Assembly: GCA_964609855.1 (NCBI GenBank)
Contig: CAZSTB010000005.1
Coordinates: 1,467-65,466 of the forward strand
DNA: 64,000 bases
Source of the DNA: an uncultured Bdellovibrionales bacterium
GTDB taxonomy: Bacteria; Patescibacteriota; Minisyncoccia; Moranbacterales; GWC2-37-73
Direction of reading: 5' to 3'
Shown here: positions 1 through 64,000 of the stretch, in pieces
Layout of the letters: each line of letters begins with the position of its first letter
Position numbering within the stretch: position 1 is the first letter of the stretch
Notes under the pieces: generated by a model
What the model saw: the letters and a program-made list of their open reading frames with translations, nothing else
Databases searched by the model: none
Told to the model about the DNA's origin: nothing
Program-made: the position numbers and the translations under genes

Positions 1-334
1 GTTTTCATCCAAATAGAAATACCGCCTCCTTGGAATTGTCAGGAGAAATGTTCCGCAAATTTTTACAGTCAATTGAAAATCTTAATAAGGTAATTGATTT
101 GTAATAACAGCGTATAACAAAGAATATCTGGCTCAAAAATTTCTTACAATTATATTTTTACATTAAGGAAAATGAAATTTTCTCGATCCAAATTCATCTC
201 CGCTACGCTACAATGAACTTCAGATATTCTTAACGTTCAACGAAATAAATTTTTTATCTTGGTTGTAATTTAGCGATTTGTGAATTACGCAGGGACAGAA
301 AATTTGCACCACAAGGGCATTTCCGCTGGTCATT

Positions 335-413
335 TTTTATTAATTTAAAGAGGGGGATAATGTGTTTTTCTGCTTTTTGGGAAGCATAAAAAAATAATTT
401 ATTTTCAAAAAAT
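335..413 (+). repeat. Conserved ~80-nt 5' leader, copy 1 (near-identical to 1318-1397). Contains the hairpin TTCTGCTT-TTTGGG-AAGCATAA at 368-389, then an A-rich tract running into the start codon.
   Basis: Direct comparison of 335-413 with 1318-1397: about 70 of 78 nt identical, and both end exactly at an ATG start. No SD. Confidence 0.8.
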
Positions 414-1280
414 ATGATTGGACATCTAATATATACATACGATCGACTTGATGATGCTAGAATCTTGCAAGAAATTTCAAAAAATTATTTAGCCAAAGAG
501 CTAGGTGATATTTTCCTCATTCATGCTTACAACGGAGAAAATTCATTTGGATATGAAAAATATCTTGAAGACAAATTGATAAAGATAAAAAATAAAGGAC
601 ATTTTGAAGGTGCTTGCGATTTGATAAATCAAGGAATTGCTGAAGCAGGAAGGAATTTAGACATAGATTATTTAATGGTGACCGCATCCGACACTTGGTT
701 GTTGAATGCTGATTATATTAAGAAAATAATTTCAGAAATGAAAGAGATGAATAAGGTGATTGCAACTTGTGCGTGGGATGATCGCGGAATAGTTGAACCT
801 GATATAAACAATACAATGAATTTGTTTAAGATTGGTTTTGCGACTGACTTTTTTATATTAGATATGAAATGGCAAAGAGAAAATAAGCTCTTTCCGCTCA
901 AATTCAAATCTATCGCAAGAAAATTTAATGATGTGAAAGTTTTTATGACTGGACATCTCGTTTTACTGGAAGATGTTCTAGCTTATGTATATGCTAAGTT
1001 TTTTATAAAAAAGTATAATTATAATTACGGTGTTTATAAACGAGAAATGATAAAATCTTTGTATCACATGGTTGATAGAGAGCCTATACATTTTCGCAAA
1101 GAAGATGGTATATGGAAAAGAAAAATGGAATGGCCAAGTTTGGGAATTTACACTTACCATGACGAAGATGTCCAAAAGAAGAAAGCTGTATTGCAATCAA
1201 ACGAGGAAATTTCAGGTGTAAATATAGAAAAATTAAGAAATACAGACGATTTGTCATATTTTAACAAGATAAATCAATAA
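414..1280 (+). CDS. Hypothetical protein (288 aa), possibly a nucleotide-sugar transferase-like fold. No confident family.
   Basis: Long ORF with ATG start directly after the conserved leader. AT-rich codon usage typical of the window. No recognisable motif. Confidence 0.5.
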   Translation: MIGHLIYTYDRLDDARILQEISKNYLAKELGDIFLIHAYNGENSFGYEKYLEDKLIKIKNKGHFEGACDLINQGIAEAGRNLDIDYLMVTASDTWLLNADYIKKIISEMKEMNKVIATCAWDDRGIVEPDINNTMNLFKIGFATDFFILDMKWQRENKLFPLKFKSIARKFNDVKVFMTGHLVLLEDVLAYVYAKFFIKKYNYNYGVYKREMIKSLYHMVDREPIHFRKEDGIWKRKMEWPSLGIYTYHDEDVQKKKAVLQSNEEISGVNIEKLRNTDDLSYFNKINQ

Positions 1281-1320
1281 GGAGTCTTTTTTCAAAAAAA
1301 TTCACCCCGACCCTCTTTTT
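1276..1320 (+). repeat. Mini repeat (core ATTCACCCC-GACCCTC) immediately after the stop codon; a second copy at 1911-1958. Looks like a hairpin-deleted version of module A of the 150-bp repeat family.
   Basis: caataaggagtcttttttcaaaaaaattcaccccgaccctcttttt versus caataaggagtttcaaaaaaatgaaattcacccctgacccctctttc. The core matches ggtattaACCCC[ggggcaagccct]GACCCTC of the element at 25167. Confidence 0.6.
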
Positions 1321-1397
1321 TTATTTAATAATGGAGGGAGATAAGAAGTTTTTCTGCTTTTTGGGAAGCAGAAAAAAATAATTTATTTTCAAAAATT
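1318..1397 (+). repeat. Conserved ~80-nt 5' leader, copy 2, with a perfect palindrome TTCTGCTT-TTTGGG-AAGCAGAA at 1352-1373.
   Basis: Near-identical to 335-413. The 8-bp arms are exact reverse complements. Confidence 0.8.
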
Positions 1398-1916
1398 ATG
1401 CATAACAATAAAATTACGGAAGATGAAATTAAAACAGTCACCGAGATATTGAAAAAAATTGAGCCTGGGCTTTTGCCATTTCCAATTTTTTTAGAAGTAG
1501 CTCGACTATATGTTAGCTGTATTGTTGAAATAGTTCCTTTTTACAACGACAATGGCAATATTCAGGTTTTACTTCAGGAGCGTGAACAAGAAGATCCGAT
1601 TTGGGGAGGAATGTTACATACGGCGGGCACTGTAGTTAGGGCAAATGATGAAGATGGAACTTTTAAAAGTGCGTTTGATAGAATATTAAATAAGGAGTTG
1701 CAAGGAATTTTGATTAAAGGTGAACCAACTTTTGTTAAATCAGTTTTTCATCAAGTAGCTAGAGGTAGGGAGCTAGCCTTAATTTTTTATGTTGAATTGG
1801 CGACAAATGAAGTTTCACATCTGGGAAAATTATATGACATTGAGAAATTGCCAGCTGAGATAGTTGATACGCAAGTTCAGTTTATTCAAGATGCTGCCAA
1901 ACAATTTGTTCAATAA
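1398..1916 (+). CDS. Hypothetical protein (172 aa). Weak Nudix-like resemblance only.
   Basis: ORF starts at an ATG right after the shared leader. No sequence similarity to the ORF at 414. Confidence 0.5.
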   Translation: MHNNKITEDEIKTVTEILKKIEPGLLPFPIFLEVARLYVSCIVEIVPFYNDNGNIQVLLQEREQEDPIWGGMLHTAGTVVRANDEDGTFKSAFDRILNKELQGILIKGEPTFVKSVFHQVARGRELALIFYVELATNEVSHLGKLYDIEKLPAEIVDTQVQFIQDAAKQFVQ

Positions 1917-1958
1917 GGAGTTTCAAAAAAATGAAATTCACCCCTGACCCCTCTTTCA
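1911..1958 (+). repeat. Mini repeat copy 2 (ATTCACCCCTGACCCCTC core) after the stop of the 1398 gene.
   Basis: Aligns with 1276-1320, including the last codons (caa taa) and ggagt. Confidence 0.6.
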
Positions 1959-2102
1959 TTTTTCAAAACAAAAAATCAAATTTTCTTAGATGCAAAATCA
2001 GAGTATAATGAATTTAACGATGAGATAAAAATTGACATCGTTGAACAACTCATATCTGGCTTAAAAAGTTTTGCCTTATTTGATTTTAAATAAATTTTTA
2101 AT

Positions 2103-2312
2103 ATGTTGTCAAAAGAAATTAGGAATTTTATTTCAAGCTTGGTTGTCTTCGGAATTGTTTCGTATTTTGCAATTAGGAATGGCAGATTGACGATTGAAGA
2201 TGCTCTGAACTATTTTATCTGGTTCGCGGTGTTCGTATTTTTGGTATCGATCGCTTTGCGTTTTATTACTGGCATATGGGGAAGTTGTGGTTTAAGAGGG
2301 AAAGAAAAATAG
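2103..2312 (+). CDS. Small hydrophobic protein (69 aa), hypothetical.
   Basis: ORF with two predicted transmembrane helices. Confidence 0.3.
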   Translation: MLSKEIRNFISSLVVFGIVSYFAIRNGRLTIEDALNYFIWFAVFVFLVSIALRFITGIWGSCGLRGKEK

Positions 2313-2324
2313 AAAACAGATGAA

Positions 2325-3803
2325 TTATTTCTTTAAATAATGAAAGACAGATCCAATGAAATACAATGAGCCGGTTATTGCAACCGGCTTTTTTGATTCT
2401 TTGATACTTTTGATGATCTGCGAATAATTGTTGGGAATCACTGAAAAGTTGCGAAAATTTTGAGATTCTAAAAAAGTTGCGATTTCTTTGTTGTCAACAG
2501 AGCTCCAATGATTGTCCATTCCTGAAGTTGAAAAATTAGTCAGCAAGATTTTATCAGCCAGGGGAATTATTTTCTTCAGTATATTCTTGAAATCCTTGCT
2601 TTTTTTGAAAGCGACAAGGAAAGTGAATTTTTGATTAGGATAAATTGCAGCCAAGTTAGTGGTAAAAGCCTCCATTTTTTGTGGATTGTGTGCGCCATCT
2701 ATTATTACGTTTTGTTTTTCAATCTTTCTAATTTCCATGCGACCAGGAATTGAAATGCTTTCAAGAGAAAATCTCAAAGCCTTTTCATTGATGTTGAAAT
2801 CGTCACGTTCTGATGCGATTGCTAGACAAGCCAGAGCAAGTGAGCAATTTTCAGCTTGATGTTTTCCAATGAGTCCCAATCTGACCTTTTTCAAAATTAG
2901 AGATTTTTCATTCTGAACTTGTTTCAGAATACCTCTCTGATTGCGCATTTTTATAGATCCTGAAACAAGTTCAGGATGACAATTGGGAGATTTGAAATTG
3001 AAATCAAATACTGTCTTAATCGGCGTTGAGGAGGTTGTGTAATAATTCTTTTCTTGTTTGATTGTGAAAAGCTGGGATTTTTTATCAATGCATCTTTCTT
3101 TGATAATTTTTTGTGCTCTAGCTGACTGTTGGATATTGATTGTTGTATTTTGCTTTCCTATTATTCCTGCTTTCTGCTCAGCAATTTTTGCAATTGTTTT
3201 TCCGAGAATTTCAGTGTGATCTAGTCCAATTTTTGTGATGATGCAGATCTTGTTTTTCGAGCTGACCGTGTTGGTTGCGTCCAAGGTTCCACCTAGACCA
3301 GTTTCCATGACCGCGTAGTCAATCTTTTCTTTGGCGAACATGAAAAATGCCAATCCTACATTTATTTCAAAAAATGTCGGTGCGCCATATTTGCAACTTT
3401 CCATTTTTCGTATTGCGGGAAGAATCTGATTGAAATATTTTAAAATCAATTTTTCACTCAGTAGCGCATTCGCATGTCCGCCATTTGTAGTGGCGGTTTG
3501 CGACGCGGTAGTGGAGCAAAAAACTTGCATTCTTTCTCTAATGTCAAAAATATGCGGAGAAATTGAAAGTCCAACCTTGAATCCCTGGCTTTGCAAAACA
3601 TGGCTAGTCAGGTAGGCGGTTGAACCTTTGCCGGATGTCCCTGCAATATGAATAACCTTTAGCTTGTTTTGCGGGTTGCCAAGCAGTTTCATGAAATATT
3701 TGGCTCTTTTGAGCCCAATATCTCCCATGAACAAAGCATCCCTGGTCGGGACACGGGTTTTGAGAAAATCTTCAAATTGCTGTAGACTATTTACTTTTAA
3801 CAT
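2325..3803 (-). CDS. folC: Folylpolyglutamate synthase / dihydrofolate synthase (Mur ligase family), extended (492 aa).
   Basis: HIAGTSGKGST P-loop and SPH motif typical of FolC/Mur ligases. ATG-initiated long ORF. Confidence 0.8.
   Translation of the reverse strand: MLKVNSLQQFEDFLKTRVPTRDALFMGDIGLKRAKYFMKLLGNPQNKLKVIHIAGTSGKGSTAYLTSHVLQSQGFKVGLSISPHIFDIRERMQVFCSTTASQTATTNGGHANALLSEKLILKYFNQILPAIRKMESCKYGAPTFFEINVGLAFFMFAKEKIDYAVMETGLGGTLDATNTVSSKNKICIITKIGLDHTEILGKTIAKIAEQKAGIIGKQNTTINIQQSARAQKIIKERCIDKKSQLFTIKQEKNYYTTSSTPIKTVFDFNFKSPNCHPELVSGSIKMRNQRGILKQVQNEKSLILKKVRLGLIGKHQAENCSLALACLAIASERDDFNINEKALRFSLESISIPGRMEIRKIEKQNVIIDGAHNPQKMEAFTTNLAAIYPNQKFTFLVAFKKSKDFKNILKKIIPLADKILLTNFSTSGMDNHWSSVDNKEIATFLESQNFRNFSVIPNNYSQIIKSIKESKKPVAITGSLYFIGSVFHYLKK
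2908..2982. mobile_element. MITE-like inverted-repeat element (~75 bp) inserted IN FRAME inside folC. Arms tcattctgaacttgtttcagaat / atcctgaaacaagttcaggatgacaa.
   Basis: 29-30 nt of this are identical to the tyrS-pheS intergenic element at 34561-34621 (tgtcatcctgaacttgtttcaggatctata). Encodes ...CHPELVSGSIKMRNQRGILKQVQNE... in FolC. Confidence 0.6.
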
Positions 3804-3889
3804 AGTTTTTTATGATATATCCTTAGAAACAAAAATACAAGTTTTCTGTTGACATTGTAATTGATATTTGTTAGCTTGATAGCAATCGA

Positions 3890-4065
3890 ATGGGGTCTAA
3901 TATTGCTCAGTTGCTTTGTAGAAGTATCTGTACAATAGGTGTTCGCCCATTTGTACTGTTCTGGGGTGGAGTCCGCCATGAATTCCCGAAGCCCCGGAAT
4001 GGGCCGATTTCAAGTGTGAGGGTGCCACCTTGTGGCCATGGCGGAAGTTCTTTGGAAAAACAAAA
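3890..4065 (+). other. GC-rich structured intergenic segment upstream of the zinc-finger gene; candidate 5' leader or ncRNA.
   Basis: GC content clearly above surroundings. CCGCCATG (3974-3981) pairs with CATGGCGG (4035-4042), enclosing a CCCGGAATGGG hairpin and GCCACCTTGTGGC. No conserved RNase P, tmRNA or SRP motifs found. Confidence 0.3.
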
Positions 4066-4083
4066 TTTAAAGGAGGTGCTATC

Positions 4084-4506
4084 ATGCAGTGGTTTGGATT
4101 TGAAGTTCAATCGAGATTTGATGAATATTTTAATACCATTCACAATAAATTGAACTGGCTCATGGTGCTTTCTAAATTTTTTCGCAAAGACGAAATTAGA
4201 AAAGTGTTTGGTGGTGCTTATGTGCTGTGTCCCTTTCACAATGAAAACACTCCATCCATGCGCTTCTCTTTCATTGCTGACAACTTTCTTTGTTTTGGAT
4301 GTGGTTGCGGTGGAGATATTTTTTCTTTCATTAAGCGCATGGAGGGCGGCTCCTTTGAGGCTATGCTTTTCATAAGAAAATATTTTCAGATCCCTTTGCC
4401 ATTTACAAGAAAAGAGTGGCGAGCTATTAAAGCTGAGATAAGAAGAAGACAAGCAGAAAACATAAATTTATATCTGCAAGTAGTCTCAGCAGAAGATGAA
4501 AATTAA
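4084..4506 (+). CDS. Stand-alone CHC2-type zinc-finger protein (DnaG primase zinc-binding-domain-like), about 140 aa.
   Basis: CPFHNENTPSMRFSF...CFGCGCGGDIFSFIK matches the primase CHC2 zinc ribbon. Strong SD (AAGGAGGTG) 7 nt before the ATG at 4084. Confidence 0.6.
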   Translation: MQWFGFEVQSRFDEYFNTIHNKLNWLMVLSKFFRKDEIRKVFGGAYVLCPFHNENTPSMRFSFIADNFLCFGCGCGGDIFSFIKRMEGGSFEAMLFIRKYFQIPLPFTRKEWRAIKAEIRRRQAENINLYLQVVSAEDEN

Positions 4507-4507
4507 G

Positions 4508-4545
4508 TGAGGTGATGATCTGCGGATTGTCACCTCTTTTTTTGA
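4508..4545 (+). terminator. Rho-independent terminator.
   Basis: gaggtga...tcacctc stem followed by TTTTTTT. Confidence 0.7.
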
Positions 4546-4636
4546 GCTTTTTTTATTATATAATCCATGCTAAAATCAGATAGAAATAATCCCAATGCTA
4601 AAAGCTGGTGAAGCTAATGCAGCTAAAAGCTAATTT

Positions 4637-5305
4637 ATGAAATTCGACATCATTACCATTTTCCCAGCTATTTTCGACAGCTATTTCAGTGAATCGATCA
4701 TTAAGCGTGCGCAAGAAAATGAATTGATAGAAATTAAAATTCACAATTTAAGAGAATACTCAAACAATAAGCATCATAATGTTGACGATACTCCTTATGG
4801 CGGGGGCGCAGGAATGGTGATGCAAGTTCAGCCGTTTTTTGATGGTTTACAAAAAATTAAAGATACGATTACTGTCGACCAATCCGTAAGAACTATATTG
4901 TTTTCCGCAAAGGGAAAACGCTTTACGCAAAAAGATGCGCAGAGACTAGCTGAGTACGACCGGCTTGTTTTACTTTGTGGCCGATATGAAGGAGTTGATG
5001 AGCGCGTGGCTGAAAATCTTGTTGACGAAGAAATTTCAATCGGCGACTTTGTTCTGACCGGAGGAGAAATACCAGCTATGGTAATTGTGGATAGTGTCAC
5101 TAGGCTATTGCCTGGCGCACTTGGGAATGACCAAAGTGCAATCGAAGAGTCTCACAGTGAAGAAGGATATCTTGAATATCCTCAATACTCTAAGCCGGAA
5201 AAGTTTAACGAGTGGAGTGTGCCGGAAGTTCTCCTTAGTGGAAATCATGCAGAAATTGAGAAATGGAGAACACAGAAATCAAAACGCGGGCCAAAAAATG
5301 AGTAG
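4637..5305 (+). CDS. trmD: tRNA (guanine37-N1)-methyltransferase.
   Basis: [18 protein letters not shown]-knot motif. Conserved N-terminal IFP..F. Confidence 0.9.
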
Positions 5306-5415
5306 TTAAAATTGCTTGATAATAAAATACAAACACAAACACATTGGTAGCCAATAATGATTGTCTAGATAGTGATTTTAAAAAATGGCTTTGAAATTAA
5401 TGGATTTGGTTATTA

Positions 5416-6537
5416 ATGTCACTTTTAATTATGCAACATAAATTAGGTGATAAGGCACTCTTGACCATCGTAGGGACACTACTTGTTTTCGGTTTGATTA
5501 TGATTGCCAGTGCGGGCGTAATTTATTCCGAGACTCGCTTTGGCGACTCTTATTATTTTTTTAAGCACCAACTTTTTTTTGGAGTTATTCCCGGGGCGAT
5601 CGCTTTATATGTTTTTCAAAAAATAGATTATCACTTCTGGCGTAAACTTGCGGTTCCGTTCTTTATTCTTTCGGTGATCTTTTTGATTTTGGTTTTTGTG
5701 CCGGGAATTGGTTCTAGGGTTTATGGCGCAAGTCGTTGGCTGCAGCTAGGACCTTTTTCTTTTCAGCCCTCTGAAATGGCAAAGTTGGCAGTGATTATTT
5801 ATCTTGCTGCTTGGCTTGAGAGTCGTGGAACGAAACGCATTAAGGATTTTTTTGAAGGAATGTTGCCATTTTTAGGCATTATCAGTCTCATAGCTTTTCT
5901 TATCATGAAGCAGCCTGACACTGGGACGCTTGGTGTTATTATTTTAACTTCTTTCGCATTGTTTTTTGTTGCAGGTGCTCATATGAGGCACTTATTCTCA
6001 ATGGGAACTCTAGGTTTTATTGCTCTTTGGGTTTTGGTTAAGATTGAACCTTATCGTTTGAATCGAATTTTGGCTTTTCTTGATCCAGGAGCTGATCCTC
6101 AGGGTATTGGGTATCAAATCAATCAAGCATTGCTAGCCGTTGGGAGTGGAGGCCTTTTTGGGGTAGGACTGGGACATAGTAGGCAAAAATATAATTATTT
6201 GCCTGAACCGGTTGGAGATTCTATTTTTGCAGTTATTGGTGAAGAAGTGGGAATGATTGGTGCGTTAATTCTGGTCTCGTTGTTTATTTTGCTGGCGATG
6301 CGTGGGCTAAAAATTGCAAAAAAAGCACCAGACATGTTCGGTACATTAGTAGCCACGGGAATCACTATGTGGATTGTAATTCAGTCCTTTATTAATATTG
6401 GGGCTAACATCGCACTTATTCCACTTACGGGTATTCCATTGCCATTCATTAGTTATGGTGGAACCTCGCTAGTTTTTTTAATGTCATCAATAGGAATATT
6501 GCTTAACATATCCAAACAATCAAATATGGAGAACTAG
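5416..6537 (+). CDS. ftsW: SEDS-family peptidoglycan glycosyltransferase (FtsW/RodA).
   Basis: Multi-TM protein with the conserved FtsW/RodA core. Sits immediately upstream of murG and murC. Confidence 0.8.
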   Translation: MSLLIMQHKLGDKALLTIVGTLLVFGLIMIASAGVIYSETRFGDSYYFFKHQLFFGVIPGAIALYVFQKIDYHFWRKLAVPFFILSVIFLILVFVPGIGSRVYGASRWLQLGPFSFQPSEMAKLAVIIYLAAWLESRGTKRIKDFFEGMLPFLGIISLIAFLIMKQPDTGTLGVIILTSFALFFVAGAHMRHLFSMGTLGFIALWVLVKIEPYRLNRILAFLDPGADPQGIGYQINQALLAVGSGGLFGVGLGHSRQKYNYLPEPVGDSIFAVIGEEVGMIGALILVSLFILLAMRGLKIAKKAPDMFGTLVATGITMWIVIQSFINIGANIALIPLTGIPLPFISYGGTSLVFLMSSIGILLNISKQSNMEN

Positions 6538-6719
6538 CTGGAATGCTAGCTTTTTCCCTGCTTTATTGTTAAAATAGAATAGCAATAAGATGACGTAAAA
6601 AGCAATTTTGAATTTTATAATTTTGAAATATGAATGAGTTTTGAATTATTAATTTTGAAATATTAAATCATTAAGATTTGATTTAAAATTTGGAGTTCGA
6701 AATCCATCATTAACTTTAT

Positions 6720-7829
6720 ATGAGAATAGTATTAACCGGAGGTGGAACGGGCGGGCATTTGACGCCACTTGTAGCTATTGCAGATAAATTAAAGGCTAAA
6801 TTGGGCCCGGAAGCTCAACTTTTATACATTGGTTCAGGGGCGGAAATGGAAAAGCAAATGATGGCACAAGAGGGTATTCCTGCTAAATTCGTCCAGAGCG
6901 GAAAAATGCGACGTTATTTCGCCATGGAAAACTTTGTTGATTTTTTAAAAATTCCCGTGGGATTTATTCAGTCGCTTTGGATCCTGCTTCGCTTTATGCC
7001 TGATGCTATTTTTTCCAAGGGCGGATATGTGGCGGTTCCAATTGTTCTCGCAGCATGGGTGTATCGTATTCCAATTATGATTCATGAATCAGATAGTATC
7101 CCAGGCGTTGCAAATCAATTTTTGTCGAAATTTGCAAATCGTATCGCAGTCGCTTATCCATCAGCTGAACAATATTTCCCGAAAGAAAAAACTGCACTTG
7201 TTGGAAATCCTATCCGTTTTCAGGTGACTGATGGCGACGCCGTGATGTTTCGGCAGCAGCTGGGATTTACGCAATCACGCAAGACTATTTTGATCCTAGG
7301 GGGTTCGCAGGGTTCGCGGGTTATAAATAATGCAATCGTGAAAATTTTACCCAAACTCTTGCATCATTATCAGGTGATTCATCAAACGGGTGAAAAAAAT
7401 TATGAATCAGTTTTACATGATGCTGCATACATGGGAATTAAATCGGGGCATGATGGATATTATGCAACAGCTTTCATGAACGCCAATCAACTTAGAGACG
7501 CGTTCGCGCTCAGCGATTTAGTTATCAGTAGAGCAGGTGCAACATTTATTACTGAAATTGCTGCAAATGGAAAAGCTGCAATTTTGATCCCGATTGCAAC
7601 CAGTGCTAATAATCACCAGGAAATGAATGCTAATGAACTTGCGCACATCGGGGCAGCATTAGTTTTGGAAGAGGGAAATCTCGGCGAGCACATTCTGATG
7701 GAGAAAATTGAAAAGATTTTAAGTGACGAAGTTTTAAGGCAAAGTATGATAGAGAAAATTAAAACCTTTTATCACCCAAATGCAGCGGAAATCATTTCCA
7801 ATGGTGTAATCGAAATTGCACGCGCTTAA
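6720..7829 (+). CDS. murG: Undecaprenyldiphospho-muramoylpentapeptide beta-N-acetylglucosaminyltransferase.
   Basis: MRIVLTGGGTGGHLTP N-terminal signature of MurG. Confidence 0.9.
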   Translation: MRIVLTGGGTGGHLTPLVAIADKLKAKLGPEAQLLYIGSGAEMEKQMMAQEGIPAKFVQSGKMRRYFAMENFVDFLKIPVGFIQSLWILLRFMPDAIFSKGGYVAVPIVLAAWVYRIPIMIHESDSIPGVANQFLSKFANRIAVAYPSAEQYFPKEKTALVGNPIRFQVTDGDAVMFRQQLGFTQSRKTILILGGSQGSRVINNAIVKILPKLLHHYQVIHQTGEKNYESVLHDAAYMGIKSGHDGYYATAFMNANQLRDAFALSDLVISRAGATFITEIAANGKAAILIPIATSANNHQEMNANELAHIGAALVLEEGNLGEHILMEKIEKILSDEVLRQSMIEKIKTFYHPNAAEIISNGVIEIARA

Positions 7830-7831
7830 TA

Positions 7832-9250
7832 ATGAACGAAACTAGCAAACATATGGATAATCTCGAAACAAAAAAAATCTATATTGTAGGAATTGAGGGT
7901 GCCGGAACTTCGGCTCTCGCGTTGCTATATAAAAATCTCGGTTATCAGGTTTCCGGAAGTGACAGTGGTGATCATTTCTATCAAAACGTGCTGCGAAATT
8001 CCGGTGTGGAAGTTTTTCAGCAATTCGATAAAGAAAATGTTCCCAAGGAACTTGATTTTGCAGTTTATTCAAGTGCCTATGGAGAGGGTAATCCTGAAAT
8101 TTCCGAAATTAAAAAGCGTAACATTCCACTTTTGAGTTATTCGCAAGCGTTGGGTCAATTCTTTAATGAGAAATTAGGGATTGCCGTTTGCGGGACACAT
8201 GGAAAAACAACAACCACCGCTATGTTAGCAAGTGCTATGAAACAAGCAGGTCTTGACCCCTTAGCATTGGTTGGCAGTAATGTTATTGAATGGGGCAGTA
8301 GCGTGCTACTGGGAAAGGGTGAATATTTTGTAGCCGAAGCTGATGAATATCAAAATAAACTGCAATATTACAACCCTTGGGCTGCTATCTTAACAAGCGT
8401 TGATTGGGATCATCCGGATTTTTTCCCGGACTTCGAGATTTATAAACAAACTTTCAAGGATTTCGTAAAAAGAATTCCTAAGACAGGAATGCTTGTTGTT
8501 TGGGGCGATAGTGCTGCTACGCTTGAAGTTGCAGAGTCAGCAGTCTGTAAGGTTATCACTTATGGTTTCGGAAGTGAAAATGATTTCATAATTTTAAGTC
8601 ATGAAACATCGGCTTGCATGCAAGATGATGGCGCAGAGAAATTTGAACAAGTTTTTGAAATAGAATTTCATGGGAAAAGTCTGGGTTCATTTAGGACGCC
8701 ACTTTCTGGAAAGCACAATATTCTTAATGCAACTTCGGTCATTGCACTTACTTCTGCGATGCAATTAGAATTGGAAAAAATAAAAGAAGCTTTGAATTGT
8801 GCACAAGGAACCACCCGTAGATTTCAATATATCGGTAAGTTTGAAAAAGCGATCTTGATTGACGATTATGCCCATCACCCAGATGAGATCAGGGCTACCT
8901 TGAGTGGGGCTAGTGATCGCTATAGGGGCAAAAAAATCTGGACAGTTTTTCATCCGCATACTTTTACGCGAACCAAAGCTTTGCTCCAAGAATTTTCACA
9001 AAGTTTTGATGATACGGATCGCGTTATCGTAATTGATGTATATGGAAGTGCGAGGGAAACTCAAGGCGGAGTTTCTTCTCAAGATCTAGTGAAACTTATA
9101 AATAAATATAATTTTGGGAAAGCAGATTACGTTCCTACGATTGATGACGCTATCGAATATTTTCGAGAAAAGGCAGGTGAATATGACGTATTGATCACGA
9201 TGGGAGCTGGAGATGTTTGGAAAATTGGAGATAAGCTGAAAAAAATATAA
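7832..9250 (+). CDS. murC: UDP-N-acetylmuramate--L-alanine ligase.
   Basis: YIVGIEGAGTSALA Rossmann motif and GTHGKTTTTAM P-loop of Mur ligases. Confidence 0.9.
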   Translation: MNETSKHMDNLETKKIYIVGIEGAGTSALALLYKNLGYQVSGSDSGDHFYQNVLRNSGVEVFQQFDKENVPKELDFAVYSSAYGEGNPEISEIKKRNIPLLSYSQALGQFFNEKLGIAVCGTHGKTTTTAMLASAMKQAGLDPLALVGSNVIEWGSSVLLGKGEYFVAEADEYQNKLQYYNPWAAILTSVDWDHPDFFPDFEIYKQTFKDFVKRIPKTGMLVVWGDSAATLEVAESAVCKVITYGFGSENDFIILSHETSACMQDDGAEKFEQVFEIEFHGKSLGSFRTPLSGKHNILNATSVIALTSAMQLELEKIKEALNCAQGTTRRFQYIGKFEKAILIDDYAHHPDEIRATLSGASDRYRGKKIWTVFHPHTFTRTKALLQEFSQSFDDTDRVIVIDVYGSARETQGGVSSQDLVKLINKYNFGKADYVPTIDDAIEYFREKAGEYDVLITMGAGDVWKIGDKLKKI

Positions 9251-9309
9251 AGGAAATGTGATTTTAATTTTATGTAATATCCTTTTTCAAATCTTTACAT
9301 CTCAAAATA

Positions 9310-12045
9310 ATGGAAAAACAAATATATAATTTAAGCGCCACAGAAGTGCTGAAAAAATTCTCAGTAACTACTGCTGGCTTGACCTCGGTTCAGGCGCAGC
9401 AACGCACAAAGGAATACGGTTTAAACAGCGTTGCAAAGAAGCAAAATTGGAGCTGGTTTGCTTTATTAATGAATCAGTTTAATGATGCTCTAGTTTGGAT
9501 CCTGCTTGCAGCAGGATTTTTAGCTTTTATATTTGGCGAGCAAAGAGATACGGTAATAATTTTTTTGATTATTTTTATTAATGCTGCCATCGGTTTCTTT
9601 CAGGAGTATAAGGCCGAAAAAACCTTGGAAAATATTCGACGCTTGGCAAGTGATAGGGCTTTAGTTTTGCGCGATGGTGAAAGAAAGGAAATCGATGCAA
9701 AATTTTTGGTGCCTGGCGATATAATAATTCTGGCTGCCGGTGATACTGTACCTGCAGATGCTTATCTGCTTGAGAGTTATGATGTTTATTGCAACGAATT
9801 TATTTTTACTGGCGAATCAAAGCCTGGAAAAAAAATGCTTCAAGTCATTGCTGAAGAAAATATAGAGCTTGCAGATATGGACAACATGGTTTTAATGGGA
9901 ACGGCACTTACACGCGGCAGTGCGGTCGCTATCGTAACAGGAACAGGATCCAATACGCAACTTGGGAATATTGCTCATCTTGTCAGTGAGGTTAAGGAAG
10001 AAGAAACACCATTGCAAAAACAAATGCGTGTTTTGGGTAGGGATGTTTCGATTTTGGCAATCATGGTTGGTACACTCGTGATGATTGGCGGCTATTATTA
10101 CAATGTTTCTATGTATGAAAACTTCTTATTCGCACTTGCGCTTTCTGTTTCAGTTGTTCCTGAAGGTCTTCCTGCGGCAATCTCAGTAGCTCTATCATTG
10201 GGCATGAAAAAATTACTGAAAAAGAATGTGTTGGCAAAAAAACTGAATTCAGTTGAGACATTGGCTTCTGTAAGTGTTATTTGTACAGATAAAACTGGAA
10301 CTATAACTCGCAATGAACTGATGGTAACAAATATCATTGCTGGCGACGATGAATTTATAGTAGATGGGGAAGGGTATAAGAATCAAGGAAATTTTTCAAT
10401 ATTTGGACGAGTTATAAAACCTCAGGATTATCCTCAATTAGGAATGCTCTTTCAGATAGCCACGATCTGTAATGATGCTACTCTCACTGAAAAGGCAGGC
10501 AGTCCGGTAATTACCGGCGACCCTACTGAAGTTGCCTTGCTTGTGGCTGCAAGAAAATATGCTAAACTGGATTCATTTTATGAAAATTTAGTAAAAATCG
10601 ATGAAAATCCTTTTTCTTCGGAGCGCATGTGCATGAGCGTAATTTGCAGGGCTGCCGATAAGAGTCTAGCCTCCTTTGTAAAGGGTTCTCCAGATGTAAT
10701 GATTGATCTTTGTACTCATAAACGCATCGGAGAATCAATCATTCCTTTTACGCCAGAAGAAAAGCAGAAGGCTAAAAATAGCTATAACGCAATGAGTAAG
10801 CAATCGTTGAGAGTATTGGCATTTGCTGAGCGGAGCTTGGATGGGGTTGAGAATGCGGCGCTTATTGATGAAGCGGAAAAAAAATTAGTATGGGTTGGGA
10901 TGATGGGAATGATTGATCCACCACGCTCAGATGTGCGGGTGGCAATTGAAGAGTGTATAAAATCAGGTATTAAAGTCGTCATGATAACTGGCGATTATGA
11001 AATTACAGCGGAAGCGATAGCGAAAAAAGTTGGACTGCTTAAATCTGCAAACGGCGAAGTTATAAACGGGAAAACATTGAATACTTTGACGGATGCAGAG
11101 ATTCTCCAAAAGGTCACGGAGAGAGAGATTGTTTTTGCTAGGATTGCACCTGAGCAGAAATTAAGGATTGCAAATTGTCTGAAAGCTGGCGGAGTCATCA
11201 TTGCAATGACTGGGGATGGGGTAAATGATGCCCCGGCTTTAAAAGCCGCGAATATTGGGATAGCGATGGGGATTACTGGAACAGATGTCGCTAAAGAGGC
11301 GTCTGATATGATTCTATTGGATGATAATTTTGCTTCTATTGTAAAAGTCATTAAGGAAGGAAGAACTATTTATCTTAACCTTAAGAAATTCGTATATTAC
11401 GTTTTTACTTCAAATGTAAGTGAGTTTTTTACGGTTGCTATCGGCTTATTGCTTCAGATACCAGCTCCGATTGCAGCAGTGCAGATTTTGGCAATCGATT
11501 TGGGAACAGATATATTGCCTTCATTTTCCTTGGGAAAGGAGCTTCCAGAGCCAAACATTATGAAGCATAAGCCGTTTGATTCTAATGAGAAAGTTTTAAA
11601 TTCAGAAGGAATTTGGCGATTACTAAAAGTGGGGCTCATTATGGCTACGGGAGCTGTTATTGCTTTTATTCTATCCATGAAACGCGGCGGTTGGGATTTT
11701 GGCAATAAAATCGATCCAAACAGCGTACTATATATTAGATCCACTACTGCAACTTATACGGTGCTGGCAATGACTCAGATGGCAAACTTGATGCAAGCAA
11801 GAAGCGAAACAATTTCAGTATTTAAGTTAGGGTTTTTTAAAAACATGTATGCTGTTTGGGCAATGATAATGTCTACCGGGATTCTGCTATCTTTTATGTA
11901 CGTACCATTTTTGCAAAAGTCGCTTCACATGACGCCAATATTTTGGCAAGATTGGATGATGGTTATCGTAACATTTTTGGCAGTCTTTGTTTTCGAGGAA
12001 GGTCGAAAGGCTGAAAGCTCAGAATTTAAGAATAGAAGAAAATAA
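9310..12045 (+). CDS. P-type cation-transporting ATPase (P2-type, Ca2+/Mg2+-like).
   Basis: DKTGTIT phosphorylation motif, MTGDGVNDAPAL hinge, 10 TM segments. Confidence 0.85.
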   Translation: MEKQIYNLSATEVLKKFSVTTAGLTSVQAQQRTKEYGLNSVAKKQNWSWFALLMNQFNDALVWILLAAGFLAFIFGEQRDTVIIFLIIFINAAIGFFQEYKAEKTLENIRRLASDRALVLRDGERKEIDAKFLVPGDIIILAAGDTVPADAYLLESYDVYCNEFIFTGESKPGKKMLQVIAEENIELADMDNMVLMGTALTRGSAVAIVTGTGSNTQLGNIAHLVSEVKEEETPLQKQMRVLGRDVSILAIMVGTLVMIGGYYYNVSMYENFLFALALSVSVVPEGLPAAISVALSLGMKKLLKKNVLAKKLNSVETLASVSVICTDKTGTITRNELMVTNIIAGDDEFIVDGEGYKNQGNFSIFGRVIKPQDYPQLGMLFQIATICNDATLTEKAGSPVITGDPTEVALLVAARKYAKLDSFYENLVKIDENPFSSERMCMSVICRAADKSLASFVKGSPDVMIDLCTHKRIGESIIPFTPEEKQKAKNSYNAMSKQSLRVLAFAERSLDGVENAALIDEAEKKLVWVGMMGMIDPPRSDVRVAIEECIKSGIKVVMITGDYEITAEAIAKKVGLLKSANGEVINGKTLNTLTDAEILQKVTEREIVFARIAPEQKLRIANCLKAGGVIIAMTGDGVNDAPALKAANIGIAMGITGTDVAKEASDMILLDDNFASIVKVIKEGRTIYLNLKKFVYYVFTSNVSEFFTVAIGLLLQIPAPIAAVQILAIDLGTDILPSFSLGKELPEPNIMKHKPFDSNEKVLNSEGIWRLLKVGLIMATGAVIAFILSMKRGGWDFGNKIDPNSVLYIRSTTATYTVLAMTQMANLMQARSETISVFKLGFFKNMYAVWAMIMSTGILLSFMYVPFLQKSLHMTPIFWQDWMMVIVTFLAVFVFEEGRKAESSEFKNRRK

Positions 12046-12049
12046 AAAT

Positions 12050-12982
12050 ATGATAAATATTCAAGAAAATATTGCCTTGGCGCCGCTGACTTCATTTAGG
12101 GTAGGCGGAAATGCGATTTTTTACGTTGAGGTTAGTGATGTGGAGCAATTAAAGGAGGCTTTGTCTTTTGCAGAAAGCAAGAAGATAGATTTTTTCGTGT
12201 TGGGTGGCGGCACAAATCTACTTGTTAGCGACAAGGGATTTGAGGGATTGGTTATTCGAATGAAAATGAATGAAATTTGCCTGAATGAAGAAATAATCAA
12301 TGTTCAAGCAGGAGTACCTTTAATAAAGACTATAAATATGGCTGCTACTGCAGGTCTTTCAGGGATGGAGAAAATGGCCGGCATTCCAGGAACGATCGGA
12401 GGTGCAGTAAGGGGAAATGCAGGGGCATTTGGAACGGAGATTTGTGATAGTGTCATAGAAGTTGAAGCCTTTGACTGTAAGAAAAAGGAGATTGCAATCT
12501 TTGATCGAACGATATGTGATTTTGCATATCGCTCAAGTATTTTTAAAAAAGATAAGCAGCTGATTGTTCTGTCGGTTAAAATTGCCTTAAAAAAAAGCAC
12601 CCCTACGGAGGTTCAGCAATTAACGAAAGATACTATAATTAAACGCGCAAGTACTGGCTTGCATGGAGTAAAAAGTGCGGGTTCATATTTTATGAATCCG
12701 AAAGTTGAAAATCAAAAGCTTAAAGATGATTTCGAGAGAGAAAAAGGCGTGGAAGCCAGGGAGGGTAAGCTGCCAGCAGGCTGGGTAATTGAACAAGCTG
12801 GTCTTATTGGTAAGAAAATTGGAGGAGCAGCAATAAGTGAAAAACATGCGAATTATATAGTTAATGATAATAATGCCACAGCGGATGAAATCATGATGCT
12901 GGTAAGTTATGTGAAGCAACAAGTTAGGGACCAATTCGGCGTGCAGTTGCAGGAGGAAATAAATTACATCGGTTTTAATTAA
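12050..12982 (+). CDS. murB: UDP-N-acetylenolpyruvoylglucosamine reductase.
   Basis: LTSFRVGG...LGGGTNLL FAD-binding MurB signature. ATG at 12050 lies just after the ATPase stop; the longer ORF from 11987 would overlap it. Confidence 0.85.
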   Translation: MINIQENIALAPLTSFRVGGNAIFYVEVSDVEQLKEALSFAESKKIDFFVLGGGTNLLVSDKGFEGLVIRMKMNEICLNEEIINVQAGVPLIKTINMAATAGLSGMEKMAGIPGTIGGAVRGNAGAFGTEICDSVIEVEAFDCKKKEIAIFDRTICDFAYRSSIFKKDKQLIVLSVKIALKKSTPTEVQQLTKDTIIKRASTGLHGVKSAGSYFMNPKVENQKLKDDFEREKGVEAREGKLPAGWVIEQAGLIGKKIGGAAISEKHANYIVNDNNATADEIMMLVSYVKQQVRDQFGVQLQEEINYIGFN

Positions 12983-13002
12983 TTTTTTTAATATATAAAC
13001 AA

Positions 13003-13365
13003 ATGAGCACAACAGAAAACATGAGGTTTTTTTTCAAAGGAGTTGCAGTCGATCAGAAAACTAGAGATTATATCGAAAAACGCCTGAGCGGTCTGGATAA
13101 ATTTGTTGATAATATTTTAAAATCTGAAGTTGAGATTGATTTGGATAAAAAGGGTAAATTTCGCGTTGAGGTAATTATTCAGACTCCGCGTAACATGTTT
13201 ATGGCTGATAATACGACTGATAGTATTGAGGCTTCAACTGATATGGTAGTTGATGAACTGCAAAAACAAATTACCAATTTTAAAGATAAATTGCGAACAC
13301 TGAAAAAGAGAGGCGCTATTTCTCTTAAGAAAAAAGTAGTAGTTGATGAATCTGCTCGTTTCTAA
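13003..13365 (+). CDS. hpf: Ribosome hibernation promoting factor (RaiA/HPF family).
   Basis: About 120 aa, matching the HPF/YfiA fold pattern. Terminator follows at 13391-13420. Confidence 0.75.
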   Translation: MSTTENMRFFFKGVAVDQKTRDYIEKRLSGLDKFVDNILKSEVEIDLDKKGKFRVEVIIQTPRNMFMADNTTDSIEASTDMVVDELQKQITNFKDKLRTLKKRGAISLKKKVVVDESARF

Positions 13366-13390
13366 TAGTGGTAATATTGGAACATAATAA

Positions 13391-13420
13391 AAGCAAGGCA
13401 TTAGCGCCTTGCTTTTTATC
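13391..13420 (+). terminator. Rho-independent terminator after hpf.
   Basis: gcaaggc-attagc-gccttgc followed by TTTTT. Confidence 0.7.
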
Positions 13421-13550
13421 GCAGCGGCATTATAGCAAAGAGAATTATGATGGCTCCAATAACTGCTAGAATGATACCAATAGGACCAAGAATTACTTCC
13501 GGATTTATCAGGCTCACAATCACTGATATAGCCCAAACGAAAACTAGAAT

Positions 13551-13698
13551 AAAAGGTATTATACCCCAGGGCAAGCCCTGGACCCTTCGAGTTCCGTGGC
13601 GCTCCGTCGCTGGGGTATTAAACCTTTTGATATCATCGCTCGCTCGGAAATGAAAGCATGCTTTCATTTCGCTCGCTTCGCTTGATAATAAAAATAAT
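13551..13698 (+). repeat. Composite intergenic repeat R1 (~150 bp, + orientation). Module A aaaaggtattataCCCCAGGGCaaGCCCTGGaccc, a variable middle, module B tttcatttcgctcgcttcgcttgataataaaaat.
   Basis: Strong alignment to the reverse complement of 42916-43052. Shares its ends with 25167-25295 and 28622-28790. Confidence 0.85.
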
Positions 13699-13806
13699 CC
13701 AAAATGCAAATTTCATGGAATTTGTTGTTTTTTAATTACCTAAATAATACATGAATTCAAGGGTTATATTCTTAACTAGTGTTTGTGTTAAGGGTGATAT
13801 GTGATA

Positions 13807-13834
13807 TTGACATTCAAATTCAAACTTGTATAAT
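13807..13834 (+). promoter_or_regulatory. Near-consensus sigma70 promoter (TTGACA-16-TATAAT).
   Basis: ttgacattcaaattcaaacttgtataat. Confidence 0.6.
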
Positions 13835-13839
13835 TGCAA

Positions 13840-13988
13840 TATGCTTACAAACAAATCAAATCAAAATATTTATACATTTATGTATTTTTGGTTTATCGGC
13901 CGCCAAGGTCGGTTTGTTTTTGCGAATAATGCATAAGAGTTTATACATTGTTCGAATTGATAAGCCGACCTTGAAGGGTCGGTTTTTT
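13840..13988 (+). ncRNA. Candidate small RNA (~150 nt) between the consensus promoter and an intrinsic terminator.
   Basis: Promoter at 13807-13834. Terminator ccgacc-ttgaag-ggtcgg plus TTTTTT at 13965-13988, and a related weaker hairpin at about 13905-13935. No SD-associated ORF. Confidence 0.35.
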
Positions 13989-14049
13989 GTTTTAATTTAG
14001 TTTCTTAACATCACTGTCCCAGTGTGGACAAAAAAAGGAGAAAATATTC

Positions 14050-14253
14050 ATGAAAAGAGGATACTTTGTGGAGTCTTCCAATGTAGGCATGAAGGGTCGA
14101 GAGCAGGCAATGAATGAGCAAATAATGGAGGGGCAAACTGGAATAATGCAGTATGCTTCAATAAATAACAATGATTTTGTTGCAGAATTCTGCCCCTATG
14201 ATATGGGTTCAATTGCACTGAGGAGAATGCGCTTGAATAGATCCAGACGCTAG
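14050..14253 (+). CDS. Small hypothetical protein (67 aa) with a strong SD.
   Basis: AAGGAG about 10 nt before the ATG. First gene of a two-gene unit that ends at the terminator at 14509. Confidence 0.45.
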   Translation: MKRGYFVESSNVGMKGREQAMNEQIMEGQTGIMQYASINNNDFVAEFCPYDMGSIALRRMRLNRSRR

Positions 14254-14300
14254 CTTATTCATTGTCAAAGATAAGAAAACATTGAAAAAAGAGGTGAGCT

Positions 14301-14489
14301 ATGAATGCTGGGTATTCAGTGGAAGACACCCTTGAAGATCCCTATGATAAATTGCAAGCAGCTATTGAGCTGAAAAAAGAACTGCAAAGAGAAATTGCCA
14401 TTAATCATGATCCAAAATTGAAAGAACAATTTTTTAAGCAGGAAATGTTGGTAACTAGTTTAAAAAAGTCACTGCAATTGTGTTGGTAA
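14301..14489 (+). CDS. Small hypothetical protein (62 aa) with an SD.
   Basis: AGAGGTG 6 nt before the ATG. Followed by a strong terminator. Confidence 0.45.
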   Translation: MNAGYSVEDTLEDPYDKLQAAIELKKELQREIAINHDPKLKEQFFKQEMLVTSLKKSLQLCW

Positions 14490-14508
14490 AAATTGCTTCA
14501 ACCGGACA

Positions 14509-14543
14509 GGGGAAGTTGCGTATTGCGCAGCTTCCCCTTTTTT
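14509..14543 (+). terminator. Rho-independent terminator.
   Basis: ggggaagttgcg-tat-tgcgcagcttcccc followed by TTTTTT. Confidence 0.8.
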
Positions 14544-14597
14544 CTTGTAGTGGTATAATAAGATTATCGTTCGTAGATTTTTTTGATAAAAAACAAT

Positions 14598-15170
14598 ATG
14601 AAATTTAATAAAAATACATTCGAAATAATATTCTTTGCTCGCGGAGGACAGGGTGCAAAGACCGCTTCAGAACTTGTTGCGCACGGAGCAGTTTTGGAAG
14701 GAAAATATGTGAAAGCCTTTCCTTTTTTTGGACCAGAGCGTTCTGGTGCTCCAACAAAAATGTTTTTACGTATTTCTGAAAGCGAAATTCGCACACAAGA
14801 GCCGATTATTGATCCTGATGTTGTCGTGGTGATGGATGAAACTGTTTTGGACACGGATTACGTGACTGCCAGTTTAGCCAAAAATGAGTCCTTGATTATA
14901 AATTCAAAAAATAGTCCGAATGAAATTAGAAAAAAGATTTTACATTTTGAAGGTAAGATTCATGCCATAGATGCAACTGGAATTGCGATCAGAATTACTG
15001 GAAATGCCAACCCTAACATGGTACTTGTTGGACAGCTTATTAAGATTTCAGAAATTATAAAGCTTGAAAGTGCGGCGGAAATTTTTCGTGAAGTATTCAA
15101 TGAAAAATTAGGAAAAGATTTGACTGAAAAGAATATCAAAGCCATGGAGGAGGGATATGATGCGCTATAA
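14598..15170 (+). CDS. porG: Pyruvate/2-oxoacid:ferredoxin oxidoreductase gamma subunit.
   Basis: FFARGGQGAKTA signature. Operon context with delta, alpha and beta subunits. Confidence 0.8.
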   Translation: MKFNKNTFEIIFFARGGQGAKTASELVAHGAVLEGKYVKAFPFFGPERSGAPTKMFLRISESEIRTQEPIIDPDVVVVMDETVLDTDYVTASLAKNESLIINSKNSPNEIRKKILHFEGKIHAIDATGIAIRITGNANPNMVLVGQLIKISEIIKLESAAEIFREVFNEKLGKDLTEKNIKAMEEGYDAL

Positions 15171-15296
15171 GAAAATAATTTAGAATTCGGAATTTCGAAT
15201 AATATCTGAATTACATAACGTTTTAAAAATTCAAAATTTAATCATTAGAAATTCATTCAAAATTCAAAATTATAAATTCAAAATTTGTTAAATATT

Positions 15297-15587
15297 ATGG
15301 AAAAAGGAGGAATTATAACGCATGACCAAAGTAAAGCTCCAAAAACCGGAGACTGGAAATATTCGTCGCCAGTTATTGATGCTGCCAAATGTATCGGATG
15401 TAAGACCTGCGTACCGCATTGCCCTGAGGCAGTTATGGAAATGAGGGCGAGAGCTACTGAAGAAATTGAAATCAGTGGAAAAATTGGAAAGGAAAAGGAA
15501 ATCGTTGGGGTTGATATGGAATATTGTAAGGGTTGCGGCGTGTGTGCTCAAGTTTGTCCGGTTAAGGCCATAAATATGAAAAAGTAA
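15297..15587 (+). CDS. porD: Pyruvate:ferredoxin oxidoreductase delta subunit (2x[4Fe-4S] ferredoxin).
   Basis: CIGCKTCVPHCP and CKGCGVCAQVCP cluster motifs. Confidence 0.8.
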   Translation: MEKGGIITHDQSKAPKTGDWKYSSPVIDAAKCIGCKTCVPHCPEAVMEMRARATEEIEISGKIGKEKEIVGVDMEYCKGCGVCAQVCPVKAINMKK

Positions 15588-15600
15588 ACTTTTTTCATAT

Positions 15601-15630
15601 TTAGTATCCAGTATATGGTATCCTGTATGG
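15601..15630 (+). repeat. Heptamer-periodic array (..TAGTA|TCCAGTA|TATGGTA|TCCTGTA..), left flank of the four-helix-bundle pseudogene.
   Basis: 7-bp periodicity ending in GTA. Inverted relative to 16005-16038 (tttGGTA x4 on the opposite strand). Confidence 0.5.
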
Positions 15631-16001
15631 AATACAAAAATTCAAAAATACAGTCGTTTACTGATCTAGAAGCCTGGAGAGAGGGTCATAGATTAGTATT
15701 GGGTATTTATAGGATATCGCAAAAATTTCCAAAAGAAGAAATTTATGGTTTGGTTAGTTAGATGAGAAGGTGTTCAGTTTCCATAACCTCTAATATTGCT
15801 GAAGGTTTCAGTAGGAATACCGTAAAGGATAAGTATCAATTTTATTGTGTAGCACATGGTTCGCTGACTGAATTGCAAAATCAATTATTGATTGCTCGTG
15901 ATATAAAATATTTGGAAAAAGCTGAGTTTGATAAAATTGCTTCGCAAACAATCACAGTAACAAAATTACTTAATGGTTTAAAGAGAATTAAAAATCAATG
16001 A
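15627..16001 (+). pseudogene. Four-helix-bundle protein gene (TIGR02436-type, '23S rRNA intervening-sequence protein' family) disrupted by a 1-nt insertion near 15718 and an in-frame TAG (at a conserved Gln) near 15760.
   Basis: Upstream frame reads MEYKNSKIQSFTDLEAWREGHRLVLGIYRIS. The downstream frame reads ...QKFPKEEIYGLVS*MRRCSVSITSNIAEGF, which aligns with the intact paralog at 55314-55676 (...FPKTEQYGIISQMRRAAVSIPSNIAEG). Confidence 0.7.
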
Positions 16002-17191
16002 AAAAAATACCAAATACCAAATACCAAATACTAAATACCCATCGCGTTCGCGCGATGAATGGTGGTTATGCAGTGGCGGAAGCTTTTCGTCAAATTCACC
16101 CTGATGTGATGGCGGTATATCCGATTACGCCGCAAACCACGATCATAGAAACCTATGCGAAAATGAAAGCTGACGGACTAGTTGCGACGGAGATTATCCA
16201 AGCTGAATCCGAGCATTCAGCCATGAGCGCAACAATTGGAGCTTGCAGTGCGGGGGCGCGAGCAGTGACAGCTTCAAGCTCGCAAGGAATTTTACATATG
16301 GCGGAAACTTTGCCGGTAGTGAGTGGCCTAGGTCTTCCTATTGTGATGGCTGTAAGTTCTAGAGCGCTTTCCGCACCGCTTAATATCCATGGCGAGCATG
16401 GAGATGTGATGGCTGTGCGCGACATGGGCTGGATTCAGATTTTTGCTGAGCAGGCGCAAGATGCATATGATAACACTATAATTGCCCTCAGGTTGGCTGA
16501 AAAAGCGGGGGTGCCAGTTATGCCGATTATGGATGGATTCCATACCTCACACACTACAGAGCGCGTGGAGATGATTGAAGATGAAATTATCCGGACTTTT
16601 GTCGGTGATTTTGCGCCCGAGCAAAAACTAACGGATTTTGAGGACCCTATCACACTTGGAACCTTGGCGCTGCAAAACACTTATTTTGAATTTAAAGTTG
16701 AGCAAGAAAAGAGGATGGAAAAAGCCAAATCTGAATATGTGAAAATTTGCAGTGAGTATGCAAAAATTTCTGGAAGAAAACATGGTCTTTTTGAATCCTA
16801 CAAAATGAAAGATGCTCAAGAGGTTATTGTGATGATGGGTGCAACTGCAGGCACAGCTAAAGATGTTGTGGATGCATTGCGCGAAAAAGGCAAAAAAGTT
16901 GGACTCTTGAAAATAAATTTATATAGACCCTTTCCCTATAAAGAAGTTGGCAATGAGCTTGCGCACATCAAGAAAATTGCAGTATTGGATCGCGCTATTT
17001 CATTCGGCGCTTACCCGCCGCTCTATCAAGACATAGTAATTGCTATGCAACATGCTGGCAGCCGTAAGCATGAAGTTTCCAGTTATATTTATGGACTCGG
17101 TGGACGAGATACGATGCAAAAAGATATCGAAAAAGTTTACAATGATTTAGAGGAGGGAGAGATTTCTAACAAAATAAAATACCTAAAGTAA
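15998..17191 (+). CDS. porA: Pyruvate:ferredoxin oxidoreductase alpha subunit. The N-terminal 16 aa are encoded by the heptamer array; the functional start may be the internal Met near 16049.
   Basis: ...YPITPQTTIIE motif of PorA. ATGA overlap with the upstream ORF stop. Confidence 0.8.
   Translation: MKKIPNTKYQILNTHRVRAMNGGYAVAEAFRQIHPDVMAVYPITPQTTIIETYAKMKADGLVATEIIQAESEHSAMSATIGACSAGARAVTASSSQGILHMAETLPVVSGLGLPIVMAVSSRALSAPLNIHGEHGDVMAVRDMGWIQIFAEQAQDAYDNTIIALRLAEKAGVPVMPIMDGFHTSHTTERVEMIEDEIIRTFVGDFAPEQKLTDFEDPITLGTLALQNTYFEFKVEQEKRMEKAKSEYVKICSEYAKISGRKHGLFESYKMKDAQEVIVMMGATAGTAKDVVDALREKGKKVGLLKINLYRPFPYKEVGNELAHIKKIAVLDRAISFGAYPPLYQDIVIAMQHAGSRKHEVSSYIYGLGGRDTMQKDIEKVYNDLEEGEISNKIKYLK
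16005..16038 (+). repeat. Heptamer tandem repeat (ccaaata)x4-5, right flank of the pseudogene cassette. Translated as KIPNTKYQILNT at the annotated PorA N-terminus.
   Basis: ataccaaataccaaataccaaatactaaatacc. Confidence 0.6.
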
Positions 17192-17283
17192 TTTTATTTT
17201 TTAATTTACAATGATCAATTTACAATTTACAATTAAATATCAATTACACAATGTAAAATGAAAATTTTGAAAATTCAATGAAA

Positions 17284-17307
17284 ATTGAAAATTGTGAATT
17301 GAAAATT
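17284..17307 (+). promoter_or_regulatory. Conserved 24-mer ATTGAAAATTGTGAATTGAAAATT directly upstream of porB. Identical copy at 48808-48831, related copy near 58807-58840.
   Basis: Exact 24-nt identity between two unlinked intergenic loci. Confidence 0.5.
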
Positions 17308-17315
17308 ATTTAAAT

Positions 17316-18224
17316 ATGAACAAAGAACTTACAAAAAAATTATCAGCCGGGCACGCGACATGCGCAGGCTGTGGAATTCCGGCAATTGTGCGCACAATCT
17401 TAGGTGCAACTGACGAGCCCGTGATCATTTCCAATGCAACTGGTTGCTTGGAGGTGACGACAACAATTTATCCCTCGACTGCCTGGAAAGTTCCTTATAT
17501 CCACAGCGTCTTTGGAAACGCCAGTGCAACAGCAGCTGGCATAGATGCTGCACAAAAAGCTTTAGAGAAAGCCGGCAAGATTTCCAAGAAAGCTAAAATT
17601 GTTGTTTTTGGAGGAGATGGCTCAACATATGATATCGGTTTGCAATCACTTTCTGGCGCACTCGAAAGAGGGCATGATTTTCTTTACGTTTGTTATGATA
17701 ATGGCGGCTACATGAACACTGGAGGACAAAGGTCTGGGGCAACCCCCTATGGCGCAACAACGGAAACGGCCCCTGCAGGATTGGAATCTTTTGGAAAAAC
17801 CCAACAGCGAAAAGACTTGATGGAGATCGTCAATGCCCATGGCATCAAATATTTAGCACAGGCTAATGTTGCGAATCTTGTTGATCTTAAACGTAAAGCT
17901 GAAAAAGCTTTTAATACTCCAGGTCCTTCATTTTTGTTGGTCTTGCAGCCGTGCACTCAAATTTGGAAATTTCCAACTTCGCAGTATGTTGCGATTGGAA
18001 AATTAGCTACGGAAACAAATTTCTGGCCATTGTATGAAATCGACAATGGAAAATATATTATAAATACTGTCCCAAAAGAAAGAAAGTCAATTGAAGAGTT
18101 TCTGAAAACCCAAGGACGCTTCAAGCATTTATTTGCTGAAAAAAATAAGGCCATAATTGAAGAAATTCAAAAAATGGTTGATAAAAATTGGGAAAAATTA
18201 TTGAGAAAAACTGAAATACAATAG
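17316..18224 (+). CDS. porB: Pyruvate:ferredoxin oxidoreductase beta subunit (TPP-binding).
   Basis: CAGCGIPAI and GGDG thiamine-diphosphate motifs. Confidence 0.85.
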   Translation: MNKELTKKLSAGHATCAGCGIPAIVRTILGATDEPVIISNATGCLEVTTTIYPSTAWKVPYIHSVFGNASATAAGIDAAQKALEKAGKISKKAKIVVFGGDGSTYDIGLQSLSGALERGHDFLYVCYDNGGYMNTGGQRSGATPYGATTETAPAGLESFGKTQQRKDLMEIVNAHGIKYLAQANVANLVDLKRKAEKAFNTPGPSFLLVLQPCTQIWKFPTSQYVAIGKLATETNFWPLYEIDNGKYIINTVPKERKSIEEFLKTQGRFKHLFAEKNKAIIEEIQKMVDKNWEKLLRKTEIQ

Positions 18225-18228
18225 TTTT

Positions 18229-18567
18229 ATGGTGGAAAAATTCCTAAACTTTACGAGATTTAAGCAGATTATTTACGTTACGATTTTTGAACTTATGATA
18301 TTGGGCGCTGTGAATTTATTTGCGCTTAGAGATGGATTGCTTAGTATTAAAGTTGTTAGTCTTCTCTATAGACCGATTTTTTCTTTGCCATCCCACCTTA
18401 ATTCTTTTCTGTTGGTGCCCTGCGATGGCGCAGGATGCGCTTTTCCAGATCTGACATTGCTTGGCACTATATACGCGATTATTTTGAGTGTGAGTATGGT
18501 AATAATTGTGGCATTTGGAATATGTTTATTGGTCGAAATGCTTGCCAGGCGTGCTAAAATTGGTTAA
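18229..18567 (+). CDS. Hypothetical membrane protein (112 aa).
   Basis: ORF with hydrophobic segments. No family recognised. Confidence 0.3.
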   Translation: MVEKFLNFTRFKQIIYVTIFELMILGAVNLFALRDGLLSIKVVSLLYRPIFSLPSHLNSFLLVPCDGAGCAFPDLTLLGTIYAIILSVSMVIIVAFGICLLVEMLARRAKIG

Positions 18568-18584
18568 TATATCATTTATGATAT

Positions 18585-18657
18585 GCCACCTTAGCTCAGT
18601 TGGTAGAGCGGCGCACTCGTAACGCGCAGGCCATCGGTTCAATCCCGGTAGGTGGCT
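18585..18657 (+). tRNA. tRNA-Thr (anticodon CGT); CCA not encoded.
   Basis: Cloverleaf: acceptor GCCACCT/AGGTGGC, D-arm TAGCTCAGTTGGTAGAGC, anticodon loop CTCGTAA, T-loop TTCAATC. One A-C mismatch at the base of the anticodon stem. Confidence 0.75.
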
Positions 18658-18664
18658 CAGTGTC

Positions 18665-18946
18665 TTGATTAGTTTCAAAATTATGGATTTTAAAGCTAGG
18701 AAAATAATTGCACTTTTTCTGACGATAACAAACGTTTTTCTGGCTGCTTTTCTTCATGGTTATGAATACGGATTAATCATGCTCGCAATGTCATTGATTG
18801 TGTTGGTGTTTTATATCTGGTTTAAGAATTTTTTTTCAACAGTAATTGGTGGCATATGTAGAAAAAGTCCAAATTTGCTTGAATTTATAGGCTTTGCTTT
18901 TTTGTTCATTTTTTTATTTTTTACATTGTTTGCCAAAAGTATTTAA
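18665..18946 (+). CDS. Hypothetical membrane protein (93 aa).
   Basis: ORF with two or three hydrophobic helices. Confidence 0.3.
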   Translation: MISFKIMDFKARKIIALFLTITNVFLAAFLHGYEYGLIMLAMSLIVLVFYIWFKNFFSTVIGGICRKSPNLLEFIGFAFLFIFLFFTLFAKSI

Positions 18947-18977
18947 TTGAATTTTATAAATTTATAATTTATAGCTT

Positions 18978-19496
18978 ATGAAAACTTTTATTTGTGAAAT
19001 TTGCGGGGATGCATATATTGGGGCAGAAAAACCGCATAATTGTCCATTTTGTGGAGCTAGATTGTCTTTCATTAAGGATGGCAATGTTGCTAAACCTGTG
19101 ATTGAGGTTAAAGATGAACTTTCTGATATCACTAAAAAGAATTTGGAAGAAACTTTGCAATTGGAAATTGATGCCAATGCGATTTATCTTTGCATGGCAG
19201 GCAAGAGTGATTCTTACGAGATCATGAAGATGTATAAACGTTTGGCAAAGGTTGAATTGGAACATGCAACTATCTGCACTAAGTTATTAGGAATACCAAT
19301 GCCTGAACTTAAGTCTGAGGTTTGCAGTGATGAGGATATTACAAATTTTCAAAAAACTTTGGAGTTGGAAGATCATGCGGCTGGGCTTTATGCGCGTTTT
19401 GCAAAAGAAGCAGTTGAAAAGCATGTTAAAATTATGTTTACCGCTTTAGCTCAAGTGGAAGCTGACCATATAATTCTGATTAAAAATTATTTATAA
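18978..19496 (+). CDS. Rubrerythrin-family protein with an N-terminal rubredoxin-like CxxC..CxxC domain ('reverse rubrerythrin' arrangement).
   Basis: CEICG...CPFCG zinc/iron ribbon followed by a ferritin-like four-helix region with E..H pairs. Confidence 0.55.
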   Translation: MKTFICEICGDAYIGAEKPHNCPFCGARLSFIKDGNVAKPVIEVKDELSDITKKNLEETLQLEIDANAIYLCMAGKSDSYEIMKMYKRLAKVELEHATICTKLLGIPMPELKSEVCSDEDITNFQKTLELEDHAAGLYARFAKEAVEKHVKIMFTALAQVEADHIILIKNYL

Positions 19497-19567
19497 GCGT
19501 ATCTTGTGTCTCGTATCTTGTATTTCATATGAATACAGGATGCTAAATACAAAATACTGAATACGAA

Positions 19568-20314
19568 ATGGAAGTTTGGATTTATACACTAGCTAGTGTC
19601 TTTCTAGTGAGTGCGGTTTCCTTGATTGGAATCGTTACAGTTTTTTTTGGTGAAAAAAAATTGAACAACGTCCTTCGTTTATTTGTCAGTTTTTCCGTGG
19701 GAGCTCTTCTGGGAGATGCTTTTATTCATCTTATTCCCGAGGCTTTTGAGGTAAGTAGTATCGCAGCATCATTTTCCATATTGACAGGTATGATTTCTTT
19801 TTTCATTTTGGAAAGGTTGATCCAGTGGCATCATTGTCATGAGGTCGGATGTGAAGAACATGGACACGCACTTCCATATGTAATCTTGACAGGCGATGGG
19901 CTGCATAATTTTATTGATGGCATAATAATCGGTGCTAGCTATATGGTCAGCATCCCTGTTGGAATTGCGACAACACTGGCTGTTATCTTTCATGAAATCC
20001 CGCAGGAAATCGGAGATTTTGGAACGCTTTTGTACGGAGGCTTTTCCAAGGCTAAGGCGTTGCTTTGGAATTTCCTGAGTGCGCTGACTTCCGTTGCTGG
20101 CGCTATCATGGTCTTGCTTGTTAGTTCTCAATTTGAATCGGTAACAAGCATACTTGTTCCATTTGCTGCTGGAGGATTTATCTACATCGCAACCGCTGAT
20201 ATGATCCCGGAACTCCATAAGCATAAGGTGCATAAATTTTCTGAAACTTTCAAGCAGGTTTTCTTCTTTATTTTGGGTATTGCAATTATGTATAGTTTAT
20301 TGTTTTTAGAATAA
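19568..20314 (+). CDS. zupT: ZIP-family divalent metal transporter (ZupT-like).
   Basis: HNFIDG and HEIPQEIGDF ZIP signatures. Eight TM segments. Confidence 0.8.
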   Translation: MEVWIYTLASVFLVSAVSLIGIVTVFFGEKKLNNVLRLFVSFSVGALLGDAFIHLIPEAFEVSSIAASFSILTGMISFFILERLIQWHHCHEVGCEEHGHALPYVILTGDGLHNFIDGIIIGASYMVSIPVGIATTLAVIFHEIPQEIGDFGTLLYGGFSKAKALLWNFLSALTSVAGAIMVLLVSSQFESVTSILVPFAAGGFIYIATADMIPELHKHKVHKFSETFKQVFFFILGIAIMYSLLFLE

Positions 20315-20322
20315 GATTAAAT

Positions 20323-21421
20323 ATGAAAGAAATTATTGAAAAACTTGAAGTGCTAAAAGCTAAACTCCCGCTCCTGCGGGACTATCTTTGACGTTGTAAG
20401 AAAGACGAGGAGAATTTCTGAACTCGAAGTAGCAGTTTCAGAGACTGGGTTTTGGAACGATCCACAACAGGCCGCAAAAGTTTCCAAGGAATTGGAATTT
20501 TTGAAAAATGAAATCCTCGCCATTGAAGAGGCTGAAGTGAAACTTAACGAGCTCCTTGAACTTTCAAGCATGTACGATTCCTTTTCTGATGTTGAACAAG
20601 CAGAAATTCGTAAGCAAATTGAAGAAGTCCAAAAAGAAATTGAGGCATTGGAATTTAAATCACTTCTTGGCGGAGAATATGATAAGAACGATGTAATTTT
20701 AGCGATTCGTGCTGGAGCAGGCGGCGTAGATGCGCAGGATTGGGCGATGATGTTGGAGCGTATGTTTTTAAGGTGGGCAGAAAAAAATAATTTCCAAACT
20801 AGGATATTGGATGAAACTCGCGGAGGCGAAGCTGGAATTAAGAGTGCGACAATTGAAATTTCTGGTTTTTATGCTTACGGATATCTCCAAAGTGAGGCAG
20901 GTGTTCATCGACTTGTTAGACTTTCGCCATTTAATGCTGATAACTTAAGGCAGACTTCTTTTGCGATTGCAGAAGTTCTGCCAATAATTGAAGAAATTGC
21001 CCAAGTGCATATTCAGCCGCAGGACTTAGTTATTGATACCTATCGGGCATCCGGAGCTGGTGGCCAACACGTTAATACTACCGACAGCGCAGTTCGTATC
21101 ACGCACGTTCCCACAGGTATTGTCGTTACCTGCCAAAGCGAACGTTCACAGCTTCAAAACAAGGAGCAAGCAATGAAAGTTCTCAAAGCGCGTATTCATC
21201 AGCGTTACCTGGAAGAGCAGGAGGCGGAAAAACAAAAATTGCGGGGTGAATATAAGAGCGCTGACTGGGGAAATCAGATCAGGTCTTACGTGCTTCATCC
21301 ATATAAGATGGTTAAGGATCATCGTACAAAACATGAAACAAGCGATGCGGAGAAAGTTTTGGATGGCGATTTGAACGAATTTATGGAGAGTTATTTGCGC
21401 TGGCAAGCTAATGAAAAATAG
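20323..21421 (+). CDS. prfB: Peptide chain release factor 2, requiring a programmed +1 ribosomal frameshift at CTT TGA C (20386-20392). ORF0 is 20323-20391; the +1 frame continues from 20390 to 21421.
   Basis: ORF0 is MKEIIEKLEVLKAKLPLLRDYL*. The +1 frame continues DVVRKTRRISELE... through SPF and GGQ motifs. The classic RF2 autoregulatory site CUU UGA C is present. Confidence 0.9.
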
Positions 21422-21602
21422 TGTATAATATGAAAGTAAAAAAGTTTTTCTAGAAATCGTTTTGGTTTACTATATTTGCTGTAAATTATCATTTCACTGA
21501 AGACACCTTTTGGATATTCATTCAAATTTCATTCATGCGAATTAAAAAATCCTGAAAATAAATTTCCGCATTAGCGGCAGGAAAATAAAGAAAAATAAAA
21601 AT

Positions 21603-22289
21603 ATGACAATGCTTAAATTTGAAAATGTTTCAAAAATATATCCAGGTAACTTCATGGCGCTGGAGGATGTTAATCTTACTATTGAACAAGGCGAATTCTT
21701 ATCAGTTGTAGGTCATAGTGGAAGTGGAAAATCAACACTCTTGAAACTGATCTACGCAGAAGAGCGAGCTACGAGCGGCCATGTTTATTTCAATGAAAAG
21801 CCTCTCGATTCTATTAAAATAAAGCATCTTCCATATTACCGACGCAATATAGGGACAGTTTTTCAAGATTTTAAGCTACTTCCGCAAAAAACCGCCTATG
21901 AGAACGTTGCTTACGCGCTTGAAGTCGGAGATGAGCTTATCGAAGAAATTGATGAGCGCGTACCAGAGATTCTAGATATTGTCGGAATGCTTGATAAAGC
22001 TGGAAAGTTTCCGCGTCAATTGTCTGGCGGTGAGCAACAAAAAATTTGTCTCGCCCGAGCTTTAGTGCGAAGACCTCTGATGATTATCGCAGATGAACCT
22101 ACGGGAAATCTTGATCCTGTTGCGACATGGGAAATAATCCAATTGCTATTGAAAATAAACAGTATGGGAACAACTGTTGTTTTGGCTACGCATAATAAGG
22201 ATATCGTTGACAAACTTAATCGCCGCGTGCTTGCCCTGGAAAATGGTAAATTGATTCGGGATATTAAGAAAGGGCGATATGCCATTTAA
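21603..22289 (+). CDS. ftsE: Cell-division ABC transporter ATP-binding protein.
   Basis: Walker A GHSGSGKST, ABC signature LSGGEQQ, Walker B IIADEPT. Followed by ftsX. Confidence 0.85.
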   Translation: MTMLKFENVSKIYPGNFMALEDVNLTIEQGEFLSVVGHSGSGKSTLLKLIYAEERATSGHVYFNEKPLDSIKIKHLPYYRRNIGTVFQDFKLLPQKTAYENVAYALEVGDELIEEIDERVPEILDIVGMLDKAGKFPRQLSGGEQQKICLARALVRRPLMIIADEPTGNLDPVATWEIIQLLLKINSMGTTVVLATHNKDIVDKLNRRVLALENGKLIRDIKKGRYAI

Positions 22290-22341
22290 ATTCATTCATG
22301 TTGAAACTTTAAGATTTTCAAATTCAAAATAGAACAAAAAA

Positions 22342-23253
22342 ATGAAAATTCCAAAACTAAAAAGAACATTTAAAGAAGGAATTCATAACGTCTATCGTAA
22401 CGGCTGGCTTAGCTTTGCTACTGTGAGTGTTTTAGCGATCTCGCTTTATGTCATCAGCATCACTGTTATTCTAGGAGTAACCGCAAACATTGTTCTCAAC
22501 AATATTCAAGATAAGATCAATGTCAGTGTTTATTTCAATCCGGATGTTGAAGAGGATAGCATTCTGGAAATTAAAAGTAAGTTGATCGGGTTTCAAGAAA
22601 TCAAATCCATAGACTTCGTTTCTAAAGAAAAGGCACTGGAGCAGTTTATGAAAATTGGAGAAAAAAATCCTTCAATTTCGCAGGCACTGGAGGAAATCGG
22701 AGAAAATCCATTGCTTTCCGCATTGGTAATAAGAGCCAAGGATCCTACGCAATATGATGTCATTACAAAAGCCATAGGTTCTTCCAGTTTTGCGTCAGAT
22801 ATTAGCCGCATAGATTATGAAGAAAATAAAGCGGCAATTGAGCGCTTATCAAATATAATGAAGCTTGTACAGCAAGTCGGGCTCACATTGGGAATAGTTT
22901 TTGTTTTCATCGGTGTGTTGATAACTTTCAATGCAATACGTCTGACGATGTATGCACACAAGCAAGAATTTGAAATCATGCGCCTGGTTGGAGCATCGAA
23001 CATTTATATCCGCATGCCGTTTGTTTTTGAAGGAATTTTTTATGGAGCAACATCTGCAATTATTGTGATGATCGGTTTGTTTATTACTTCCAAGTTCCTA
23101 GCACCCTTAACAGCAGGTAGTATTTCCGGCGGAGATATCGTTTCTTTTTATTTTTCAAACTTCCTTGTTATTTTCGGAGGATTACTTTTCTCGGGAATAT
23201 TTCTGGGTACACTTAGTGCTATAATCGCAATTAGGCGTTATCTTAAGATATAA
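22342..23253 (+). CDS. ftsX: Cell-division ABC transporter permease.
   Basis: FtsX topology: N-terminal TM, periplasmic domain, three C-terminal TMs. Follows ftsE. Confidence 0.8.
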   Translation: MKIPKLKRTFKEGIHNVYRNGWLSFATVSVLAISLYVISITVILGVTANIVLNNIQDKINVSVYFNPDVEEDSILEIKSKLIGFQEIKSIDFVSKEKALEQFMKIGEKNPSISQALEEIGENPLLSALVIRAKDPTQYDVITKAIGSSSFASDISRIDYEENKAAIERLSNIMKLVQQVGLTLGIVFVFIGVLITFNAIRLTMYAHKQEFEIMRLVGASNIYIRMPFVFEGIFYGATSAIIVMIGLFITSKFLAPLTAGSISGGDIVSFYFSNFLVIFGGLLFSGIFLGTLSAIIAIRRYLKI

Positions 23254-23259
23254 AGTTTC

Positions 23260-24528
23260 ATGAATAAGAATAATATCGCATGTCCAAATTGCGGAACAGA
23301 GATCTCTATCGATCAGGTTTTAACGCAGCAAATTGAATCTCAGCTGAAGAAATCTTATGAACTTAAGCAACAAGAATCACAAAAAATGCTCTTGCAGAAG
23401 CAAGAGGAGCTTTTGCTGAAAGAGCAGCAAGTTGATCAAATTGTTGCACAAAAGCTTTCTTCCGAAAAAACATTCTTATTGGATAAAGTTCGCGAAGACG
23501 TGCAAAAAGAAAAAATTCAGGAGATATCTTTTTTAGAGAAACAGCTGCAGGAAAAAAATGACAAACTTACCGAGGCTAGAAACGCGGAATTGGAAATCAG
23601 AAAGGAAAAAATGCAGCTTGAAGAGGATAAACGCTCCTTTGAAATAAAAATGCAGCAACAATTGGATGCGGAGAGGGTAAAGATTGTCGAAGATGTTAAA
23701 AGACAAGCGACCGAGGAGCAGCAATATAAGGTTGCTGAGTTAAATAAGCAGTTGAGTGATGCAATGAAAGTTAATGATGAGATGCGTCGTAAGCTCGAAC
23801 AAGGCTCCCAACAGACACAGGGAGAGGTTTTAGAATTAGAGATAGAAGAACTGCTTCGCAGAGAATTTCCCTTGGATGAAATTGCTCCAGTGGGAAAGGG
23901 GGTTAATGGTGCGGATATAATTCAGCGAGTTCATGATCGCTCAGGCAGACAAAGCGGACAGATTATTTGGGAATTGAAGCGCACTAAAACCTGGAGTGAG
24001 GGCTGGATTCAGAAACTTAAAGATGATCAGAGAATTGCCAAGGCTGATATTGCCGTGTTGATTTCAATTTCGATGCCTGATGGTGTTAAGTCTTTCCAGC
24101 AAAGAAACGGTGTCTGGGTCACTAATTTGAATTCGTTTCTGGGTCTAGCAAGTGCTCTGCGTATGAGTTTGCTGCAAGTTGCATCAATAAAATCGGCATC
24201 TGTTGGCAAAAATGAGAAAATGGAAGTTTTGTATGATTATTTATCCGGCATTGAATTCAAGCAAAAAATTGAAGGTATAGTGGAAGCTTTTGTTGGTATG
24301 AAAGAGGAATTGGAAAAGGAAAAACGCGCATACCAAAAGATCTGGGCACACAGAGAAAAACAAATTCAAAGAGTGGTGGATAATACGGTTGGTATGTACG
24401 GGGACCTCGGGGGACTTATGGGAAAAGCTCTTCCTCAAATAAAGCTTTTAGAAATTACTGATGGAGATGCATTGGAGATTTCAGCTGGCAGCGAAATCGA
24501 GGAAGATCGAACTGCAAGGCTGCTGTAA
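23260..24528 (+). CDS. DUF2130-like protein: N-terminal zinc ribbon, long coiled coil, C-terminal restriction-endonuclease-like domain.
   Basis: CPNCGTEI ribbon. EQ/K-rich heptad region. Conserved C-terminal region. Confidence 0.5.
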   Translation: MNKNNIACPNCGTEISIDQVLTQQIESQLKKSYELKQQESQKMLLQKQEELLLKEQQVDQIVAQKLSSEKTFLLDKVREDVQKEKIQEISFLEKQLQEKNDKLTEARNAELEIRKEKMQLEEDKRSFEIKMQQQLDAERVKIVEDVKRQATEEQQYKVAELNKQLSDAMKVNDEMRRKLEQGSQQTQGEVLELEIEELLRREFPLDEIAPVGKGVNGADIIQRVHDRSGRQSGQIIWELKRTKTWSEGWIQKLKDDQRIAKADIAVLISISMPDGVKSFQQRNGVWVTNLNSFLGLASALRMSLLQVASIKSASVGKNEKMEVLYDYLSGIEFKQKIEGIVEAFVGMKEELEKEKRAYQKIWAHREKQIQRVVDNTVGMYGDLGGLMGKALPQIKLLEITDGDALEISAGSEIEEDRTARLL

Positions 24529-24652
24529 TTAATTCATATTCGATTTAAGTGCTTTCGCTTTTTTGTAAAAAGATGTACAATGAATATATTATAATATTGC
24601 AATAAATAAAAAGACTTCATTTGCATGCTCGCAGAAAATAAAAAATAAAAAT

Positions 24653-25168
24653 ATGAACACCAAAAAGAAAACCTTAAAAAAAGTGGAGGCACCAAAGAAA
24701 AAAGCAGTTAAAAAGCCTGTGAAAACTTTGGCGATTATGAAGGGGACGAAAAAAGCTGAAAAAAAAGCTTCGGTAATCATTGTAAAAAAAACAGCAAGAA
24801 AAGCAGCAGTTAAAAAAACCAAGACAGTGGCTGCCTCAAAATTTTCACACAAAGAAGAGAAATGTTGTCTCAATCGAGAACCGGCGATTAAGCGATTTTT
24901 TTACATGACACTTGCAATTATAATCGGCCTACTTTTAGGAATAGCTGTCAATCTTTTTGTAGAATTAGCGTATTTGCAGCAAAAGATGATAGACGGCGAA
25001 GCGGTCAGGGTATACACATTGTTTGGAATGAACAGTTATCTGCCCATTGTTTCTCAGATATTTTTCTTACTTTCCGGCTTAATTTTTGGAGTTTGGCTTG
25101 GGATGTGGGGATGGCGGATGGTGTACATTGAACGTAGACACAGAATGTTCAAACATTGCTGCAAATAA
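24653..25168 (+). CDS. Hypothetical protein: lysine/alanine-rich histone-H1-like N-terminus fused to a 2-TM membrane anchor.
   Basis: About 70 aa of KKxxKKAxKK repeats followed by two hydrophobic helices. Confidence 0.5.
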   Translation: MNTKKKTLKKVEAPKKKAVKKPVKTLAIMKGTKKAEKKASVIIVKKTARKAAVKKTKTVAASKFSHKEEKCCLNREPAIKRFFYMTLAIIIGLLLGIAVNLFVELAYLQQKMIDGEAVRVYTLFGMNSYLPIVSQIFFLLSGLIFGVWLGMWGWRMVYIERRHRMFKHCCK

Positions 25169-25295
25169 AAGGTATTAACCCCGGGGCAAGCCCTGACCCT
25201 CGCATGTAACGAGATACCTGCCTGCCCTGTCTACCGATAGGCAGGCGGTAGGTAGTAAAACGAAAATTCATTTTCGCTTCGCTTGATAATAAAAA
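25167..25295 (+). repeat. Composite intergenic repeat R2 (+ orientation): module A, module C (tacctgcctgccctgtctaccgataggcaggcggtagg), module B.
   Basis: Ends match R1 and R3. The middle matches the reverse complement of 28700-28760. Confidence 0.8.
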
Positions 25296-25302
25296 TCACC
25301 AA

Positions 25303-25328
25303 CAGCTCCTAGTGAGCTGTTTTTTTTG
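25303..25328 (+). terminator. Rho-independent terminator.
   Basis: cagctc-ctagt-gagctg followed by T9. Confidence 0.8.
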
Positions 25329-25389
25329 TTTCTATTTTTTTGTTTTTACGCTAAGATAAATTAATGAACAGAATTAATGATAAAAAAAG

Positions 25390-27051
25390 ATGACTAAGAA
25401 AAACAAGTTAATATTGGAAAAGGAGCTTGAGAAATATTTTTCTTTTTCAAAATTTCGTCCAGGACAAAAAGAGATTATAGAAAGTATTATCGCAGGTAAG
25501 GATGTTGTAGCTCTGATGCCAACCGGCGGAGGAAAATCCCTCTGTTTTCAATTCCCGGCTATCTTGTCGGGCGGTATTTCAATTGTTATTTCGCCGCTTA
25601 TCGCGTTAATGCAAGATCAGGTCGATGCCTTGAACGCCAGGGGTATTGCGGCTGTCTATATTAATAGTGCACTTACTAGTGAGGAAATTTCGCAACATTT
25701 TCGCGATATACAGGCGGGAAAAATTAAAATAATTTACGTGGCTCCCGAGCGATTTGGCAATAGGGAATTTCAAGATATTTTTTCGAACTTGGAAGTGTAT
25801 CTGCTTGCAGTGGATGAGGCGCACTGTGTTTCACAATGGGGGCATGATTTTCGTCCAGATTATTTGGCAGTCAAGGATTACATAGCCATGCTCAAGAAGC
25901 GTCCCATTGTGGCTGCTTTTACAGCAACAGCAACTCCTGAGGTTAAAGACGATATTATCGAACGTCTTGCGTTGATTGAACCGGATGTTTTTGTGCGAGG
26001 ATTTGATCGACCCAATCTCAAATTTTTTGTGCGTGAGAATTTAAAGAAGAGAGAGCGCTCTGCAGAGGCGCTGAGAATAGTCAAATCTATCCCGGGATCG
26101 GGAATTATTTATGCGATAACCAGAAAGGAAACAGAGGAATTGGTAAGATTTTTTGGAGCAAACGGAATTGAAGCCGCTGCTTATCATGCTGGTATGCCCG
26201 CGATGAAACGCAGTAAGATCCAAAATGATTTCATGGAAAATAGATTCAAGGTTATTGTAGCGACGATAGCATTCGGGATGGGTGTCGATAAAGCTGATAT
26301 TCGTTTCGTGATTCATGTGGGCATGCCTTCAAGCCCAGAGGGTTATTATCAAGAGGCTGGAAGAGCTGGTCGCGATGGGGAACAGGCTTATTGCATTTTG
26401 CTGCACAGTAAGGCTGATGCAAGTCTGCATCATTATTTTATCATGGCGAACAAGGGAGAGATGTTTTCCCATGGTAAGGATTTAGCGCAAGCGCGCCAGG
26501 TTTTGAATATTAAATATTCAAGATTGGATAAAATGAAAGAGTACGTGAATTTGAAATCATGCCGCAGACTTTTATTATTGAAGTATTTTGGCGATCCAGT
26601 GGCTGCGACGCATAGTGGAAATTGTAATGGCTGCGACATCTGCCTGGATTATAAGTGGGAAAAATCAGAAAAAACTGAGGAAGAAATAAAAGCTGCTGGA
26701 GGCAAGGTAAAAAAAGTGAAAAAAACTAAAGCTGAATTAGGTGGCACGATCCTGGAAAGCGTGAAACTTTATCAGCAAGAACTTTCTGTAGAAAAAATCG
26801 CAAAAATTAGAAGTCTCGGAGTCAGCACGGTTTATAATCATCTTACACAATGGTATTTGGCTGGGGGAGAATTAGTTGTTGCTGACTTTGTTTCGAGTGT
26901 AGATGAGAAACTCATCAATGATGTTCTGGATAATTCAACTGGCTTTCAGGGATTGAAAATGATAAAAGAAAAGCTGGGTGAAAACATCAGCTATGAGCAG
27001 ATAAGGCTAGTTTTTGCTAAAAGGCAACGAGAAAAATCAAAGAAGTCATAA
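25390..27051 (+). CDS. recQ: ATP-dependent DNA helicase RecQ.
   Basis: DEAH box (LLAVDEAHCVSQWGHDFRP), zinc-binding CxxC cluster, RecQ C-terminal region. Confidence 0.85.
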   Translation: MTKKNKLILEKELEKYFSFSKFRPGQKEIIESIIAGKDVVALMPTGGGKSLCFQFPAILSGGISIVISPLIALMQDQVDALNARGIAAVYINSALTSEEISQHFRDIQAGKIKIIYVAPERFGNREFQDIFSNLEVYLLAVDEAHCVSQWGHDFRPDYLAVKDYIAMLKKRPIVAAFTATATPEVKDDIIERLALIEPDVFVRGFDRPNLKFFVRENLKKRERSAEALRIVKSIPGSGIIYAITRKETEELVRFFGANGIEAAAYHAGMPAMKRSKIQNDFMENRFKVIVATIAFGMGVDKADIRFVIHVGMPSSPEGYYQEAGRAGRDGEQAYCILLHSKADASLHHYFIMANKGEMFSHGKDLAQARQVLNIKYSRLDKMKEYVNLKSCRRLLLLKYFGDPVAATHSGNCNGCDICLDYKWEKSEKTEEEIKAAGGKVKKVKKTKAELGGTILESVKLYQQELSVEKIAKIRSLGVSTVYNHLTQWYLAGGELVVADFVSSVDEKLINDVLDNSTGFQGLKMIKEKLGENISYEQIRLVFAKRQREKSKKS

Positions 27052-27073
27052 ATATTTATAAATTTGATAAAAT

Positions 27074-27604
27074 ATGGCTAAATTTAATAATACCAAACAA
27101 ATTAAATTAATGAAGCCGTCCCTATTATTTAGTGAAAGCTTTATTGAGGCAATAGTTGAGTTTCAAGGGGAGAATAGGGAGCTTGATCTCGACACCGCTC
27201 AACTTAAGGAGAATTTTCGCGAGTATCTACAAAAAATTAAAACTGAAGAAGATGGCCTGAGCTTTCCTGCTGGATATGTTCCAGCATCAACTTTCTGGCT
27301 TATTGGTGGGGAGCAATTCATCGGTAAAGTTTCCATCCGACATAGACTGAATGAAACATTGATTCAGATGGGCGGCCATATCAGTTATCAGGTACGTCCA
27401 AGTAAGAGAAAACTGGGTTATGGAAGTATCGCGCTGGCTCTCGCTTTGCCAATGGCTAAAAAGCTTGGTTTGGATAAAGTTTTAATAACCTGCAGCGACG
27501 ACAATGTGGGTTCTTGGAAGATAATTGAAAAAAATGGTGGAATCCTGGAAAATAAAATTATATTTAACGATATTTTGAAAAGAAGATACTGGATCAGTTT
27601 ATAA
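27074..27604 (+). CDS. GNAT-family N-acetyltransferase (putative).
   Basis: RKLGYGSIALALAL acetyl-CoA binding-like motif and overall GNAT pattern. Confidence 0.5.
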   Translation: MAKFNNTKQIKLMKPSLLFSESFIEAIVEFQGENRELDLDTAQLKENFREYLQKIKTEEDGLSFPAGYVPASTFWLIGGEQFIGKVSIRHRLNETLIQMGGHISYQVRPSKRKLGYGSIALALALPMAKKLGLDKVLITCSDDNVGSWKIIEKNGGILENKIIFNDILKRRYWISL

Positions 27605-27871
27605 ATCTTGAAATAATGTTTCTAGGGCATTTGTATTAAAGCTGGAACATACAAATTGAAAAAAATGTGAAATTTGCTGAGAAGTGTGGATCATCACATT
27701 ATCAGCAAGGCTGAACAAATTCTCACGGAAACATCACGCGGGAATTTTTCGGTTTACCCGAATTCAATTGAGATGTTTAGTGTGATATAATAAAGGCACA
27801 TTGATACCAGCTGCGTGCATACTTGGTTGGCAATAGGCTATTAGGGCAGCTAAAAAATAAAATACTTAAAA

Positions 27872-28342
27872 ATGAAATATATTGCTTTTGAGAAATCTGT
27901 AGGTGGTGTGATATATAAGCAGCGGGATGAAAAAATCTTGTTTTTAATGTTACGCTACAGAAGCGGTCAGTGGGATTTTCCGAAAGGTCATATGGAAAAA
28001 AATGAAAATGAAGAGCAGACATTAAGACGGGAAATATTGGAAGAAACAAATATTGGCGAGCTAAACATCTTTCCAAAATTCAGAATTGCCGTTAATTATT
28101 TTTACAGTGCTAAGGGTAAGGAAAAGAAAGAGCGCATTAGAGAGGGACGCGGCATATATATATTTAAGAAAGTAGCGTATTATCTTTGTCGTACAACGCA
28201 GGAAGATGTAAAAATTGATTTTGAAAACACCGATTACGCATGGCTTGAATACCAACAAGCTTATGACCGAATATCTAACGACGGATCACGCAAAATTATT
28301 GCCGCCGCGCAACACGCGATTATTTCCAGAAAGAATGCATAG
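27872..28342 (+). CDS. Nudix hydrolase.
   Basis: Nudix box GHMEKNENEEQTLRREILEETNI (Gx5Ex7REUxEExxU). Confidence 0.75.
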   Translation: MKYIAFEKSVGGVIYKQRDEKILFLMLRYRSGQWDFPKGHMEKNENEEQTLRREILEETNIGELNIFPKFRIAVNYFYSAKGKEKKERIREGRGIYIFKKVAYYLCRTTQEDVKIDFENTDYAWLEYQQAYDRISNDGSRKIIAAAQHAIISRKNA

Positions 28343-28383
28343 CGTATTTTTGTATTAGTAGGTGTAAGAAATAATACAAAAAT

Positions 28384-28617
28384 ATGATTTATACCGGAGC
28401 GGAATATTCTTTAGAAAATATTTACCATCAATTATTGCAGCAAGCAAGATATGAAGATATCCGCACATATGAGCAATATAAGGAACTTGTGGATTTATTT
28501 ATTGAAGAAAAAAAGAGTTATGGATTCTTTTCAGAAGATGAGGATCTTGTTCAGATCAAACATTCATTGGAACTCCGCTGGCCAGAAATAGAGGCAAATT
28601 TAGCAGCAAAGCGGTAA
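28384..28617 (+). CDS. Hypothetical small protein (77 aa).
   Basis: ORF only. Confidence 0.3.
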   Translation: MIYTGAEYSLENIYHQLLQQARYEDIRTYEQYKELVDLFIEEKKSYGFFSEDEDLVQIKHSLELRWPEIEANLAAKR

Positions 28618-28621
28618 GTGA

Positions 28622-28790
28622 GTTGTAATATTTAATAAGCTCGCAGCTCCGGACGCAAATTTTTCTCGGCATGATTATTTTATTGTCAGTGAAGTCGAGC
28701 AAAGCAAAATGAATTTTTGTTTCTTGCCTACCGCCAGCCTATCCGTGACGGGGCAGGTAGCCATAAGTGAGCTATGACATCAAATAGTAT
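28622..28790 (-). repeat. Composite intergenic repeat R4 (- orientation, more degenerate): module B' (catgattattttattgtcagtgaa...gcaaagcaaaatgaattttt) plus module C'. Module A is degenerate.
   Basis: Reverse complement aligns to R2 (ctgccccgtcacggataggctggcggtagg; gaaaaattcattttgctttgctcgac). Confidence 0.65.
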
Positions 28791-28889
28791 TTATTTGCAT
28801 TTTGAATTTTTTTACGTTAGTATCAATATATATTTTAAAAAATGTTCTTTCGCAATGCGACTATAAATTCAAATCATAGGAGGTGTAGT

Positions 28890-29069
28890 ATGGATGATGG
28901 TAAGCGAATGACATACTGTGCAAGTTTGGGTATGATCGTGCTTTTAGTCGTAGTGATAACAGGGGTCCTGCTTTTTGTTAAGCCGGCAGAAAAAAAAGCA
29001 ACTGCTGGTACTGAGAATCAGAAAAACATGACCAAGACTAAGCTGTCTGAAAACGGCGCAAAGAAATGA
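28890..29069 (+). CDS. Small membrane protein (59 aa) with a strong SD.
   Basis: AGGAGG 8 nt before the ATG. Single TM helix. Terminator at 29088. Confidence 0.4.
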   Translation: MDDGKRMTYCASLGMIVLLVVVITGVLLFVKPAEKKATAGTENQKNMTKTKLSENGAKK

Positions 29070-29087
29070 ATCTAAATTTTACCCAAA

Positions 29088-29119
29088 AAGGGAAAAGACT
29101 GATTAAGTCTTTTCCCTTT
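29088..29119. terminator. Bidirectional rho-independent terminator.
   Basis: aaagggaaaagact-gatt-aagtcttttcccttt. Confidence 0.7.
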
Positions 29120-29133
29120 AAAATAAGGTTCTA

Positions 29134-29162
29134 TTGCAATATGTGGCGCGATAAATTATAAT
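29134..29162 (+). promoter_or_regulatory. sigma70-like promoter (TTGCAA-17-TATAAT) upstream of secD.
   Basis: ttgcaatatgtggcgcgataaattataat. Confidence 0.5.
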
Positions 29163-29291
29163 TGTAAGGTGTAAATATGTAATGTTTAAGGTAGTATTTA
29201 AATTAATTTACGTGTGAGGTCATTTTCTTAGTTTGAATTAAATAATTATCAAATTTTGAGCGGGCAATGCCTATTCAAATTTCACTATCGG

Positions 29292-30962
29292 ATGAATACC
29301 AAGAAAAAACTACAACTGAAATTCGCAGGCATCGTACTGCTGGCTGTTATGGTCGGGCTAATTGCATATCCTCAATCAGTTAAGCGTGTGCCATACTTGT
29401 ATGAAGCTTTAAATAAATTCAATGTAAAATTGGGATTGGATTTGCAAGGTGGTATTCACCTGGAATATAAAGCAGATGTTACGAATATAGAGCCATCGAA
29501 AATAAGTGAAGCCCTTCAAGGCGCACAAGATGTGATTGAAAGACGTGTAAATGCTTTTGGCGTAGGTGAGCCATTGGTGCAAACAGCAAAAAGTGGAGAT
29601 GATTGGCGGGTAATAGTGGAATTACCAGGAGTTAAAGATATTGAGCAAGCCAAGCAACAAATAAAAGAAACTCCTCTATTGGAATTTAAAGAGGAGGGTA
29701 TGGAGCCCCAAATCGCAGAAATGTTCGATTCTCAAAATGCACAAGCCAAAGAAAAAGCTGAGGGGTTACTAAGGGAAGTTAAGGCTGGGGGTGATTTTGA
29801 GCAACTAGCTAAGGAAAATAGTCAGGATTCTGGCTCGAAAGAAAAAGGTGGAGATTTGGACTTTGTTAAAAAAGGTGCATTTGTTCCTGAATTTGACAAG
29901 GTGCTTTTCGAGGAAAAACTGAAACCAGGAGAAGTTTATCCCGAATTGGTAGAATCGGATTTTGGTTGGCATATTATTAGATTGATGGAAACGAGAGGAG
30001 AAGGGGATGATCTCGAAGTCCGCGCCCAGCATATTCTATTGAGCAAACTGAATCTTGATCAATATCCGCAATTTAAATACAAAGCAACAGGGCTTACTGG
30101 AAAAAACCTAAAAAGTGCAAGTGTAGTTTTTCAGAGTCAAGGAATTGGAGAGCCGCAAATTTCTTTGAAATTCGATGATGAGGGTACAAAGCTTTTTGCC
30201 GACCTGACAAAGGCAAATCTTGGCAAAACAATTGCAATTTTATTGGACGGCGAAATTATCAGCGCACCGACTGTGCAATCTGAAATCACAAATGGTGAGG
30301 CTGTTATTACAGGGCAATTTACCGTACAAGAAGCAAAAGAACTAGCTAAAAGCCTGAATACGGGGGCACTTCCAGTTCCGCTTACGTTGGTTGGGCAACA
30401 AAGTATTGAAGCCACATTAGGCGCTGACTCATTGCGTACGAGTGTTATTGCTGGAGCAATCGGTCTTGGAGCGGTTATACTTTTTATGTTGATATTCTAT
30501 CGTTTCTTGGGTTTAGTCGCATCGTTGGCATTGCTCATCTACACTGCGCTGATGATTGCCATTTTTAAATTTACGGGAATCACACTTACGCTTTCTGGAA
30601 TTGCCGGTTTCGTGCTTTCTATTGGTATGGCCGTGGATGCGAATATCTTAATTTTTGAACGAACTAAAGAGGAAATCAGAAACGGAAGAACCATTGCTAA
30701 TTCACTTGACGAAGGATTTAAGCGGGCATGGACTTCCATTCGCGACGGTAACATCTCATCACTTCTAACTGCAGGTATCCTATATTTGATGGGCACGGGG
30801 TTTGTGAAAGGTTTTGCTGCCGCCCTGTTTATCGGAGTTGTAGTTTCAATGTTTACCGCAGTAGTAATTACTCGCACCATGCTTAAATTTATCATAAGTG
30901 ATTGGATTCATGGTCGCACTTGGATGGTTGGGGTTAGAAAATCCAAAATAAAGTCAGAATAA
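29292..30962 (+). CDS. secD: Protein translocase subunit SecD carrying a parvulin-type peptidyl-prolyl isomerase (PpiC) domain in the periplasmic P1-head position.
   Basis: SecD base (LGLDLQGGIHL, VIERRVNAFGVGEP) and C-terminal SecDF TM core. The internal segment GGDLDFVKKGAFVPEFDKVLFEEKLKPGEVYPELVESDFGWHIIRLMETRG matches the parvulin signature (GGDLGxxxxGxMVPEFE...FGWHII). Confidence 0.8.
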   Translation: MNTKKKLQLKFAGIVLLAVMVGLIAYPQSVKRVPYLYEALNKFNVKLGLDLQGGIHLEYKADVTNIEPSKISEALQGAQDVIERRVNAFGVGEPLVQTAKSGDDWRVIVELPGVKDIEQAKQQIKETPLLEFKEEGMEPQIAEMFDSQNAQAKEKAEGLLREVKAGGDFEQLAKENSQDSGSKEKGGDLDFVKKGAFVPEFDKVLFEEKLKPGEVYPELVESDFGWHIIRLMETRGEGDDLEVRAQHILLSKLNLDQYPQFKYKATGLTGKNLKSASVVFQSQGIGEPQISLKFDDEGTKLFADLTKANLGKTIAILLDGEIISAPTVQSEITNGEAVITGQFTVQEAKELAKSLNTGALPVPLTLVGQQSIEATLGADSLRTSVIAGAIGLGAVILFMLIFYRFLGLVASLALLIYTALMIAIFKFTGITLTLSGIAGFVLSIGMAVDANILIFERTKEEIRNGRTIANSLDEGFKRAWTSIRDGNISSLLTAGILYLMGTGFVKGFAAALFIGVVVSMFTAVVITRTMLKFIISDWIHGRTWMVGVRKSKIKSE

Positions 30963-31080
30963 TTTCGAATTTTTAATTTAGAATTTCGATTCAATTTTGA
31001 ATGACTAAATGTTTGAAACATCGGAACATTAATATTTTCATTCAAAATTGAAAATTGGAAATTCAAAAAATTTATCAACT

Positions 31081-31983
31081 ATGTATAACATTATTCCAAA
31101 AACTAAATACGCTTACATTTTCTCCATCGTCATTTCTCTGTTGAGCATCTTAAGTTTATTTGTATGGGGATTGAAGCCGGATATTGATTTCACTGGAGGA
31201 ACTCGCATGGGAATTAAGTTTGCAACTGAAGTTCCTGAAAAGCAAGAAATTTTTGATGCAGTTAAAGACCTTAATCTTACGAGTTTATCTGTTCAGGGTA
31301 GTGAAAATAATTCTGTATTCATGCGTTATGCTTCTGAGGAAGATAAGACTAATGAAGAAGTTTGGAAAACAATCAGTTCGAAATATCCAGACGCAACACA
31401 ATTAAGTGTTGATTTTATAAACTCTTCAGTATCAAAAGAACTGAAAACCAAGTCTCTTAATGCAATCGTGATTGCCATCATGTCGATCATGGCATATATC
31501 GCCTGGGCGTTCCGTAGGGTTTCCAAGCCGGTGCAATCCTGGAAATATGGCGCAGGTGCGGTTATTGCTTTGGCTCATGATATATTGATCACTGCCGGTG
31601 TGTTTTCTTTGCTTGGTCATTTTTACGGTATAGAAGTTGGAATTCCTTTTATTGCAGCACTTTTGACGATATTAGGTTTTTCCGTACACGATACGATTGT
31701 AGTATATGATAGAACTAGAGAAAATCTGCTGAGGACCTCTCATAAAGAACCATTTGCCGATGTTGTAAATCGCTCGCTCAATGAAACGCTAGTGCGTTCA
31801 ATCAATACATCTTTTACGGTGGTTATTACGCTGTTAGCTATCTACCTATTTGGGGGAGCGTCGATTAAATATTTTGCCTTGGCACTTTTGGTTGGTGTGA
31901 CTTTCGGAACATATTCATCAATTTTTATCGCCTCCGCCCTCTTGGTTACAAGTTACAATCTGACTGTGAAACATAGAAGTTAA
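31081..31983 (+). CDS. secF: Protein translocase subunit SecF.
   Basis: IDFTGGT motif, six TM segments. Follows secD. Confidence 0.85.
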   Translation: MYNIIPKTKYAYIFSIVISLLSILSLFVWGLKPDIDFTGGTRMGIKFATEVPEKQEIFDAVKDLNLTSLSVQGSENNSVFMRYASEEDKTNEEVWKTISSKYPDATQLSVDFINSSVSKELKTKSLNAIVIAIMSIMAYIAWAFRRVSKPVQSWKYGAGAVIALAHDILITAGVFSLLGHFYGIEVGIPFIAALLTILGFSVHDTIVVYDRTRENLLRTSHKEPFADVVNRSLNETLVRSINTSFTVVITLLAIYLFGGASIKYFALALLVGVTFGTYSSIFIASALLVTSYNLTVKHRS

Positions 31984-32022
31984 TTTTAAATTAAAAATTT
32001 TAAATTTTAAATTATTGAATAT

Positions 32023-32301
32023 ATGAGTATTCTAGACGCATTTAAAAAGAAAGATGAAAAGAAGAAGTCGGACAATCCGATGGATCCGAGTAATATGGGT
32101 ATGCTTCAACGCATGGCTATGAAAAAACTACAAAAAATGAGTCCAGAAGAAAGGGAGAATTTGATGAAGAAAGTTATGACTCCGGATAATATTCAAAAAA
32201 ATAAAGCAGATATCTTGAAAACTTTGGAAGCCATGAAAAAATCAGGTCAAATGAATGACCATCAGATTTTTGAAGCCAAGAAAAGATTAGGACTCTTGTA
32301 A
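32023..32301 (+). CDS. Small Met/Lys-rich protein (92 aa). Faint resemblance to the methionine-rich M-domain segment of SRP54 (speculative).
   Basis: NMGMLQRMAMKKLQKMSPEERENLMKKVM is a methionine-bristle-like region. Confidence 0.35.
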   Translation: MSILDAFKKKDEKKKSDNPMDPSNMGMLQRMAMKKLQKMSPEERENLMKKVMTPDNIQKNKADILKTLEAMKKSGQMNDHQIFEAKKRLGLL

Positions 32302-32318
32302 GCCTACTTGAGAAATTT

Positions 32319-32352
32319 AAAAGCCGGGAACGCGCAAAGCGTCCCGGCTTTT
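32319..32352. terminator. Bidirectional terminator between convergent genes.
   Basis: gccgggaacgc-gcaaa-gcgtcccggc flanked by A and T runs. Confidence 0.7.
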
Positions 32353-32353
32353 A

Positions 32354-33136
32354 TTATGCCTGAATCTCATTGAGCTTCGGCTTATGCTTCTTGGCATACA
32401 TCTCAGCATCTGCTCTTGATAATGCTTCCATTATATCCTCATTAGGATTAAAAACGTGAATCCCCATGGTTATGGAAAGAAGAATTCTCATACTCTTGCA
32501 ATAGAAAGGGGTCTTGCTTAGATTTTCGTGGATTCGCTGACAAATTATGCTGACCTCATTGAGCGCTTCAATTTCGCTATCGGAATTGCTGATTTTCAAG
32601 GCTGCGCAAAATTCATCCCCACCATATCTGCAGAGATAATTTTCCGTATCCTCTCTTATTTCTTGTCGCATAATTTCGGCGCATGTGCATATTGCTGAAT
32701 CTCCGAACGCATGTCCATAAGAGTCATTAATATTTTTGAACTTGTCTATGTCCATGAAAACCAAAATGAGATAGGTCTGCTGTCCCTTTCGGATATCTCT
32801 CAGTACTTGTTTTTGCAGTCGGCGAAGGGATTCTTCCAAGTATAGGCGATTATGAAGTCCCGTTAGGGGATCGCGCATTGAATTTTCCAGATGCTTAAAA
32901 AGACTTTTGCCTCCCCTTGTCCAGCCGTAGGAAAAGAAGAATACTATAAGTGATGGTACGAGGAATAGGAAGTAGCTTTTAAATTCCGGTGCGTTAACTT
33001 CCAAAAATCCGTAAATATAGAGATTTGCAAAAGATGAAGCCAGTCCTGCGATAATTACGATAATCCATCGCTTATTGCTATTTAATTTAACTATCCACCA
33101 GTCGTAGAGTTTCTCTTCCGATTTGCTTAGATGCAT
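32354..33136 (-). CDS. Membrane-anchored GGDEF-domain diguanylate cyclase.
   Basis: RYGGDEF active-site motif. Two N-terminal TM helices. Confidence 0.8.
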   Translation of the reverse strand: MHLSKSEEKLYDWWIVKLNSNKRWIIVIIAGLASSFANLYIYGFLEVNAPEFKSYFLFLVPSLIVFFFSYGWTRGGKSLFKHLENSMRDPLTGLHNRLYLEESLRRLQKQVLRDIRKGQQTYLILVFMDIDKFKNINDSYGHAFGDSAICTCAEIMRQEIREDTENYLCRYGGDEFCAALKISNSDSEIEALNEVSIICQRIHENLSKTPFYCKSMRILLSITMGIHVFNPNEDIMEALSRADAEMYAKKHKPKLNEIQA

Positions 33137-33294
33137 TTTTATTCTCCTATAAATGAACTAACTGCTTAATCTTGGTCGTAAAGCTTTATAGCACAAGTAT
33201 TGGGTTCTGGCAAGTAAAATGAGTTTGAGTATTGCTAAAAACGGCCATAATTGGTACTATTGATACATAATATTTGTAGAAGAAGTTTATTAGG

Positions 33295-33323
33295 TGGGTA
33301 TTTAAATAGGTATTTAAATACGT
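33295..33323. promoter_or_regulatory. Palindromic/direct-repeat operator-like site GGTATTTAAATAGGTATTTAAATACG in the divergent GGDEF/tyrS promoter region.
   Basis: GTATTTAAATAC is a perfect 12-bp palindrome. GGTATTTAAATA is directly repeated. Lies 20 bp upstream of the tyrS start. Confidence 0.4.
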
Positions 33324-33344
33324 ATTTTTTAAGAAAATTGGAAT

Positions 33345-34544
33345 ATGAACAAACAAAACCTGGAAAAACAGATAGATGAAATTCTTTCCCGCGGTGTTAA
33401 TGAGGTTATAGATAAAGAGCATCTTAAAAAAAGATTGCTTAGTGGTGAAAAACTTCGTATTAAACTTGGGATAGACCCGACTAGTCCTAATTTGCATTTA
33501 GGCAGGGCTGTTTCCCTGATGAAGCTAAGGGACTTTCAGCAACTAGGTCATCAGATAGTTTTGATTATTGGTGATTTTACGGGAGTAATTGGAGATACCT
33601 CGGATAAGGAAAGCGAAAGGCCGATGCTTGAAAAAGAAACTGTTGAAAGCAATCTGACAACTTATCTTGAGCAGGCCGGAAAACTTTTAGATATGGACAA
33701 TGTTGAATTTCACAGAAATTCCGAGTGGTTAGGTAAATTGACCTATGGGGAGATTTCTGAACAGGCAGATACTTTTTCTTTGGCAGAATTTATTGCGCGT
33801 GAAAATATTAAGAAGAGATTGGAAAAGGGTACGCGCGTTTCTCTGCGTGAACTTCTGTATCCATTGATGCAAGGGTATGACAGTGTGATGCTAAAAGCGG
33901 ATGTTGAACTTGGCGGGACAGACCAGCGTTTTAATCTGCTGGCTGGTAGAGAATTGCAGAAAAAATACAAGCAACTTCCTCAGGACATTTTAATGGTTAA
34001 TTTAATCGAAGGTTTGGATGGGCGCAAAATGAGTTCATCTTGGGGCAATACGATTAATCTTACTGATGATGCAAATTCGATGTTTGGAAAGGTTATGAGT
34101 ATGGGCGACGAGCTTATTGGAAAGTATTTCATTCATTGTACGCGTCTTCCAATGGAAGAAATAGTTGAGATTGAAAAACAGATGAAAGACGGCGCTCTGA
34201 ATCCTCGCGATGCTAAACTCAGACTTGCGGGAGAGATTACTGAGATTTATCACGGAGAAGAAGCGGCTCGTCAGGCGCGCGAATATTTTATAAACACTTT
34301 CTCTAAAAAGGAAATTCCGACTGATATTGCGGAATTTAAGATTGAGGGAGAGATGAAATTGGCGGAATTAGTTTTGAAATCCGGAAATGCTTCGAGCATG
34401 GGCGATGCCCGTCGCAAGATTGAACAGGGGGGCGTTTCCGTGGACGAAGAAAAGTTTCTTGATCCGCAATTTATCGTGACAAAAGATTTGGACCAAAAAG
34501 TTTTAAAGATCGGAAAAATGGGATTTGTAAAAATTGTATTTTAG
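33345..34544 (+). CDS. tyrS: Tyrosine--tRNA ligase.
   Basis: Class I HIGH-like (PNLHLG) and KMSSS motifs. C-terminal S4-like domain. Confidence 0.85.
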   Translation: MNKQNLEKQIDEILSRGVNEVIDKEHLKKRLLSGEKLRIKLGIDPTSPNLHLGRAVSLMKLRDFQQLGHQIVLIIGDFTGVIGDTSDKESERPMLEKETVESNLTTYLEQAGKLLDMDNVEFHRNSEWLGKLTYGEISEQADTFSLAEFIARENIKKRLEKGTRVSLRELLYPLMQGYDSVMLKADVELGGTDQRFNLLAGRELQKKYKQLPQDILMVNLIEGLDGRKMSSSWGNTINLTDDANSMFGKVMSMGDELIGKYFIHCTRLPMEEIVEIEKQMKDGALNPRDAKLRLAGEITEIYHGEEAARQAREYFINTFSKKEIPTDIAEFKIEGEMKLAELVLKSGNASSMGDARRKIEQGGVSVDEEKFLDPQFIVTKDLDQKVLKIGKMGFVKIVF

Positions 34545-34560
34545 AAATAATTATTGTTTA

Positions 34561-34621
34561 TGTCATCCTGAACTTGTTTCAGGATCTATATTTTAGATTC
34601 CGGATTAAGTCCGGAATGACA
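34561..34621. mobile_element. MITE-like element with TGTCATCC...GGAATGACA termini and two arm hairpins (atcctgaa/ttcaggat; ttccgga/tccggaa), between tyrS and pheS.
   Basis: Termini are inverted repeats. The left arm is identical over 29 nt to the element inside folC. Related termini at 52815-52888 and 60051-60121. Confidence 0.6.
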
Positions 34622-34631
34622 AGGGGAATAT

Positions 34632-35660
34632 ATGAAAGAAAAAATCGAAAAAATTAAATCAGAGGCGTTGGTTGAAATAAGTTCGGCGGCATCTTTTGAC
34701 ATGGCTGAAGAGCTTCGCATTAAGTATTTGGGAAGAAAAAGTGAATTTAACAATATCCTGAAAGGACTTAAGGATTTGGATGTCGACGAGCGAAAAAATG
34801 TCGGGCAATTGGCAAATATAGTGAAAGCCGAAATCGAGACAGCTTTTTTGGAAAAGGAAAAGGAACTTTCTGAAAAAAGTTTTGATTTTTCTGCGGAAAA
34901 AATCGATGTGACGATGCCGGCAAAAAAAATCAGAAGAGGGTATTTGCATCCTCTAACTATAATTCAAAATGAACTTGAAGATATTTTTACCTCAATGGGC
35001 TTCGAAATCGCAGATGGTCCTGAAGTTGAAACAGAATTTTACGCATTCGATGCGCTTAATATTCCAGAGAACCATCCCGCAAGAGACAAATGGGATACCT
35101 TTTGGCTAAAGCAGGTTGGCGATAAGGAAAAAGTTTTATTGCGTCCACACACCTCACCAGTACAGGTGCGGTATATGGAGTCGCATAAACCTCCGTTTCG
35201 CATCATTGCTCCCGGGAAATGTTTTCGTAATGAATCCACTGATGCTACCCATGAACATTCATTTTATCAATTTGAAGCGTTAATGGTAGGAGAAGACGTG
35301 AATGTCGGAAATTTCAAGTATGTCGCTCAACAATTTTTTTCAAGATTCTTTAAGAAAGAAATTACGATCAGACTTAGGCCGAGTTTCTTTCCTTTTACGG
35401 AACCAAGTTTTGAATTTGATGTCAGCTGCACGGTATGTGGTGGAAAAGGATGTTCTTCATGTAAAAATACCGGTTGGCTTGAAGTTGGCGGCGCAGGCAT
35501 GGTGAATCAGGCTGTTTTTGAGGCAGCAGGATATCCCAAAGGAAAGTATCAAGGGTTTGCTTGGGGATTCGGACTCGAAAGGCTTTTGATGATGCGTCAT
35601 AAAATCAATGACGTGAGACTTTTTCATGGAGGGGATATTCGATTTATAAAACAATTTTAA
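34632..35660 (+). CDS. pheS: Phenylalanine--tRNA ligase alpha subunit.
   Basis: Class II motifs 2 and 3 (FRPSFFPFTEPS; GFAWGFGLERL). Confidence 0.9.
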   Translation: MKEKIEKIKSEALVEISSAASFDMAEELRIKYLGRKSEFNNILKGLKDLDVDERKNVGQLANIVKAEIETAFLEKEKELSEKSFDFSAEKIDVTMPAKKIRRGYLHPLTIIQNELEDIFTSMGFEIADGPEVETEFYAFDALNIPENHPARDKWDTFWLKQVGDKEKVLLRPHTSPVQVRYMESHKPPFRIIAPGKCFRNESTDATHEHSFYQFEALMVGEDVNVGNFKYVAQQFFSRFFKKEITIRLRPSFFPFTEPSFEFDVSCTVCGGKGCSSCKNTGWLEVGGAGMVNQAVFEAAGYPKGKYQGFAWGFGLERLLMMRHKINDVRLFHGGDIRFIKQF

Positions 35661-35664
35661 ATTT

Positions 35665-38112
35665 ATGAAATATAGTTACAATTGGCTTAAAGAACTTTCT
35701 GGCACAACTAAAAATCCCCAGGAATTAGCACAACTGCTCATGCTTCACGCATTCGAAGTTGAAGGCATCGAGCAGCAGAATAAATTGGAGGGAGTCGTGG
35801 TTGGTGAAATATTAGAAATTACCAAACATCCCAACGCGGATAAATTACAAATTACCAAAACTGATATTGGATCGGAAGTTTTGACTATAGTTTGCGGCGC
35901 AAAAAATATCGCAGTGGGGGATAAAGTTCCCGTTGCGGTTGTTGGCACCTCTCTTCCTGCCTCAGCGAAAGACGGGACTGGAGAATTCGTAATCAAGGAA
36001 GCTGAGATTCGCGGCGAAAAATCTTTCGGTATGCTTTGCGCAGAAGATGAGTTGGGACTAGGCGCAAGTCACGAAGGTATATTGCAACTTGATAAGCAAC
36101 TTGCGGTCGGTAGTACTATCGCTGATGTTTTGGAGTTGAGTGACGCCACGATAGAAATAGACATTCTTGCTAACAGGGCGCACGACGCACTTTCGCATGT
36201 GGGAATGGCGAGAGAGATTGCGGCATTGGAGGGAAGAGAAATAGATTATGATTATGACGGTTTGAAATTGCCAAGAAAAAATAGCAAGAAACTGACGGTT
36301 GCGATTCAGGATAAAAATATTTGTTCAAGATATATTGGAATCGTAATGGAGAATGTTAAAGTTTCGCAGTCGCCGCAATGGATTAAAAACAGACTGAAAA
36401 ATTCAGGCATACGCTCAATTAATAATATTGTGGATGCGACAAATCTAGTGATGTTGGAAATTGGACAACCGCTGCATGCTTTTGATTTTGATAAAGTGAA
36501 GTCATCAGTAATTAAAAATCAGTCAGTAGCCAATATTACTGTTCGCAGCGCTAATAAGGGAGAGGAAATTGTGATTTTGGATGGAAGCAAAAAGAAATTA
36601 TCCAAAGATGATATTGTTATCGCAAACGAAAAAGAGGCGATTGCTCTTGCTGGAGTGATGGGCGGTCTGGAAAGTGGCGTAACCGAAGAAACAACCTCAA
36701 TTATTTTGGAGGCGGCAAATTTTTCTCCTGCCATGATAAGAAGAACTAGAATGAGGCTAGGTTTGGCAAGTGATGCGGCAATGCGCTTTGAAAAAGAAAT
36801 CGATCCTAATATTGCCGAGAAGGCCGCTATGAGGGTGGTTGAAATTTTAGAGCACATCGCAGATGCAACTTTAGAGGGAATGGATGAAAAATATTTAGCA
36901 AAGAAAGAATCCTGGAAAGTGCAATTAGATTTGGCAAAAGCTGATAAATTATTAGGCGTAACTATCGATAAGAAAATCAGCAAAAAAATTCTTGCAACTT
37001 TAGGCGTAAAAGTTTCCGGATCAGGTAATATTATCAAAGCTACAATTCCCACCTTTAGATTGGATTTGCAATCAGCTGAAGATTTGATAGAGGAAATCGG
37101 CAGAGTTTACGGCTATGAAAAAATTACACCTATTGCACCATTGGTGTCGGTTGCTCCTGCTCAAATAAATGAAAAAAGGTTATTCGCGCGCAGCATGAAA
37201 GATATTCTGGCTTCTCTTGGTTTTTTTGAGATGTACAATTATTCTTTCTATTCTCAAAAAGACGTGGAATTAGCTAAGCTTTCGGGTAGCAAGCATTTAG
37301 AATTGGAAGCACCCATGAATCCTGAGCAGGCTTTGATGCGCGTGAGCTTGATTCCTGGCGTCTTGAAAAATGTCAGAGAGAATCTGAAGAACTTCAAGGA
37401 ATTTAATGTTTTCGAAATTGGAAAAATATATTTACCGAGCGAGGATATTTTGCCTCAAGAAAAAAACATGCTCGTGGGAGCAATTATTATTGAGAAAAAA
37501 AATGCCAAAGAGGAAAAAATGGATTTGCGCCACAGTTCAAATTTTTTCCATGGAAAATCCGTTATGGATCATGTGCTTGAGCGACTTGGAATTACAGACC
37601 AGTATTACGATGATTACAAACATGAATCAGAGAACTCACCAAGCACACTTTGGCACAAAGGTCGTAGCGCTCAAATAAAAACTGAGGGCAAGGGAGAAAC
37701 TATCGGGTATATCGGTGAAATCAGTCCACTCGTTCTTGAGGGATATGATATCAGTACTCGTGTAGTGGTTTTCGAATTGGAAATGGATAAACTGGCTGAA
37801 ATTTCTGAGAGTGAGCGAGAATTCACACCAATCAGAAAACATCCGACTTTGACCAGGGATATTTCTTTGATTGCCGGTGCGGATGTACGAATTGATGACA
37901 TTCTGATGATTGTTCAAAGAGCAGGAGGTGACCTTGTTTTAGATGTCGATCTTTTTGATGCTATTGATTTTTCAGATAACACTTCTAGTTTTGCATTCCA
38001 TCTTATTTTTGGAGCAGCAGAGCGTTCTTTAACCGGAAAAGAAGTGGATGAAATAATGCAAACCATCGCTGGAGAACTTGAGGAGAAGCTTGATTTAAAA
38101 ATGCGTAGATAG
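35665..38112 (+). CDS. pheT: Phenylalanine--tRNA ligase beta subunit.
   Basis: tRNA-binding N-terminus, B3/B4 and B5 domains, C-terminal FDX-ACB-like domain. Follows pheS. Confidence 0.9.
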   Translation: MKYSYNWLKELSGTTKNPQELAQLLMLHAFEVEGIEQQNKLEGVVVGEILEITKHPNADKLQITKTDIGSEVLTIVCGAKNIAVGDKVPVAVVGTSLPASAKDGTGEFVIKEAEIRGEKSFGMLCAEDELGLGASHEGILQLDKQLAVGSTIADVLELSDATIEIDILANRAHDALSHVGMAREIAALEGREIDYDYDGLKLPRKNSKKLTVAIQDKNICSRYIGIVMENVKVSQSPQWIKNRLKNSGIRSINNIVDATNLVMLEIGQPLHAFDFDKVKSSVIKNQSVANITVRSANKGEEIVILDGSKKKLSKDDIVIANEKEAIALAGVMGGLESGVTEETTSIILEAANFSPAMIRRTRMRLGLASDAAMRFEKEIDPNIAEKAAMRVVEILEHIADATLEGMDEKYLAKKESWKVQLDLAKADKLLGVTIDKKISKKILATLGVKVSGSGNIIKATIPTFRLDLQSAEDLIEEIGRVYGYEKITPIAPLVSVAPAQINEKRLFARSMKDILASLGFFEMYNYSFYSQKDVELAKLSGSKHLELEAPMNPEQALMRVSLIPGVLKNVRENLKNFKEFNVFEIGKIYLPSEDILPQEKNMLVGAIIIEKKNAKEEKMDLRHSSNFFHGKSVMDHVLERLGITDQYYDDYKHESENSPSTLWHKGRSAQIKTEGKGETIGYIGEISPLVLEGYDISTRVVVFELEMDKLAEISESEREFTPIRKHPTLTRDISLIAGADVRIDDILMIVQRAGGDLVLDVDLFDAIDFSDNTSSFAFHLIFGAAERSLTGKEVDEIMQTIAGELEEKLDLKMRR

Positions 38113-38248
38113 CGTAAAAAAAAGCAGAATATTCAAAAACAAAGGAGATTAAACCTCCTTTGTTTTTTGAGTTTTTTCGCTCTTGACAAATATTTTATAT
38201 GTGTTAATATAATTTGAAACCTAATATAATCATATTTTGTCTAAAAAA

Positions 38249-39307
38249 ATGGAAACAGCATCAAATAAGGAGCAACAAGTCACTGCAATTGAAGAGCTAT
38301 GCTTTTCTGATGCCCTGAAGCAACTTGTAAGTGACCTAACTTTACGGTCACAAGAGATCATCTTTACTCGTTATGGTGTTTTTAATTCTCACGCCATGAC
38401 CCTGGAAGAGATCGGTAAAAAATATAGCATCACGCGTGAACGCGTGAGGCAGGTTATTCGTGAAGTTTTGAAAAAAATCCGTGAAAAGAAACAAGATCCG
38501 ATTTTTCTGCAAACAGAAAAGCATATTGTCTTGGCCTTGGAAAAAAATAATGGTATAATGGAGGAAAGTCAGTTGCTTGCTTTTTTAGGGAAAAATGATA
38601 CTAGTCAAAAGGCGGCAGTGAGTTTTTTTCTGGAATGCATCGATTCGATTGAATCTAAGGAAATCAAGGGTGAACTCCTATTTTCTTATGCTAAACCTGA
38701 ATTTGATTTAGAAAACTGGCGCGCAATAAAAAATATTGCAATAGCATCTTTGAAAAACAAGAAAAAACCACTTTCCCTAGAGGAGTTATTTGATGCTATG
38801 AAAGCTGAAGTAAGATTTCCGAATTTTTCAAAAGAAATATTGGCTAGTTTCCTGGCTGTTTCTGAGGAGATTAGGCAAAATACTTTTGAAAAATATGGAA
38901 TCGCTAAATGGAAAGAGATTTCACCGAAAGGAACAAGAGAAAAGGCGTATCTCGTTTTAAAAGAAGCGGCAGAACCTTTGCATTTTAGGGATATCGCAAA
39001 AAAGATAGACAAGTATCATTTGAATAAGAAGAAAACACATCCGCAAACAGTTCATAATGAACTCATTAAAGATAAGAATTTCGTGTTGGTTGGAAGAGGG
39101 ATTTATGCGCTTGTTGAATGGGGTTACAAAAAAGGCACGGTTAAAGATGTTATTGAAGAGATTTTGAAAAAAGCACAAAAACCCCTAAGTAGGGAAGAAG
39201 TGTTAAATAAAGTATTGGAAATCAGACACGTGAAAAAATCCACAATCGTGATAAATTTGAACAACTATTTCTCTAAAAATAAAGGAGGGGTGTATTCAAT
39301 CAAATAA
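38249..39307 (+). CDS. DNA-binding protein with an N-terminal sigma-70 region-4-like HTH and C-terminal HARE-HTH (RNAP delta N-terminal-like) domain(s).
   Basis: MTLEEIGKKYSITRERVRQVIREVLKKIR matches sigma70 region 4. PLHFRDIAKKI...VGRGIYALVEW matches the HARE-HTH pattern. Confidence 0.5.
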   Translation: METASNKEQQVTAIEELCFSDALKQLVSDLTLRSQEIIFTRYGVFNSHAMTLEEIGKKYSITRERVRQVIREVLKKIREKKQDPIFLQTEKHIVLALEKNNGIMEESQLLAFLGKNDTSQKAAVSFFLECIDSIESKEIKGELLFSYAKPEFDLENWRAIKNIAIASLKNKKKPLSLEELFDAMKAEVRFPNFSKEILASFLAVSEEIRQNTFEKYGIAKWKEISPKGTREKAYLVLKEAAEPLHFRDIAKKIDKYHLNKKKTHPQTVHNELIKDKNFVLVGRGIYALVEWGYKKGTVKDVIEEILKKAQKPLSREEVLNKVLEIRHVKKSTIVINLNNYFSKNKGGVYSIK

Positions 39308-39348
39308 GCTGACTTTCGTAAATTCGAATCGGTTAAAATAAAACAAAC

Positions 39349-40626
39349 ATGGATATTCTTTCAAGTTCACTTCAGGAAATATTATCTTCATTAAAAGAGG
39401 TTGGTCAGGTAATGAGCTATACATGGTTCATTGTTTTGCCGCCTCTTTTTTATTTTCTGTTTATGGAGCTTTGGATAGCGCATATTAGTGGATCATATGC
39501 GGGAACTTTGGAATGGGTGCTTTTGGAAATTATCCCCCCAAAAAATATTGAAAAAAGTCCTAAACCTATGGAGGCCCTGTATAATGGTATGGCTGGAACG
39601 GAGGCGAGTTTGAATGTTTTAGACCAATTTGTTGCTGGAAAATTTCAAGATACTTACAGCTTGGAAATAGTAAGTGATGGTGGCGATGTGCATATGTACA
39701 TCAGAACGCAAAAGAAATATCGACATTTAGTTGAAGCGCATCTTTATTCTCAATATCCGGATATTGAAATTTTGGAAGTGCCTGATTATGTTGATGATAT
39801 TCCAAAAGTTGTGCCGAATGCCGAATGGGATCTTTGGGGAGCTGATTTGCAATCAGTAAAAAAAGAACCAGGTTATCCGATTAGAACATACAAAGCTTTT
39901 GAAGAAGATATCACTGGCAAAATGATCGACCCCTTGGCTGGGTTGGCAGAATCGATGGGGAAACTTCCACCGGGGCAAAAACTCTGGATGCAGATCATCA
40001 TTTCCGCACATCCACCGGTATGGAACAGTACGGTTGGCAAAAAACTTACGGATAAGTTGAAATTCAGAGAAGTAAAAAAAGATGATCCCTGGGAAAAATT
40101 CATTCAGGATCTTAAGGATGTTTTTGGAAACCTTTGGGCGGCAACGCAAGGACCCGTCGAATTTGAAAAAGCAAAAAAGAAAGAAGAGTCCCCATTGGAT
40201 ACCAGGCTTTCACCTGGAGAACGCGACGTGCTTAAGGCTGTCGAAGATAATCTGGGGAAAATTCAATTCTTAACGAAAATTAGATTCCTACTCGTCGGAA
40301 GAAAGGAAAATTTTGACAAATCTTTTGTATCTTCTTTCATGGGAGGTATAAAACAATTCGGGGATGACAATCTAAATTCGCTTAAGCCGGAAGATTCGTC
40401 AAAGACGTACGCGAATTTCATCATGAAAAAATCTCGCTTGAGATATCGTCAGAGAAAGATTCTTAGACGTTATCGCGGCCGAAGTAGAGATGGTGTGACC
40501 TTAACAATGAGTAGTGAGGAATTGGCAACGATTTTCCATTTGCCTGATATGAATGTTATGGCACCTTCGCTTTCTCGTGTGGAAGCAAAACGTGGCGGTG
40601 CGCCATCTAACCTGCCTATAGAATAA
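39349..40626 (+). CDS. Hypothetical membrane-anchored protein (425 aa). Partner of the downstream ATPase.
   Basis: N-terminal TM helix (WFIVLPPLFYFLFMELW), large soluble domain, basic C-terminus. Confidence 0.45.
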   Translation: MDILSSSLQEILSSLKEVGQVMSYTWFIVLPPLFYFLFMELWIAHISGSYAGTLEWVLLEIIPPKNIEKSPKPMEALYNGMAGTEASLNVLDQFVAGKFQDTYSLEIVSDGGDVHMYIRTQKKYRHLVEAHLYSQYPDIEILEVPDYVDDIPKVVPNAEWDLWGADLQSVKKEPGYPIRTYKAFEEDITGKMIDPLAGLAESMGKLPPGQKLWMQIIISAHPPVWNSTVGKKLTDKLKFREVKKDDPWEKFIQDLKDVFGNLWAATQGPVEFEKAKKKEESPLDTRLSPGERDVLKAVEDNLGKIQFLTKIRFLLVGRKENFDKSFVSSFMGGIKQFGDDNLNSLKPEDSSKTYANFIMKKSRLRYRQRKILRRYRGRSRDGVTLTMSSEELATIFHLPDMNVMAPSLSRVEAKRGGAPSNLPIE

Positions 40627-40630
40627 AATG

Positions 40631-40706
40631 CAGGAATTAGCTAGTAGGATTTAGCTTGTAGCAAACAGCTTTCCTGATTCCTAACTCCTAATTCCTAACT
40701 CCTGAT
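40631..40706. repeat. Inverted pair of heptamer arrays with no cargo: caggaat|tagctag|taggatt|tagcttg|tagc ... loop ... cctgattcctaactcctaattcctaactcctgatt. Predicted long imperfect hairpin.
   Basis: 7-bp periodicity (TAGNNNN / NNNNCTA). The right array is the reverse complement of AGGAGTTAGGAATTAGGAGTTAGGAATCAGG, matching the arrays at 55307 and 57070. Confidence 0.55.
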
Positions 40707-40734
40707 TTTTAATATTTAATACTACAACGTTAGT

Positions 40735-42885
40735 ATGGCTAATAACGAAATCGCATTCTTTGCAAAAACAAATTTTAGAAATGAAGAAAGAGTTTTCGGA
40801 ATAAAAACTGACGACCGCACCCGGCACATGTACATCATTGGAAAGACCGGTATGGGTAAGACGAACTTGCTGGAAAATCTGGTAGTGCAAGATATTCGCA
40901 ATGGTCATGGAATTTGCTATATCGACCCGCACGGCGACACGGCTGAAAAACTTCTAAAAGCAGTACCGGCGAATCGTATCAATGATGTTATTTATTTGAA
41001 TCCGTCCGACCAAAATTTCCCTTTGGCATTTAATGTTATGGAATCTGTAGATCCTGATTATCGCCATTTGGTGGCGTCGGGCTTGATTGGCGTTTTCAAA
41101 AAAATCTGGGCCGATTCTTGGGGACCTCGCTTGGAATATATTTTACGTAATGCTATCTTAGCGCTTTTGGAATATCCTGGCAGTACTTTGCTTGGAGTTA
41201 CACGTATTTTGGTAGACAAGAAATATCGCGAGAAAGTCGTTGAAAAAGTTACCGATCCTGTAATCAGGCAATTTTGGGTTGATGAATTTCCAAAATGGAG
41301 CGACAAAGTTTTGCAGGAAGTGGTATCTCCGATTCAGAATAAGGTTGGACAATTCTTGTCCAGTTCTTTGATTAGAAACATTGTCGGTCAGACGCAATCT
41401 TCCTTTGATATTAGAAACGCGATGGATACTAGAAAGATTTTAATTCTAAATCTTTCAAAAGGAAGAATCGGTGAAGATAACAGTGCCTTGTTGGGCGCGA
41501 TGATGATCACTAAGATTCAGCTGGCCGCCATGGGACGTGTTGATATTCCTGAAGAAGATCGAAAGGATTTTTATCTGTATGTCGATGAGTTTCAAAACTT
41601 CGCGACGGAATCTTTTGCAAACATTTTGTCTGAAGCTCGAAAGTATCGTTTGAATCTTATTTTAGCGAATCAGTATATCACTCAGATCGACGAAAAAGTT
41701 CGCGACGCGATTTTTGGTAATGCCGGAACGATTATTTCATTTCGTGTGGGCGCTACGGATGCGGAATTTTTGGAAAAAGAATTCGCACCAGTTTTTGTGC
41801 AGAACGATATTGTGAACCTTCCGAAATATAATGTATATCTGAAACTCATGATTGATGGTATTGCGGGCGACGCTTTTTCGGCAAAAGTTTTGCCTCCGGT
41901 GTACATTGGCGACACCATTGATAATGAGGAAAAAATTATTGCGGCTTCACGTGAGCGTTATGCTTCAAGCAAGGAAGAAGTTGAAGACAAGATTTCTCGT
42001 TGGGCAGGTATTATGCCGGCACAAGGATTTCAGACTGTGAACAAGGGTCCGATGGCAGGAGCTACTACCTATCCGAATCCTGCAGCCCGAACGGCGCAAA
42101 ATTATACCCAAAGTCAGCAATTTCAGCCTGCACAAAGCGGTTCGCAAAATTCTGCAAATCAAGTGCAGAACAACTCTCCGCAACCTCAAGCTCCCAAATT
42201 CGAGCCTCAGCGACCCCAAGTGGCTCCACCTGAGCTGCCAAAGGAGACGCGGCTGCAATTTACAGCTCCTTTGCCACCTGTAGCCCCTCAGCAGCCCCAT
42301 AGCTCGATTGAACCTCAGAAAGTTATACAAGCGCAGCCCCAATTCCAGTCAGCTCCCGAATTCGACGATTTAGGAGAATATAATCAACCGGAACCTCCTA
42401 AGCCTGTCTTTGAAGCGGTTTGCGATATGTGCGGCGAAAACATTCAAGTTCCATTTCAGCCGGATGGAAAACGCCCAACTTTTTGCAAGGATTGTCTCAA
42501 GGATTATCAGCGAATGACGGCAAAGGAGAAATTAAACCAGGAAAGAAAGATGCAGCGCGAGCAGGAGGACTCTCGTCAGCAAGCTGTTCCTTTTCAGCCG
42601 CCAAGAATGTCACAGCCAACTCCGAGTTATCCGCCAACGCATGGGATGCAACAACCACAGTATGCCGCACCTTCAAGATCACAGCGAGAGCAACCTAGAA
42701 CATCTACCCCAACCGAAAGACGTGTTGAACCGAAATCTTACGCTCCGCAAGAAGCTCCAATGTCACTTTCTCAAATGTCTCACATTGCACCTAAGAAATT
42801 TAAGTCGCAACGTCAGCGTCCGAATGTGAATTTGGATGAAGTGAGAAATTTGATCAATCAAACGCGCAGTGGCGAAGAAAAATAA
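40735..42885 (+). CDS. TraD/TraG/VirD4-family (type IV coupling protein-like) P-loop ATPase. Soluble form with a Q/P-rich low-complexity linker and a C-terminal CxxC...CxxC zinc ribbon.
   Basis: Walker A YIIGKTGMGKT, Walker B LYVDEFQNF. The C-terminus CDMCGENIQVPFQPDGKRPTFCKDC is a zinc ribbon. Confidence 0.5.
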   Translation: MANNEIAFFAKTNFRNEERVFGIKTDDRTRHMYIIGKTGMGKTNLLENLVVQDIRNGHGICYIDPHGDTAEKLLKAVPANRINDVIYLNPSDQNFPLAFNVMESVDPDYRHLVASGLIGVFKKIWADSWGPRLEYILRNAILALLEYPGSTLLGVTRILVDKKYREKVVEKVTDPVIRQFWVDEFPKWSDKVLQEVVSPIQNKVGQFLSSSLIRNIVGQTQSSFDIRNAMDTRKILILNLSKGRIGEDNSALLGAMMITKIQLAAMGRVDIPEEDRKDFYLYVDEFQNFATESFANILSEARKYRLNLILANQYITQIDEKVRDAIFGNAGTIISFRVGATDAEFLEKEFAPVFVQNDIVNLPKYNVYLKLMIDGIAGDAFSAKVLPPVYIGDTIDNEEKIIAASRERYASSKEEVEDKISRWAGIMPAQGFQTVNKGPMAGATTYPNPAARTAQNYTQSQQFQPAQSGSQNSANQVQNNSPQPQAPKFEPQRPQVAPPELPKETRLQFTAPLPPVAPQQPHSSIEPQKVIQAQPQFQSAPEFDDLGEYNQPEPPKPVFEAVCDMCGENIQVPFQPDGKRPTFCKDCLKDYQRMTAKEKLNQERKMQREQEDSRQQAVPFQPPRMSQPTPSYPPTHGMQQPQYAAPSRSQREQPRTSTPTERRVEPKSYAPQEAPMSLSQMSHIAPKKFKSQRQRPNVNLDEVRNLINQTRSGEEK

Positions 42886-42915
42886 TCTATCAGATAAACT
42901 CCTAGTAATGGGAGT

Positions 42916-43052
42916 TTATTATCAAGCGAAGCGAGCGAAATGAAAAATTAATATTTTCCATTTCCGAGCAAGTGTAGATATCAAAAGGTATAATACCTCG
43001 CAGCTCTGCCCCAAAGGGTCCAGGGCTCTGCCCTGGGGTATGATACCTTTTA
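42916..43052 (-). repeat. Composite intergenic repeat R3 (- orientation), closest relative of R1.
   Basis: Reverse complement: aaaggtatcataccccagggcagagccctggaccc...ggtattataccttttgatatc...tttcatttcgctcgcttcgcttgataataaa. Confidence 0.85.
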
Positions 43053-43076
43053 TTTTTTTGAATAAATTTATGCTTA

Positions 43077-44312
43077 ATGATATTATTAGGGAAAGGGATA
43101 ATTACTAGCTGGTTAACTAATATGAAAGGCGAACACCTAATTCGGATAAGTAATAATGGGGAAGAGGAAATTCAGGGAAAAAAGTATGAATCTGAAGCCG
43201 CTTTGGAAATCATGAAATTACCGGAGATTATCGTAGGGTATGAAAGAAGTGAGATTTTATTATCGATACTTTTTAAGGGATATGACAATGATTGGGGTGG
43301 TCATAAACATGAACTCGTTTCTGAAGTTGATGATTTCTTCGTTGAAAATCCGTTAGATAAAACAGGTATCGATTTTTTGCGTCAAATTGGAGCGCTGAAT
43401 GATGACGGCGTTGACGAAGAAGCCTTATATGAAATGGCTCTGACAATGGATCATCCGGAGCGTATCATTATGGTTAATGAGTTTATCTTAAAAAATAAAG
43501 ACTACATACAGAATCCGGAAAATGTAAGAGAAAAACTGATTGAAGAGCTACACAAATTAGATGCATCGCTTCCCTCATCCCTGAAAAGTCATTTTCGACA
43601 AGCAATATCCGAAGATATGCAGAAGCGGAACGATAAGATCAAGGAAACAGAAAGACAAATTTCTGAACTCATTGATTTTTTCAAACCTGATCCAGCGACG
43701 ACTAAAATTCAATTAATAAAAATTCTTCCTACAGATTTCCTATATCCGGAGCAATCCGGAACGGCTTTTGAATTTGGCAATATGACTATTTTGCGAACCC
43801 ATATCGATAACAATGAAAACCTGGAACATGAATTTTTGCATTGCATCATCAATCCTGTCGTTGAAAAATTAGCAGAAAAATTGAGTGATAAGCAAAAGAA
43901 CAAAATTAGTGAGATGGGGAGTTACAGACTCAAAATTGAGGAGGGATATGGCAATGGATATTTTAGTTTACTCTGCGAAGAATTCATACGGACTTATAAT
44001 GAAGTAATTCAGAAAAATCAGAAACCGCTTTCATATTTGAATTTTATGGAGAAAATAAATGAAATCAGTGATGAAAAATTTCAAGTTGCATTAAAATCAG
44101 ACGAAGCTTTAAAGAGGCGATGCGACCAATTGGATGTTTGTACATTAGATGATTTGAAAAATAACAGCAAGAAATATTATGATAGATTTGGTGACGGTGA
44201 ATTAAGGAGCGTCGTTTACGAATTTTATCAGGCTTATATCAAAGAAAAATCACAAAATGAGCGGATTTCTTTTGAGCGTTTTGCGCTGGATGAATTAGAA
44301 AATTTTATATAA
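43077..44312 (+). CDS. Hypothetical protein (411 aa) with an HExxH motif (HEFLH); putative zinc-metallopeptidase-like.
   Basis: Long ORF. HExxH at about residue 250. No other signature. Confidence 0.4.
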   Translation: MILLGKGIITSWLTNMKGEHLIRISNNGEEEIQGKKYESEAALEIMKLPEIIVGYERSEILLSILFKGYDNDWGGHKHELVSEVDDFFVENPLDKTGIDFLRQIGALNDDGVDEEALYEMALTMDHPERIIMVNEFILKNKDYIQNPENVREKLIEELHKLDASLPSSLKSHFRQAISEDMQKRNDKIKETERQISELIDFFKPDPATTKIQLIKILPTDFLYPEQSGTAFEFGNMTILRTHIDNNENLEHEFLHCIINPVVEKLAEKLSDKQKNKISEMGSYRLKIEEGYGNGYFSLLCEEFIRTYNEVIQKNQKPLSYLNFMEKINEISDEKFQVALKSDEALKRRCDQLDVCTLDDLKNNSKKYYDRFGDGELRSVVYEFYQAYIKEKSQNERISFERFALDELENFI

Positions 44313-44340
44313 GGTTTTATTTTTATAACATAAAATTATT

Positions 44341-44997
44341 ATGAGACTATTACTTACATCTGCTGGGCTAACAAATAAGTCAATAATTAATGCGCTCTTG
44401 GAGCTGACGCAAAAACCTTTTTCTGAGCTTAATCTTGTTTTCATTCCAACTGCTGCCAACATTGAAGAGGGGGATAAGGGATGGCTGATTGATGACTTGG
44501 TCAATTGCAAAAACCAAGGATTCAAATCGGTTGATATCGTTGATATTTCAGCATTGCCCAAAAATGATTGGCTTCCAAGACTTGAGGAAGCAGACGTGAT
44601 TTATGTTGAAGGGGGCAACAATTTTTATTTGATGAGATGCTTTGAGAAATCCGGACTGAAAGAAATTTTGGTAGAGCTTTTGAGGACAAGAGTTTATGTC
44701 GGAGTAAGTGCTGGCAGCGTTGTCATGTGTCCAAGCGGAGATCTTTCCATGTCTGAGAGATTGTGGTCAGAAGAAGTCGGAGAACATGATAGTGATGAAG
44801 CTTTGGGGTATGTTGATTTTTTGCTCAGGCCTCATCTCAATTCTCCATATTTTCCAAAGCTTAATTTGGAAAACCTTGAGGAAATTGCAAAAGAATTTCC
44901 TGATACTTTTTATGCGATTGATGATCAAACAGCAATCAAAATCGTGGATGGGAAAGTCGATATCGTTTCCGAAGGTGTTTGGAAGAAATTCAATTAG
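44341..44997 (+). CDS. Peptidase S51 (dipeptidase E / cyanophycinase-like) family protein.
   Basis: LLTSAG...ADVIYVEGGN...VYVGVSAGSV pattern of the class-I glutamine-amidotransferase-like S51 fold. Confidence 0.6.
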   Translation: MRLLLTSAGLTNKSIINALLELTQKPFSELNLVFIPTAANIEEGDKGWLIDDLVNCKNQGFKSVDIVDISALPKNDWLPRLEEADVIYVEGGNNFYLMRCFEKSGLKEILVELLRTRVYVGVSAGSVVMCPSGDLSMSERLWSEEVGEHDSDEALGYVDFLLRPHLNSPYFPKLNLENLEEIAKEFPDTFYAIDDQTAIKIVDGKVDIVSEGVWKKFN

Positions 44998-45095
44998 CAA
45001 TATGATGCAAGATTAACGCGGTCTTCGGAAAGTGTCATCGTTGTTTAGGATATAGCGTTTACAGAAAAGGTAAATACTGTTAGAATGGGGTACAT

Positions 45096-46265
45096 ATGAA
45101 CAAAAAATCGCCAAAAAAACGAGTGATTGTGGGGATGAGCGCGGGAGTTGATTCTTCCGTGGCGGCCGCACTTCTGAAAGAGCAGGGCTATGACGTCGTG
45201 GGAGTTTTTTTGCATTTCTGGAAAGAACCTGGCCAGGATGCTCTCAGGGAAAATAAGTGTTGCTCGGTGGAATCACAGCAAGATGCTCGTAAAGTTGCTC
45301 AGCTTTTGGATATCCCACTTTATACTGTGAATGCAGCGGCGGAATTTAAAAAAGAAGTTGTGGATTATTTTTTGGAAGAAACTAAAGCTGGAAGAACTCC
45401 AAATCCATGCGTAGTTTGCAACGAAAGAATAAAATTCAATTTTCTCTTTAAGAAAATGTTGGAGATGGGTGCTGATTTTGTGGCAACCGGTCATTATGCG
45501 GAGCTTAAAAATATTGATGGAAAATTTCATCTCTATACATCAACTGATGAGGAAAAAGACCAGACTTATTTTTTGTATTCAGTTTCGCAGAAACAACTTT
45601 CCAGAATTTTGTTTCCAGTTGGAGGATATAAAAAACCCGAAATTAGAAAAATTGCTGAAAAAATCAATTTGCCGGTTTTTGATAAGGAGGATTCCCAAGG
45701 ATTATGTTTTACGCCGGAAAAAACTCCAACCAAATTCATTAAACGAAATTTGTCTTTATCGGCAGGTGACATTGTGACGACTGAAGGCCCGCCTCGCGTC
45801 GACGAACAAGGCGTCTTGCGAGTCGAGGCGGGAAAAAAGATTGGAACACATGAAGGACTGGAGCTTTATACGCTTGGACAAAGAAAGGGAATCAATATTG
45901 GAGGCAACGGTCCCTATTTCGTTGTTGAGCGGGATTTTAAAAACAATATCCTGATCGTTACAAATGACGAACAAGATGAAAAAATTTACAAAAAAAGTAT
46001 GCTGGTTGAGGTGAAAAGTTGGATTGCGGAAAAGCCGTCATTGCCCTTGGAAGTTAATGTGAAAATCAGATACAGACACCCGTTGGTTAGGTGTATAATT
46101 AAAAGCGTTTCCACATCTGATCAGAAAAATATAAGGATAGCTAGAGATGCCGAACTGTATGAGGTGGAATTTTTAGAAAAACAAAAGGCCGTCACACCGG
46201 GACAATCAGCAGTTTTTTATGCGGATGATAATGAAGTTTTAGGGGGAGGAACGATTCTTGGATAA
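45096..46265 (+). CDS. mnmA: tRNA-specific 2-thiouridylase.
   Basis: PP-loop VIVGMSAGVDSSV. Conserved catalytic Cys region. Confidence 0.9.
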   Translation: MNKKSPKKRVIVGMSAGVDSSVAAALLKEQGYDVVGVFLHFWKEPGQDALRENKCCSVESQQDARKVAQLLDIPLYTVNAAAEFKKEVVDYFLEETKAGRTPNPCVVCNERIKFNFLFKKMLEMGADFVATGHYAELKNIDGKFHLYTSTDEEKDQTYFLYSVSQKQLSRILFPVGGYKKPEIRKIAEKINLPVFDKEDSQGLCFTPEKTPTKFIKRNLSLSAGDIVTTEGPPRVDEQGVLRVEAGKKIGTHEGLELYTLGQRKGINIGGNGPYFVVERDFKNNILIVTNDEQDEKIYKKSMLVEVKSWIAEKPSLPLEVNVKIRYRHPLVRCIIKSVSTSDQKNIRIARDAELYEVEFLEKQKAVTPGQSAVFYADDNEVLGGGTILG

Positions 46266-46325
46266 AATTTCAAATTTCAAATTTAAAATTAAAAATTTAT
46301 TGAGTCGCTTTGCGACGAAACTTAT

Positions 46326-46586
46326 ATGCAATTATCACCTGAACTCTTGTCACAGAGAAAAAAGATGCAGATGGAAATCATGCTGAAGGATTCCGATATT
46401 AAAAAGCTTATGCGCTCTAAAATGCAGGTTGAAATTATCATTCGCGAATTGAAACATAAGCAGGCGCAGATTCAAGTAGATTTGATTAATAAGGAAAAAG
46501 AATTGAAAAAGATGGAGGGCGCGAATATACAATTTCAAAATGAGCTGATTAAACTCAAGCATCAAATGAATAATCTAGGAAGGTAA
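46326..46586 (+). CDS. Hypothetical coiled-coil protein (86 aa).
   Basis: ORF only. Confidence 0.3.
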   Translation: MQLSPELLSQRKKMQMEIMLKDSDIKKLMRSKMQVEIIIRELKHKQAQIQVDLINKEKELKKMEGANIQFQNELIKLKHQMNNLGR

Positions 46587-46621
46587 TTCAAGCACCGTTA
46601 TTTAAATTAAATGCAAATTAT

Positions 46622-46849
46622 ATGATTTATTTAAGAGACTTCGTTTTAAAACTCGCTAAAGAAAAGGAAATTAAATTACACGAGCATACGAAATTGGCGA
46701 TTAGAGAAATTGAAAGAAAAATGGAAAAGAATGATAGCATTGAAGTGCGAGATATTATGAGCGATTTGAAAGATGAGACGGATTTGAAAAAAGGTTTTAG
46801 CTCGAGTGAGTGGGGTGCAATTGAAAAAGAAGTTAAGAAAATGATCTAA
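46622..46849 (+). CDS. Hypothetical small protein (75 aa).
   Basis: ORF only. Confidence 0.3.
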   Translation: MIYLRDFVLKLAKEKEIKLHEHTKLAIREIERKMEKNDSIEVRDIMSDLKDETDLKKGFSSSEWGAIEKEVKKMI

Positions 46850-46854
46850 AAAAT

Positions 46855-48717
46855 ATGAAAGCAAACGAACTGAGAACAAAATATTTTAAATTTTTTGAAT
46901 CAAAGGGTCATACGATTGTTCCTTCTGCGAAGCTTACGCCAGAAAACGATCCGACCACACTTTTCACGGGCTCTGGAATGCAACCTATGATTCAGTATCT
47001 GCTGGGTGAAAAGCATCCGCTTGGGACAAGATTGGTTGATTCGCAAAAATGCTTCCGCGCTCAGGACATCGAAGAAGTCGGCGACAATCGTCACACCACT
47101 TTTTTCGAGATGCTTGGGAACTGGTCTTTTGGAGACTACTTCAAAAAAGAGCAAGTTGCTTGGATGTTTGAATTTTTGACCAATGAAATCGGACTTGATC
47201 CTCAAAAACTTTTCATCACGGTTTTTCGCGGAAATGATGAGCTTGGAATTTCCCGAGACACCGAGGCTGTGAATTTTTGGAAAGAAAAATTCGCGGAAGT
47301 TGGGATCGAGGCCAAGGATGTTGATTTTTCTGAAAGGGATGGAATGCAGGGAGGAAAGATTTTCTACTATGAAGAAAAGAAGAATTGGTGGAGCAGGGCA
47401 GGTGTGCCGGACAATATGCCAGTCGGCGAGCCAGGCGGACCGGACAGCGAGATGTTTTGGGATTTTGGCGCAGAACTTGGATTGCACGAGAAATCGGAAT
47501 TCAAAGAGTTGCCGTGCCATGTGAACTGTGACTGCGGACGCTTTTTGGAAATCGGAAACAATGTTTTCATGCAATACATCAAAACCGACAAAGGTTTTGA
47601 GCAGCTTCCGAAAGGGAACATTGATTTCGGAGGAGGGTTGGAAAGAATGGTGGCGGTCAGTGAAAACACCCCTGACATTTTCCTGACTGATCTTTTTTCG
47701 GCAATCATTAAAAAAATTGAAGAGCTGTCAGAGAAAAAATATGGCGAAACTGAAGATGTAACAAAATCATTCAGAATCATCTGCGACCATTTGAAAGCTG
47801 GCACATTTTTGATCGGCGACGGGGTTATCCCATCTAATACTGGAGCTGGTTATGTTTTGAGACGACTTATCCGTCGCGCAGTTCGCTACGGAAAACTGAT
47901 CGGAATTGAAAAAGATTTTTCAGTGAGTGTGGCTGAGATTGTGATTCAGATGTATGGCGAACAATATCCGGAGTTGAGCAAGAAACGTTCAGAGATTTTT
48001 GCAGAATTGAAAAAAGAAGAAGAGAAATTTAGGAAGACTATTGAGAATGGACTTAGACAATTCAATAAATTATCAGAAGGGAACATTTCGGGAAAGGATG
48101 CTTTCGATCTTTATCAAACGTATGGTTTCCCTTTTGAGCTTACGGTTGAATTGGCGAATGAGAAAAAAATATCCGTGGACGAAGTGGAATTCAATGAAGA
48201 GCTGAAAAAACACCAAGAACTTTCCAGAACTGCCTCAGCAGGAATGTTCAAGGGAGGACTGCAAGATGTTAGCGAGGAAACCACTAAACTTCATACAGCT
48301 GCTCATTTGATGCTGGCAGCACTTCGCACGGTTTTGGGTGATCATGTTTCTCAGAAAGGTTCAAACATCACATCTGAACGACTTAGATTCGATTTTTCTC
48401 ATGGCGAAAAGATGACCGATAATCAGAAAAAAGAGGTTGAAAAATTGGTAAACGAAGCTATTGTTGCTGATGCGACTGTCAAAAAGGAGGAAATGACGCT
48501 TGATGAAGCCAAAAAAGCCGGCGCAATGGGCGCTTTTGAGTCAAAATATGGCGAAAAAGTGACCGTGTATACCGCTGAAAAAGATGGGGTGCTGTTCAGT
48601 AAAGAAATATGTGGTGGACCGCATGTTGAGCATACTGGAGCCCTAGGACGCTTCAAGATACAGAAAGAAGAGGCCTCGTCAGCCGGAGTAAGGAGGATTA
48701 AGGCTGTTTTGGAATAA
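46855..48717 (+). CDS. alaS: Alanine--tRNA ligase, short form (620 aa) with catalytic and editing domains but no C-terminal C-Ala/DHHA1 domain.
   Basis: Class II AlaRS N-terminus (FTGSGMQPM, WSFGDYFK). Editing-domain HxxxH...CGGxH. ORF ends right after the editing domain. Confidence 0.85.
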   Translation: MKANELRTKYFKFFESKGHTIVPSAKLTPENDPTTLFTGSGMQPMIQYLLGEKHPLGTRLVDSQKCFRAQDIEEVGDNRHTTFFEMLGNWSFGDYFKKEQVAWMFEFLTNEIGLDPQKLFITVFRGNDELGISRDTEAVNFWKEKFAEVGIEAKDVDFSERDGMQGGKIFYYEEKKNWWSRAGVPDNMPVGEPGGPDSEMFWDFGAELGLHEKSEFKELPCHVNCDCGRFLEIGNNVFMQYIKTDKGFEQLPKGNIDFGGGLERMVAVSENTPDIFLTDLFSAIIKKIEELSEKKYGETEDVTKSFRIICDHLKAGTFLIGDGVIPSNTGAGYVLRRLIRRAVRYGKLIGIEKDFSVSVAEIVIQMYGEQYPELSKKRSEIFAELKKEEEKFRKTIENGLRQFNKLSEGNISGKDAFDLYQTYGFPFELTVELANEKKISVDEVEFNEELKKHQELSRTASAGMFKGGLQDVSEETTKLHTAAHLMLAALRTVLGDHVSQKGSNITSERLRFDFSHGEKMTDNQKKEVEKLVNEAIVADATVKKEEMTLDEAKKAGAMGAFESKYGEKVTVYTAEKDGVLFSKEICGGPHVEHTGALGRFKIQKEEASSAGVRRIKAVLE

Positions 48718-48807
48718 AAGGCTCAAAATAACCAATTTTCAATAATCAATTCTCAATTCACAATGAATTTTCAATTTTCAATTTTTTAATTGCAAATTCT
48801 GGTTTTA

Positions 48808-48831
48808 TTGAAAATTGTGAATTGAAAATTG
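48808..48831 (+). promoter_or_regulatory. Second copy of the conserved 24-mer ATTGAAAATTGTGAATTGAAAATT, about 25 bp upstream of the rplU promoter.
   Basis: Identical to 17284-17307. Confidence 0.5.
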
Positions 48832-48857
48832 GAAATTCTGGCAAAATGCCTTTGTAC

Positions 48858-48886
48858 TTGACTTTATTTGCCAGTTTAGGTATACT
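48858..48886 (+). promoter_or_regulatory. sigma70-like promoter TTGACT-17-TATACT for rplU.
   Basis: ttgactttatttgccagtttaggtatact. Confidence 0.55.
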
Positions 48887-48916
48887 TATTTAGTAACAAT
48901 TATCTATATTAATGAC

Positions 48917-49225
48917 ATGTTGGCAATTATTAAAACCGGTGGAAAGCAATACAAAGTTGCTGTTGGTGACAAGATTAAGATTGAAAAGCTTGAAGGAGAA
49001 GCTGGATCAGTAATTTCTTTTGAAGAAGTACTTTTCGTTGGAGATGACAAAGATGTAAAAATCGGAACTCCTTTAGTTGCTGGTGCAATCGTTGAAGGAA
49101 CTTTGGTTGAACAGGGACGTCATAAGAAAGTTTGGGGAATTAAGCATAAGCCAAAGAAAAGATATAAAGTTAAGTTTGGTCACAAACAACTTTTCACTGA
49201 GGTGGAAATTACAAAGATTGCGTAA
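48917..49225 (+). CDS. rplU: 50S ribosomal protein L21.
   Basis: MLAIIKTGGKQYKV N-terminus. No rpmA follows; a terminator lies at 49249-49278. Confidence 0.9.
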   Translation: MLAIIKTGGKQYKVAVGDKIKIEKLEGEAGSVISFEEVLFVGDDKDVKIGTPLVAGAIVEGTLVEQGRHKKVWGIKHKPKKRYKVKFGHKQLFTEVEITKIA

Positions 49226-49248
49226 GACACCATACAATATATACAATT

Positions 49249-49278
49249 TGAAAACCGAGGCGAAAGCTTCGGTTTTTT
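49249..49278 (+). terminator. Rho-independent terminator after rplU.
   Basis: aaaccgaggcg-aaag-cttcggtttttt. Confidence 0.8.
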
Positions 49279-49373
49279 GTTGTCTGAAAATTAAAAATCC
49301 CCGCTCGAAACTACGAGAGGGGAATAATAGAAGAGATTCAACTGCAGCCCTTTTTGTTGAGATTTGTGTACAC

Positions 49374-49736
49374 CTAAGCTAAGGCTTTCAGATTGTTTTT
49401 AGCGATACTTGAAAGACCTTTCCTGATTTCTTCAGAGGTGGGACTTTTGAGTGTGCTCTTTTTCAAATAATATTCCGCCGCTTGACCAATTCTGCCATGC
49501 ATTTCTCTTGCAAAACGGCGCATCGCAATCAGGATTTCTTCCCTGGTTATGTTGCCTGTCGTTTCAATAGTGACATCTTTTATCTCACTTTCGAAAGTAG
49601 CATCATCATCTTTGCATTCGAATGAGGCGCGAACAAATGCCCCATCGATAACAGTTGAAAACATCCCAGCTGCAACCTGATGAATCGCTCTGTGTTTGTC
49701 TCCGATCAGAATTTTCAATGAAAGTAGTTCGGTCAT
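49374..49736 (-). CDS. Hypothetical protein (120 aa).
   Basis: ORF. Terminator-like hairpin tccccgctcg...cgagagggga downstream at 49285-49320. Confidence 0.4.
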   Translation of the reverse strand: MTELLSLKILIGDKHRAIHQVAAGMFSTVIDGAFVRASFECKDDDATFESEIKDVTIETTGNITREEILIAMRRFAREMHGRIGQAAEYYLKKSTLKSPTSEEIRKGLSSIAKNNLKALA

Positions 49737-49745
49737 TTCTGTCTC

Positions 49746-50270
49746 CTAGATCTTGGGTTGGGATGAGAACTCTGTCTGATGCTGTTGAATGTGATTGAAA
49801 TGCAATTCTGTCGGATCAGTTGCGTACCCTTTTATTTGTGCAGCTTCAAAAACAAACTTCCCTTTTTCGTTAATAATTTTTCCAGAAAAAGCGTATAGGG
49901 GGTGTCTAAATTCAGTTATTTCCACTGAGGCTGAAAAGCGTTCGCCTATTTTTATAGATTGTGTAATTTTTATGCCATCAAGACTTACGACTTGCGGCAG
50001 TTTACCATTAAGTATGCTTCGAAATTGCATGTGGGCATGTAGCGCACAAAGCTGACTTAGTATTTCAATCAATACAACCGCTGGAATTACTTTGCTCGTC
50101 CTGAAATGTCCGAGTGTCAGTAAATTGAATTTGGAGAGCTTTGTCATCGTCGATGTCTGCATGCGGTCGTGTGAGGCGTACGGAATAAGGTTACATGGCC
50201 ATCTGTGTGTAAGAATTTTTCTTACATCCGCTTTTTCAACAACGATTACGTCATTGCATAAAAATTTCAT
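49746..50270 (-). CDS. Hotdog-fold protein (FabZ/MaoC-like dehydratase or thioesterase).
   Basis: LTLGHFRTSKVIPAVVLIEILSQ resembles the FabZ GHFP/P(G)VL[IM]E motif. Confidence 0.45.
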   Translation of the reverse strand: MKFLCNDVIVVEKADVRKILTHRWPCNLIPYASHDRMQTSTMTKLSKFNLLTLGHFRTSKVIPAVVLIEILSQLCALHAHMQFRSILNGKLPQVVSLDGIKITQSIKIGERFSASVEITEFRHPLYAFSGKIINEKGKFVFEAAQIKGYATDPTELHFNHIQQHQTEFSSQPKI

Positions 50271-50323
50271 CTCTCCTCCTAATTTCCTTATTTTAATGAA
50301 CTATTCGTCATTGCATCTGTAAA

Positions 50324-50911
50324 CTATAACAATTCTTTTCGATTTGTCAAAGCTTCCGAGAGAGTGAGTTCATCGGCATATTCAAGATCGGCACCTGTTG
50401 AAAGTCCGCGGCCAAGGCGCGTGATTTTAACATTCAGCGGCAGAAGTTTTCTTTTAAGATAAAGGGATGTTGCGTCTCCCTCAGTTGTTGGATTGGTGGC
50501 TAAGATAACTTCTTTGATTTCTTCTTTTTCGATGCGACTGAGCAATTCAGGAATTTTAAGATCGGTGCCACTATCACCAACTTGAATAACGCCGCCAAGA
50601 ACATGGTACAAGCCATTATAAACTTTGGTGCGTTCTAGGGAAATGATATCCAACGGTTCCTCGACAACACAAATTGAATGTTGGTCGCGATCTTTGCTTT
50701 TGCAGTACTCGCAAAGTTCTGCCTCTGCAATATTGAAACATTTATGACAGATTCGCATGTTTTTTATTTCCAACAAGTTTTCTGCAAAATCTCGAATTTT
50801 TTCGATATCCTGCTTGAAAAGAAAAAGCACAAGGCGTTCGGCCATTTTGGGACCGACTGATGGAAGGGAAGAGAGATTTTTGATTAGTTTTTGAAAAGCC
50901 TTGGGATACAT
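50324..50911 (-). CDS. recR: Recombination protein RecR.
   Basis: Helix-hairpin-helix N-terminus, C4 zinc finger (CHKCFNI...CEYC), Toprim domain. Confidence 0.9.
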   Translation of the reverse strand: MYPKAFQKLIKNLSSLPSVGPKMAERLVLFLFKQDIEKIRDFAENLLEIKNMRICHKCFNIAEAELCEYCKSKDRDQHSICVVEEPLDIISLERTKVYNGLYHVLGGVIQVGDSGTDLKIPELLSRIEKEEIKEVILATNPTTEGDATSLYLKRKLLPLNVKITRLGRGLSTGADLEYADELTLSEALTNRKELL

Positions 50912-51010
50912 ATGGGGCAGCTTATTAGGTTTTTAGCTTCTTAGCTTTTTAGGAATAACTTAGTACTTTGCTGAAAAGCTAAGAAGCTACTGCCTGAAAA
51001 GCTGTTAAAA

Positions 51011-52414
51011 TTATTGCAGGTTTTCAGTGTGGATTCTTTCAAGTGATCTGAAAGAAGCGCTGTTTTCCTGGAAGAAGGCGTTTACTTCACCTACTGGTCC
51101 GTTACGATGTTTAGCGATAATAATTTTTACGATACCTTTATTTGGAGTATCAGGTTTTTCGCGGTCTTCTCTGTATAGGAAAAGTACGACGTCAGCATCC
51201 TGCTCAATCGAACCGGATTCGCGAAGATCGGACAGTTTAGGAATTTGAGGAGAACGAGCTTCCACTGCGCGAGAAAGCTGCGAAAGGGCAAGGATTGGAA
51301 TGTTGAGTTCGCGAGCTAGATTTTTAAGTCCGCGAGAAATTTCAGAAATTTCCTGCACGCGATTGTCTCCGCCGCGTCCTTCCATAAGCTGTAAGTAGTC
51401 GATAACAATAAGCCCGAGATTATGTTCAGCTTGAAGTCGCCGCGCCATGGTACGCATTTCCATGATGTTGGCACTGGCCGTATCATCAATAAATAATTTC
51501 GCTTCGGAAAGAATACCCATCGCTTCACCGATTCTTTGAAAGTCATTATTTTCACCTTCACTTTTTAGTCGTCCGGTTCTTAGTCGCCAAAGATCAACAT
51601 TGGCTTCCGCTGCAAGCATACGGTCGACAAGCTGATCGGCACCCATTTCTAATGAGAACATAGCCACAGCAGCATTTTCACGCACCGCCACATGTCTGGC
51701 GATATCCAGAGCAAAGGAAGTTTTACCGACAGAAGGTCGCGCCGCCAAAATTAAAAGATCGGATTTTTGAAGACCTGCAAGAATATTATCCAAATCAATA
51801 AAGCCGGTCGGGATACCACGGAATTTGTTGCCATCGCGATGAAGTTCATCAATACGATTGAAAGCGGATTCCAAAATATTTCTAATCGGAATAAAGTCCT
51901 GTTTTATATATTTTTGTGAAACGGCAAAAAGTTTTTGTTCCGCTTCATCGAGAATTTTTTCAACGTCATCTCCTTCGCGAAACCCTGCCTCAATGATATC
52001 TGTGGCGGCAAAAATAAGTCTTCGCAGCAAAGCTTTTTTCTGAACTACTTTGGCATAATGCACGATGTGCGAAGCTGAGGGAACAGTTCCAACAAGGGAA
52101 GCGAGATAGCTAGAGCCCCCAACTTTTTCCAATTGCTTTTGCTCATCTAGTTTATTGGAAATACTTAGCACGTCCAGAGGTTCTCTTTCTTCATAGAGGG
52201 AAAGCATCGCTTCATAAATCGTATTATGGGCATCTTTATAGAAATCCCCAGCTTTCAAGAGATCGGCAACCTTTATAACCGCATCTTTTTCCAGCATCAA
52301 AGAACCCAAAACTGATTGTTCAGCTTCCATGTTATGAGGCGGGGTTCGCAAATTGTCTACATTTACTGTTGTAGGTTGCGGCTTGGGTTTGAAATTGTGA
52401 AAATCTTTTGCCAT
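51011..52414 (-). CDS. dnaB: Replicative DNA helicase DnaB.
   Basis: DnaB N-terminal domain and RecA-like core with Walker A (AARPSVGKTSFAL). Confidence 0.9.
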   Translation of the reverse strand: MAKDFHNFKPKPQPTTVNVDNLRTPPHNMEAEQSVLGSLMLEKDAVIKVADLLKAGDFYKDAHNTIYEAMLSLYEEREPLDVLSISNKLDEQKQLEKVGGSSYLASLVGTVPSASHIVHYAKVVQKKALLRRLIFAATDIIEAGFREGDDVEKILDEAEQKLFAVSQKYIKQDFIPIRNILESAFNRIDELHRDGNKFRGIPTGFIDLDNILAGLQKSDLLILAARPSVGKTSFALDIARHVAVRENAAVAMFSLEMGADQLVDRMLAAEANVDLWRLRTGRLKSEGENNDFQRIGEAMGILSEAKLFIDDTASANIMEMRTMARRLQAEHNLGLIVIDYLQLMEGRGGDNRVQEISEISRGLKNLARELNIPILALSQLSRAVEARSPQIPKLSDLRESGSIEQDADVVLFLYREDREKPDTPNKGIVKIIIAKHRNGPVGEVNAFFQENSASFRSLERIHTENLQ

Positions 52415-52814
52415 ATTAAAAAGGTTTTAGCATCCAGTTAGCAGCTGTTAGCTTTAAAAAATCATATTTATCCGAAAGCTAAAAGTCGAAAGCTTAAAGC
52501 TAATATATTATAGCAACTGTGCAGGGGTTAGCAACCATGGAAAGCTGGCATTTGTGCACGATTTGCGCACATATTGACAAAATAATAAAAAAATAGCAAT
52601 ACGATGTTCCTTAAGGTAATATTTCAAATTTTTCAGCACGAAACATTTTTTCAAAAAAGGGGATATCTTGAAGCAGAAGTTACTGAGAAACTAGCAATTC
52701 AGTAACATTAAGAAAAAGGATCATATGCAATCTTACTGGACTAGATTTAGAATATTTATAAATTGCATGAAAATGGATTGAATTTGCAACACCAGATCAA
52801 ATAATTTATTCCAC

Positions 52815-52888
52815 TTTGTCATCCTCAGCTTGACTGGGGATCCAGAGCCCTGCCTAGCCCTGGATTCTCGTTTACACGGGAATGACAT
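52815..52888. mobile_element. MITE-like element TTGTCATCC...CGGGAATGACA (about 74 bp) in the long non-coding region upstream of dnaB.
   Basis: Terminal inverted repeats match those at 34561-34621 and 60051-60121. Confidence 0.5.
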
Positions 52889-53042
52889 AGGAGGTTATTT
52901 GATTTTGCAAGGTTTGGATATGGCTAACGAAAGAAGCTTGGAACGTTTTGATAATTACTTTTCTTAAATTTTATTTGAGCATACGATTATCTGAAAAACT
53001 TAACCAAAATGAATCCCTACAGCCATATTGCGTATGATTCTA

Positions 53043-53079
53043 AAAGGCAGGAGTCGTAACTGATGACTCCTGCCTTCTA
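53043..53079. terminator. Hairpin terminator-like structure.
   Basis: aggcaggagtc-gtaactgat-gactcctgcct. Confidence 0.5.
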
Positions 53080-53178
53080 ATTTATCGTGTTGACTCATTG
53101 ATTTAAAGAAGATAAACTAAAAATCATTGATAGTTGTTTACCAATCTATCGGCATTTGCCGAAAAAGGAGCGTGTGAA

Positions 53179-53772
53179 GTGGGGATTACTTATGGAAAAT
53201 GTATTTTTTTTATCTGGTACAGGGGCTTTATTGCCTCATGTCTTCGATTCATGGTGTTGACTATGATTTTGGGTTTCATTGCAATTTGTTTTTTTCTTTG
53301 GTATTGTCCTTCCCCTGAAAGCTTGGGGTATTCCGATATCAAGCAAGAGGATTCCTTTTTATATGTTCCTCGTTTCATATCGGATGGGGCTCAATTGCAA
53401 CAAGGGTATTATCTTGCAAAAGTTGATTGCACCAAAGAGGCATTCCACGTCTATTCGCTAGACTGCTACATATTGAATCTAAATACTTCACTTGTAACAG
53501 ATGGTCTTCAGATGGAATACAAGGCGAAAAGAACGCCAGAAAGTACGGATTATTATATTTATGAATATCTGATAAAAAATGAGATAATTAGCGATGCCAT
53601 TCTCAAGCGACCGATGTCTGTGGCATTCCAAGATGGAAAAGCATTTGTCAGTTATGAATATCGAAGACAGAATTCCAGGATTGGCTTTGCAGTTTTATAT
53701 TGCGCCATGATTATTCTTTCTTTGCTTATCCCGTATCTTTTGATTGCAGATTGGATAAAAGGAAGAAGATGA
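53179..53772 (+). CDS. Hypothetical membrane protein. Start taken as the GTG with AGGAGC SD; the ORF is open from 53134.
   Basis: SD AAGGAGC 7 nt before GTG. TM helices at both ends. Confidence 0.4.
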   Translation: MGITYGKCIFFIWYRGFIASCLRFMVLTMILGFIAICFFLWYCPSPESLGYSDIKQEDSFLYVPRFISDGAQLQQGYYLAKVDCTKEAFHVYSLDCYILNLNTSLVTDGLQMEYKAKRTPESTDYYIYEYLIKNEIISDAILKRPMSVAFQDGKAFVSYEYRRQNSRIGFAVLYCAMIILSLLIPYLLIADWIKGRR

Positions 53773-53795
53773 TGGTTTTATAGATGATTTCAGAA

Positions 53796-53830
53796 AAGGC
53801 GAGGGCTGTAACAGCTCCCGCCTTTCTTTT
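53796..53830. terminator. Bidirectional terminator between convergent genes.
   Basis: ggcgagggctg-taa-cagctcccgcc followed by TTTCTTTTTT. Confidence 0.65.
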
Positions 53831-53870
53831 TTATCATGAATCCTGAATTTCAGAATAAATTCTTGAGATA

Positions 53871-55301
53871 TTAGGAAGCTGGCTTTATCTTTGGTCCTTC
53901 GCTTGTATCTTCGACCACGAAGCCATGTTTTTCAATAAGTGCTCTGAGTTCGTCTGATTTTTTGAAATCTTTTTGATCTCTGGCAGCTTCGCGTTTTTGC
54001 ATGAGTTCTTTCACTTCTGTAGGAATTTCTGCTTGACCCTGTAGGATGAGTCCAAAGACGCTATTCATTCTGTTCCAGAGCGACAAAATTTTCTTGGCAT
54101 CCTCGGAGCTGATGTCCTCATTGGTTTGGCGAATATTGAATTCGGTTATAAGTTCATAGAGTTGACTTAATGCAAGCGGAGTGTTGAGGTCATCATCTAA
54201 GGCGCTCTCAAATTTTTCCTTGTGAGATGTGATTTCAAATTCTTTGGCGCTTGGTTTTTCTGATTTGGCTAAAATTTCTAAATTCAAAATGAAATCATTA
54301 ATTTTTTGCAAGTTCTTATGAGCTTGCATTATGGCATCCCAAGAAAAATCCATTTGAGAACGGTAATGCGATGAAAGGAATAGGACCCTCAGATCCATCG
54401 GTGAAAAACCTTTCTCAATGATGTCTTCAAGTTTGTATAAATTACCCTTGGATTTGCTCATTTTTTCTCCATTCATCAAGAGATGGCGACCATGAATCCA
54501 GAATCGGACATATTTTTTTCCGGTGAAGCATTCAGTTTGTGCAATTTCTGCTTCATGATGCGGGAAGATGTTATCTTCGCCACCAGTGTGAATATCAATG
54601 GTTGAACCGAGGTATTCCGTGCTCATGGCGCTGCATTCAATATGCCAGCCTGGATAACCGATTGACCATGGAGAATGCCATTTTAAAAGATGGGCTTCAG
54701 GCGCTTTGAGCCAAAGTGCGAAATCCCAGGGATTTCTTTTGTCTGGATGTTCTTCGAGGCGAGCTCCTACTTTTAAATTTTCCAGCGTATTGCCAGAAAG
54801 TTTTCCGTATTCTTCAAATTTGGTCACATCAAAAAATACATTGCCATTCACTTCGTAAGCGTAGCCTTTTTCAATCAGTCCTTCGATTATTTTAATCATT
54901 TGCGGAACGTGCTTGGTGGCGCGTGGGAAATATTGAGCAGGCAAAATATTCAATTGTTTTTCAACATCCTTAAAATATTCCTCATAAAATCTGGCTATTT
55001 CTTCAGGGGTCTTTTTTTCAGCTAAAGCAGCCTTAAGCATCTTATCTTCGCCAGCATCACCTTGGGCAATATCATCAGCGGTAAGATGTCCGACATCGGT
55101 AATGTTTTTGATTTGTCGAACTTCATAGCCAATGTATTCCAAATAGCGTCTTACGATATCAGAAAGTAGGTAGGCACGAATATTACCAATGTGCACAAAG
55201 CCGTAAACTGTGGGACCGCAAGTATACATCCCAACCTTACCGGGATTAAGCGACTCAAATTCTTCCTTTTGTTTGGAGTAGGTATTGTAAATCTTTAACA
55301 T
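53871..55301 (-). CDS. cysS: Cysteine--tRNA ligase.
   Basis: Class I motifs: HIGN (HIGH variant), KMSKS, and zinc-binding Cys residues. Confidence 0.9.
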   Translation of the reverse strand: MLKIYNTYSKQKEEFESLNPGKVGMYTCGPTVYGFVHIGNIRAYLLSDIVRRYLEYIGYEVRQIKNITDVGHLTADDIAQGDAGEDKMLKAALAEKKTPEEIARFYEEYFKDVEKQLNILPAQYFPRATKHVPQMIKIIEGLIEKGYAYEVNGNVFFDVTKFEEYGKLSGNTLENLKVGARLEEHPDKRNPWDFALWLKAPEAHLLKWHSPWSIGYPGWHIECSAMSTEYLGSTIDIHTGGEDNIFPHHEAEIAQTECFTGKKYVRFWIHGRHLLMNGEKMSKSKGNLYKLEDIIEKGFSPMDLRVLFLSSHYRSQMDFSWDAIMQAHKNLQKINDFILNLEILAKSEKPSAKEFEITSHKEKFESALDDDLNTPLALSQLYELITEFNIRQTNEDISSEDAKKILSLWNRMNSVFGLILQGQAEIPTEVKELMQKREAARDQKDFKKSDELRALIEKHGFVVEDTSEGPKIKPAS

Positions 55302-55306
55302 AGGCG

Positions 55307-55340
55307 TTAGGAATTAGGAGTTAGGTTGTAGGGATGAGGA
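55307..55340 (+). repeat. Heptamer array TTAGGAA|TTAGGAG|TTAGGTT|GTAGGGA|TGAGGAT, left flank of the intact four-helix-bundle gene. Overlaps its last codons.
   Basis: Strict 7-bp periodicity. Inverted relative to 55727-55759. Confidence 0.7.
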
Positions 55341-55676
55341 TAATTTATTTAGCATCCTCATTATTTCCTGTAGTAAGCAATCAATTGCTTTATACTTCAT
55401 TGGGTCAGAATAATTCAATCTTTTTGTGATTTCTATCTGCGTTTCAAGTTCTGATCCACTACCGTAAGCAATTATTAAAAAATGCCTGAATTCTTTTCTG
55501 CTGCTTCTTCTGCGGCCTTCAGCTATGTTTGAAGGGATAGAAACGGCAGCACGTCTCATTTGAGATATGATGCCATATTGTTCAGTTTTTGGAAAGTCCT
55601 CGGTTAGTTTGTATATTTCCAAGACCAAATCCATGGATTTTTGCCAAACAATTAGGTCTTTGTATGAAGTTATCAT
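55314..55676 (-). CDS. Four-helix-bundle protein (TIGR02436-type; the family first found in 23S rRNA intervening sequences), intact copy.
   Basis: ITSYKDLIVWQKSMDLVLEIYKLTEDFPKTEQYGIISQMRRAAVSIPSNIAEG matches the family core. Confidence 0.75.
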   Translation of the reverse strand: MITSYKDLIVWQKSMDLVLEIYKLTEDFPKTEQYGIISQMRRAAVSIPSNIAEGRRRSSRKEFRHFLIIAYGSGSELETQIEITKRLNYSDPMKYKAIDCLLQEIMRMLNKLSSSLQPNS

Positions 55677-55726
55677 GAGGATATGGAATTTGAATATTTA
55701 CTTCTAATTCTTTATGCTGGTAATAA

Positions 55727-55759
55727 GCTACAACCTAATTCCTACAACCTAAATCCTTA
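55727..55759 (-). repeat. Heptamer array, right flank (reverse complement AGGATTTAGGTTGTAGGAATTAGGTTGTAGC). Forms an inverted pair with 55307-55340 around the gene.
   Basis: gctacaacctaattcctacaacctaaatcctta on the + strand. Confidence 0.7.
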
Positions 55760-55765
55760 TAGATA

Positions 55766-56668
55766 CTATAGCCAATTTTTGAATTTGAATATTATAAAAG
55801 TTGAAATTGCGATGGCGGCCATTGCTCCAACATGAATCCAGAAAAGTGTTGGATTATTGGAGATGCTAGCACTCATAGAGATGATGCTGGAGTACAGCGT
55901 CAAAAGAAATATGATTATTGAAAAAGTTGTCAGAACTTTCATTGTGAAATCCAGTTTGTTTGAAAGCAGGGAATTGTTAGTTTCCTCCATAGATTCAATT
56001 GTTTCTTTATTGCTTTCCAGCGCATTCCAGATGCGGATGTTTGTGCCAGCCAAGTTTTGAAAATATGGCGCAAGGTCAGATGGAATCAGCTCAGTTTTCA
56101 TTTGAGCCAAAGATTCAATGATGTGTCGTTGAGGTTTCAGAGTTCTTCTGAAATTCAAAATATCACGCTTCACAATGGAAATTTCAAAAACCATTTCTTT
56201 TTCATTTTCGTTAAAAACCTGCTCCTCAATGTTAAGAAGTTTTTCATGAATATGGTCGATTCTTGGAAAACAGGAATCAAGCAGCATTTCCAGAATGCTG
56301 TAAAGTAGATGCGATGGACTTTGACTCATGAAAATTCGCCTTTTCCCTTCACTGGCTTCCAGTTCTGCGAAAAAACTGTCCAATTCAAGTATTTCCTTAT
56401 TGTGTCCTGTAATGAGATGATCCTTGGTAATCACAATGTCTAATTCTCCTGGATAAGTCGTTCTTATTTTCGTATCGTAAAGCGGGATGTGAATTGTCAG
56501 AAAAACACAATTATTGTAAAGAGTAGCTTTTGCTCGATAGGTTGGCGTAGCAAATTCTTCGATGGCAATTGGATGGATATCAAAATTTTCCTGCAAATAA
56601 AGTACATCGTCCGCGCTAGGATCCGAAAAGTCTGTCCAGGTTATATTTTTGAATGTTACTTGTTTCAT
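55766..56668 (-). CDS. CorA-like divalent cation transporter family protein. Divergent; the canonical GMN motif is not evident.
   Basis: About 300 aa: cytoplasmic domain plus two C-terminal TM helices, as in CorA/ZntB. Confidence 0.45.
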   Translation of the reverse strand: MKQVTFKNITWTDFSDPSADDVLYLQENFDIHPIAIEEFATPTYRAKATLYNNCVFLTIHIPLYDTKIRTTYPGELDIVITKDHLITGHNKEILELDSFFAELEASEGKRRIFMSQSPSHLLYSILEMLLDSCFPRIDHIHEKLLNIEEQVFNENEKEMVFEISIVKRDILNFRRTLKPQRHIIESLAQMKTELIPSDLAPYFQNLAGTNIRIWNALESNKETIESMEETNNSLLSNKLDFTMKVLTTFSIIIFLLTLYSSIISMSASISNNPTLFWIHVGAMAAIAISTFIIFKFKNWL

Positions 56669-56810
56669 GTTTTTCTTTTTTGTTTTTTAGTTGCACGAAT
56701 CTCTTGCCTGGTAAATATTTTTGTGTCTAATTTAAAAGGCATTATTATATTAAATTATACACTAAATCGCTTGATTGACAAAGCAAGGCAATCTATGTAG
56801 ATTAATAGAT

Positions 56811-57074
56811 ATGAAAGTGATGAAATTAGCTAAAAAAATGTTCTTATTTTTGATTAAAGTCTATCAAAAAGTTTTTTCTCTTGATCATGGGATACCTTCA
56901 TTTTTTTGGGGTGGTAGGATTTGTAGATTTCATCCATCCTGCAGTCATTATATGTATCAGGCAGTTGAAAGATTTGGAATTATTAAGGGTTTCTGGCTTG
57001 GATTGAAGAGATTTTTCAGGTGCCATCCCTGGAACGATGGGGGATATGATCCGGTGCCGAAGAGCAGGAGTTAG
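56811..57074 (+). CDS. yidD: Membrane protein insertion efficiency factor YidD.
   Basis: [18 protein letters not shown]...[14 protein letters not shown] is a near-complete YidD signature. Confidence 0.85.
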
Positions 57075-57180
57075 GTCGTAGGAAGTAGGTGGTAGGATGA
57101 AACTGGAATTATGAATTAGGCTGTGGGAATGATGTGGTAGGATTTAGGAATTAGGTGGTGGGTTGTGGTGATTAAAATTG
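57070..57180 (+). repeat. Two direct heptamer arrays (GCAGGAG|TTAGGTC|GTAGGAA|GTAGGTG|GTAGGAT ... TAGGATT|TAGGAAT|TAGGTGG|TGGGTTG|TGGTGAT).
   Basis: 7-bp periodic TAGG repeats in the same orientation. No cargo ORF between them. Confidence 0.55.
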
Positions 57181-57280
57181 GATTATTTATATATAAGCGG
57201 TAGTTTTTTAAAAATATGGAATGTGAAAATGGTAAATAAATCAAGTTTATAAATTATAGAAACATACTAGGAGGTAAGCG

Positions 57281-57463
57281 ATGGAAAATTGCGACGGAAA
57301 AGTAATAAACATGAAATGTCTCGGTTGCCAATTTCTTCCTTTGTGTTTGGAGGAAAAGGTGTTTTCAAAGGAGTTGGATGGAGATAAGGAAAAGTTGATC
57401 TTGAACTCTTGTCCGAAAACGGAAAAGGGCGATGGTCACATCGCTTGTTGTTGCTGCGATTAA
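57281..57463 (+). CDS. Cys-rich small protein (60 aa, 9 Cys, C-terminal ACCCCD) with a strong SD.
   Basis: AGGAGG 8 nt before the ATG. CxxC-type spacing in several places. Confidence 0.45.
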   Translation: MENCDGKVINMKCLGCQFLPLCLEEKVFSKELDGDKEKLILNSCPKTEKGDGHIACCCCD

Positions 57464-57557
57464 TGCATGATTACATATTCAAAAACAAGGAGGTGAAACT
57501 TGGTGAATTTTAAATTTTCCATTGGAATGTAACCTTAACCTGTAAAAGGAGTGATTT

Positions 57558-57797
57558 ATGCCGAGGAACCAGAGAGAAACAACCAGAATCATCGGCCGTG
57601 GAAAAAAAACAAGAAGCGCGGGCTTGATTGTTGCACCTCCAAGCAATGATGAGATCATCGTAACCGTTCATCCATCCTGTCCACTTAAGTCAGGTGGTTA
57701 CGTAGCGCCGGGAAATGGCCCGTTCGATACCATGCCACTTTCAAGCAGGGAATTGGATATCTGTCACAATAAATGCGGAAAAGCGTGCGTGCTGTAA
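57558..57797 (+). CDS. Small Cys-containing protein (79 aa) with an SD.
   Basis: AAGGAGTG 6 nt before the ATG. Terminator aaaccgctctga-gtatat-cagagcggttttt at 57818-57848. Confidence 0.45.
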   Translation: MPRNQRETTRIIGRGKKTRSAGLIVAPPSNDEIIVTVHPSCPLKSGGYVAPGNGPFDTMPLSSRELDICHNKCGKACVL

Positions 57798-57868
57798 TTA
57801 GCATGTCGCTTAAAGAAACCGCTCTGAGTATATCAGAGCGGTTTTTAATTTTTTTGTAAAAATAAAGA

Positions 57869-57895
57869 TTAGCACTCGGACTTGACGACTGCTAA
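57869..57895. promoter_or_regulatory. CIRCE operator (TTAGCACTC-N9-GACTGCTAA; one mismatch to consensus) overlapping the hrcA promoter TTGACG-17-TATAAT (57882-57910).
   Basis: ttagcactcggacttgacgactgctaa, followed by atcggcatat tataat. Confidence 0.75.
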
Positions 57896-57964
57896 TCGGC
57901 ATATTATAATGAATTTGTAATAAAGCTAGGAAGCTAAAAAGCTAAATCCTAATAAGTTGTTCAT

Positions 57965-58708
57965 ATGAACGAAAGACAAGAAAAAATTTTAGCAGCTGTC
58001 GTTGAAGAATATACTCAAACGGCTGTTCCTGTTGGGAGTCAGATTCTGGCTGGTAAATATGGCTTTCAGGTAAGCTCGGCAACCATCAGAAATGACATGA
58101 TGACTCTTGAGGAGGAGGGATATTTATATCAGCCACATATTAGTGCTGGTAGAATTCCAACTGATAATGGTTACAGATATTTTGTGGAAGAGGTCATGAA
58201 AGATAAGGTGCTTTCAAAAGAGGAACAGCAGATAATGCAAAAAGAATTTTTAAAATTAAAGGCTCAAAATAAACGACTCACGAGAACAACAGCGAAACTA
58301 CTTTCCCATGTTAGCGGAAATTTTGCTATCAGTAGTTTGCAGGAAAACGATGAATTTGCGGAATTTGGAATGCGCGAACTTATGGAGGCTCCGGAATTCC
58401 AAGAAATGGATGAAATGTGCAGGGTAGTTGAAATGCTGGATTATATCGATGAGAAATTTGACCAGCTGACAAAGGGTATTAAGGAGGGAGAAACGAGGAT
58501 ATTCATTGGGAAAGAAAATCCTATCCATCCAACTGCCAATTGTTCTATGATTGTTTCCCCCTATAGGTTGAAAAACGGCGAGAAAGGAATCCTGGCATTA
58601 ATCGGACCAAAAAGAATGAAGTATGCTCAGAACAAGTCTATGATTGATTATGTAAAAAAGCTCCTGGGAGCATCAATGGTGATAATAGTAATGATAAATA
58701 TCGTTTAA
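57965..58708 (+). CDS. hrcA: Heat-inducible transcription repressor HrcA (short form).
   Basis: N-terminal winged HTH (ILAAVVEEYTQTAVPVGSQILA). CIRCE site upstream. grpE-dnaK downstream. Confidence 0.8.
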   Translation: MNERQEKILAAVVEEYTQTAVPVGSQILAGKYGFQVSSATIRNDMMTLEEEGYLYQPHISAGRIPTDNGYRYFVEEVMKDKVLSKEEQQIMQKEFLKLKAQNKRLTRTTAKLLSHVSGNFAISSLQENDEFAEFGMRELMEAPEFQEMDEMCRVVEMLDYIDEKFDQLTKGIKEGETRIFIGKENPIHPTANCSMIVSPYRLKNGEKGILALIGPKRMKYAQNKSMIDYVKKLLGASMVIIVMINIV

Positions 58709-58845
58709 ATAATTTTCAATGCTCAATTCTCAATTTTCATTGAATTTTCAAATCATAATTATTGATAATGCATCTGTTTAAGAACTTTTTCATTGTAAAT
58801 TGATTGTGAATTGAAAACTGTAAATTGAAAATTGATATTAAATTT

Positions 58846-59436
58846 ATGTCAAAAGAACACAAAAAAATGAAAGATGAAAAAGAGTCGTCGCAAGAATCTG
58901 AAACCCCTAAAGATATTAAGGATATTGAAGAGGAAATTGTGATCGAGCAAGACCCGTCTGACGCCGAGGCAGTAAATGAAATTGCAGAGTTAGAGAAAAA
59001 GGCCTTGGAAAACTTGGAGGGATGGAAGCGTTGTCAGGCTGATTTTGAAAACTACAAAAAAATGCAGGCTGAGTCTCAAAAGGATATGGTGCGCTATGCT
59101 ACGCAGAATATTGTTATGGAAATCATTCCTGTGCTCGATAATTTCCACATGTCGACCGCGCATATTCCGGAAGATCAAAAGGACGGCGGATGGGTTGTGG
59201 GAATCATGCATATTCAAAAACAGTTGGAAAATGTTTTAACTGAAAATGGTGTCCAAGAAATTGCTCCCAAGATTGGTGAAAATTTTGATCCGGTAATGCA
59301 CGAAGCAATTGAAGACAAGGAGTGTACGCATTGCAAAAGTGAGAAAAAATTTGAAAATAAGATCAAAAGTGTGGCGATGAACGGATATAAGATTGGGGAC
59401 AAGGTGATTCGTGCGGCAAGAGTTGTAGTTGAATAA
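58846..59436 (+). CDS. grpE: Nucleotide exchange factor GrpE.
   Basis: RCQADFENYKKM and IPVLDNFHMSTAHI motifs. Confidence 0.85.
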   Translation: MSKEHKKMKDEKESSQESETPKDIKDIEEEIVIEQDPSDAEAVNEIAELEKKALENLEGWKRCQADFENYKKMQAESQKDMVRYATQNIVMEIIPVLDNFHMSTAHIPEDQKDGGWVVGIMHIQKQLENVLTENGVQEIAPKIGENFDPVMHEAIEDKECTHCKSEKKFENKIKSVAMNGYKIGDKVIRAARVVVE

Positions 59437-59442
59437 AAAAAG

Positions 59443-59478
59443 ATCCAAGCTCTCAGGAGGTGAAAAGCTTGGATCATG
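59443..59478 (+). terminator. Terminator after grpE.
   Basis: gatccaagct...agcttggatc hairpin. Confidence 0.6.
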
Positions 59479-59567
59479 CAGACAATCATTGAAAGTCTGC
59501 GCATACAGGCATTATAAACGGGGAAAGTTATTTGTCAATTTATGTTGAAATAAAAAGAAAGCGCCCG

Positions 59568-59774
59568 CTAAATGGGGCGCCGATAAGGATCGCAGTTTCT
59601 GCTAGAGGTGGTCAAGAGGTGTTTTTTCGCAAGGAATGAATTCGTCGCTGTGTTGTTCTTGGACTGGGAATCCGAAAAGATATATCTTCGGTTTTTTACC
59701 TGCAGGTGCCAAAACTTCTTCTTCCCCAGGCTTGACGATGACTTTCGGCTTTGTTTCTTCTGATAATCAGACAT
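59568..59774 (-). CDS. Small basic hypothetical protein (68 aa) with an SD and its own promoter (TTGACA-17-TATAAA at about 59820-59848, - strand).
   Basis: AGAGGTG 5 nt before the ATG. Near-consensus -35. The sequence is low-complexity, so the call is tentative. Confidence 0.35.
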   Translation of the reverse strand: MSDYQKKQSRKSSSSLGKKKFWHLQVKNRRYIFSDSQSKNNTATNSFLAKKHLLTTSSRNCDPYRRPI

Positions 59775-60050
59775 GGCACACCTCTTGAATTCATTGTTAA
59801 CGTACTAACGAGTATAGATTTTATATCACATATCATGTTCATTGTCAAGTACCGGGAAATAAAAAAAACCCGCATGGGCATTTGTTGAAATATCCCGCAC
59901 GGGCGAGCAGGCAAGCGCTGTGCCAAGCTCTGGATTCAGTATACAACGCACAATAGACAATATGCAACAGACAAAAGACAAAAGACAACATGCAAAATAC
60001 AACAGTCAAATGTAAAATACAACAACTACAATTCTAAACATGCAGGCACA

Positions 60051-60121
60051 TTGTCATTCCCATGAAAATGGGAATCCAGGTTCGAGAGAATCCACGGATT
60101 ATAAATTCATGGGAATGACAA
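60051..60121. mobile_element. MITE-like element TTGTCATTCC...GGGAATGACAA upstream of dnaK.
   Basis: 10-bp terminal inverted repeats. Internal hairpin attcccatgaaaatgggaat. Confidence 0.55.
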
Positions 60122-60224
60122 TAAAAATTAAATAATTTAATAAATTATAAAATCCTATTGGAATTACTATTTGTACATTTGTAAATTTGTAATAGATTTG
60201 TAATTTCGTAGGAGCAAAAAGAAT

Positions 60225-62150
60225 ATGGGAAAAATTCTCGGAATCGATCTCGGAACCACTAACAGCGCCATGGCGGTTGTGATGGGTGGAAAACCTGAAA
60301 TCGTGGAAAACAAAGAAGGTGCAAGAACAACCCCTTCAATGGTTGCAATTTCAAAAACCGGAGAAAGATTGGTTGGGCTTTTGGCAAAACGTCAATCAGT
60401 GACCAATCCTGCCAACACTCTTTATTCAATCAAGCGTTTGATTGGACGAGCTTATCATGACGCTGAAGTTCAGCGCGATGAAAAACTTATGCCATACAAG
60501 ATTGTGCATGCTGGAGAAATGGTGAAAGTGACCATGGGAGACAAGGACTACACTCCGCAAGAAATTTCTGCCATGATTCTTGGAAAATTGAAAGCTGACG
60601 CCGAAGAAAAACTGGGAGAAAAAATCACTGACGCTGTAATCACGGTTCCTGCATATTTCGATGACGCTCAAAGAAAGGCAACTAAGGAAGCTGGAGAAAT
60701 CGCTGGTTTCAATGTTCGTCGAATCATCAACGAACCGACAGCCGCAGCCTTGGCTTATGGTTTCGATAAAAAAGCTGACGAAAAAATCGCAGTCTATGAT
60801 CTTGGTGGAGGAACTTTCGATATTTCCATCTTGGAAGTTGGGGGAGACACGGTTGAAGTTAAATCAACCAACGGAGACACCCACCTTGGAGGAGATGACT
60901 TCGATCAGATCATCATTCAATGGATCATCGATGAATTCAAAAAACAGGAAGGAATCGATCTTTCAAATGATCCTCTTTCGCTTCAAAGAATCAAAGAAGC
61001 TGCTGAGAAAGCTAAGATCGAACTTTCAACTGCGGCTGACACTGAAATCAATCAACCGTTCATTACATCCGATGCAACCGGTCCGAAACATTTGGTGATG
61101 AAGATGACCCGCGCAAAACTTGAAGAATTGGTTGGCGAGCTTGTTGAAAAAACTTTGGAACCAGTCAAGAAAGCTCTTGCTGATGCAAAACTAACAGTTG
61201 GCGACATCAATGAAGTTGTGATGGTTGGAGGAATGACCCGCATGCCGCTTGTTCTTCAGACTGTTGAGAAATTCTTCGGCAAGAAACCGAACATCTCAGT
61301 GAACCCTGACGAAGTTGTTGCGCTTGGAGCTGCAATTCAAGGAGGAGTGCTGGAAGGTTCAATGAAAGATGTTTTGCTTTTGGATGTCACACCACTTACA
61401 CTCGGAATCGAAACAATGGGAGGAGTTTCAACTCCGCTTATTGATCGCAACACAACTGTCCCAACTTCAAAAACTCAGACATTTTCAACTGCCGCTGACA
61501 ATCAGCCAGGCGTTGAAATTCACGTGCTCCAAGGTGAACGCGAATTGGCTTCTGGAAACAAGACTCTTGGAAAATTCCTGCTTGATGGAATTCCACCAGC
61601 ACCACGCGGAGTTCCTCAGATTGAAGTTGAATTCGACATTGATGCAAACGGAATTCTGAATGTGACTGCCAAAGACAAAGCAACTGGAAAATCTCAGTCA
61701 ATCAAAATCGAAGCTTCATCCGGACTTTCAAAAGAAGAAATCGAGAAGATGAAGAAAGATGCTGAAATGCATGCTGAAGAAGACAAGCAAAAGAAAGAAT
61801 TGATTGAAGCTCGCAACATGGCTGACACTCTTGTCTACACAACCGAGAAAGCGATGCGAGATGCTGGCGATAAAGTGACCGAAGAGGAAACTAAGCCAGT
61901 GAAAGATGCAATCGAAGAACTTAACAAAGTGAAAAACGGAGAAGACTTGAATGAAATCAAGGCCAAAACCGAAGCGCTTTCACAAGCTGCCCAAAAGATT
62001 GGTGAAAAACTTTACGCTGCCGCTCAAGAAAAAGAGAAGGCTGATAAAGAAGCCAACGCCGGCGCAGAAGGCGAGACAGTGAAAGAGGCCGAAGTTGAAT
62101 CAGATAAAAAAGATGAGACTGAGGAAAAGAAAGACGAAGACAAAAAATAA
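60225..62150 (+). CDS. dnaK: Chaperone DnaK (Hsp70).
   Basis: [16 protein letters not shown] and other Hsp70 signatures. EEKK-rich C-terminal tail. Confidence 0.95.
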
Positions 62151-62155
62151 TCTTT

Positions 62156-62187
62156 TTAAAGAGCGAGGCATTTAGCCTCGCTCTTTA
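62156..62187. terminator. Bidirectional terminator after dnaK.
   Basis: aaagagcgaggc-attt-agcctcgctcttt. Confidence 0.8.
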
Positions 62188-62195
62188 ATATAAAT

Positions 62196-62969
62196 ATGGA
62201 AAAGATAAAAAAATATATTAGAGATGTTTTAAAGGTGCTCATACCAAATGAAATTATGAGAAAATCATCATTTATGGCGCTTGTTTCTGCGTTTTTAATT
62301 CTAAATTTTTTAGGATGGCTCATAGCTAAATTTTTAGATTTGTTTTTCTTGAGTTGGTTTTCGAAATATGGTGGTAAATTTATCACATACATACTGAGTC
62401 TTATTTTTAAGCCATTTAATGTTAATTTTTTGGTGGTCTTTTTGTATTCAATCTTTTTTATTATTGTCTATAGGTTTTTCGATAAAAAATATCTTAATAA
62501 AAAAGAAGGTGTTGTTATTTATGAACATGATTTCAGATATGGTGATAGTGGTTGGGTTAAAAATTATTGGGGATCAACCAATCCGCAGAAGACAAATAGG
62601 ATTGAAAATCAATCTATGATATTTGAAGCAACACCAGGGGAATTATTGCATGAAAATAAAGAATTTGGAGCATATCATGATTTATCTGATGGAATTTATG
62701 AAGGAAATGAATACGAAGTTTCTTGTGTGGTAAGATCTGAACCTGATACAACAATGAAATTTCAAATATGGATACATGACGATATAACAGGCAATGGATC
62801 AACAAGGAGGGCGCGTTTTCCTGAACAACCGGAGACTCCAGCAGAAACTTTAAAAACCATACGAACAAGGTTTGTAGCAAGTAATACAAATGCCATGAGA
62901 ATACATCTACATAATATAGGAGGTAATGGAAAAATTATTATAGAAAGTGTTAAGGTTGTTAAATTGTAA
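62196..62969 (+). CDS. Hypothetical membrane-anchored protein (257 aa).
   Basis: Two N-terminal TM helices and a soluble C-terminal domain. Confidence 0.4.
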   Translation: MEKIKKYIRDVLKVLIPNEIMRKSSFMALVSAFLILNFLGWLIAKFLDLFFLSWFSKYGGKFITYILSLIFKPFNVNFLVVFLYSIFFIIVYRFFDKKYLNKKEGVVIYEHDFRYGDSGWVKNYWGSTNPQKTNRIENQSMIFEATPGELLHENKEFGAYHDLSDGIYEGNEYEVSCVVRSEPDTTMKFQIWIHDDITGNGSTRRARFPEQPETPAETLKTIRTRFVASNTNAMRIHLHNIGGNGKIIIESVKVVKL

Positions 62970-62985
62970 TTTTTTGCAAAAATTA

Positions 62986-63294
62986 ATGAAATTCATCATC
63001 ATCTACATCACTCATAAAAGTCTCAAAGAGGCGAAGAAAGTTGCTGAGCATTTGCTTGAGAAAAAAATGATTGCGTGCGTGAACTATTTTCCAATCCAAA
63101 GTTCTTATTGGTGGAATGGAAAAATTGAAAATGCAAAAGAAATTGTATCTCTTGTTAAGACTAAAAAAGAAAATTGGACAAAGATTAAAAAGGAAGTTGA
63201 AAAAATCCATCCTTACGACGTGCCATGCATAATGAAAATTGAAGTTGAAGCAAATGGAGATTATGCAAGATGGATAGAAAAAGAAACGAAATAA
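62986..63294 (+). CDS. cutA: Divalent-cation tolerance protein CutA.
   Basis: MKFIIIYITHKSLKEAKKVAEHLLEKKMIACVN and HPYDVPCI match the CutA1 fold. Confidence 0.8.
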   Translation: MKFIIIYITHKSLKEAKKVAEHLLEKKMIACVNYFPIQSSYWWNGKIENAKEIVSLVKTKKENWTKIKKEVEKIHPYDVPCIMKIEVEANGDYARWIEKETK

Positions 63295-63625
63295 AAAAGA
63301 GGCGGGGATTTATGTTTCACCATTTGAAGTACGTAGGCAATGCGCAAGTGGACGAGCGTAAAAATTTTCGCGAGACGACTCGAGAGGTGCAGTGAAATTT
63401 TAGCTCGGTAGCGTAGCGCATGCCACAGTATCTTCATCAGGCGAGAGTTTTCTTTCCTCCAGGTTTCTTTTGCGGAAAAAGAAATGTGGAAAACTATAAA
63501 AAGCCTCGCGACATTATTGCAATACCTTGGTTATTATAGAGAAATGCGCTGCATGATTCATACCTCCGAATGTGAAAAATGGTTGCACTCAAAAACTTTC
63601 TAAACAAAAGCTTGTAAAAAATTTT

Positions 63626-63665
63626 AAGGGACCTTGCGATATTGACCGCAAGGTCCCTTTTTTAC
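63626..63665 (+). terminator. Strong rho-independent terminator.
   Basis: gggaccttgcg-atattgacc-gcaaggtccc followed by TTTTTT on the + strand. Confidence 0.75.
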
Positions 63666-63949
63666 GGAAGCAGATCTAGATACTCAGGCGCATCAAAGAT
63701 GTATTCCGTCCGCCACCATGAGGTGTGCGCTCTTCCTGCATGAGAGGTTACAAGTTTGTAACCTACTTCAATGAAGCGGTTGATAATTGCCAGGGATTTT
63801 TTTGCACTGGAATCGCAATCATCGGTCAGTGCGTTTACTACCGATTTGAACAGGGACCCACTCTTGATTTTTGAGCTGGGTAAGTAGTAAACATCAACAT
63901 TTATTGCATTGCTATCGTCAAATTCCTGTATGCTAACTTTTACCAACAT
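63662..63949 (-). CDS. Hypothetical protein (95 aa) with a strong SD.
   Basis: AAGGAGG 6 nt upstream of the ATG on the - strand. Confidence 0.45.
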   Translation of the reverse strand: MLVKVSIQEFDDSNAINVDVYYLPSSKIKSGSLFKSVVNALTDDCDSSAKKSLAIINRFIEVGYKLVTSHAGRAHTSWWRTEYIFDAPEYLDLLP

Positions 63950-64000
63950 AAAGCCTCCTTTTCAAAGTGCTACTTTGGGATATAAAGCTAACCATATATT

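Follow-up and report, generated by a model that had tools for sequence, protein, structure and literature searches.

Intervening sequences (IVS) and the S23p proteins that go with them came to light in the early 1990s and are regarded as a peculiarity of rRNA genes; an IVS of Leptospira was reportedly described by Ralph and McClelland in 1993. To our knowledge, these elements and proteins have no accepted function or mode of spread. A gene of the same family (PF05635/TIGR02436), encoding a four-helix-bundle (4HB) protein, is found between porD and porA in the window, the whole stretch of 64,000 nucleotides that was analysed, which comes from a Candidatus Moranbacteria (CPR) genome, and the question is what such a gene and its flanking repeats do within a protein-coding operon. 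The answer favoured here, as probable though well short of settled, is that the cassette is an IVS-type element resident in the mRNA of an operon, in which the 4HB gene lies between inverted 7-nt arrays.

The operon reads, from 5' to 3', porG/C, porD, the 4HB gene, porA, and porB (Table 1). Pfam and NCBIfam assignments agree with the earlier note, which had placed the cassette inside the por operon at the porD/porA junction. The mechanical ORF of porD begins at TTG 15285, and the start given in Table 1 is the likely one, judging from the N-terminus MEKGGII... that relatives share. The motif tttttcata located 3' of the porD stop codon is also present in relatives that have no cassette. Consensus scans for a promoter or terminator belonging to the cassette stayed at chance level, and the sole clear terminator in the same scans is located upstream of porG at 14508–14538. 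A gathering-threshold Rfam scan of the window returned tRNA-Thr and no other known RNA family, and no rnc-like signature motif for RNase III was found within the 64 kb.

Table 1. Coordinates of the por operon, the cassette and its paralogue in the window.
Feature	Position	Strand	Basis or remark
porG/porC, gamma subunit of 2-oxoacid:ferredoxin oxidoreductase	14583–15170	+	PF01558 E=3e-35; TIGR02175 184.6 bits
porD, delta (2x[4Fe-4S]) subunit	15298–15587	+	TIGR02179 80 bits; Fer4 families
13-bp perfect hairpin (TAAATATGAAAAA / TTTTTCATATTTA) across porD stop codon	15571–15603	+	inverted repeat
Left arm, four 7-nt units (nnnnGTA)	15598–15628	+	inverted repeat; GUAU cores in 12 orthologues
4HB gene (23S rRNA-IVS protein/TIGR02436 family), 124 codons	15627–16001	+	profiles, alignment
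ATAC-containing repeats within first codons of 4HB gene	15631–15652	+	TRF
In-frame TAG in place of invariant Gln, codon 45	15759–15761	+	CAG in L022
porA, alpha subunit	15998–17191	+	PF01855, PF17147; NF040682 aligned from residue 17
Right arm, five AAATACC units, complementary to left arm	16005–16039	+	repeats, folds, alignment
GC-rich hairpin CATCGCG-TTCG-CGCGATG	16040–16057	+	directly 3' of right arm, porA codons 15–20
porB, beta subunit	17316–18224	+	NF008819 346 bits
Paralogous cassette, intact	55302–55757	-	4HB gene 55314–55676

The cassette had been described as the second copy of its kind, and a paralogue with inverted arrays of its own is indeed present (Table 1), lying between a 300-aa ORF (55766–56668) and a 476-aa ORF (53871–55301), the latter presumably cysS from its sequence. 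Its arms are of the TTAGGnn type (55302–55331 and 55728–55757). These two copies, within 64 kb of genome, do not resemble a MITE- or REP-like family, as the proteins share 40% amino acid identity and the arms differ. A tblastn search of the window with HB1, with the second 4HB protein of the relative L063 and with the GxxExxY protein returned just the two known cassettes.

The four-helix-bundle protein and its TAG codon

With codon 45 restored to Gln in the query, the 4HB protein scores 123.5 bits against PF05635 (cutoff 33.8), with residues 13–117 aligned to profile positions 2–106, and 111.9 bits against TIGR02436 (cutoff 24). The nearest solved structure by sequence similarity is 2GSC (XCC0516, E=2.9e-21), a pentameric four-helix bundle; the 4HB protein may likewise fold as a four-helix bundle and assemble as a homopentamer. 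Identity as Avd was considered and rejected, with scores of 27.4 for PF22296 (below 40, E=5e-6) and 20.6 for NF033474 (below 80, E=4e-4). A DGR context was likewise rejected; there is no reverse transcriptase and the neighbours of the gene in the window and in the carriers looked up are por genes only.

The gene is not an uninterrupted ORF of 110–130 codons, as TAG occupies codon 45 of what is otherwise one frame of 124 codons. The TAG had been reported at a conserved Gln, and Gln is present in all 8 of the orthologues and paralogue compared; the codon for the conserved Met46 follows directly (TAGATG). The 1-nt insertion that the earlier note placed near 15718 is absent, and in that region the gene aligns without gaps to 11 orthologues. 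An alternative genetic code, or a reassigned TAG, was rejected. TAG terminates 14 of 66 long ORFs, a prfB +1 frameshift site of canonical form (CTT TGA C at 20386) marks TGA as a stop, and the codon-45 position reads CAG or CAA in all orthologues. By sequence comparison, the window copy carries a single CAG to TAG nonsense mutation, and this mutation is recent in its lineage because purifying selection has kept the orthologues at this junction intact.

Flanking arms and the start of porA

The inverted 7-bp periodic arrays that had been noticed on both sides of the 4HB gene are recovered at 15598–15628 and 16007–16037. Each arm is 31 nt long, the two are 77% complementary, and the right array consists of five copies of AAATACC at 92%. 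RNAduplex calculations on the window arms give -20.7 kcal/mol compared with -7.2 ± 2.2 kcal/mol in 1000 shuffles, none of which equalled it; when the window itself was cut into 1279 tiles of 50 nt, only 24 of them paired as strongly. Across the window and 7 scanned orthologues the arms pair with -22 to -30 kcal/mol, and their sequences co-vary by group; arm complementarity is kept while arm sequence drifts. RNAalifold on 12 orthologues recovers the long-range stem with 95.8% of cells paired. Compensatory changes are found in 10 cells compared with 3.7 ± 1.4 in shuffles (0 of 500 as high), with most stem pairs being invariant GUAU/AUAC cores and the covariation carried by one heptamer.

The minimum free energy (MFE) and centroid folds of the window sequence both pair the arms around the ORF, and they also feature a local pairing of the left arm with the ATAC repeats in the first codons of the 4HB gene, an alternative to the long-range stem. 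The z-score of the whole-cassette fold is just -1.5. Among 77 cassettes the duplex energies and G-U counts show no bias between sense and antisense, therefore selection could act on DNA instead of RNA. The GC-rich hairpin that follows the right arm features compensatory changes in relatives, CATAGCG/CGCTATG in L022 and AGCGCG/CGCGCT in L018, and an equivalent is also kept in L016, L012, L021, and L065.

The earlier note proposed that the right array is translated as the N-terminus of PorA, and the porA ORF from 15998 does read MKKIPNTKYQILNT, in which the arm makes up residues 3–14 and the conserved PorA domain begins from about residue 17. The porA ATG overlaps the cassette stop codon (ATGA), as it does in 5 carriers, and the frame is open through right arms of differing length in all carriers. 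The internal Met that had been offered as an alternative start near 16049 is located at 16055, and the position that matches this Met20 reads CTG, TTA, or TTG in L018, L021, L012, and L023; two relatives have no usable internal porA start. Gene callers put PorA either 4 nt overlapping the cassette stop or 10 nt beyond it. An SD-like motif precedes 5 of 46 genes, which makes it uninformative for the porA start. The claim of the earlier note that the insertion is old and shapes the porD–porA junction and the porA start is supported, and by the reading frames of the carriers the right arm now serves as the 5' coding sequence with which porA begins. For annotation, PorA-type N-terminal extensions and assembly breaks at CPR por junctions stem from the arrays.

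Distribution of the cassette and competing explanations

A genome scan with PorA covered about 25 por operons of the Moranbacteria group, of which 8 carry the cassette at the porD–porA junction, 7 of them intact. A check of this junction in relatives had been proposed, with an ordinary array-free spacer as the outcome that would count against the note; the result is mixed, since the cassette and its arrays are found in about one third of the relatives scanned and the others lack the cassette. Beyond the scan, 4 further HB1-like proteins of 121–124 aa, sampled from 5471 homologues, all map to the porD–porA junction. An intact orthologue of 121–124 codons (exactly 124 in 7 cases) occupies this junction in at least 12 other por operons of Moranbacteria/Patescibacteria. 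The 7 intact orthologues of the genome scan and the window copy are each 372 nt long, Gln45 is invariant in the intact orthologues, and the arms are kept in all carriers. Pairwise dN/dS values of 0.05–0.17 between orthologues indicate that the 4HB gene is under purifying selection.

The cassette is patchy between close relatives at one site. L018, which has it, is 89% identical over 7.9 kb to L008, which does not, and L016 forms a similar pair with L013/L014 at 83% identity. No direct-repeat footprint of a target-site duplication was found at the borders of these with/without pairs. L017 retains at its empty site a right-arm remnant encoding the PorA N-terminus, and such remnants indicate loss by deletion at some empty sites; L011 holds an internally deleted copy. 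A neighbour-joining tree of PorA (132 columns) is too weak for counting gains against losses. Between the window and L022 the cassette has a dS of 0.41 whereas the synonymous sites of porA are saturated (pS 0.81), and identity is 82–94% over 15560–16090 compared with about 70–76% in the por genes. Among the window, L022, and L018 the cassette is much less diverged than the surrounding por genes, which points to lateral replacement in a homing-like manner, probably by homologous recombination within the flanking por genes. Constraint at the nucleotide level could also account for part of the low divergence.

The state of the window copy allows two readings other than a recent nonsense mutation in an otherwise functional gene. 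The TAG could be a sequencing or assembly error or a minority polymorphism, with the gene intact in the population. It is a single C to T difference from the orthologues, and all the assemblies that support it come from one run series (SRR446575-7), but an independently assembled Logan contig from SRR446576 is identical over 2.8 kb, TAG included; this speaks against an assembly error, and the reading is very improbable. A dead and decaying pseudogene, with a frameshift and a stop codon and persisting only as spacer structure, is close to what the earlier note had concluded. The in-frame TAG, the window arms, which at -22.3 kcal/mol pair least strongly in the comparison of 8 orthologues, and the deleted copy in L011 agree with it. 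However, the frameshift does not exist, the ORF length is exactly preserved, and a dN/dS of 0.098 between the window and L022 places nearly all of the divergence under selection. One nonsense lesion therefore stands, the second lesion does not, and 'decayed' is too strong a word; the pseudogene reading is improbable.

The IVS-type element must also be weighed against two explanations that concern the cassette as a whole. The 4HB protein might be a domesticated accessory protein or regulator of PFOR (or of the PFOR mRNA) that goes back to an ancient insertion, has since passed down vertically and was lost several times over, with the arms serving as a regulatory hairpin for translational coupling. 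Strict synteny in many genomes, the purifying selection, the ATGA overlap with porA, and the deletion remnants in empty sites would all be expected of such a protein. Close relatives, however, manage without the cassette, its dS is discordant with that of porA, and the same family with arms is found in contexts as unrelated as 23S rRNA, cmr2/cmr3, and the gap between the two ORFs that flank the paralogue. Additionally, other por junctions of L063 hold a second 4HB gene and a GxxExxY ORF. Domestication is accordingly regarded as unlikely. That the 7-periodic arrays are generic, slippage-prone, AT-rich intergenic filler unrelated to the gene is hardly credible, even though 13 period-7 segments occur in the window, almost all of them between genes and many of them hairpins without an ORF, and cassette-free relatives frequently show different heptamer arrays at the porD–porA junction. 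Against it, 7-periodicity is enriched about 4-fold next to PF05635 genes relative to spacers of the same loci (unrelated metagenomic loci, GC 32–63%), and the sequence of the stem arms is conserved with the gene across species.

The metagenomic sample extends the association beyond this locus. For 67 PF05635 flanks, the best period is 7 in 69% of cases upstream and 64% downstream; the corresponding figures are 16% for other spacers and 8% for coding sequence. Flank pairs in this sample average -31 kcal/mol versus -19 kcal/mol for mismatched loci, and in 44 of 47 loci the gene upstream has the same orientation, versus a background of 69%. Loci with a taxon label include ones from Nostoc, Riemerella, and Picosynechococcus (the last between cmr2 and cmr3), and Azospirillum provides a true 23S rRNA IVS, which features inverted arms of the GGACAGA type. 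In the literature covered, which is incomplete, no paper was found that links the PF05635 family in general to inverted heptamer arrays. ORF-less 7-periodic hairpins, on which the earlier note did not remark, are abundant in this genome, so the arms might belong to the host's spacers, with the gene simply sitting between them.

Relation to rRNA IVS and other repeat elements

The IVS in helix 45 of Coxiella burnetii has a 28-bp terminal stem that is cut by RNase III, heptamer repeats that adjoin the S23p ATG, and an S23p protein thought to be unexpressed (PMC4990558). The por cassette resembles 23S rRNA IVS in its size (~430–440 nt) and in its terminal inverted repeats, which are 31 nt long, pair in the MFE and centroid folds, are conserved in 12 orthologues, and would form a stem of ~28–31 bp around the element, where about 25–30 bp is expected of an IVS. 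It also resembles them in the S23p/PF05635 ORF within the loop, with heptamer units of variable copy number abutting the ORF start, in its sporadic presence at the same site among related strains (8 of about 25 operons), and in the tendency of the ORFs to be knocked out. Unlike these IVS, it is located in the porD–porA spacer and not in a 23S/16S rRNA helix, its host transcript is a protein-coding operon, and its 3' arm is translated within the downstream gene. Unlike Coxiella S23p, the por ORF is under purifying selection in most carriers.

As an IVS-type element, the cassette would be co-transcribed with the por operon, and its arms would pair into a ~30-bp stem in which both start codons would be hidden, since the left arm runs into the cassette ATG within its final unit (..cctGTATG) and the porA ATG abuts the right arm. 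By analogy, the stem may be an RNase III substrate, or it may gate translation and so fix how much PorA/PorB is made relative to PorG/PorD. A ribosome halted at the TAG might reinitiate at the ATG next to it, and polarity on porA would then be limited. An RNase III cut within the stem would detach the porA start codon, therefore simple excision in the manner of rRNA IVS would damage the operon.

Three other systems share some of these features. bAvd, the accessory variability determinant of DGRs, is a distant homologue with a four-helix-bundle fold, but among the genes called beside the carriers looked up there is no reverse transcriptase family, and no TR/VR repeats were noticed. The STRR/TAACTGA heptamer repeats of cyanobacteria, Beggiatoaceae, and Bacteroidetes are described as direct and sequence-defined (PMC4679880); the terms 'four helix' and 'S23' are absent from that paper. 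Like the cassette arrays, they are short 7-nt arrays of variable copy number that are confined to spacers and often end at a start codon, and their taxa overlap with those rich in PF05635 genes. Unlike them, the cassette arrays are inverted pairs that enclose an ORF and differ in sequence between cassettes. Homing elements share the patchy presence at one site, the lower divergence of the element relative to its flanks, and a cycle of gain, inactivation, and loss; the 4HB protein differs in having no nuclease or splicing domain, and its spread via flanking homology is something that we infer.

A broader proposal is offered tentatively, as a possibility that we do not expect to hold in full. 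PF05635 genes, perhaps with GxxExxY/PDDEXK_3 genes, and inverted arrays of 4–5 heptamers may form one widespread class of transcript-embedded selfish elements that settle in rRNA helices as well as in the spacers of operons, and do so in CPR, Cyanobacteria, Bacteroidota, and Proteobacteria. The pentamer would bind its own ~five heptamers and thereby control stem formation, RNase III processing, or its own translation, and ORF-less heptamer hairpins, among them many in this genome and possibly the cyanobacterial STRR arrays, would be stripped-down derivatives. The locus itself probably represents an IVS design at work within a protein-coding transcript; it is conserved and under selection in many CPR genomes, and one of its repeat arms appears to have become the first part of an essential metabolic enzyme. 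The link between PF05635 and heptamers gives a handle on the binding target of the protein, on the origin of intergenic heptamer repeats, and on the remodelling of operon junctions in reduced genomes.

The four-helix-bundle gene and its stop codon

The window (38% GC) features an operon for a four-subunit pyruvate/2-oxoacid:ferredoxin oxidoreductase (por), whose porD-porA gap holds a 124-codon four-helix-bundle (4HB) reading frame. This frame belongs to the PF05635/TIGR02436 family, scoring 123.5 bits against PF05635 (proteins of 23S rRNA intervening sequences) and 111.9 bits against TIGR02436 (four helix bundle protein). The nearest solved structure to its product is the pentameric XCC0516 from Xanthomonas (PDB 2GSC, E=3e-21), and the paralogue in the window is 40% identical.

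Features of the por operon, the cassette and its paralogue in the window
Feature	Position	Basis or description
porG/C	14583-15170	Pfam, NCBIfam
porD	15298-15587	Pfam, NCBIfam
Left arm	15598-15628	Four nnnnGTA units; cassette ATG inside the last unit
4HB reading frame	15627-16001	PF05635, TIGR02436
In-frame TAG	15759-15761	Sole lesion of the 4HB gene
porA	15998-17191	Pfam, NCBIfam
Right arm	16007-16037	Five AAATACC units
Hairpin	16040-16057	GC-rich, UUCG-type, directly after the right arm
porB	17316-18224	Pfam, NCBIfam
4HB paralogue	55314-55676	Intact; own inverted arms of a different heptamer

The earlier note described two lesions in this gene. The 1-nt insertion near 15718 is absent and the frame is continuous; the in-frame TAG is present and takes the place of a Gln shared by all eight homologues compared and encoded by CAG in the closest orthologue. 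Since 14 of the 66 long ORFs in the window terminate at TAG, this codon truly acts as a stop here. The release factor 2 gene, prfB, carries a classic programmed +1 frameshift site (20323-20491, with CTTTGAC at 20386) that reads MKEIIEKLEVLKAKLPLLRDYL-stop, followed by the main ORF at 20492-21421; this canonical site shows that TGA is a stop and that the genetic code is standard. An independent SRR446576 assembly contains a contig identical to the window over 14533-17308, TAG included. The stop codon is a single, recent nonsense mutation.

Arms, stem and porA start

The inverted 7-bp arrays previously noticed around the cassette were recovered as two arms of 31 nt each that are 77% complementary. 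Their pairing energy is -20.7 kcal/mol vs -7.2 ± 2.2 kcal/mol for 1000 shuffles, and the MFE and centroid folds alike have them enclose the 4HB ORF. Pairing energies for the window and seven tested orthologues are -22 to -30 kcal/mol, and the arms of four further carriers pair too. The left and right arm sequences covary by group: one group has ACCAAAT, another ATACAAA, and the relatives L023 and L024 have the variant GTAGAAT in both arms. RNAalifold recovered the long-range stem from 12 cassettes with 95.8% of cells paired and compensatory change in 10 cells vs 3.7 ± 1.4 when shuffled (0/500 as high); these changes are confined to one heptamer and the GUAU/AUAC cores are invariant. The GC hairpin is maintained in seven carriers via compensatory substitutions. 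Arm pairing has no strand bias, sense being equal to antisense among 77 cassettes, so selection at the RNA level and at the DNA level are indistinguishable.

The right array had also been read as the 5' coding end of porA, and comparison of the carriers bears this out. The porA frame is open across arms of varying length and sequence in every carrier, reaching back to an ATG that coincides with the cassette stop or lies close to it, and an ATGA overlap of the two codons occurs in the window and five relatives (L016, L018, L022, L063, L065). The counterpart of the window Met20 codon (16055) is CTG in L018, TTA in L021 and TTG in L012 and L023. The open frame, together with the lack of a Met at the Met20-equivalent codon in several carriers, shows that the right arm is truly translated, as a PorA N-terminus of K-Y-Q-I-P-N-T-type repeats. 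Cassette-less relatives have a K/N/T-rich extension of 10-20 residues before the conserved PorA domain, which starts near residue 17. Shine-Dalgarno-like tetramers precede only 5 of 46 long genes in the window, where leaders are A/T-rich, so the missing motif at the porA start is uninformative.

Conservation, loss and probable exchange

A genome scan with PorA covered ~25 por operons from Candidatus Moranbacteria/Patescibacteria (66-88% PorA identity). The earlier note proposed looking in relatives for an uninterrupted porD-porA junction; most of these operons lack the cassette there, and eight operons carry the 4HB gene at exactly the same junction, seven of them intact. A protein search returned 5471 homologues at E<1e-20, and all four proteins resembling the window 4HB protein that were placed on long contigs lie between porD and porA. 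The window copy and each of the seven intact orthologues from the genome scan measure exactly 372 nt, with pairwise dN/dS of 0.05-0.17 (0.098 for the window vs L022), and the gene is under purifying selection. The intactness, equal length and low dN/dS indicate that the 4HB protein is functional in the lineage, and that the window stop is recent.

Presence is patchy. L018, with the cassette, is 89% identical to L008, without it, across 7.9 kb, and L016 (with) is 83% identical to L013/L014 (without); the entire segment from the porD stop to PorA 'ALNGGY' is exchanged in these pairs. L017 is missing the ORF and left arm and retains the inner right arm and the PorA ATG, the arm remnant matching L023 at 40/44 positions. 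A short remnant can be read in L010, which is not clear in the alignment. Cassette loss by deletion does happen. In one group the cassette is less diverged than its flanking genes: for window/L022, cassette dS is 0.41 while porA has reached saturation at its synonymous sites (pS 0.81), with nucleotide identity of 82-94% over 15560-16090 and ~70-76% in the por genes. For L023/L024 and L012/L021, cassette dS agrees with porA dS. We read this as probable occasional lateral replacement via flanking por homology, atop vertical descent and loss.

Related cassettes and the role of the element

A metagenome scan with the 4HB alignment yielded 80 loci (40-70% identity, GC 32-63%). Among periods 4-11 in 60-nt flanks, period 7 was best in 69% of upstream and 64% of downstream flanks, in 16% of the remaining spacer tiles at these loci and in 8% of coding sequence. 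Paired flanks average -31 kcal/mol and mismatched loci -19 kcal/mol; the median unit number of clean arrays is 4-4.5, and half of these arrays lie ≤5 nt from the start or stop codon. Upstream neighbours are co-oriented in 44/47 cases (background 69%), which fits elements riding on host transcripts. Examples include Nostoc punctiforme, where (GAGTCAG)n adjoins the ATG; Riemerella, whose inverted arrays consist of AACCTTG; a Picosynechococcus sp. PCC 7003 plasmid (L154, 1192-1548), where a type III-B CRISPR operon has a 4HB gene flanked by inverted period-8 arms between its cas10/cmr2 and cmr3 genes; and Azospirillum, with GGACAGA-type inverted arms inside a 23S rRNA gene (Rfam placement). All por junctions of the relative L063 are occupied: a GxxExxY/PDDEXK_3 (TIGR04256) ORF lies between porG and porD (1739-2125) and a second, divergent 4HB ORF between porA and porB (4109-4459), each between its own inverted periodic arms. 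No paper stating a family-wide link of 4HB genes to inverted heptamer arrays was found in an incomplete literature coverage.

The window holds 13 period-7 segments vs 0.1 expected from shuffles, nearly all intergenic and many forming hairpins without an ORF. Such hairpins of inverted 7-nt arrays occupy many spacers, at 15171-15284, 17192-17315, 19497-19567 (GTAT-type units, as in the por cassette arms), 40627-40734 (CCTAA-type, as in the paralogue arms), 48718-48916, 58709-58824 and 59927-60224, with one of period 8 at 50912-51010; they look like 'solo-arm' versions of cassettes. The porG-porD and porA-porB spacers have in common an 87-nt repeat-rich segment (15209-15295 vs 17231-17317, 72% similar), whose motif TGAAAATTGTGAATTGAAAATTG recurs at 48807-48837, with a similar stretch at 58792-58820, and takes the form tgaaaattgtgaattgaaaattg in the relative L005, between porD and porA, which suggests a dispersed family of spacer elements. 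Short-read assembly of the same organism (Logan contigs L001/L002) is interrupted precisely in the porA-porB spacer with its many repeats, and the contigs begin 31 nt upstream of porB. Arrays of this kind break up CPR assemblies at operon junctions. Three spacer segments of unusually high GC content and strong structure (25169-25389, 28618-28841, 42886-43076) have motifs such as GGGGCA, GCAGGTAG and CTACCGCC in common and no Rfam match. Apparently non-coding stretches of 400-720 nt in this otherwise compact genome (1917-2324, 14001-14582, 52415-53133, 57075-57557) gave no cassette proteins by tblastn.

The Coxiella intervening sequence (IVS) of rRNA genes is 428 nt long; RNase III cuts its terminal stem of 28 bp, and 2-3 heptamers stand beside the ATG of its S23p protein (PMC4990558); the arms of the por cassette and the heptamers at its 4HB ATG resemble this arrangement. 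We interpret the por feature as a cassette of the IVS type that resides in an mRNA operon. It would be co-transcribed with the por genes, its arms would form a stem in vivo that may serve as an RNase III cleavage site or a translational gate, and ribosomes may reinitiate at TAGATG. Plain IVS-style excision is awkward because the porA start codon would be lost, so a gating or coupling role is rated at least as highly as excision.

What the first reader, a model, noticed from the sequence alone, without database searches (positions are those of the whole stretch)
29292..30962. SecD with an embedded parvulin-type PPIase domain
Between the conserved SecD P1-base (ending ...PLLEFKEEG) and the membrane core, the periplasmic head position is occupied by a PpiC/parvulin-like domain (GGDLDFVKKGAFVPEFDKVLFEEKLKPGEVYPELVESDFGWHIIRLMETRG). 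This would be a translocon-tethered foldase: SecDF pulls substrates out of SecYEG, and a fused prolyl isomerase would act at the exit site. Unusual domain architecture.
Basis: partly seen in the sequence, partly recalled or inferred. Interest (0 to 1): 0.65.

Follow-up and report, generated by a model that had tools for sequence, protein, structure and literature searches.

The report
SecD with inserted, permuted parvulin domain
The SecD subunit of the protein-export machine in this ultra-small (Moranbacteria-type, Patescibacteria) bacterium carries a prolyl-isomerase (parvulin) domain spliced into its outward-facing arm; many related lineages share this layout, which would put a folding helper where exported proteins leave the membrane channel.

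Summary
The ORF 29292-30962 (+) is a full SecD (TIGR01129 391 bits, cutoff 244), followed by SecF. It contains a strong parvulin hit (Rotamase_3, E 2e-24, aa 146-234). The interpretation needs correcting: the P1 head is not replaced. It is intact (PF22599, E 9e-34, aa 263-362), and the parvulin is an extra module of about 110 aa at the base-to-head junction. The parvulin appears circularly permuted. Its first strand, carrying the catalytic His (EVRAQH247ILL), lies after the last strand (GWH227II). Moving it to the front restores end-to-end alignment to canonical parvulins in 74 of 74 relatives. AlphaFold models the strand inside the domain with pLDDT about 97. The catalytic set is conserved: D179, S/T222, H227, H247. 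The architecture is not an artefact. It occurs in 38 species-level genomes and more than 120 protein clusters of Moranbacteria. Forms with one, two or three units, some fused as SecDF, occur in Peregrinibacteria, Gracilibacteria and Peribacterales. Other Patescibacteria, such as Azambacteria, lack it. The most likely function is a translocon-tethered foldase or holdase, a covalent counterpart of PrsA, PpiD and the Mycoplasma SecDF dome complex. Activity is untested. I found no paper describing it. Verdict: a new variant of a known kind, of moderate interest.

The parts
29292..30962 (+). secD gene (556 aa plus stop) with embedded parvulin
   Evidence: ORF. TIGR01129 scores 391.5 bits, above the 244.4 cutoff. 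The best PDB matches are SecDF 3aqp/5yhf (E 1e-83) and, by Foldseek, 5yhf/5xan/3aqp.
29322..29372 (+). TM1 (about aa 11-27), preceded by a Lys-rich cytoplasmic N-terminus
   Evidence: The sequence is MNTKKKLQLKFAGIVLLAVMVGLIAY. AF2 models a helix over aa 3-25. The topology is inferred from the positive-inside rule and SecD homology.
29412..29693 (+). P1 base, N-terminal part (aa 41-134), ending in the strand PLLEFKEE
   Evidence: Pfam Sec_GG aa 46-62 and SecD_1st aa 76-134. The region aligns to T. thermophilus SecDF 32-116.
29706..29999 (+). Parvulin core lacking its own first strand (aa 139-236): alpha1-alpha3, beta2, alpha4, beta3, beta4. It contains S177-x-D179, G187-D-L189, S222 and H227.
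   Evidence: Rotamase_3 E 2.1e-24, matching profile positions 30-115 of 116. The domain-only AF2 model has pLDDT 92-98 here. Foldseek matches PrsA 5htf (84 columns, rmsd 1.7) and CsPin 2rqs (76 columns, rmsd 1.9).
30009..30047 (+). Displaced parvulin beta1 strand (aa 240-252, DLEVRAQH247ILLSK), following beta4 as a hairpin
   Evidence: The permuted construct matches Rotamase profile positions 1-96 of 97 and SurA P2 residues 264-364 end to end. The gain is +9.2 bits in 74/74 relatives, and a shuffled control gives none. AF2 models a strand at aa 242-251 with pLDDT about 97. H247 is kept in 73/74 and I248 in 74/74.
30078..30377 (+). P1 head subdomain (aa 263-362), intact
   Evidence: PF22599 SecDF_P1_head E 8.6e-34, profile positions 16-114 of 114. 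The region aligns to T. thermophilus SecDF 160-260.
30399..30911 (+). TM2-TM6 core (aa 370-540) with the TM4 Asp D449
   Evidence: SecD_SecF_C. D449 aligns with T. thermophilus SecDF D340 and is invariant in 74/74.
31048..31983 (+). secF, immediately downstream. The ORF opens at TTG 31048; the family match starts at Met12, ATG 31081.
   Evidence: TIGR00966 scores 277 bits, above the 160 cutoff, and SecD_SecF_C has E 1.7e-56. A SecF-like hit also lies downstream of secD in related loci.

Best explanation
This is a functional SecD of a Moranbacteria-type Patescibacterium. It works with the adjacent SecF as the proton-driven accessory motor of the SecYEG translocon. A module of about 110 aa is inserted in its extracytoplasmic P1 domain, at the junction where the chain leaves the P1 base and enters the mobile P1 head. 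The module is a parvulin-type peptidyl-prolyl isomerase domain in circularly permuted order: the core (alpha1 to beta4) comes first, and the beta1 strand follows beta4 as a hairpin and completes the sheet. As a result, both ends of the insert lie close together, next to the SecD hinge. The catalytic set (S177-x-D179, S/T222, H227 on beta4, H247 on the displaced beta1) and the proline-pocket residues (L189, F197, F201) are conserved. The most likely mechanism is therefore that the domain binds, and isomerises prolines in, unfolded polypeptides as the P1 head captures them at the SecYEG exit. That would make it a covalently tethered counterpart of PrsA or PpiD. What is shown: the architecture, the outside location (by SecD topology), the permuted order at sequence level, the confident AF2 fold, residue conservation and the lineage distribution. 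What is inferred: catalytic activity, action on Sec substrates, and any coupling to head movement.
For: Architecture. Permutation, first line of evidence: in natural order, the hit starts at Rotamase_3 profile position 30 and Rotamase position 12, and the SecD flank PLLEFKEE is not aligned. Moving aa 237-254 to the front extends coverage to positions 14 and 1 and raises the score from 90.9 to 98.6 bits. The rearranged sequence aligns end to end with SurA P2 264-364 (EVRAQHILLS against EVHARHILLK), E 2e-15, and with S. aureus PrsA parvulin 9-108. Permutation, second line: against an independent profile built from 41 free parvulins, the rearrangement gains a mean of 9.2 bits in 74/74 relatives. 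A shuffled strand or the SecD N-flank gives no gain. Structure: in the full AF2 model the parvulin region is the most confident part (pLDDT 85-93). The domain-only model has pLDDT 89.7 and pTM 0.80, with strand 242-251 at about 97, while PLLEFKEE is not modelled as a strand. Foldseek returns only parvulin PPIases as significant hits. Conservation: D179 74/74, S/T222 74/74, H227 67/74, H247 73/74. The insert shows 65% mean identity to the query, against 75-83% for the SecD parts and 48% for the linker. Distribution. Precedent for parvulin foldases working at SecDF/SecYEG: PpiD-YfgM (PMC9643414); SurA-SEC (PMC9987972); and PrsA-like PPIC lipoproteins crosslinked to SecD that form a dome over SecDF-SecYEG, with substrate density touching the active PPIC domain in Mycoplasma pneumoniae (10.1101/2024.09.05.611430; 10.1101/2025.04.25.650208).
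Against: No activity data exist. Parvulin domains in SurA P1 and PpiD are known to be inactive (my own knowledge). Six of 74 close relatives have Glu at position 227, together with an altered substrate loop. More distant single-unit forms (P0129, P0150, P0173) have lost both His residues, and the first unit of two-unit forms is degenerate. Binding or a structural role, rather than catalysis, may therefore be the property common to all forms. The full-length model has pTM of only 0.44, so the position of the parvulin relative to the head and SecY is unknown. I could not inspect model coordinates, so the pairing of strand 242-251 with beta2 and beta4 is inferred from the secondary-structure order and confidence, not measured. 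A published survey reports PrsA annotations in members of all CPR classes (PMC9166423), so the fusion need not be the only foldase.
Confidence: 0.6

Rival explanations
1. The inserted parvulin is a non-catalytic holdase or client-docking module, or merely a structural spacer that enlarges P1. It would resemble the inactive parvulin domains of PpiD and SurA P1. The conserved 'catalytic' residues would be kept for fold stability or peptide binding.
For: The His residues are lost in several lineages that keep the domain: P0129, P0150 and P0173, and 6/74 close relatives have H227E. Degenerate first units are retained in two-unit forms. Insert sizes cluster at about 135, 250 and 345 aa or more, that is in steps of roughly 100-115 aa, which suggests modular surface expansion.
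Against: In this protein and in 67/74 relatives the full set D179, S/T222, H227 and H247 is intact, as are the GDL motif and the pocket residues. The closest sequence relative by E-value is SurA P2 (E 2e-15), which is the catalytically active SurA domain (my own knowledge).
Confidence: 0.25
2. The parvulin is not permuted. Its sheet is completed by the SecD strand PLLEFKEE, or stays incomplete. The EVRAQHILL strand would be a relic of a lost second parvulin unit that now serves as a linker or hinge strand towards the head.
For: In multi-unit SecDs the His-bearing strand sits directly in front of a strong unit that reads canonically (hmm 1-106). The unit before it lacks beta1, exactly like the single unit here. 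The single-unit form could therefore be a two-unit form whose second core was deleted.
Against: PLLEFKEE belongs to the SecD_1st profile (positions up to 57 of 60). It gives no gain against a canonical parvulin profile (secdN construct) and is not modelled as a strand in the domain-only model (pLDDT 53-79). The post-beta4 strand is modelled at pLDDT about 97, directly after beta4. H247 is kept in 73/74 and I248 in 74/74, which is not expected of a relic linker.
Confidence: 0.12
3. One reading: the parvulin replaces the P1 head, so SecD has swapped its substrate-binding head for an isomerase.
For: None beyond the position of the parvulin after the base strand.
Against: The P1 head is present and strongly conserved (PF22599 E 8.6e-34, aa 263-362). 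It aligns to T. thermophilus SecDF 160-260. It shows 75% mean identity to the query across relatives.
Confidence: 0.02
4. The architecture is an assembly or gene-calling artefact: a chimeric contig, or a fused call of a secD fragment with a neighbouring ppiC gene.
For: None.
Against: The reading frame is single and uninterrupted. The same architecture appears in 38 independent species-level genomes and in more than 120 protein clusters from NCBI, JGI, ENA and Logan assemblies. The SecD sequence continues on both sides of the insert.
Confidence: 0.01

Closest known systems
Canonical SecD/SecDF (Thermus thermophilus 3AQP/5YHF; Deinococcus radiodurans 5XAN)
   Same: Same order of TM1, P1 base, P1 head and TM2-6. 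The TM4 Asp is conserved (D449 = T. thermophilus D340). SecF is the adjacent partner. Top hits by sequence (E 1e-83) and by Foldseek (E 2e-23).
   Different: About 134 aa lie between the last base strand and the aligned head, against 43 aa in T. thermophilus (117-159). Patescibacterial SecDs without a parvulin have a median of 29 aa there. The extra residues form a parvulin domain.
SurA parvulin domain P2 (E. coli, 1M5Y) and tandem-parvulin SurA-like proteins
   Same: Closest free relative of the insert (E 2e-15). It shares the motifs SQD(P/S)GS, GGDL, FGWH(I/L)I and EV(H/R)A(R/Q)HILL. In tandem parvulins, beta4 of one domain is followed after a short linker by beta1 of the next. An example is GYHIIQLIERRGDQVNVRHILLKPK in L046, the same local order as in the SecD insert.
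   Different: SurA is a soluble periplasmic chaperone with an N/C chaperone module and canonical domain order. Here a single core plus the 'next' beta1 is embedded in a membrane motor.
PrsA lipoprotein foldase of monoderm bacteria (B. subtilis 4WO7, B. anthracis 6VJ4, Listeria 5HTF)
   Same: An extracytoplasmic, membrane-anchored parvulin that acts on Sec-exported proteins. Its parvulin is itself an inserted domain. The structural match to the core is 84 columns at rmsd 1.7.
   Different: This protein has no lipobox and no NC chaperone domain. NCBIfam PrsA models score 47-60 bits against cutoffs of 343-361. The anchor is SecD itself, and the strand order is permuted.
PpiD-YfgM at SecYEG (E. 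coli) and the Mycoplasma pneumoniae dome complex (Mdp444/436/489 on SecDF-SecYEG)
   Same: Parvulin-containing factors are stationed at the trans side of the Sec translocon. In Mycoplasma they crosslink to SecD, and an active PPIC domain contacts emerging substrate (PMC9643414; 10.1101/2024.09.05.611430; 10.1101/2025.04.25.650208).
   Different: Those are separate proteins that associate non-covalently. Here the parvulin is part of the SecD polypeptide, at one copy per motor, and sits at the hinge of the moving P1 head.

Membership tests
SecD (protein translocase subunit, RND superfamily) | Full-length match to the curated SecD model above its cutoff | tested here: met
   TIGR01129 scores 391.5 bits against a cutoff of 244.4, covering aa 47-531.
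SecD (protein translocase subunit, RND superfamily) | P1 base, P1 head and the six-TM core, in order | tested here: met
   SecD_1st 76-134, SecDF_P1_head 263-362 and SecD_SecF_C 370-534. AF2 models TM helices at 378-537. Foldseek top hits are 5yhf, 5xan and 3aqp.
SecD (protein translocase subunit, RND superfamily) | Conserved TM4 aspartate of the proton pathway (T. thermophilus D340) | tested here: met
   D449 aligns with T. thermophilus D340 and is invariant in 74/74. Its role is taken from the published SecDF work (my own knowledge).
SecD (protein translocase subunit, RND superfamily) | SecF encoded as partner | tested here: met
   ORF 31048-31983 matches TIGR00966 at 277 bits against a cutoff of 160.
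SecD (protein translocase subunit, RND superfamily) | PMF-dependent stimulation of protein export | not testable with these tools
   This needs genetics or biochemistry.
Parvulin (PpiC-type) PPIase domain | Significant match to the rotamase profiles | tested here: met
   Rotamase_3 86.7 bits (cutoff 22.5), Rotamase 77.5 bits (cutoff 21.7) and Rotamase_2 29.1 bits (cutoff 27).
Parvulin (PpiC-type) PPIase domain | Parvulin fold: a four-stranded sheet with four helices | tested here: met
   The domain-only AF2 model has pLDDT 89.7 and pTM 0.80. The only significant Foldseek hits are parvulin PPIases: 8hm3/8hm4 and 6vj4 at E 4e-8 to 3e-4, with 5htf and 2rqs at rmsd 1.7-1.9.
Parvulin (PpiC-type) PPIase domain | Canonical order beta1-alpha1-alpha2-alpha3-beta2-alpha4-beta3-beta4 | tested here: not met
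   Profile matches start after beta1. The beta1-like strand lies after beta4. The topology is therefore a circular permutation of the family fold.
Parvulin (PpiC-type) PPIase domain | Catalytic and H-bond network residues (Pin1 H59, C113 or Asp, T152, H157) and the proline pocket | tested here: met
   The residues are H247, D179, S222 (S/T in 74/74), H227, L189, F197 and F201. The mapping to Pin1 numbering uses motif alignment and my own knowledge.
Parvulin (PpiC-type) PPIase domain | Measured cis-trans isomerase activity | not testable with these tools
   This needs an enzyme assay.
PrsA foldase lipoprotein | Full-length match including the NC chaperone domain, plus a lipoprotein signal | tested here: not met
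   PrsA NCBIfam models score 47-60 bits against cutoffs of 343-361, and only over the parvulin region. The N-terminus is the SecD TM1, not a lipobox.
SurA / PpiD chaperones | SurA-type N-terminal chaperone module flanking the parvulin(s) | tested here: not met
   SurA NF008038 scores 51 bits against a cutoff of 394, over the parvulin only. No SurA_N or Rotamase-flanking chaperone domain appears in Pfam.

The most novel reading that the evidence does not exclude
The parvulin sits on the hinge of the proton-driven P1 head and is mechanically coupled to the head's swing. Client binding, prolyl isomerisation and release would then be cycled by the proton-motive force. That would be an energy-coupled foldase or holdase on the ATP-free side of the membrane. 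The circular permutation would have been selected because it places both chain ends at the hinge. The arrays of one to three or more units in other Patescibacteria would be tunable versions of the same device, possibly replacing free PrsA/PpiD-type factors in reduced genomes.
Probability: 0.12. Interest if true: 0.85.

Novelty: new variant of a known kind. Interest (0 to 1): 0.55.

Why it matters
SecDF and parvulin foldases (PrsA, PpiD, SurA, the Mycoplasma dome proteins) are known to meet at the exit of the Sec channel, but only as separate proteins. A natural covalent fusion, conserved across several classes of Patescibacteria, is Rosetta-stone-type evidence that the two activities belong together. 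It also fixes the foldase at one copy per motor, at a defined position next to the substrate-binding head. That offers a compact single-polypeptide system for structural and biochemical study of how translocation hands over to folding. It also appears to be a natural circular permutation of the parvulin fold: a full-text search for 'parvulin' plus 'circular permutation' returned nothing. Finally, it adds a lineage-variable envelope trait (0, 1, 2 or 3+ units) to a group of organisms whose cell-surface biology is largely unknown.

Tried and rejected
1. Head replacement is rejected, because the head is present.
2. An assembly or gene-call artefact is rejected.
3. The Foldseek search of the full-length model listed only SecDF and RND pumps in its top 50, so it gave no information on the insert. 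A domain-only model was needed.
5. Model coordinates are not exposed, so strand pairing could not be measured.
6. The three 'Bacteroidetes' loci whose match seemed to extend into SecD-like flanks (L046, L052, L065) turned out to be SurA-like tandem parvulins, not SecD fusions.
7. The scan of the 64 kb window found no second parvulin.
8. Literature searches found no description of the fusion or of a permuted parvulin. The term sets were SecD+parvulin, SecDF+PpiC, parvulin+'circular permutation', and SecD/PPIase/Patescibacteria. The library does not hold most subscription-journal papers, so absence is not proof.
9. Cluster-name look-ups gave few organism names, so the taxonomy of several variants remains unknown.
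10. Whether Moranbacteria lack a free PrsA could not be tested. One survey reports PrsA annotations in all CPR classes.
Full report
**1. The observation**

The + strand ORF 29256/29292-30962 encodes a 556-aa protein counted from the ATG at 29292. That start agrees with the N-termini of homologues. Pfam gives, in order:
- Sec_GG (weak).
- SecD_1st, aa 76-134, E 7e-17.
- Rotamase_3, aa 146-234, E 2.1e-24, with Rotamase at E 1.6e-21 and Rotamase_2.
- SecDF_P1_head, aa 263-362, E 8.6e-34.
- SecD_SecF_C, aa 370-534.

NCBIfam's SecD equivalog-domain model TIGR01129 scores 391.5 bits against a cutoff of 244.4. The next ORF (31048-31983) is SecF, with TIGR00966 at 277 bits against a cutoff of 160.

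**2. Where the parvulin sits**

It does not, because the P1 head is intact. Against T. thermophilus SecDF, query aa 44-133 align to residues 32-116 and query aa 268-546 align to residues 160-438. So 134 aa lie where Thermus has 43.

I ran a local domain survey of 150 cluster representatives. Patescibacterial SecDs without a parvulin have a median of 29 aa between the end of the base and the start of the head. The parvulin is therefore an added module of about 110 aa at the base-to-head junction, the region that acts as the hinge of the mobile head in the published SecDF structures (my own knowledge of that literature). The TM4 aspartate (D449 = T. thermophilus D340) is invariant, so the motor part looks functional. 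TM1 (aa 11-27), preceded by a Lys-rich N-terminus, places P1 outside the cytoplasm, as in every SecD (inference from topology rules and homology).

**3. The parvulin is circularly permuted**

- *Natural order.* The profile matches begin only at Rotamase_3 position 30 of 116 and Rotamase position 12 of 97. The first strand, which carries one of the two conserved His residues, is missing at the N-terminal side.
- *The displaced strand.* Directly after the last strand (GWH227IIRLMETRG) comes DLEVRAQH247ILLSK, which looks like a parvulin beta1.
- *Rearranged construct.* Placing aa 237-254 in front of aa 141-236 extends coverage to Rotamase_3 position 14 and Rotamase position 1, and raises the Rotamase_3 score from 90.9 to 98.6 bits. 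The rearranged sequence aligns without a break to SurA P2 residues 264-364 (EVRAQHILLS against EVHARHILLK, E 2e-15) and to the S. aureus PrsA parvulin 9-108.
- *Family-wide test.* I built an independent profile from 41 free parvulins recovered in the genome scan. The rearrangement gains a mean of 9.2 bits in 74 of 74 relatives, and the profile start moves from position 18 to 2. A shuffled strand gives no gain (lower in 73/74), and neither does the SecD flank PLLEFKEE.
- *Structure prediction.* AlphaFold2 on the full protein gives its highest confidence to the parvulin region (pLDDT 85-93, against 66-83 for the SecD periplasmic parts). A domain-only model (aa 123-265) has pLDDT 89.7 and pTM 0.80. 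Its element order is alpha1 (139-164), alpha2, alpha3, beta2 (188-193), alpha4, beta3, beta4 (225-235), then strand 242-251 at pLDDT about 97. PLLEFKEE is not modelled as a strand.
- *Fold search.* Foldseek against the PDB returns only parvulin PPIases as significant hits: B. fragilis PPIase 8hm3/8hm4 (E 4e-8 to 8e-7) and PrsA 6vj4 (E 3e-4). Core superpositions have rmsd 1.7-1.9 Å on PrsA 5htf and CsPin 2rqs.
- *Caveat.* I could not read coordinates. The statement that the displaced strand fills the beta1 slot rests on sequence homology, on its hairpin position after beta4 (in parvulins beta1 and beta4 are neighbours carrying the two His residues, my own knowledge), and on model confidence.

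**4. Conservation and likely competence**

Counts in 74 relatives at 66-84% identity:

| Residue | Conservation |
|---|---|
| D179 (the Cys113/Asp position) | 74/74 |
| S/T222 | 74/74 |
| H227 | 67/74 (six Glu, one Phe) |
| H247 | 73/74 |
| G187-D188-L189 | invariant |
| F201 | 73/74 |

Mean identity to the query is 65% for the parvulin core. It is 75-77% for the base and head, 83% for the TM core and 48% for the linker. The insert is thus under clear purifying selection.

**5. Distribution**

- All 120 best homologue clusters carry the Rotamase + SecD Pfam set. Those with names are Candidatus Moranbacteria/Moraniibacteriota or 'Patescibacteria group'.
- A scan of one genome per GTDB species found 38 species whose locus encodes the full architecture (L001-L038). 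The remaining hits were free SurA/PrsA-like parvulins.
- An exhaustive HMMER search of 1.84 billion cluster representatives with aa 60-365 returned 232 representatives at E up to 1e-30.
- Among the best 150 representatives, 72 complete proteins carry parvulin units, 55 do not, and the rest are fragments.
- Base-to-head spacings cluster at about 135, 250, 345 and 400 or more aa. That corresponds to one, two, three or more units.
- Two-unit SecDF fusions of 1000-1100 aa belong to Candidatus Peregrinibacteria, Gracilibacteria or 'Patescibacteria group'.
- A 1119-aa form is from Peribacterales.
- A two-unit form sits next to secA and secF in GCA_000397945.1, and its precomputed Pfam hits confirm two Rotamase domains.
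- Patescibacteria without the insert include an Azambacteria cluster.

The insert is therefore a lineage-variable trait within Patescibacteria. It is neither a peculiarity of this genome nor an artefact.

**6. Relationship between the forms (partly unexplained)**

In multi-unit proteins the last strong unit reads canonically (profile 1-106). It is preceded by a beta1-less, usually degenerate unit (profile 13-18 to 104). The single-unit form here is a beta1-less but intact unit followed by an orphan beta1 (profile 1-17). Natural tandem parvulins show the same local order: beta4, short linker, then beta1 of the next domain. An example is GYHIIQLIERRGDQVNVRHILLKPK in L046.

This fits the classical duplication-and-truncation route to a circular permutation: a slice running from alpha1 of one unit to beta1 of the next. 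The direction of change (deletion of a second core, or duplication of a permuted unit) is not resolved. How unit 1 of the multi-unit forms completes its sheet is also unresolved. Some terminal strands of two-unit forms keep a His (YNVSHIFIP in P0126) and most do not.

**7. Mechanism**

*Best supported.* SecD-SecF works as usual, and the tethered parvulin binds and isomerises prolines in chains emerging from SecYEG, next to the client-binding head.

*Precedents.*
- PpiD-YfgM at SecYEG (PMC9643414).
- SurA contacts with the Sec machinery (PMC9987972).
- PrsA in monoderms.
- The M. pneumoniae PrsA-like PPIC lipoproteins. They crosslink to SecD and form a dome over SecDF-SecYEG, and substrate density touches the active PPIC domain (10.1101/2024.09.05.611430; 10.1101/2025.04.25.650208).

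*Against a purely catalytic reading.* Several lineages keep the domain but have lost the His residues, so holdase or docking activity may be the common denominator. The inter-domain geometry is uncertain (pTM 0.44). A survey reports PrsA annotations in all CPR classes, so replacement of PrsA is not established. I could not test this for Moranbacteria, and the window holds no second parvulin.

**8. Novelty and verdict**

The parts are textbook families, and the idea of a foldase at the translocon is established. The databases already store the Pfam hits, but annotate these proteins simply as SecD. I found no paper describing a SecD-parvulin fusion or a permuted parvulin, though the searchable library is incomplete. 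I rate it a new variant of a known kind.

- The architecture is certain (about 0.97).
- The permutation is likely (about 0.8).
- The foldase or holdase role at the translocon is plausible but untested (about 0.6 for a catalytic foldase, with most of the remainder on a non-catalytic chaperone role).

Noticed in passing
Related proteins P0126, P0139, P0156, P0228 (655-705 aa); P0153, P0160, P0166, P0169 (about 1015-1100 aa); P0161, P0226, P0246 (780-1119 aa): Other Patescibacteria carry two, three or more parvulin-like units at the same SecD site, often in SecD-SecF fusions. Base-to-head spacings cluster at about 135, 250, 345 and 400 or more aa. The upstream unit is usually degenerate and lacks beta1, and the last unit reads canonically.
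   Followed up: partly
Alignment A1/A2: relatives with ...GDLGFISKPSIYG..., GWEIIKF and VHVEHIL: A subclade of Moranbacteria-type SecDs (6 of 74) replaces the beta4 His (H227) with Glu and has a remodelled substrate loop, while keeping the His on the displaced beta1. Catalysis may be altered or lost there.
   Followed up: partly
L046 2518-3834 (+), also L052 and L065: A SurA-like periplasmic protein of marine Bacteroidota single-cell genomes has tandem parvulins joined by only about 5 residues (GYHIIQLIERRGDQVNVRHILLKPK). This is the same beta4-linker-beta1 arrangement as the SecD insert, and a possible model for the source of the permuted slice.
   Followed up: partly
L002, L010, L011, L013, L015, L019, L022, L023 (titles 'uncultured Bdellovibrionales'); L037 ('uncultured Gammaproteobacteria'): These MAG records carry Moranbacteria-type SecD-parvulin genes at 49-81% identity to the window protein. 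Their organism labels look wrong.
   Followed up: no
window 32354-33136 (-): A 260-aa membrane-anchored GGDEF diguanylate cyclase (PF00990, E 3.5e-35) lies on the minus strand just downstream of secF, in a window where nearly all genes are on the plus strand.
   Followed up: no
window 40735-42885 (+): A 716-aa TrwB/TraG/VirD4-type coupling ATPase with a treble-clef zinc finger (PF10412, PF12696, PF23477) has no visible T4SS neighbours among the ORFs I scanned. This matches the report that VirD4-like genes are common and mostly orphan in Patescibacteria (PMC12102498).
   Followed up: partly
window 1-64000: GC skew is positive in every 2-kb bin (cumulative skew rises steadily to 4.9), and 32 of the 41 ORFs of at least 180 aa lie on the + strand. 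This is consistent with one replichore with strong gene-strand bias. GC is about 38%.
   Followed up: no
window 28842-29069 (+): A small 75-aa ORF with one hydrophobic segment lies directly upstream of secD and has no Pfam match. Bacterial secDF operons often carry yajC upstream, but this ORF was not identified as YajC.
   Followed up: partly
PMC9166423 (freshwater CPR ecogenomics): The paper reports PrsA in members of all CPR classes from automated annotation. Some of those calls could be parvulin hits inside SecD rather than free PrsA lipoproteins. I did not check this.
   Followed up: no
window 18585-18657 (+): This is the only Rfam hit in the window at gathering threshold: one tRNA gene.
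   Followed up: no

Follow-up and report, generated by a model that had tools for sequence, protein, structure and literature searches.

A conserved three-gene operon of Patescibacteria and its putative split VirD4/VirB4-class ATPase

Three adjacent genes of a Moranbacteria genome (Patescibacteria/CPR), here called P1, P2 and P3 (nt 38249-42885), form an operon that is conserved across Patescibacteria. With a probability of roughly 0.55, we suggest that the products of P2 and P3 are the separate parts of a membrane-tethered ATPase of the VirD4/VirB4 class, which would have an accessory, T4SS-independent role in nucleic-acid handling. The genes lie in a window of 64 kb, the whole stretch of DNA that was analysed, in which the surroundings of the module are housekeeping chromosome. 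A sequence-only reading had flagged five consecutive plus-strand genes and an intergenic repeat as one possible system, and had proposed a minimal apparatus for DNA or protein translocation or uptake. Such an apparatus is plausible, and all five ORFs exist, consecutive and on the plus strand; the conserved unit comprises the first three.

The same reading could not assign the locus to a described system. This holds for the module, given that no description of the three genes together or of the P2/P3 split was found in the literature, but not for its ATPase, as the orphan coupling-protein homologue of Patescibacteria had already been recorded. Among 5,713 VirD4-like homologues in 2,918 Patescibacteria genomes, only 148 are near virB4, and the orphans far from virB4 may be 'exapted for other functions' (PMC12102498).

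Gene order and conservation of the locus

The features of the locus, all on the plus strand, are as follows.

38135..38167: terminator-like hairpin and T run (13-pair stem, then T tail), closing the upstream pheS-pheT unit
38183..38210: promoter-like site 5' of P1 (TTGACA, 16 nt, TG-TAATAT; consensus match only)
38249..39307 (38237 from TTG): P1, sigma-70 region-4-like HTH and winged-helix domains including HARE-HTH
39349..40626: P2, 425 aa, DUF8128 (PF26449), single transmembrane helix, cytoplasmic alpha/beta domain, conserved C-terminal tail
40627..40734: P2-P3 intergenic hairpin, U-rich run after it (RNA fold -25.7 kcal/mol, z = -2.45)
40735..42885: P3, 716 aa, soluble TrwB/TraD/VirD4-like P-loop ATPase
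42893..42920: hairpin just 3' of the P3 stop codon (12-pair stem, fold of nt 42886-43076)
42953..43056: structured hairpin repeat, not part of the module; second copy at 13548-13655, minus strand
43077..44312: P4, 411-aa HExxH protein (HEFLH at residues 251-255), lineage-specific and not part of the module
44341..44997: P5, Peptidase_S51 (PepE-like; Pfam 3.9e-30), not part of the module

The site upstream of P1 is weak evidence for a promoter, because promoter-like sites in the region are no more numerous than in shuffled sequence. The hairpin between P2 and P3 could conceivably be an attenuator or a processing site. The hairpin behind P3, which has no clear T run, probably marks the end of the operon.

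Synteny was compared in 80 related genome loci of several CPR classes, with records from Moranbacteria, Uhrbacteria, Kerfeldbacteria, Buchananbacteria and Parcubacteria. In 66 of them P2 immediately precedes P3 (median gap ~20 nt), and the order P1-P2-P3 is kept in 61; in the remaining five P2-bearing loci the sequence or contig starts at or just before P2. The genes flanking the trio vary. A pairing of the ATPase with the membrane protein encoded before it had been proposed, to be checked by gene neighbourhood, and it is borne out by their adjacency and by their fusion in other lineages; the sigma-r4/HARE-HTH gene accompanies them in the 61 loci and, as SEML1_0294 beside SEML1_0293, in S. epibionticum.

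It is highly improbable that the five genes and the repeat form one system, or that the ATPase is part of an anti-phage defence island (MADS mad8-like or HerA-like). The five genes are indeed consecutive on one strand, and P3 matches the PADLOC mad8 model at 9e-19 and HerA models weakly. However, the five-gene system is contradicted by synteny: homologues of P4 (phmmer, tblastn) and P5, and any counterpart of the repeat, are missing from all 80 related loci, and in locus L002 mnmA comes straight after the ATPase gene. P4, P5 and the repeat are an insertion specific to this lineage, located between P3 and mnmA and unrelated to the module. In Pfam, P4 has a sub-threshold match to DUF4932 and nothing else, and it has no PDB match; the repeat's earlier label 'R3' could not be reproduced, since the window holds a single other true copy. 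As for defence, the search that gave the PADLOC mad8 match detected no other defence gene, and the module has a housekeeping context and is conserved phylum-wide, whereas defence islands are patchy.

P2 and P3 as parts of one putative motor

P2 has a single hydrophobic segment (residues 26-46, Kyte-Doolittle 1.76), in agreement with the one transmembrane helix first noted. Its C-terminal tail, GGAPSNLP (residues 416-423), is conserved. DUF8128 is carried by a database protein 100% identical to P2. Every one of the top 13 PDB matches of the P2 structure model (pLDDT 79) is a TrwK/VirB4 chain (E from 5e-5, probability 0.99 or higher), and no other chains were matched significantly. The TM-scores are low (0.34-0.39) and indicate fold likeness only; hhalign found no sequence-level similarity to TrwK or TrsD. 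The model suggests that the cytoplasmic domain of P2 resembles the TrwK/VirB4 fold.

P3 has the following parts, also on the plus strand.

40840-40863 (residues 36-43): Walker A, GKTGMGKT
41575-41601 (residues 281-289): Walker B, LYVDEFQNF
42010-42405 (residues 426-557): P/Q-rich low-complexity tether 1 (P 19%, Q 18%)
42421-42495 (residues 563-587): treble-clef zinc ribbon CDMCGENIQVPFQPDGKRPTFCKDC, CxxC-x17-CxxC (PF23477, TIGR04272)
42511-42744 (residues 593 to ~670): P/Q-rich low-complexity tether 2
42757-42855 (residues 675-707): conserved C-terminal tail motif

Both Walker motifs, the Q/P-rich region and the absence of a transmembrane segment (maximum hydropathy 1.27) had been recognized from the letters. 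The zinc ribbon (PF23477, 41.6 bits, cut-off 27; TIGR04272, 43.5 bits, cut-off 36) had been placed at the C-terminal end of the protein, but 129 residues follow it, including the conserved tail. Pfam matches of P3 are TrwB_AAD_bind (4.5e-11), TraG-D_C and DUF87, and profile matches include TrwB (2.6e-12), DotL (1.5e-8) and HerA (8e-4). Given that the P3 structure model is poor (pLDDT 54), its motor fold is assigned from sequence profiles only.

Relatives with both parts in one chain lead us to suggest that P2 and P3 each make up half of a motor that elsewhere is encoded as a single protein. In PHROG 5156 (824 profile positions), P2 residues 99-404 align to positions 75-359 and P3 residues 25-421 to positions 407-805. 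A 1035-aa protein of an integrase-bearing element (L088) has a P2-like part (123-377) and a P3-like part (389-797) only ~11 residues apart. Among the predicted viral protein structures of the BFVD library, the P2 model matches Bacillus phage proteins of 825-913 aa (E 5e-18). We regard PHROG 5156/Bacillus phage G gp156, the phage JL and Slash proteins and L088 as true homologues that are fused where P2 and P3 are split. A transmembrane helix is missing from L088, and C-terminal to its motor a DNA-binding HTH_17 domain takes the place of the P3 zinc ribbon, which supports a link to nucleic acid. The fused relatives belong to phages or mobile elements and have no neighbouring P1, whereas P2-P3 occur with P1.

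P1 and its linkage to P2

P1 is 356 aa long if read from the TTG start; the public gene call begins at the ATG at 38249 and gives 352 aa. The sigma-70 region-4-like HTH and the HARE-HTH domain claimed for it both score above their Pfam cut-offs (Sigma70_r4, residues 33-83, 42.2 bits against 24.1; HARE-HTH, residues 235-295, 56.9 bits against 25.9), and residues 21-89 match region 4 of RpoS, RpoD and SigA in solved structures (E ~6e-9). The HARE-HTH is like that of the RNA polymerase delta subunit of low-GC bacteria (TIGR04567 40.3 bits, below the cut-off of 42). P1 shares the region 4.2-like helix-turn-helix of sigma-70 factors but has no sigma region 2 or 3, and for this reason we rejected it as a sigma factor. 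Its homologue SEML1_0294 further differs from sigma-70 and delta in that its region 4 is joined to three winged-helix domains (ECOD structural-domain assignment). The most likely binding partners of P1 are DNA and/or RNA polymerase.

In published Tn-seq data for the saccharibacterium S. epibionticum, SEML1_0294 is essential and the adjoining SEML1_0293, a 921-aa ATPase, is non-essential (PMC10633639 supplements). The ATPase Pfam matches of SEML1_0293 are at residues 402-719, and from its length and this domain position we infer that its N-terminal 400 residues are P2-like. With P1 essential and the ATPase dispensable in this organism, P1 must do something beyond serving the motor.

P1-P2 is the tightest linkage in the module, because P3 is located apart from P1-P2 in one clade of 13 loci and a Falkowbacteria genome keeps P1-P2 together without P3. 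The translocase model leaves this linkage unexplained.

P1 could instead be an essential RNA polymerase-associated factor (sigma-4/delta-like), with P2, alone or with P3, as an anti-sigma-like membrane tether acting by sequestration or remodelling. This would fit with P1 being essential and combining a sigma region 4 of genuine group-1/2 type with a HARE-HTH of delta type, with the position of a sigma-like gene beside that of a single-pass membrane protein, and with the survival of this adjacency where P3 has moved away. We nevertheless consider it quite unlikely: in the fused relatives, which lack a neighbouring P1, P2 forms the N-domain of an ATPase family; Pfam and NCBIfam detected no anti-sigma domain in P2; and losing the sole regulator of an essential factor should matter more than Tn-seq shows.

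Proposed mechanism and related translocases

In the split-ATPase reading that we prefer, P2 would be a single-pass membrane anchor with a cytoplasmic N-domain of predicted TrwK/VirB4-like fold, and P3 a TrwB/TraD-type P-loop motor, presumably hexameric, that would bear the zinc ribbon and the conserved C-terminal peptide on long flexible tethers. P2 would tether the P3 ring to the membrane on its cytoplasmic side. There the ring would spend ATP on moving or otherwise handling nucleic acid (most likely DNA), with substrate contact via the zinc ribbon and perhaps P1. The machine would be independent of a T4SS, and its role accessory (e.g., DNA trafficking or segregation) and not essential.

Like type IV coupling proteins (TrwB of R388, TraD, VirD4, DotL), P3 has a P-loop domain in which a helical insert separates Walker A from Walker B, and these proteins also supply its best Pfam, NCBIfam and PDB matches (including SXT_TraD at 7e-15); all P3 scores against TraD/VirD4 equivalog models fall well short of the curated full-length cut-offs. 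Unlike these proteins, P3 has no N-terminal transmembrane domain, the anchor being the separate DUF8128 protein, carries a zinc ribbon on a P/Q-rich tether, has no relaxase or T4SS genes nearby, and belongs to a chromosomal, phylum-wide and very strongly conserved module. P2 and P3 could still be the true coupling protein of a Patescibacteria T4SS, distant from virB4 and feeding a VirB4/VirB6 channel; TrwB, DotL and TraD are nearest to P3 by profile, the P2 fold is like that of VirB4, the ATPase with which coupling proteins work, and coupling-protein genes are at times far from virB4 (PMC12102498). We think this unlikely given the few homologues near virB4, the dispensable S. epibionticum homologue in an organism whose T4SS genes are essential and which has another, essential ATPase with a TraM-recognition domain (SEML1_0142), the rarity of relaxases in the phylum, and the lack of T4SS genes among the 30 further ORFs of the window (Pfam scan). 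The ATPase domain of the window is 66-96% identical to those of CPR relatives of several classes, and conservation this high across classes seems atypical for coupling proteins.

VirB4 (TrwK of R388) consists of an N-domain plus a C-terminal ATPase, a layout shared by P2+P3 and the fused relatives. P3 is nearer to the coupling proteins, however, as TIGR00929 matches its Walker A region only (E 0.0025), and P2-P3 are not beside T4SS genes. Like P2, TrsD of pGO1 is a stand-alone protein; it has remote homology to the VirB4 N-terminus, and such proteins are common in Patescibacteria (PMC12102498).

P2 and P3 might also be a second chromosome translocase of the FtsK/SftA kind, active in cell division, for which P1 would recognize the DNA; this seems to us rather improbable. 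We take P3 and FtsK/SpoIIIE/SftA to belong to the same superfamily of ASCE (additional strand, catalytic glutamate) P-loop ring ATPases. FtsK has a long tether and a small nucleic-acid-binding domain, the P/Q-rich tether and appendage of P3 resemble this layout, and membrane association would be common to both; SftA of B. subtilis, a dispensable second translocase, is a precedent. However, P3 cannot be classed as an ordinary FtsK/SpoIIIE protein or helicase, the outcome that would have spoken against the sequence-only reading: FtsK is absent from its profile and PDB matches, as are FtsK_SpoIIIE, 4TM and gamma domains, and S. epibionticum also encodes a complete, true FtsK. In the 13-locus clade the ATPase gene is inside a division cluster (ftsZ - nrdR - nrdD - nrdG - ATPase - DEDD exonuclease - GT2 - DivIC - DD-carboxypeptidase - FtsE - FtsX), a context confined to that clade.

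The conserved three-gene unit

The sequence-only reading had suggested that a run of five plus-strand genes could form one translocation or uptake system. ORF and domain scans bear out, with small corrections, the five consecutive ORFs (P1 to P5) and the features described for them.

38249-39307, plus strand: P1, 352 aa from the ATG of the public gene calls, with sigma region 4 and HARE-HTH domains
39349-40626, plus strand: P2, 425 aa, with one hydrophobic helix at 26-46
40735-42885, plus strand: P3, 716 aa, an ATPase with Pfam matches to TrwB_AAD_bind, TraG-D_C and DUF87
43077-44312, plus strand: P4, with HEFLH at 251-255 and a match to DUF4932 that is sub-threshold only
44341-44997, plus strand: P5, a Peptidase_S51 protein
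42953-43056, plus strand, and 13548-13655, minus strand: the two copies in the window of a structured, roughly 100-nt repeat

Related loci were found by scanning one genome per species with the ATPase alignment, which confirmed at least 573 relatives, the count for the first 599 pattern matches; 80 of these loci were kept for synteny, and their six-frame ORFs were searched with the window proteins and a P2 profile. P2 lies directly 5' of P3 in 66 of the 80 loci, the two being separated by a median of about 20 nt from stop to start, and P1-P2-P3 is complete, in the same order and on the same strand, in 61. In the remaining five P2-bearing loci, the available sequence or the contig starts at P2 or shortly before it. 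Searches with phmmer, tblastn and blastn recovered neither P4 nor P5 nor the hairpin repeat from any of the 80 loci, and in one related locus (L002) P3 is directly followed by mnmA. Given the recurrence of the trio and the absence of the other elements, the conserved unit consists of three genes, and the right-hand third of the interval first flagged is a lineage-specific insertion. The idea of a single system thus holds for P1-P2-P3 but not for P4 and the repeat, and the synteny data contradict a five-gene system or a defence island. The defence-system reading, prompted by mad8 and HerA matches of the ATPase, was ruled out on context.

The flanking genes vary by lineage, with pheST upstream in the closest relatives only and mnmA and alaS often downstream. 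By record title the lineages include Moranbacteria, Uhrbacteria, Kerfeldbacteria, Buchananbacteria and Parcubacteria, and the closest homologues are named Moranbacteria or Moraniibacteriota. In the Saccharibacterium S. epibionticum, SEML1_0294 and SEML1_0293, the homologues of P1 and of the ATPase, are adjacent, matching the P1-ATPase pairing. Patescibacteria are a very large, mostly uncultured radiation with tiny genomes. The ATPase domain is 66-96% identical between the window genome and relatives of several classes, and conservation this strong in such small genomes suggests that the unit is likely central to their biology.

Two exceptions are informative about linkage within the trio.

4860-7425 of locus L105 (Falkowbacteria GCA_026396875.1): P1 and P2 adjacent without P3, with glycosyltransferase genes next
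L060 1-15659, with L051, L052, L056, L057, L059, L061, L063, L064, L067, L068, L072 and L075: 13 loci in which the ATPase, with its zinc ribbon, has another conserved context

The first indicates that P1 and P2 are linked at least as tightly as P2 and P3. The 13 loci group as a single clade by neighbour joining and share the order ftsZ - nrdR - nrdD - nrdG - ATPase - DEDD exonuclease - GT2 - DivIC - DD-carboxypeptidase - FtsE - FtsX. The ATPase here is away from P1-P2, within a cell-division cluster and flanked by nrdG and a DEDD (RNase T-like) exonuclease gene. That the ATPase is paired with an exonuclease next to a ribonucleotide reductase may point to a role in processing or salvaging nucleic acid.

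An ATPase split between motor and probable anchor

Both nucleotide-binding motifs of P3 are intact (Walker A at 36-43, Walker B at 281-289), and the protein scores above the Pfam cut-offs for TrwB_AAD_bind (42.7 bits, cut-off 20.5) and TraG-D_C (29.7 bits, cut-off 22). The Pfam alignment covers residues 25-335, including the stretch between Walker A and Walker B where type IV coupling proteins have an all-alpha domain inserted. The AF2 model of P3 is poor as a whole (pLDDT 54), with helices at 107-231 at a local pLDDT of about 70-90, and Foldseek searches with this model returned only noise. Against the PDB, a profile of the ATPase domain matched TrwB (E 2.6e-12), DotL (1.5e-8) and then HerA (8e-4); it found no VirB4 chain, and no FtsK chain at E <= 0.1. 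This speaks against a rival explanation, a second FtsK/SftA-like division translocase, and against the ordinary FtsK/SpoIIIE profile that would have undercut the sequence-only reading. Neither Pfam nor NCBIfam gave a match at E <= 0.01 to the FtsK_SpoIIIE motor, the 4TM N-domain or the gamma winged helix.

P3 has no transmembrane segment: its maximum 19-residue hydropathy is 1.27, and Walker A is already reached at residue 36. Beyond the motor are two P/Q-rich segments, at 426-557 and from 593 to about 670, and between them, at 563-587, a CxxC-x17-CxxC treble-clef zinc ribbon with four Cys, which matches PF23477 (zf_Tbcl_2; 41.6 bits, cut-off 27) and TIGR04272 (43.5 bits, cut-off 36). The ribbon had been placed at the end of the protein; it is in fact internal, and a conserved tail, PMSLSQ..APKKFK..VNLDEVR, lies C-terminal to it at 675-707. 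The ribbon motif is kept in 70 of 80 relatives; a search of the window and the 80 loci found no protein other than P3 that carries it. Only in archaeal members, small proteins of Methanosarcina, has the CxxC-x17-CxxC domain been demonstrated to bind zinc (PMC12704099).

The membrane partner belongs to PF26449 (DUF8128), a match precomputed for the database protein P0121, which is 100% identical to P2, and for all 119 other homologues listed; a local Pfam scan of P2 gave no match, and no mention of DUF8128 was found in the literature searched. The AF2 model of P2 (pLDDT 79, pTM 0.74) has TrwK/VirB4 chains of R388 at ranks 1-13 of a Foldseek search against the PDB, as its sole significant matches (E 5e-5 to 2e-3, probability at least 0.99, TM 0.34-0.39), followed by weaker matches to chains of the ESX-3 complex. 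At the sequence level, P2 could be linked neither to the PDB, TrwK, TrsD of pGO1 or the N-terminal half of a 708-aa Bradyrhizobium plasmid ATPase, nor, by tblastn, to plasmids.

P2 ends in a conserved tail, G-A/V-P-x-N-L-P, which is modelled with low confidence and which we read as a putative docking peptide. The motif (A/V)P(P/S)xLP occurs twice in the longer DUF8128 proteins P0385, P0373, P0381, P0308 and P0321, where the first copy closes the core domain and, past a low-complexity spacer, the second closes the chain. Such duplication suggests a short linear docking motif. In the P2-P3 gap (40627-40734), a hairpin (AGGAATTAG...CTAATTCCT) precedes a U-rich run; this structure could tune the ratio at which anchor and motor are expressed.

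The relationship between the two proteins is clearest where they are fused. On PHROG 5156 (824 profile positions), P2 residues 99-404 align to positions 75-359 and P3 residues 25-421 to positions 407-805 (E 1e-63). A single-chain homologue is also encoded on an IMG/VR contig.

4804-7911 of L088 (IMGVR_UViG_3300036781_000821, IMG/VR; GC 56%): fused homologue, 1035 aa

This protein, whose gene lies 1.8 kb from an integrase gene, has a P2-like part at 123-377, about 11 residues of connection, a P3-like part at 389-797 and, further on, a C-terminal HTH_17; it has no transmembrane helix. By eye only, a PD-(D/E)xK nuclease-like segment lies between its ATPase and HTH_17. In BFVD, the P2 model resembles Bacillus phage proteins of 825-913 aa, among them gp156 of phage G (E 5e-18), which tblastn with the P3 domain also finds. 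Of the 47 phage records that hold an ATPase homologue, 46 belong to phages of Bacillus and related genera; records H21-H40 include Bacillus phage G gp156, SPO1 gp27.4 and Geobacillus phage TP-84. The P2-like N-domain was demonstrated for the homologues of phage G (gp156), JL and Slash only.

By this split/fusion relationship, P2 and P3 correspond to the two halves of a single enzyme. The suggestion that the upstream 425-aa protein could be the membrane partner of the ATPase is thereby strongly supported, by adjacency in 66/80 loci and by fused relatives. Because the P2 domain of the fused forms shares its chain with an ATPase that is cytoplasmic, most of P2 probably lies in the cytoplasm, with its N-terminus outside. 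The presence of fused relatives on phages and integrative elements suggests an origin on mobile elements.

Family placement and possible function

With type IV coupling proteins (VirD4/TrwB/TraD), P3 shares the TrwB-type nucleotide-binding domain with Walker A and B. In coupling proteins, however, an N-terminal TM domain is part of the same chain, whereas here the anchor is the separate P2. A distant coupling protein serving the T4SS is a further rival, to which the TrwB-type domain would be suited, but P3 lacks the hallmark association of this family with a T4SS and relaxase: Pfam found no T4SS or relaxase domain in the five module ORFs or in 30 further ORFs of the window. With respect to VirB4, P3 scores 16.1 bits on TIGR00929 against a cut-off of 643, in the Walker A region only, and the resemblance of P2 to the VirB4 N-terminal domain is one of fold in a predicted model, without sequence support. 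The description that fits the pair best is a motor of VirD4-like type whose N-domain may be VirB4-like. The pair belongs to neither the VirD4 nor the VirB4 family, and is probably a split VirD4/VirB4-class ATPase anchored in trans.

Quinonero-Coronel et al. 2025 counted 5,713 VirD4-like homologues in 2,918 Patescibacteria genomes (PMC12102498), only 148 of the 5,713 near virB4 (PMC12102498). The homologue of S. epibionticum was dispensable, and exaptation 'cannot be ruled out' (PMC12102498). This remark on orphan T4CPs partly anticipates the P2-P3 family (PMC12102498). In the Tn-seq data of Wang et al. 2023, SEML1_0294 is essential in all three columns, and SEML1_0293 is non-essential, with 5817, 2939 and 1372 reads over three read-count columns (PMC10633639). 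SEML1_0293 has 921 aa with ATPase Pfam matches at 402-719 (PMC10633639), and from this length and layout we infer that its first 400 residues are DUF8128-like. Another ATPase with a TraM-recognition domain, SEML1_0142, is essential in this species (PMC10633639). The genome also encodes a complete FtsK, SEML1_0096 (PMC10633639), which rules out a role as sole FtsK replacement.

P1, the constant neighbour of P2-P3, is built from sigma-4 and winged-helix modules: Pfam places Sigma70_r4 at 33-83 and HARE-HTH at 235-295, both above their cut-offs, and the N-terminal part resembles region 4 of RpoS, RpoD and SigA chains in the PDB (E about 6e-9). Its counterpart SEML1_0294 (349 aa) has Sigma70_r4 at 27-72 and HARE-HTH at 225-283, with a tri-helical and three winged domains by ECOD (PMC10633639). 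Region 4 is the sole sigma match of P1, and all sigma equivalog scores lie far below cut-off; P1 is thus not a sigma factor of the sigma-70 family, in which regions 2 and 4 occur together. Upstream, pheT is closed by a terminator-like hairpin, and a promoter-like TTGACA/TAATAT site lies 5' of P1. As P1 is essential and the motor is not, P1 must do something else as well, probably in transcription. A third rival would make P2 an anti-sigma-like regulatory tether for P1; the tight linkage of P1 and P2 is a fact that the motor model leaves unexplained.

In the main reading, which we hold slightly more likely than not, P2 would fix a P3 ring to the membrane on its inner side, this ring would act on nucleic acid, and the machine would have an accessory, T4SS-independent role. 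Three features point to a nucleic-acid substrate: TrwB-class motors are DNA-dependent ATPases; the L088 protein carries a DNA-binding HTH beyond the motor, at the place of the P3 zinc ribbon; and P1 is made of DNA-binding and RNA-polymerase-binding modules. A bolder reading, to which we give about one chance in four, makes the family a phylum-wide, T4SS-independent DNA (or RNA) pump. The ATPase, a deep branch of the VirB4/VirD4 type whose N-domain is VirB4-like, would have been domesticated from mobile elements; it would be anchored in trans by DUF8128, work with an essential sigma-4/winged-helix factor and move nucleic acid at the membrane. If this bolder reading is correct, such a pump could serve, for example, in scavenging host nucleic acid, in DNA donation or uptake, or in chromosome handling in ultrasmall cells.

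To the earlier published counts of thousands of orphan VirD4-like genes, perhaps exapted, the present analysis adds DUF8128 as a defined partner that supplies the N-terminal and membrane half so far lacking from the enzyme, a third gene conserved with the pair and essential in the only species amenable to genetics, and fused relatives on phages and integrative elements. DUF8128 thereby gains a working annotation, and function can be tested directly in S. epibionticum, where the ATPase is deletable.

The insertion and the rest of the window

P4 has no PDB, PADLOC or PHROG match. A hairpin lies 3' of the P3 stop codon, and the fold of nt 42886-43076, the repeat region, has z = -5.3. The repeat has two palindromic arms (GGTATNATACC) around a GC-rich hairpin (CCAGGGC...GCCCTGG), then a T run, and may act as a terminator, encode a small RNA or represent a miniature mobile element; Rfam has no family for it or elsewhere in the region. 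A third copy near 32.2 kb was ruled out by alignment.

The rest of the window is housekeeping (mur genes, ftsW, murG, ftsEX, RF2, secDF, aminoacyl-tRNA synthetases, dnaB, recR, dnaK), with no mobile-element genes among the ORFs scanned. AT-rich intergenic repeats of AATTGAAAATTG / ATTTTCAATT units (families D1-D3 and D6) lie upstream of several plus-strand genes and may be promoter-region or regulator-binding arrays.

15233-15286, 17255-17308, 31037-31068, 48729-48835 and 58706-58834: AT-rich repeats

The SecD homologue (29256-30962, plus strand) has a PpiC-type Rotamase domain inserted at 158-246, between SecD_1st and the SecDF P1 head, which seems an unusual architecture. In this small genome, a protein with a GGDEF diguanylate-cyclase domain is encoded at 32354-33136 (minus strand), and a DUF2130 protein at 23260-24528 (plus strand), directly 3' of ftsE-ftsX.
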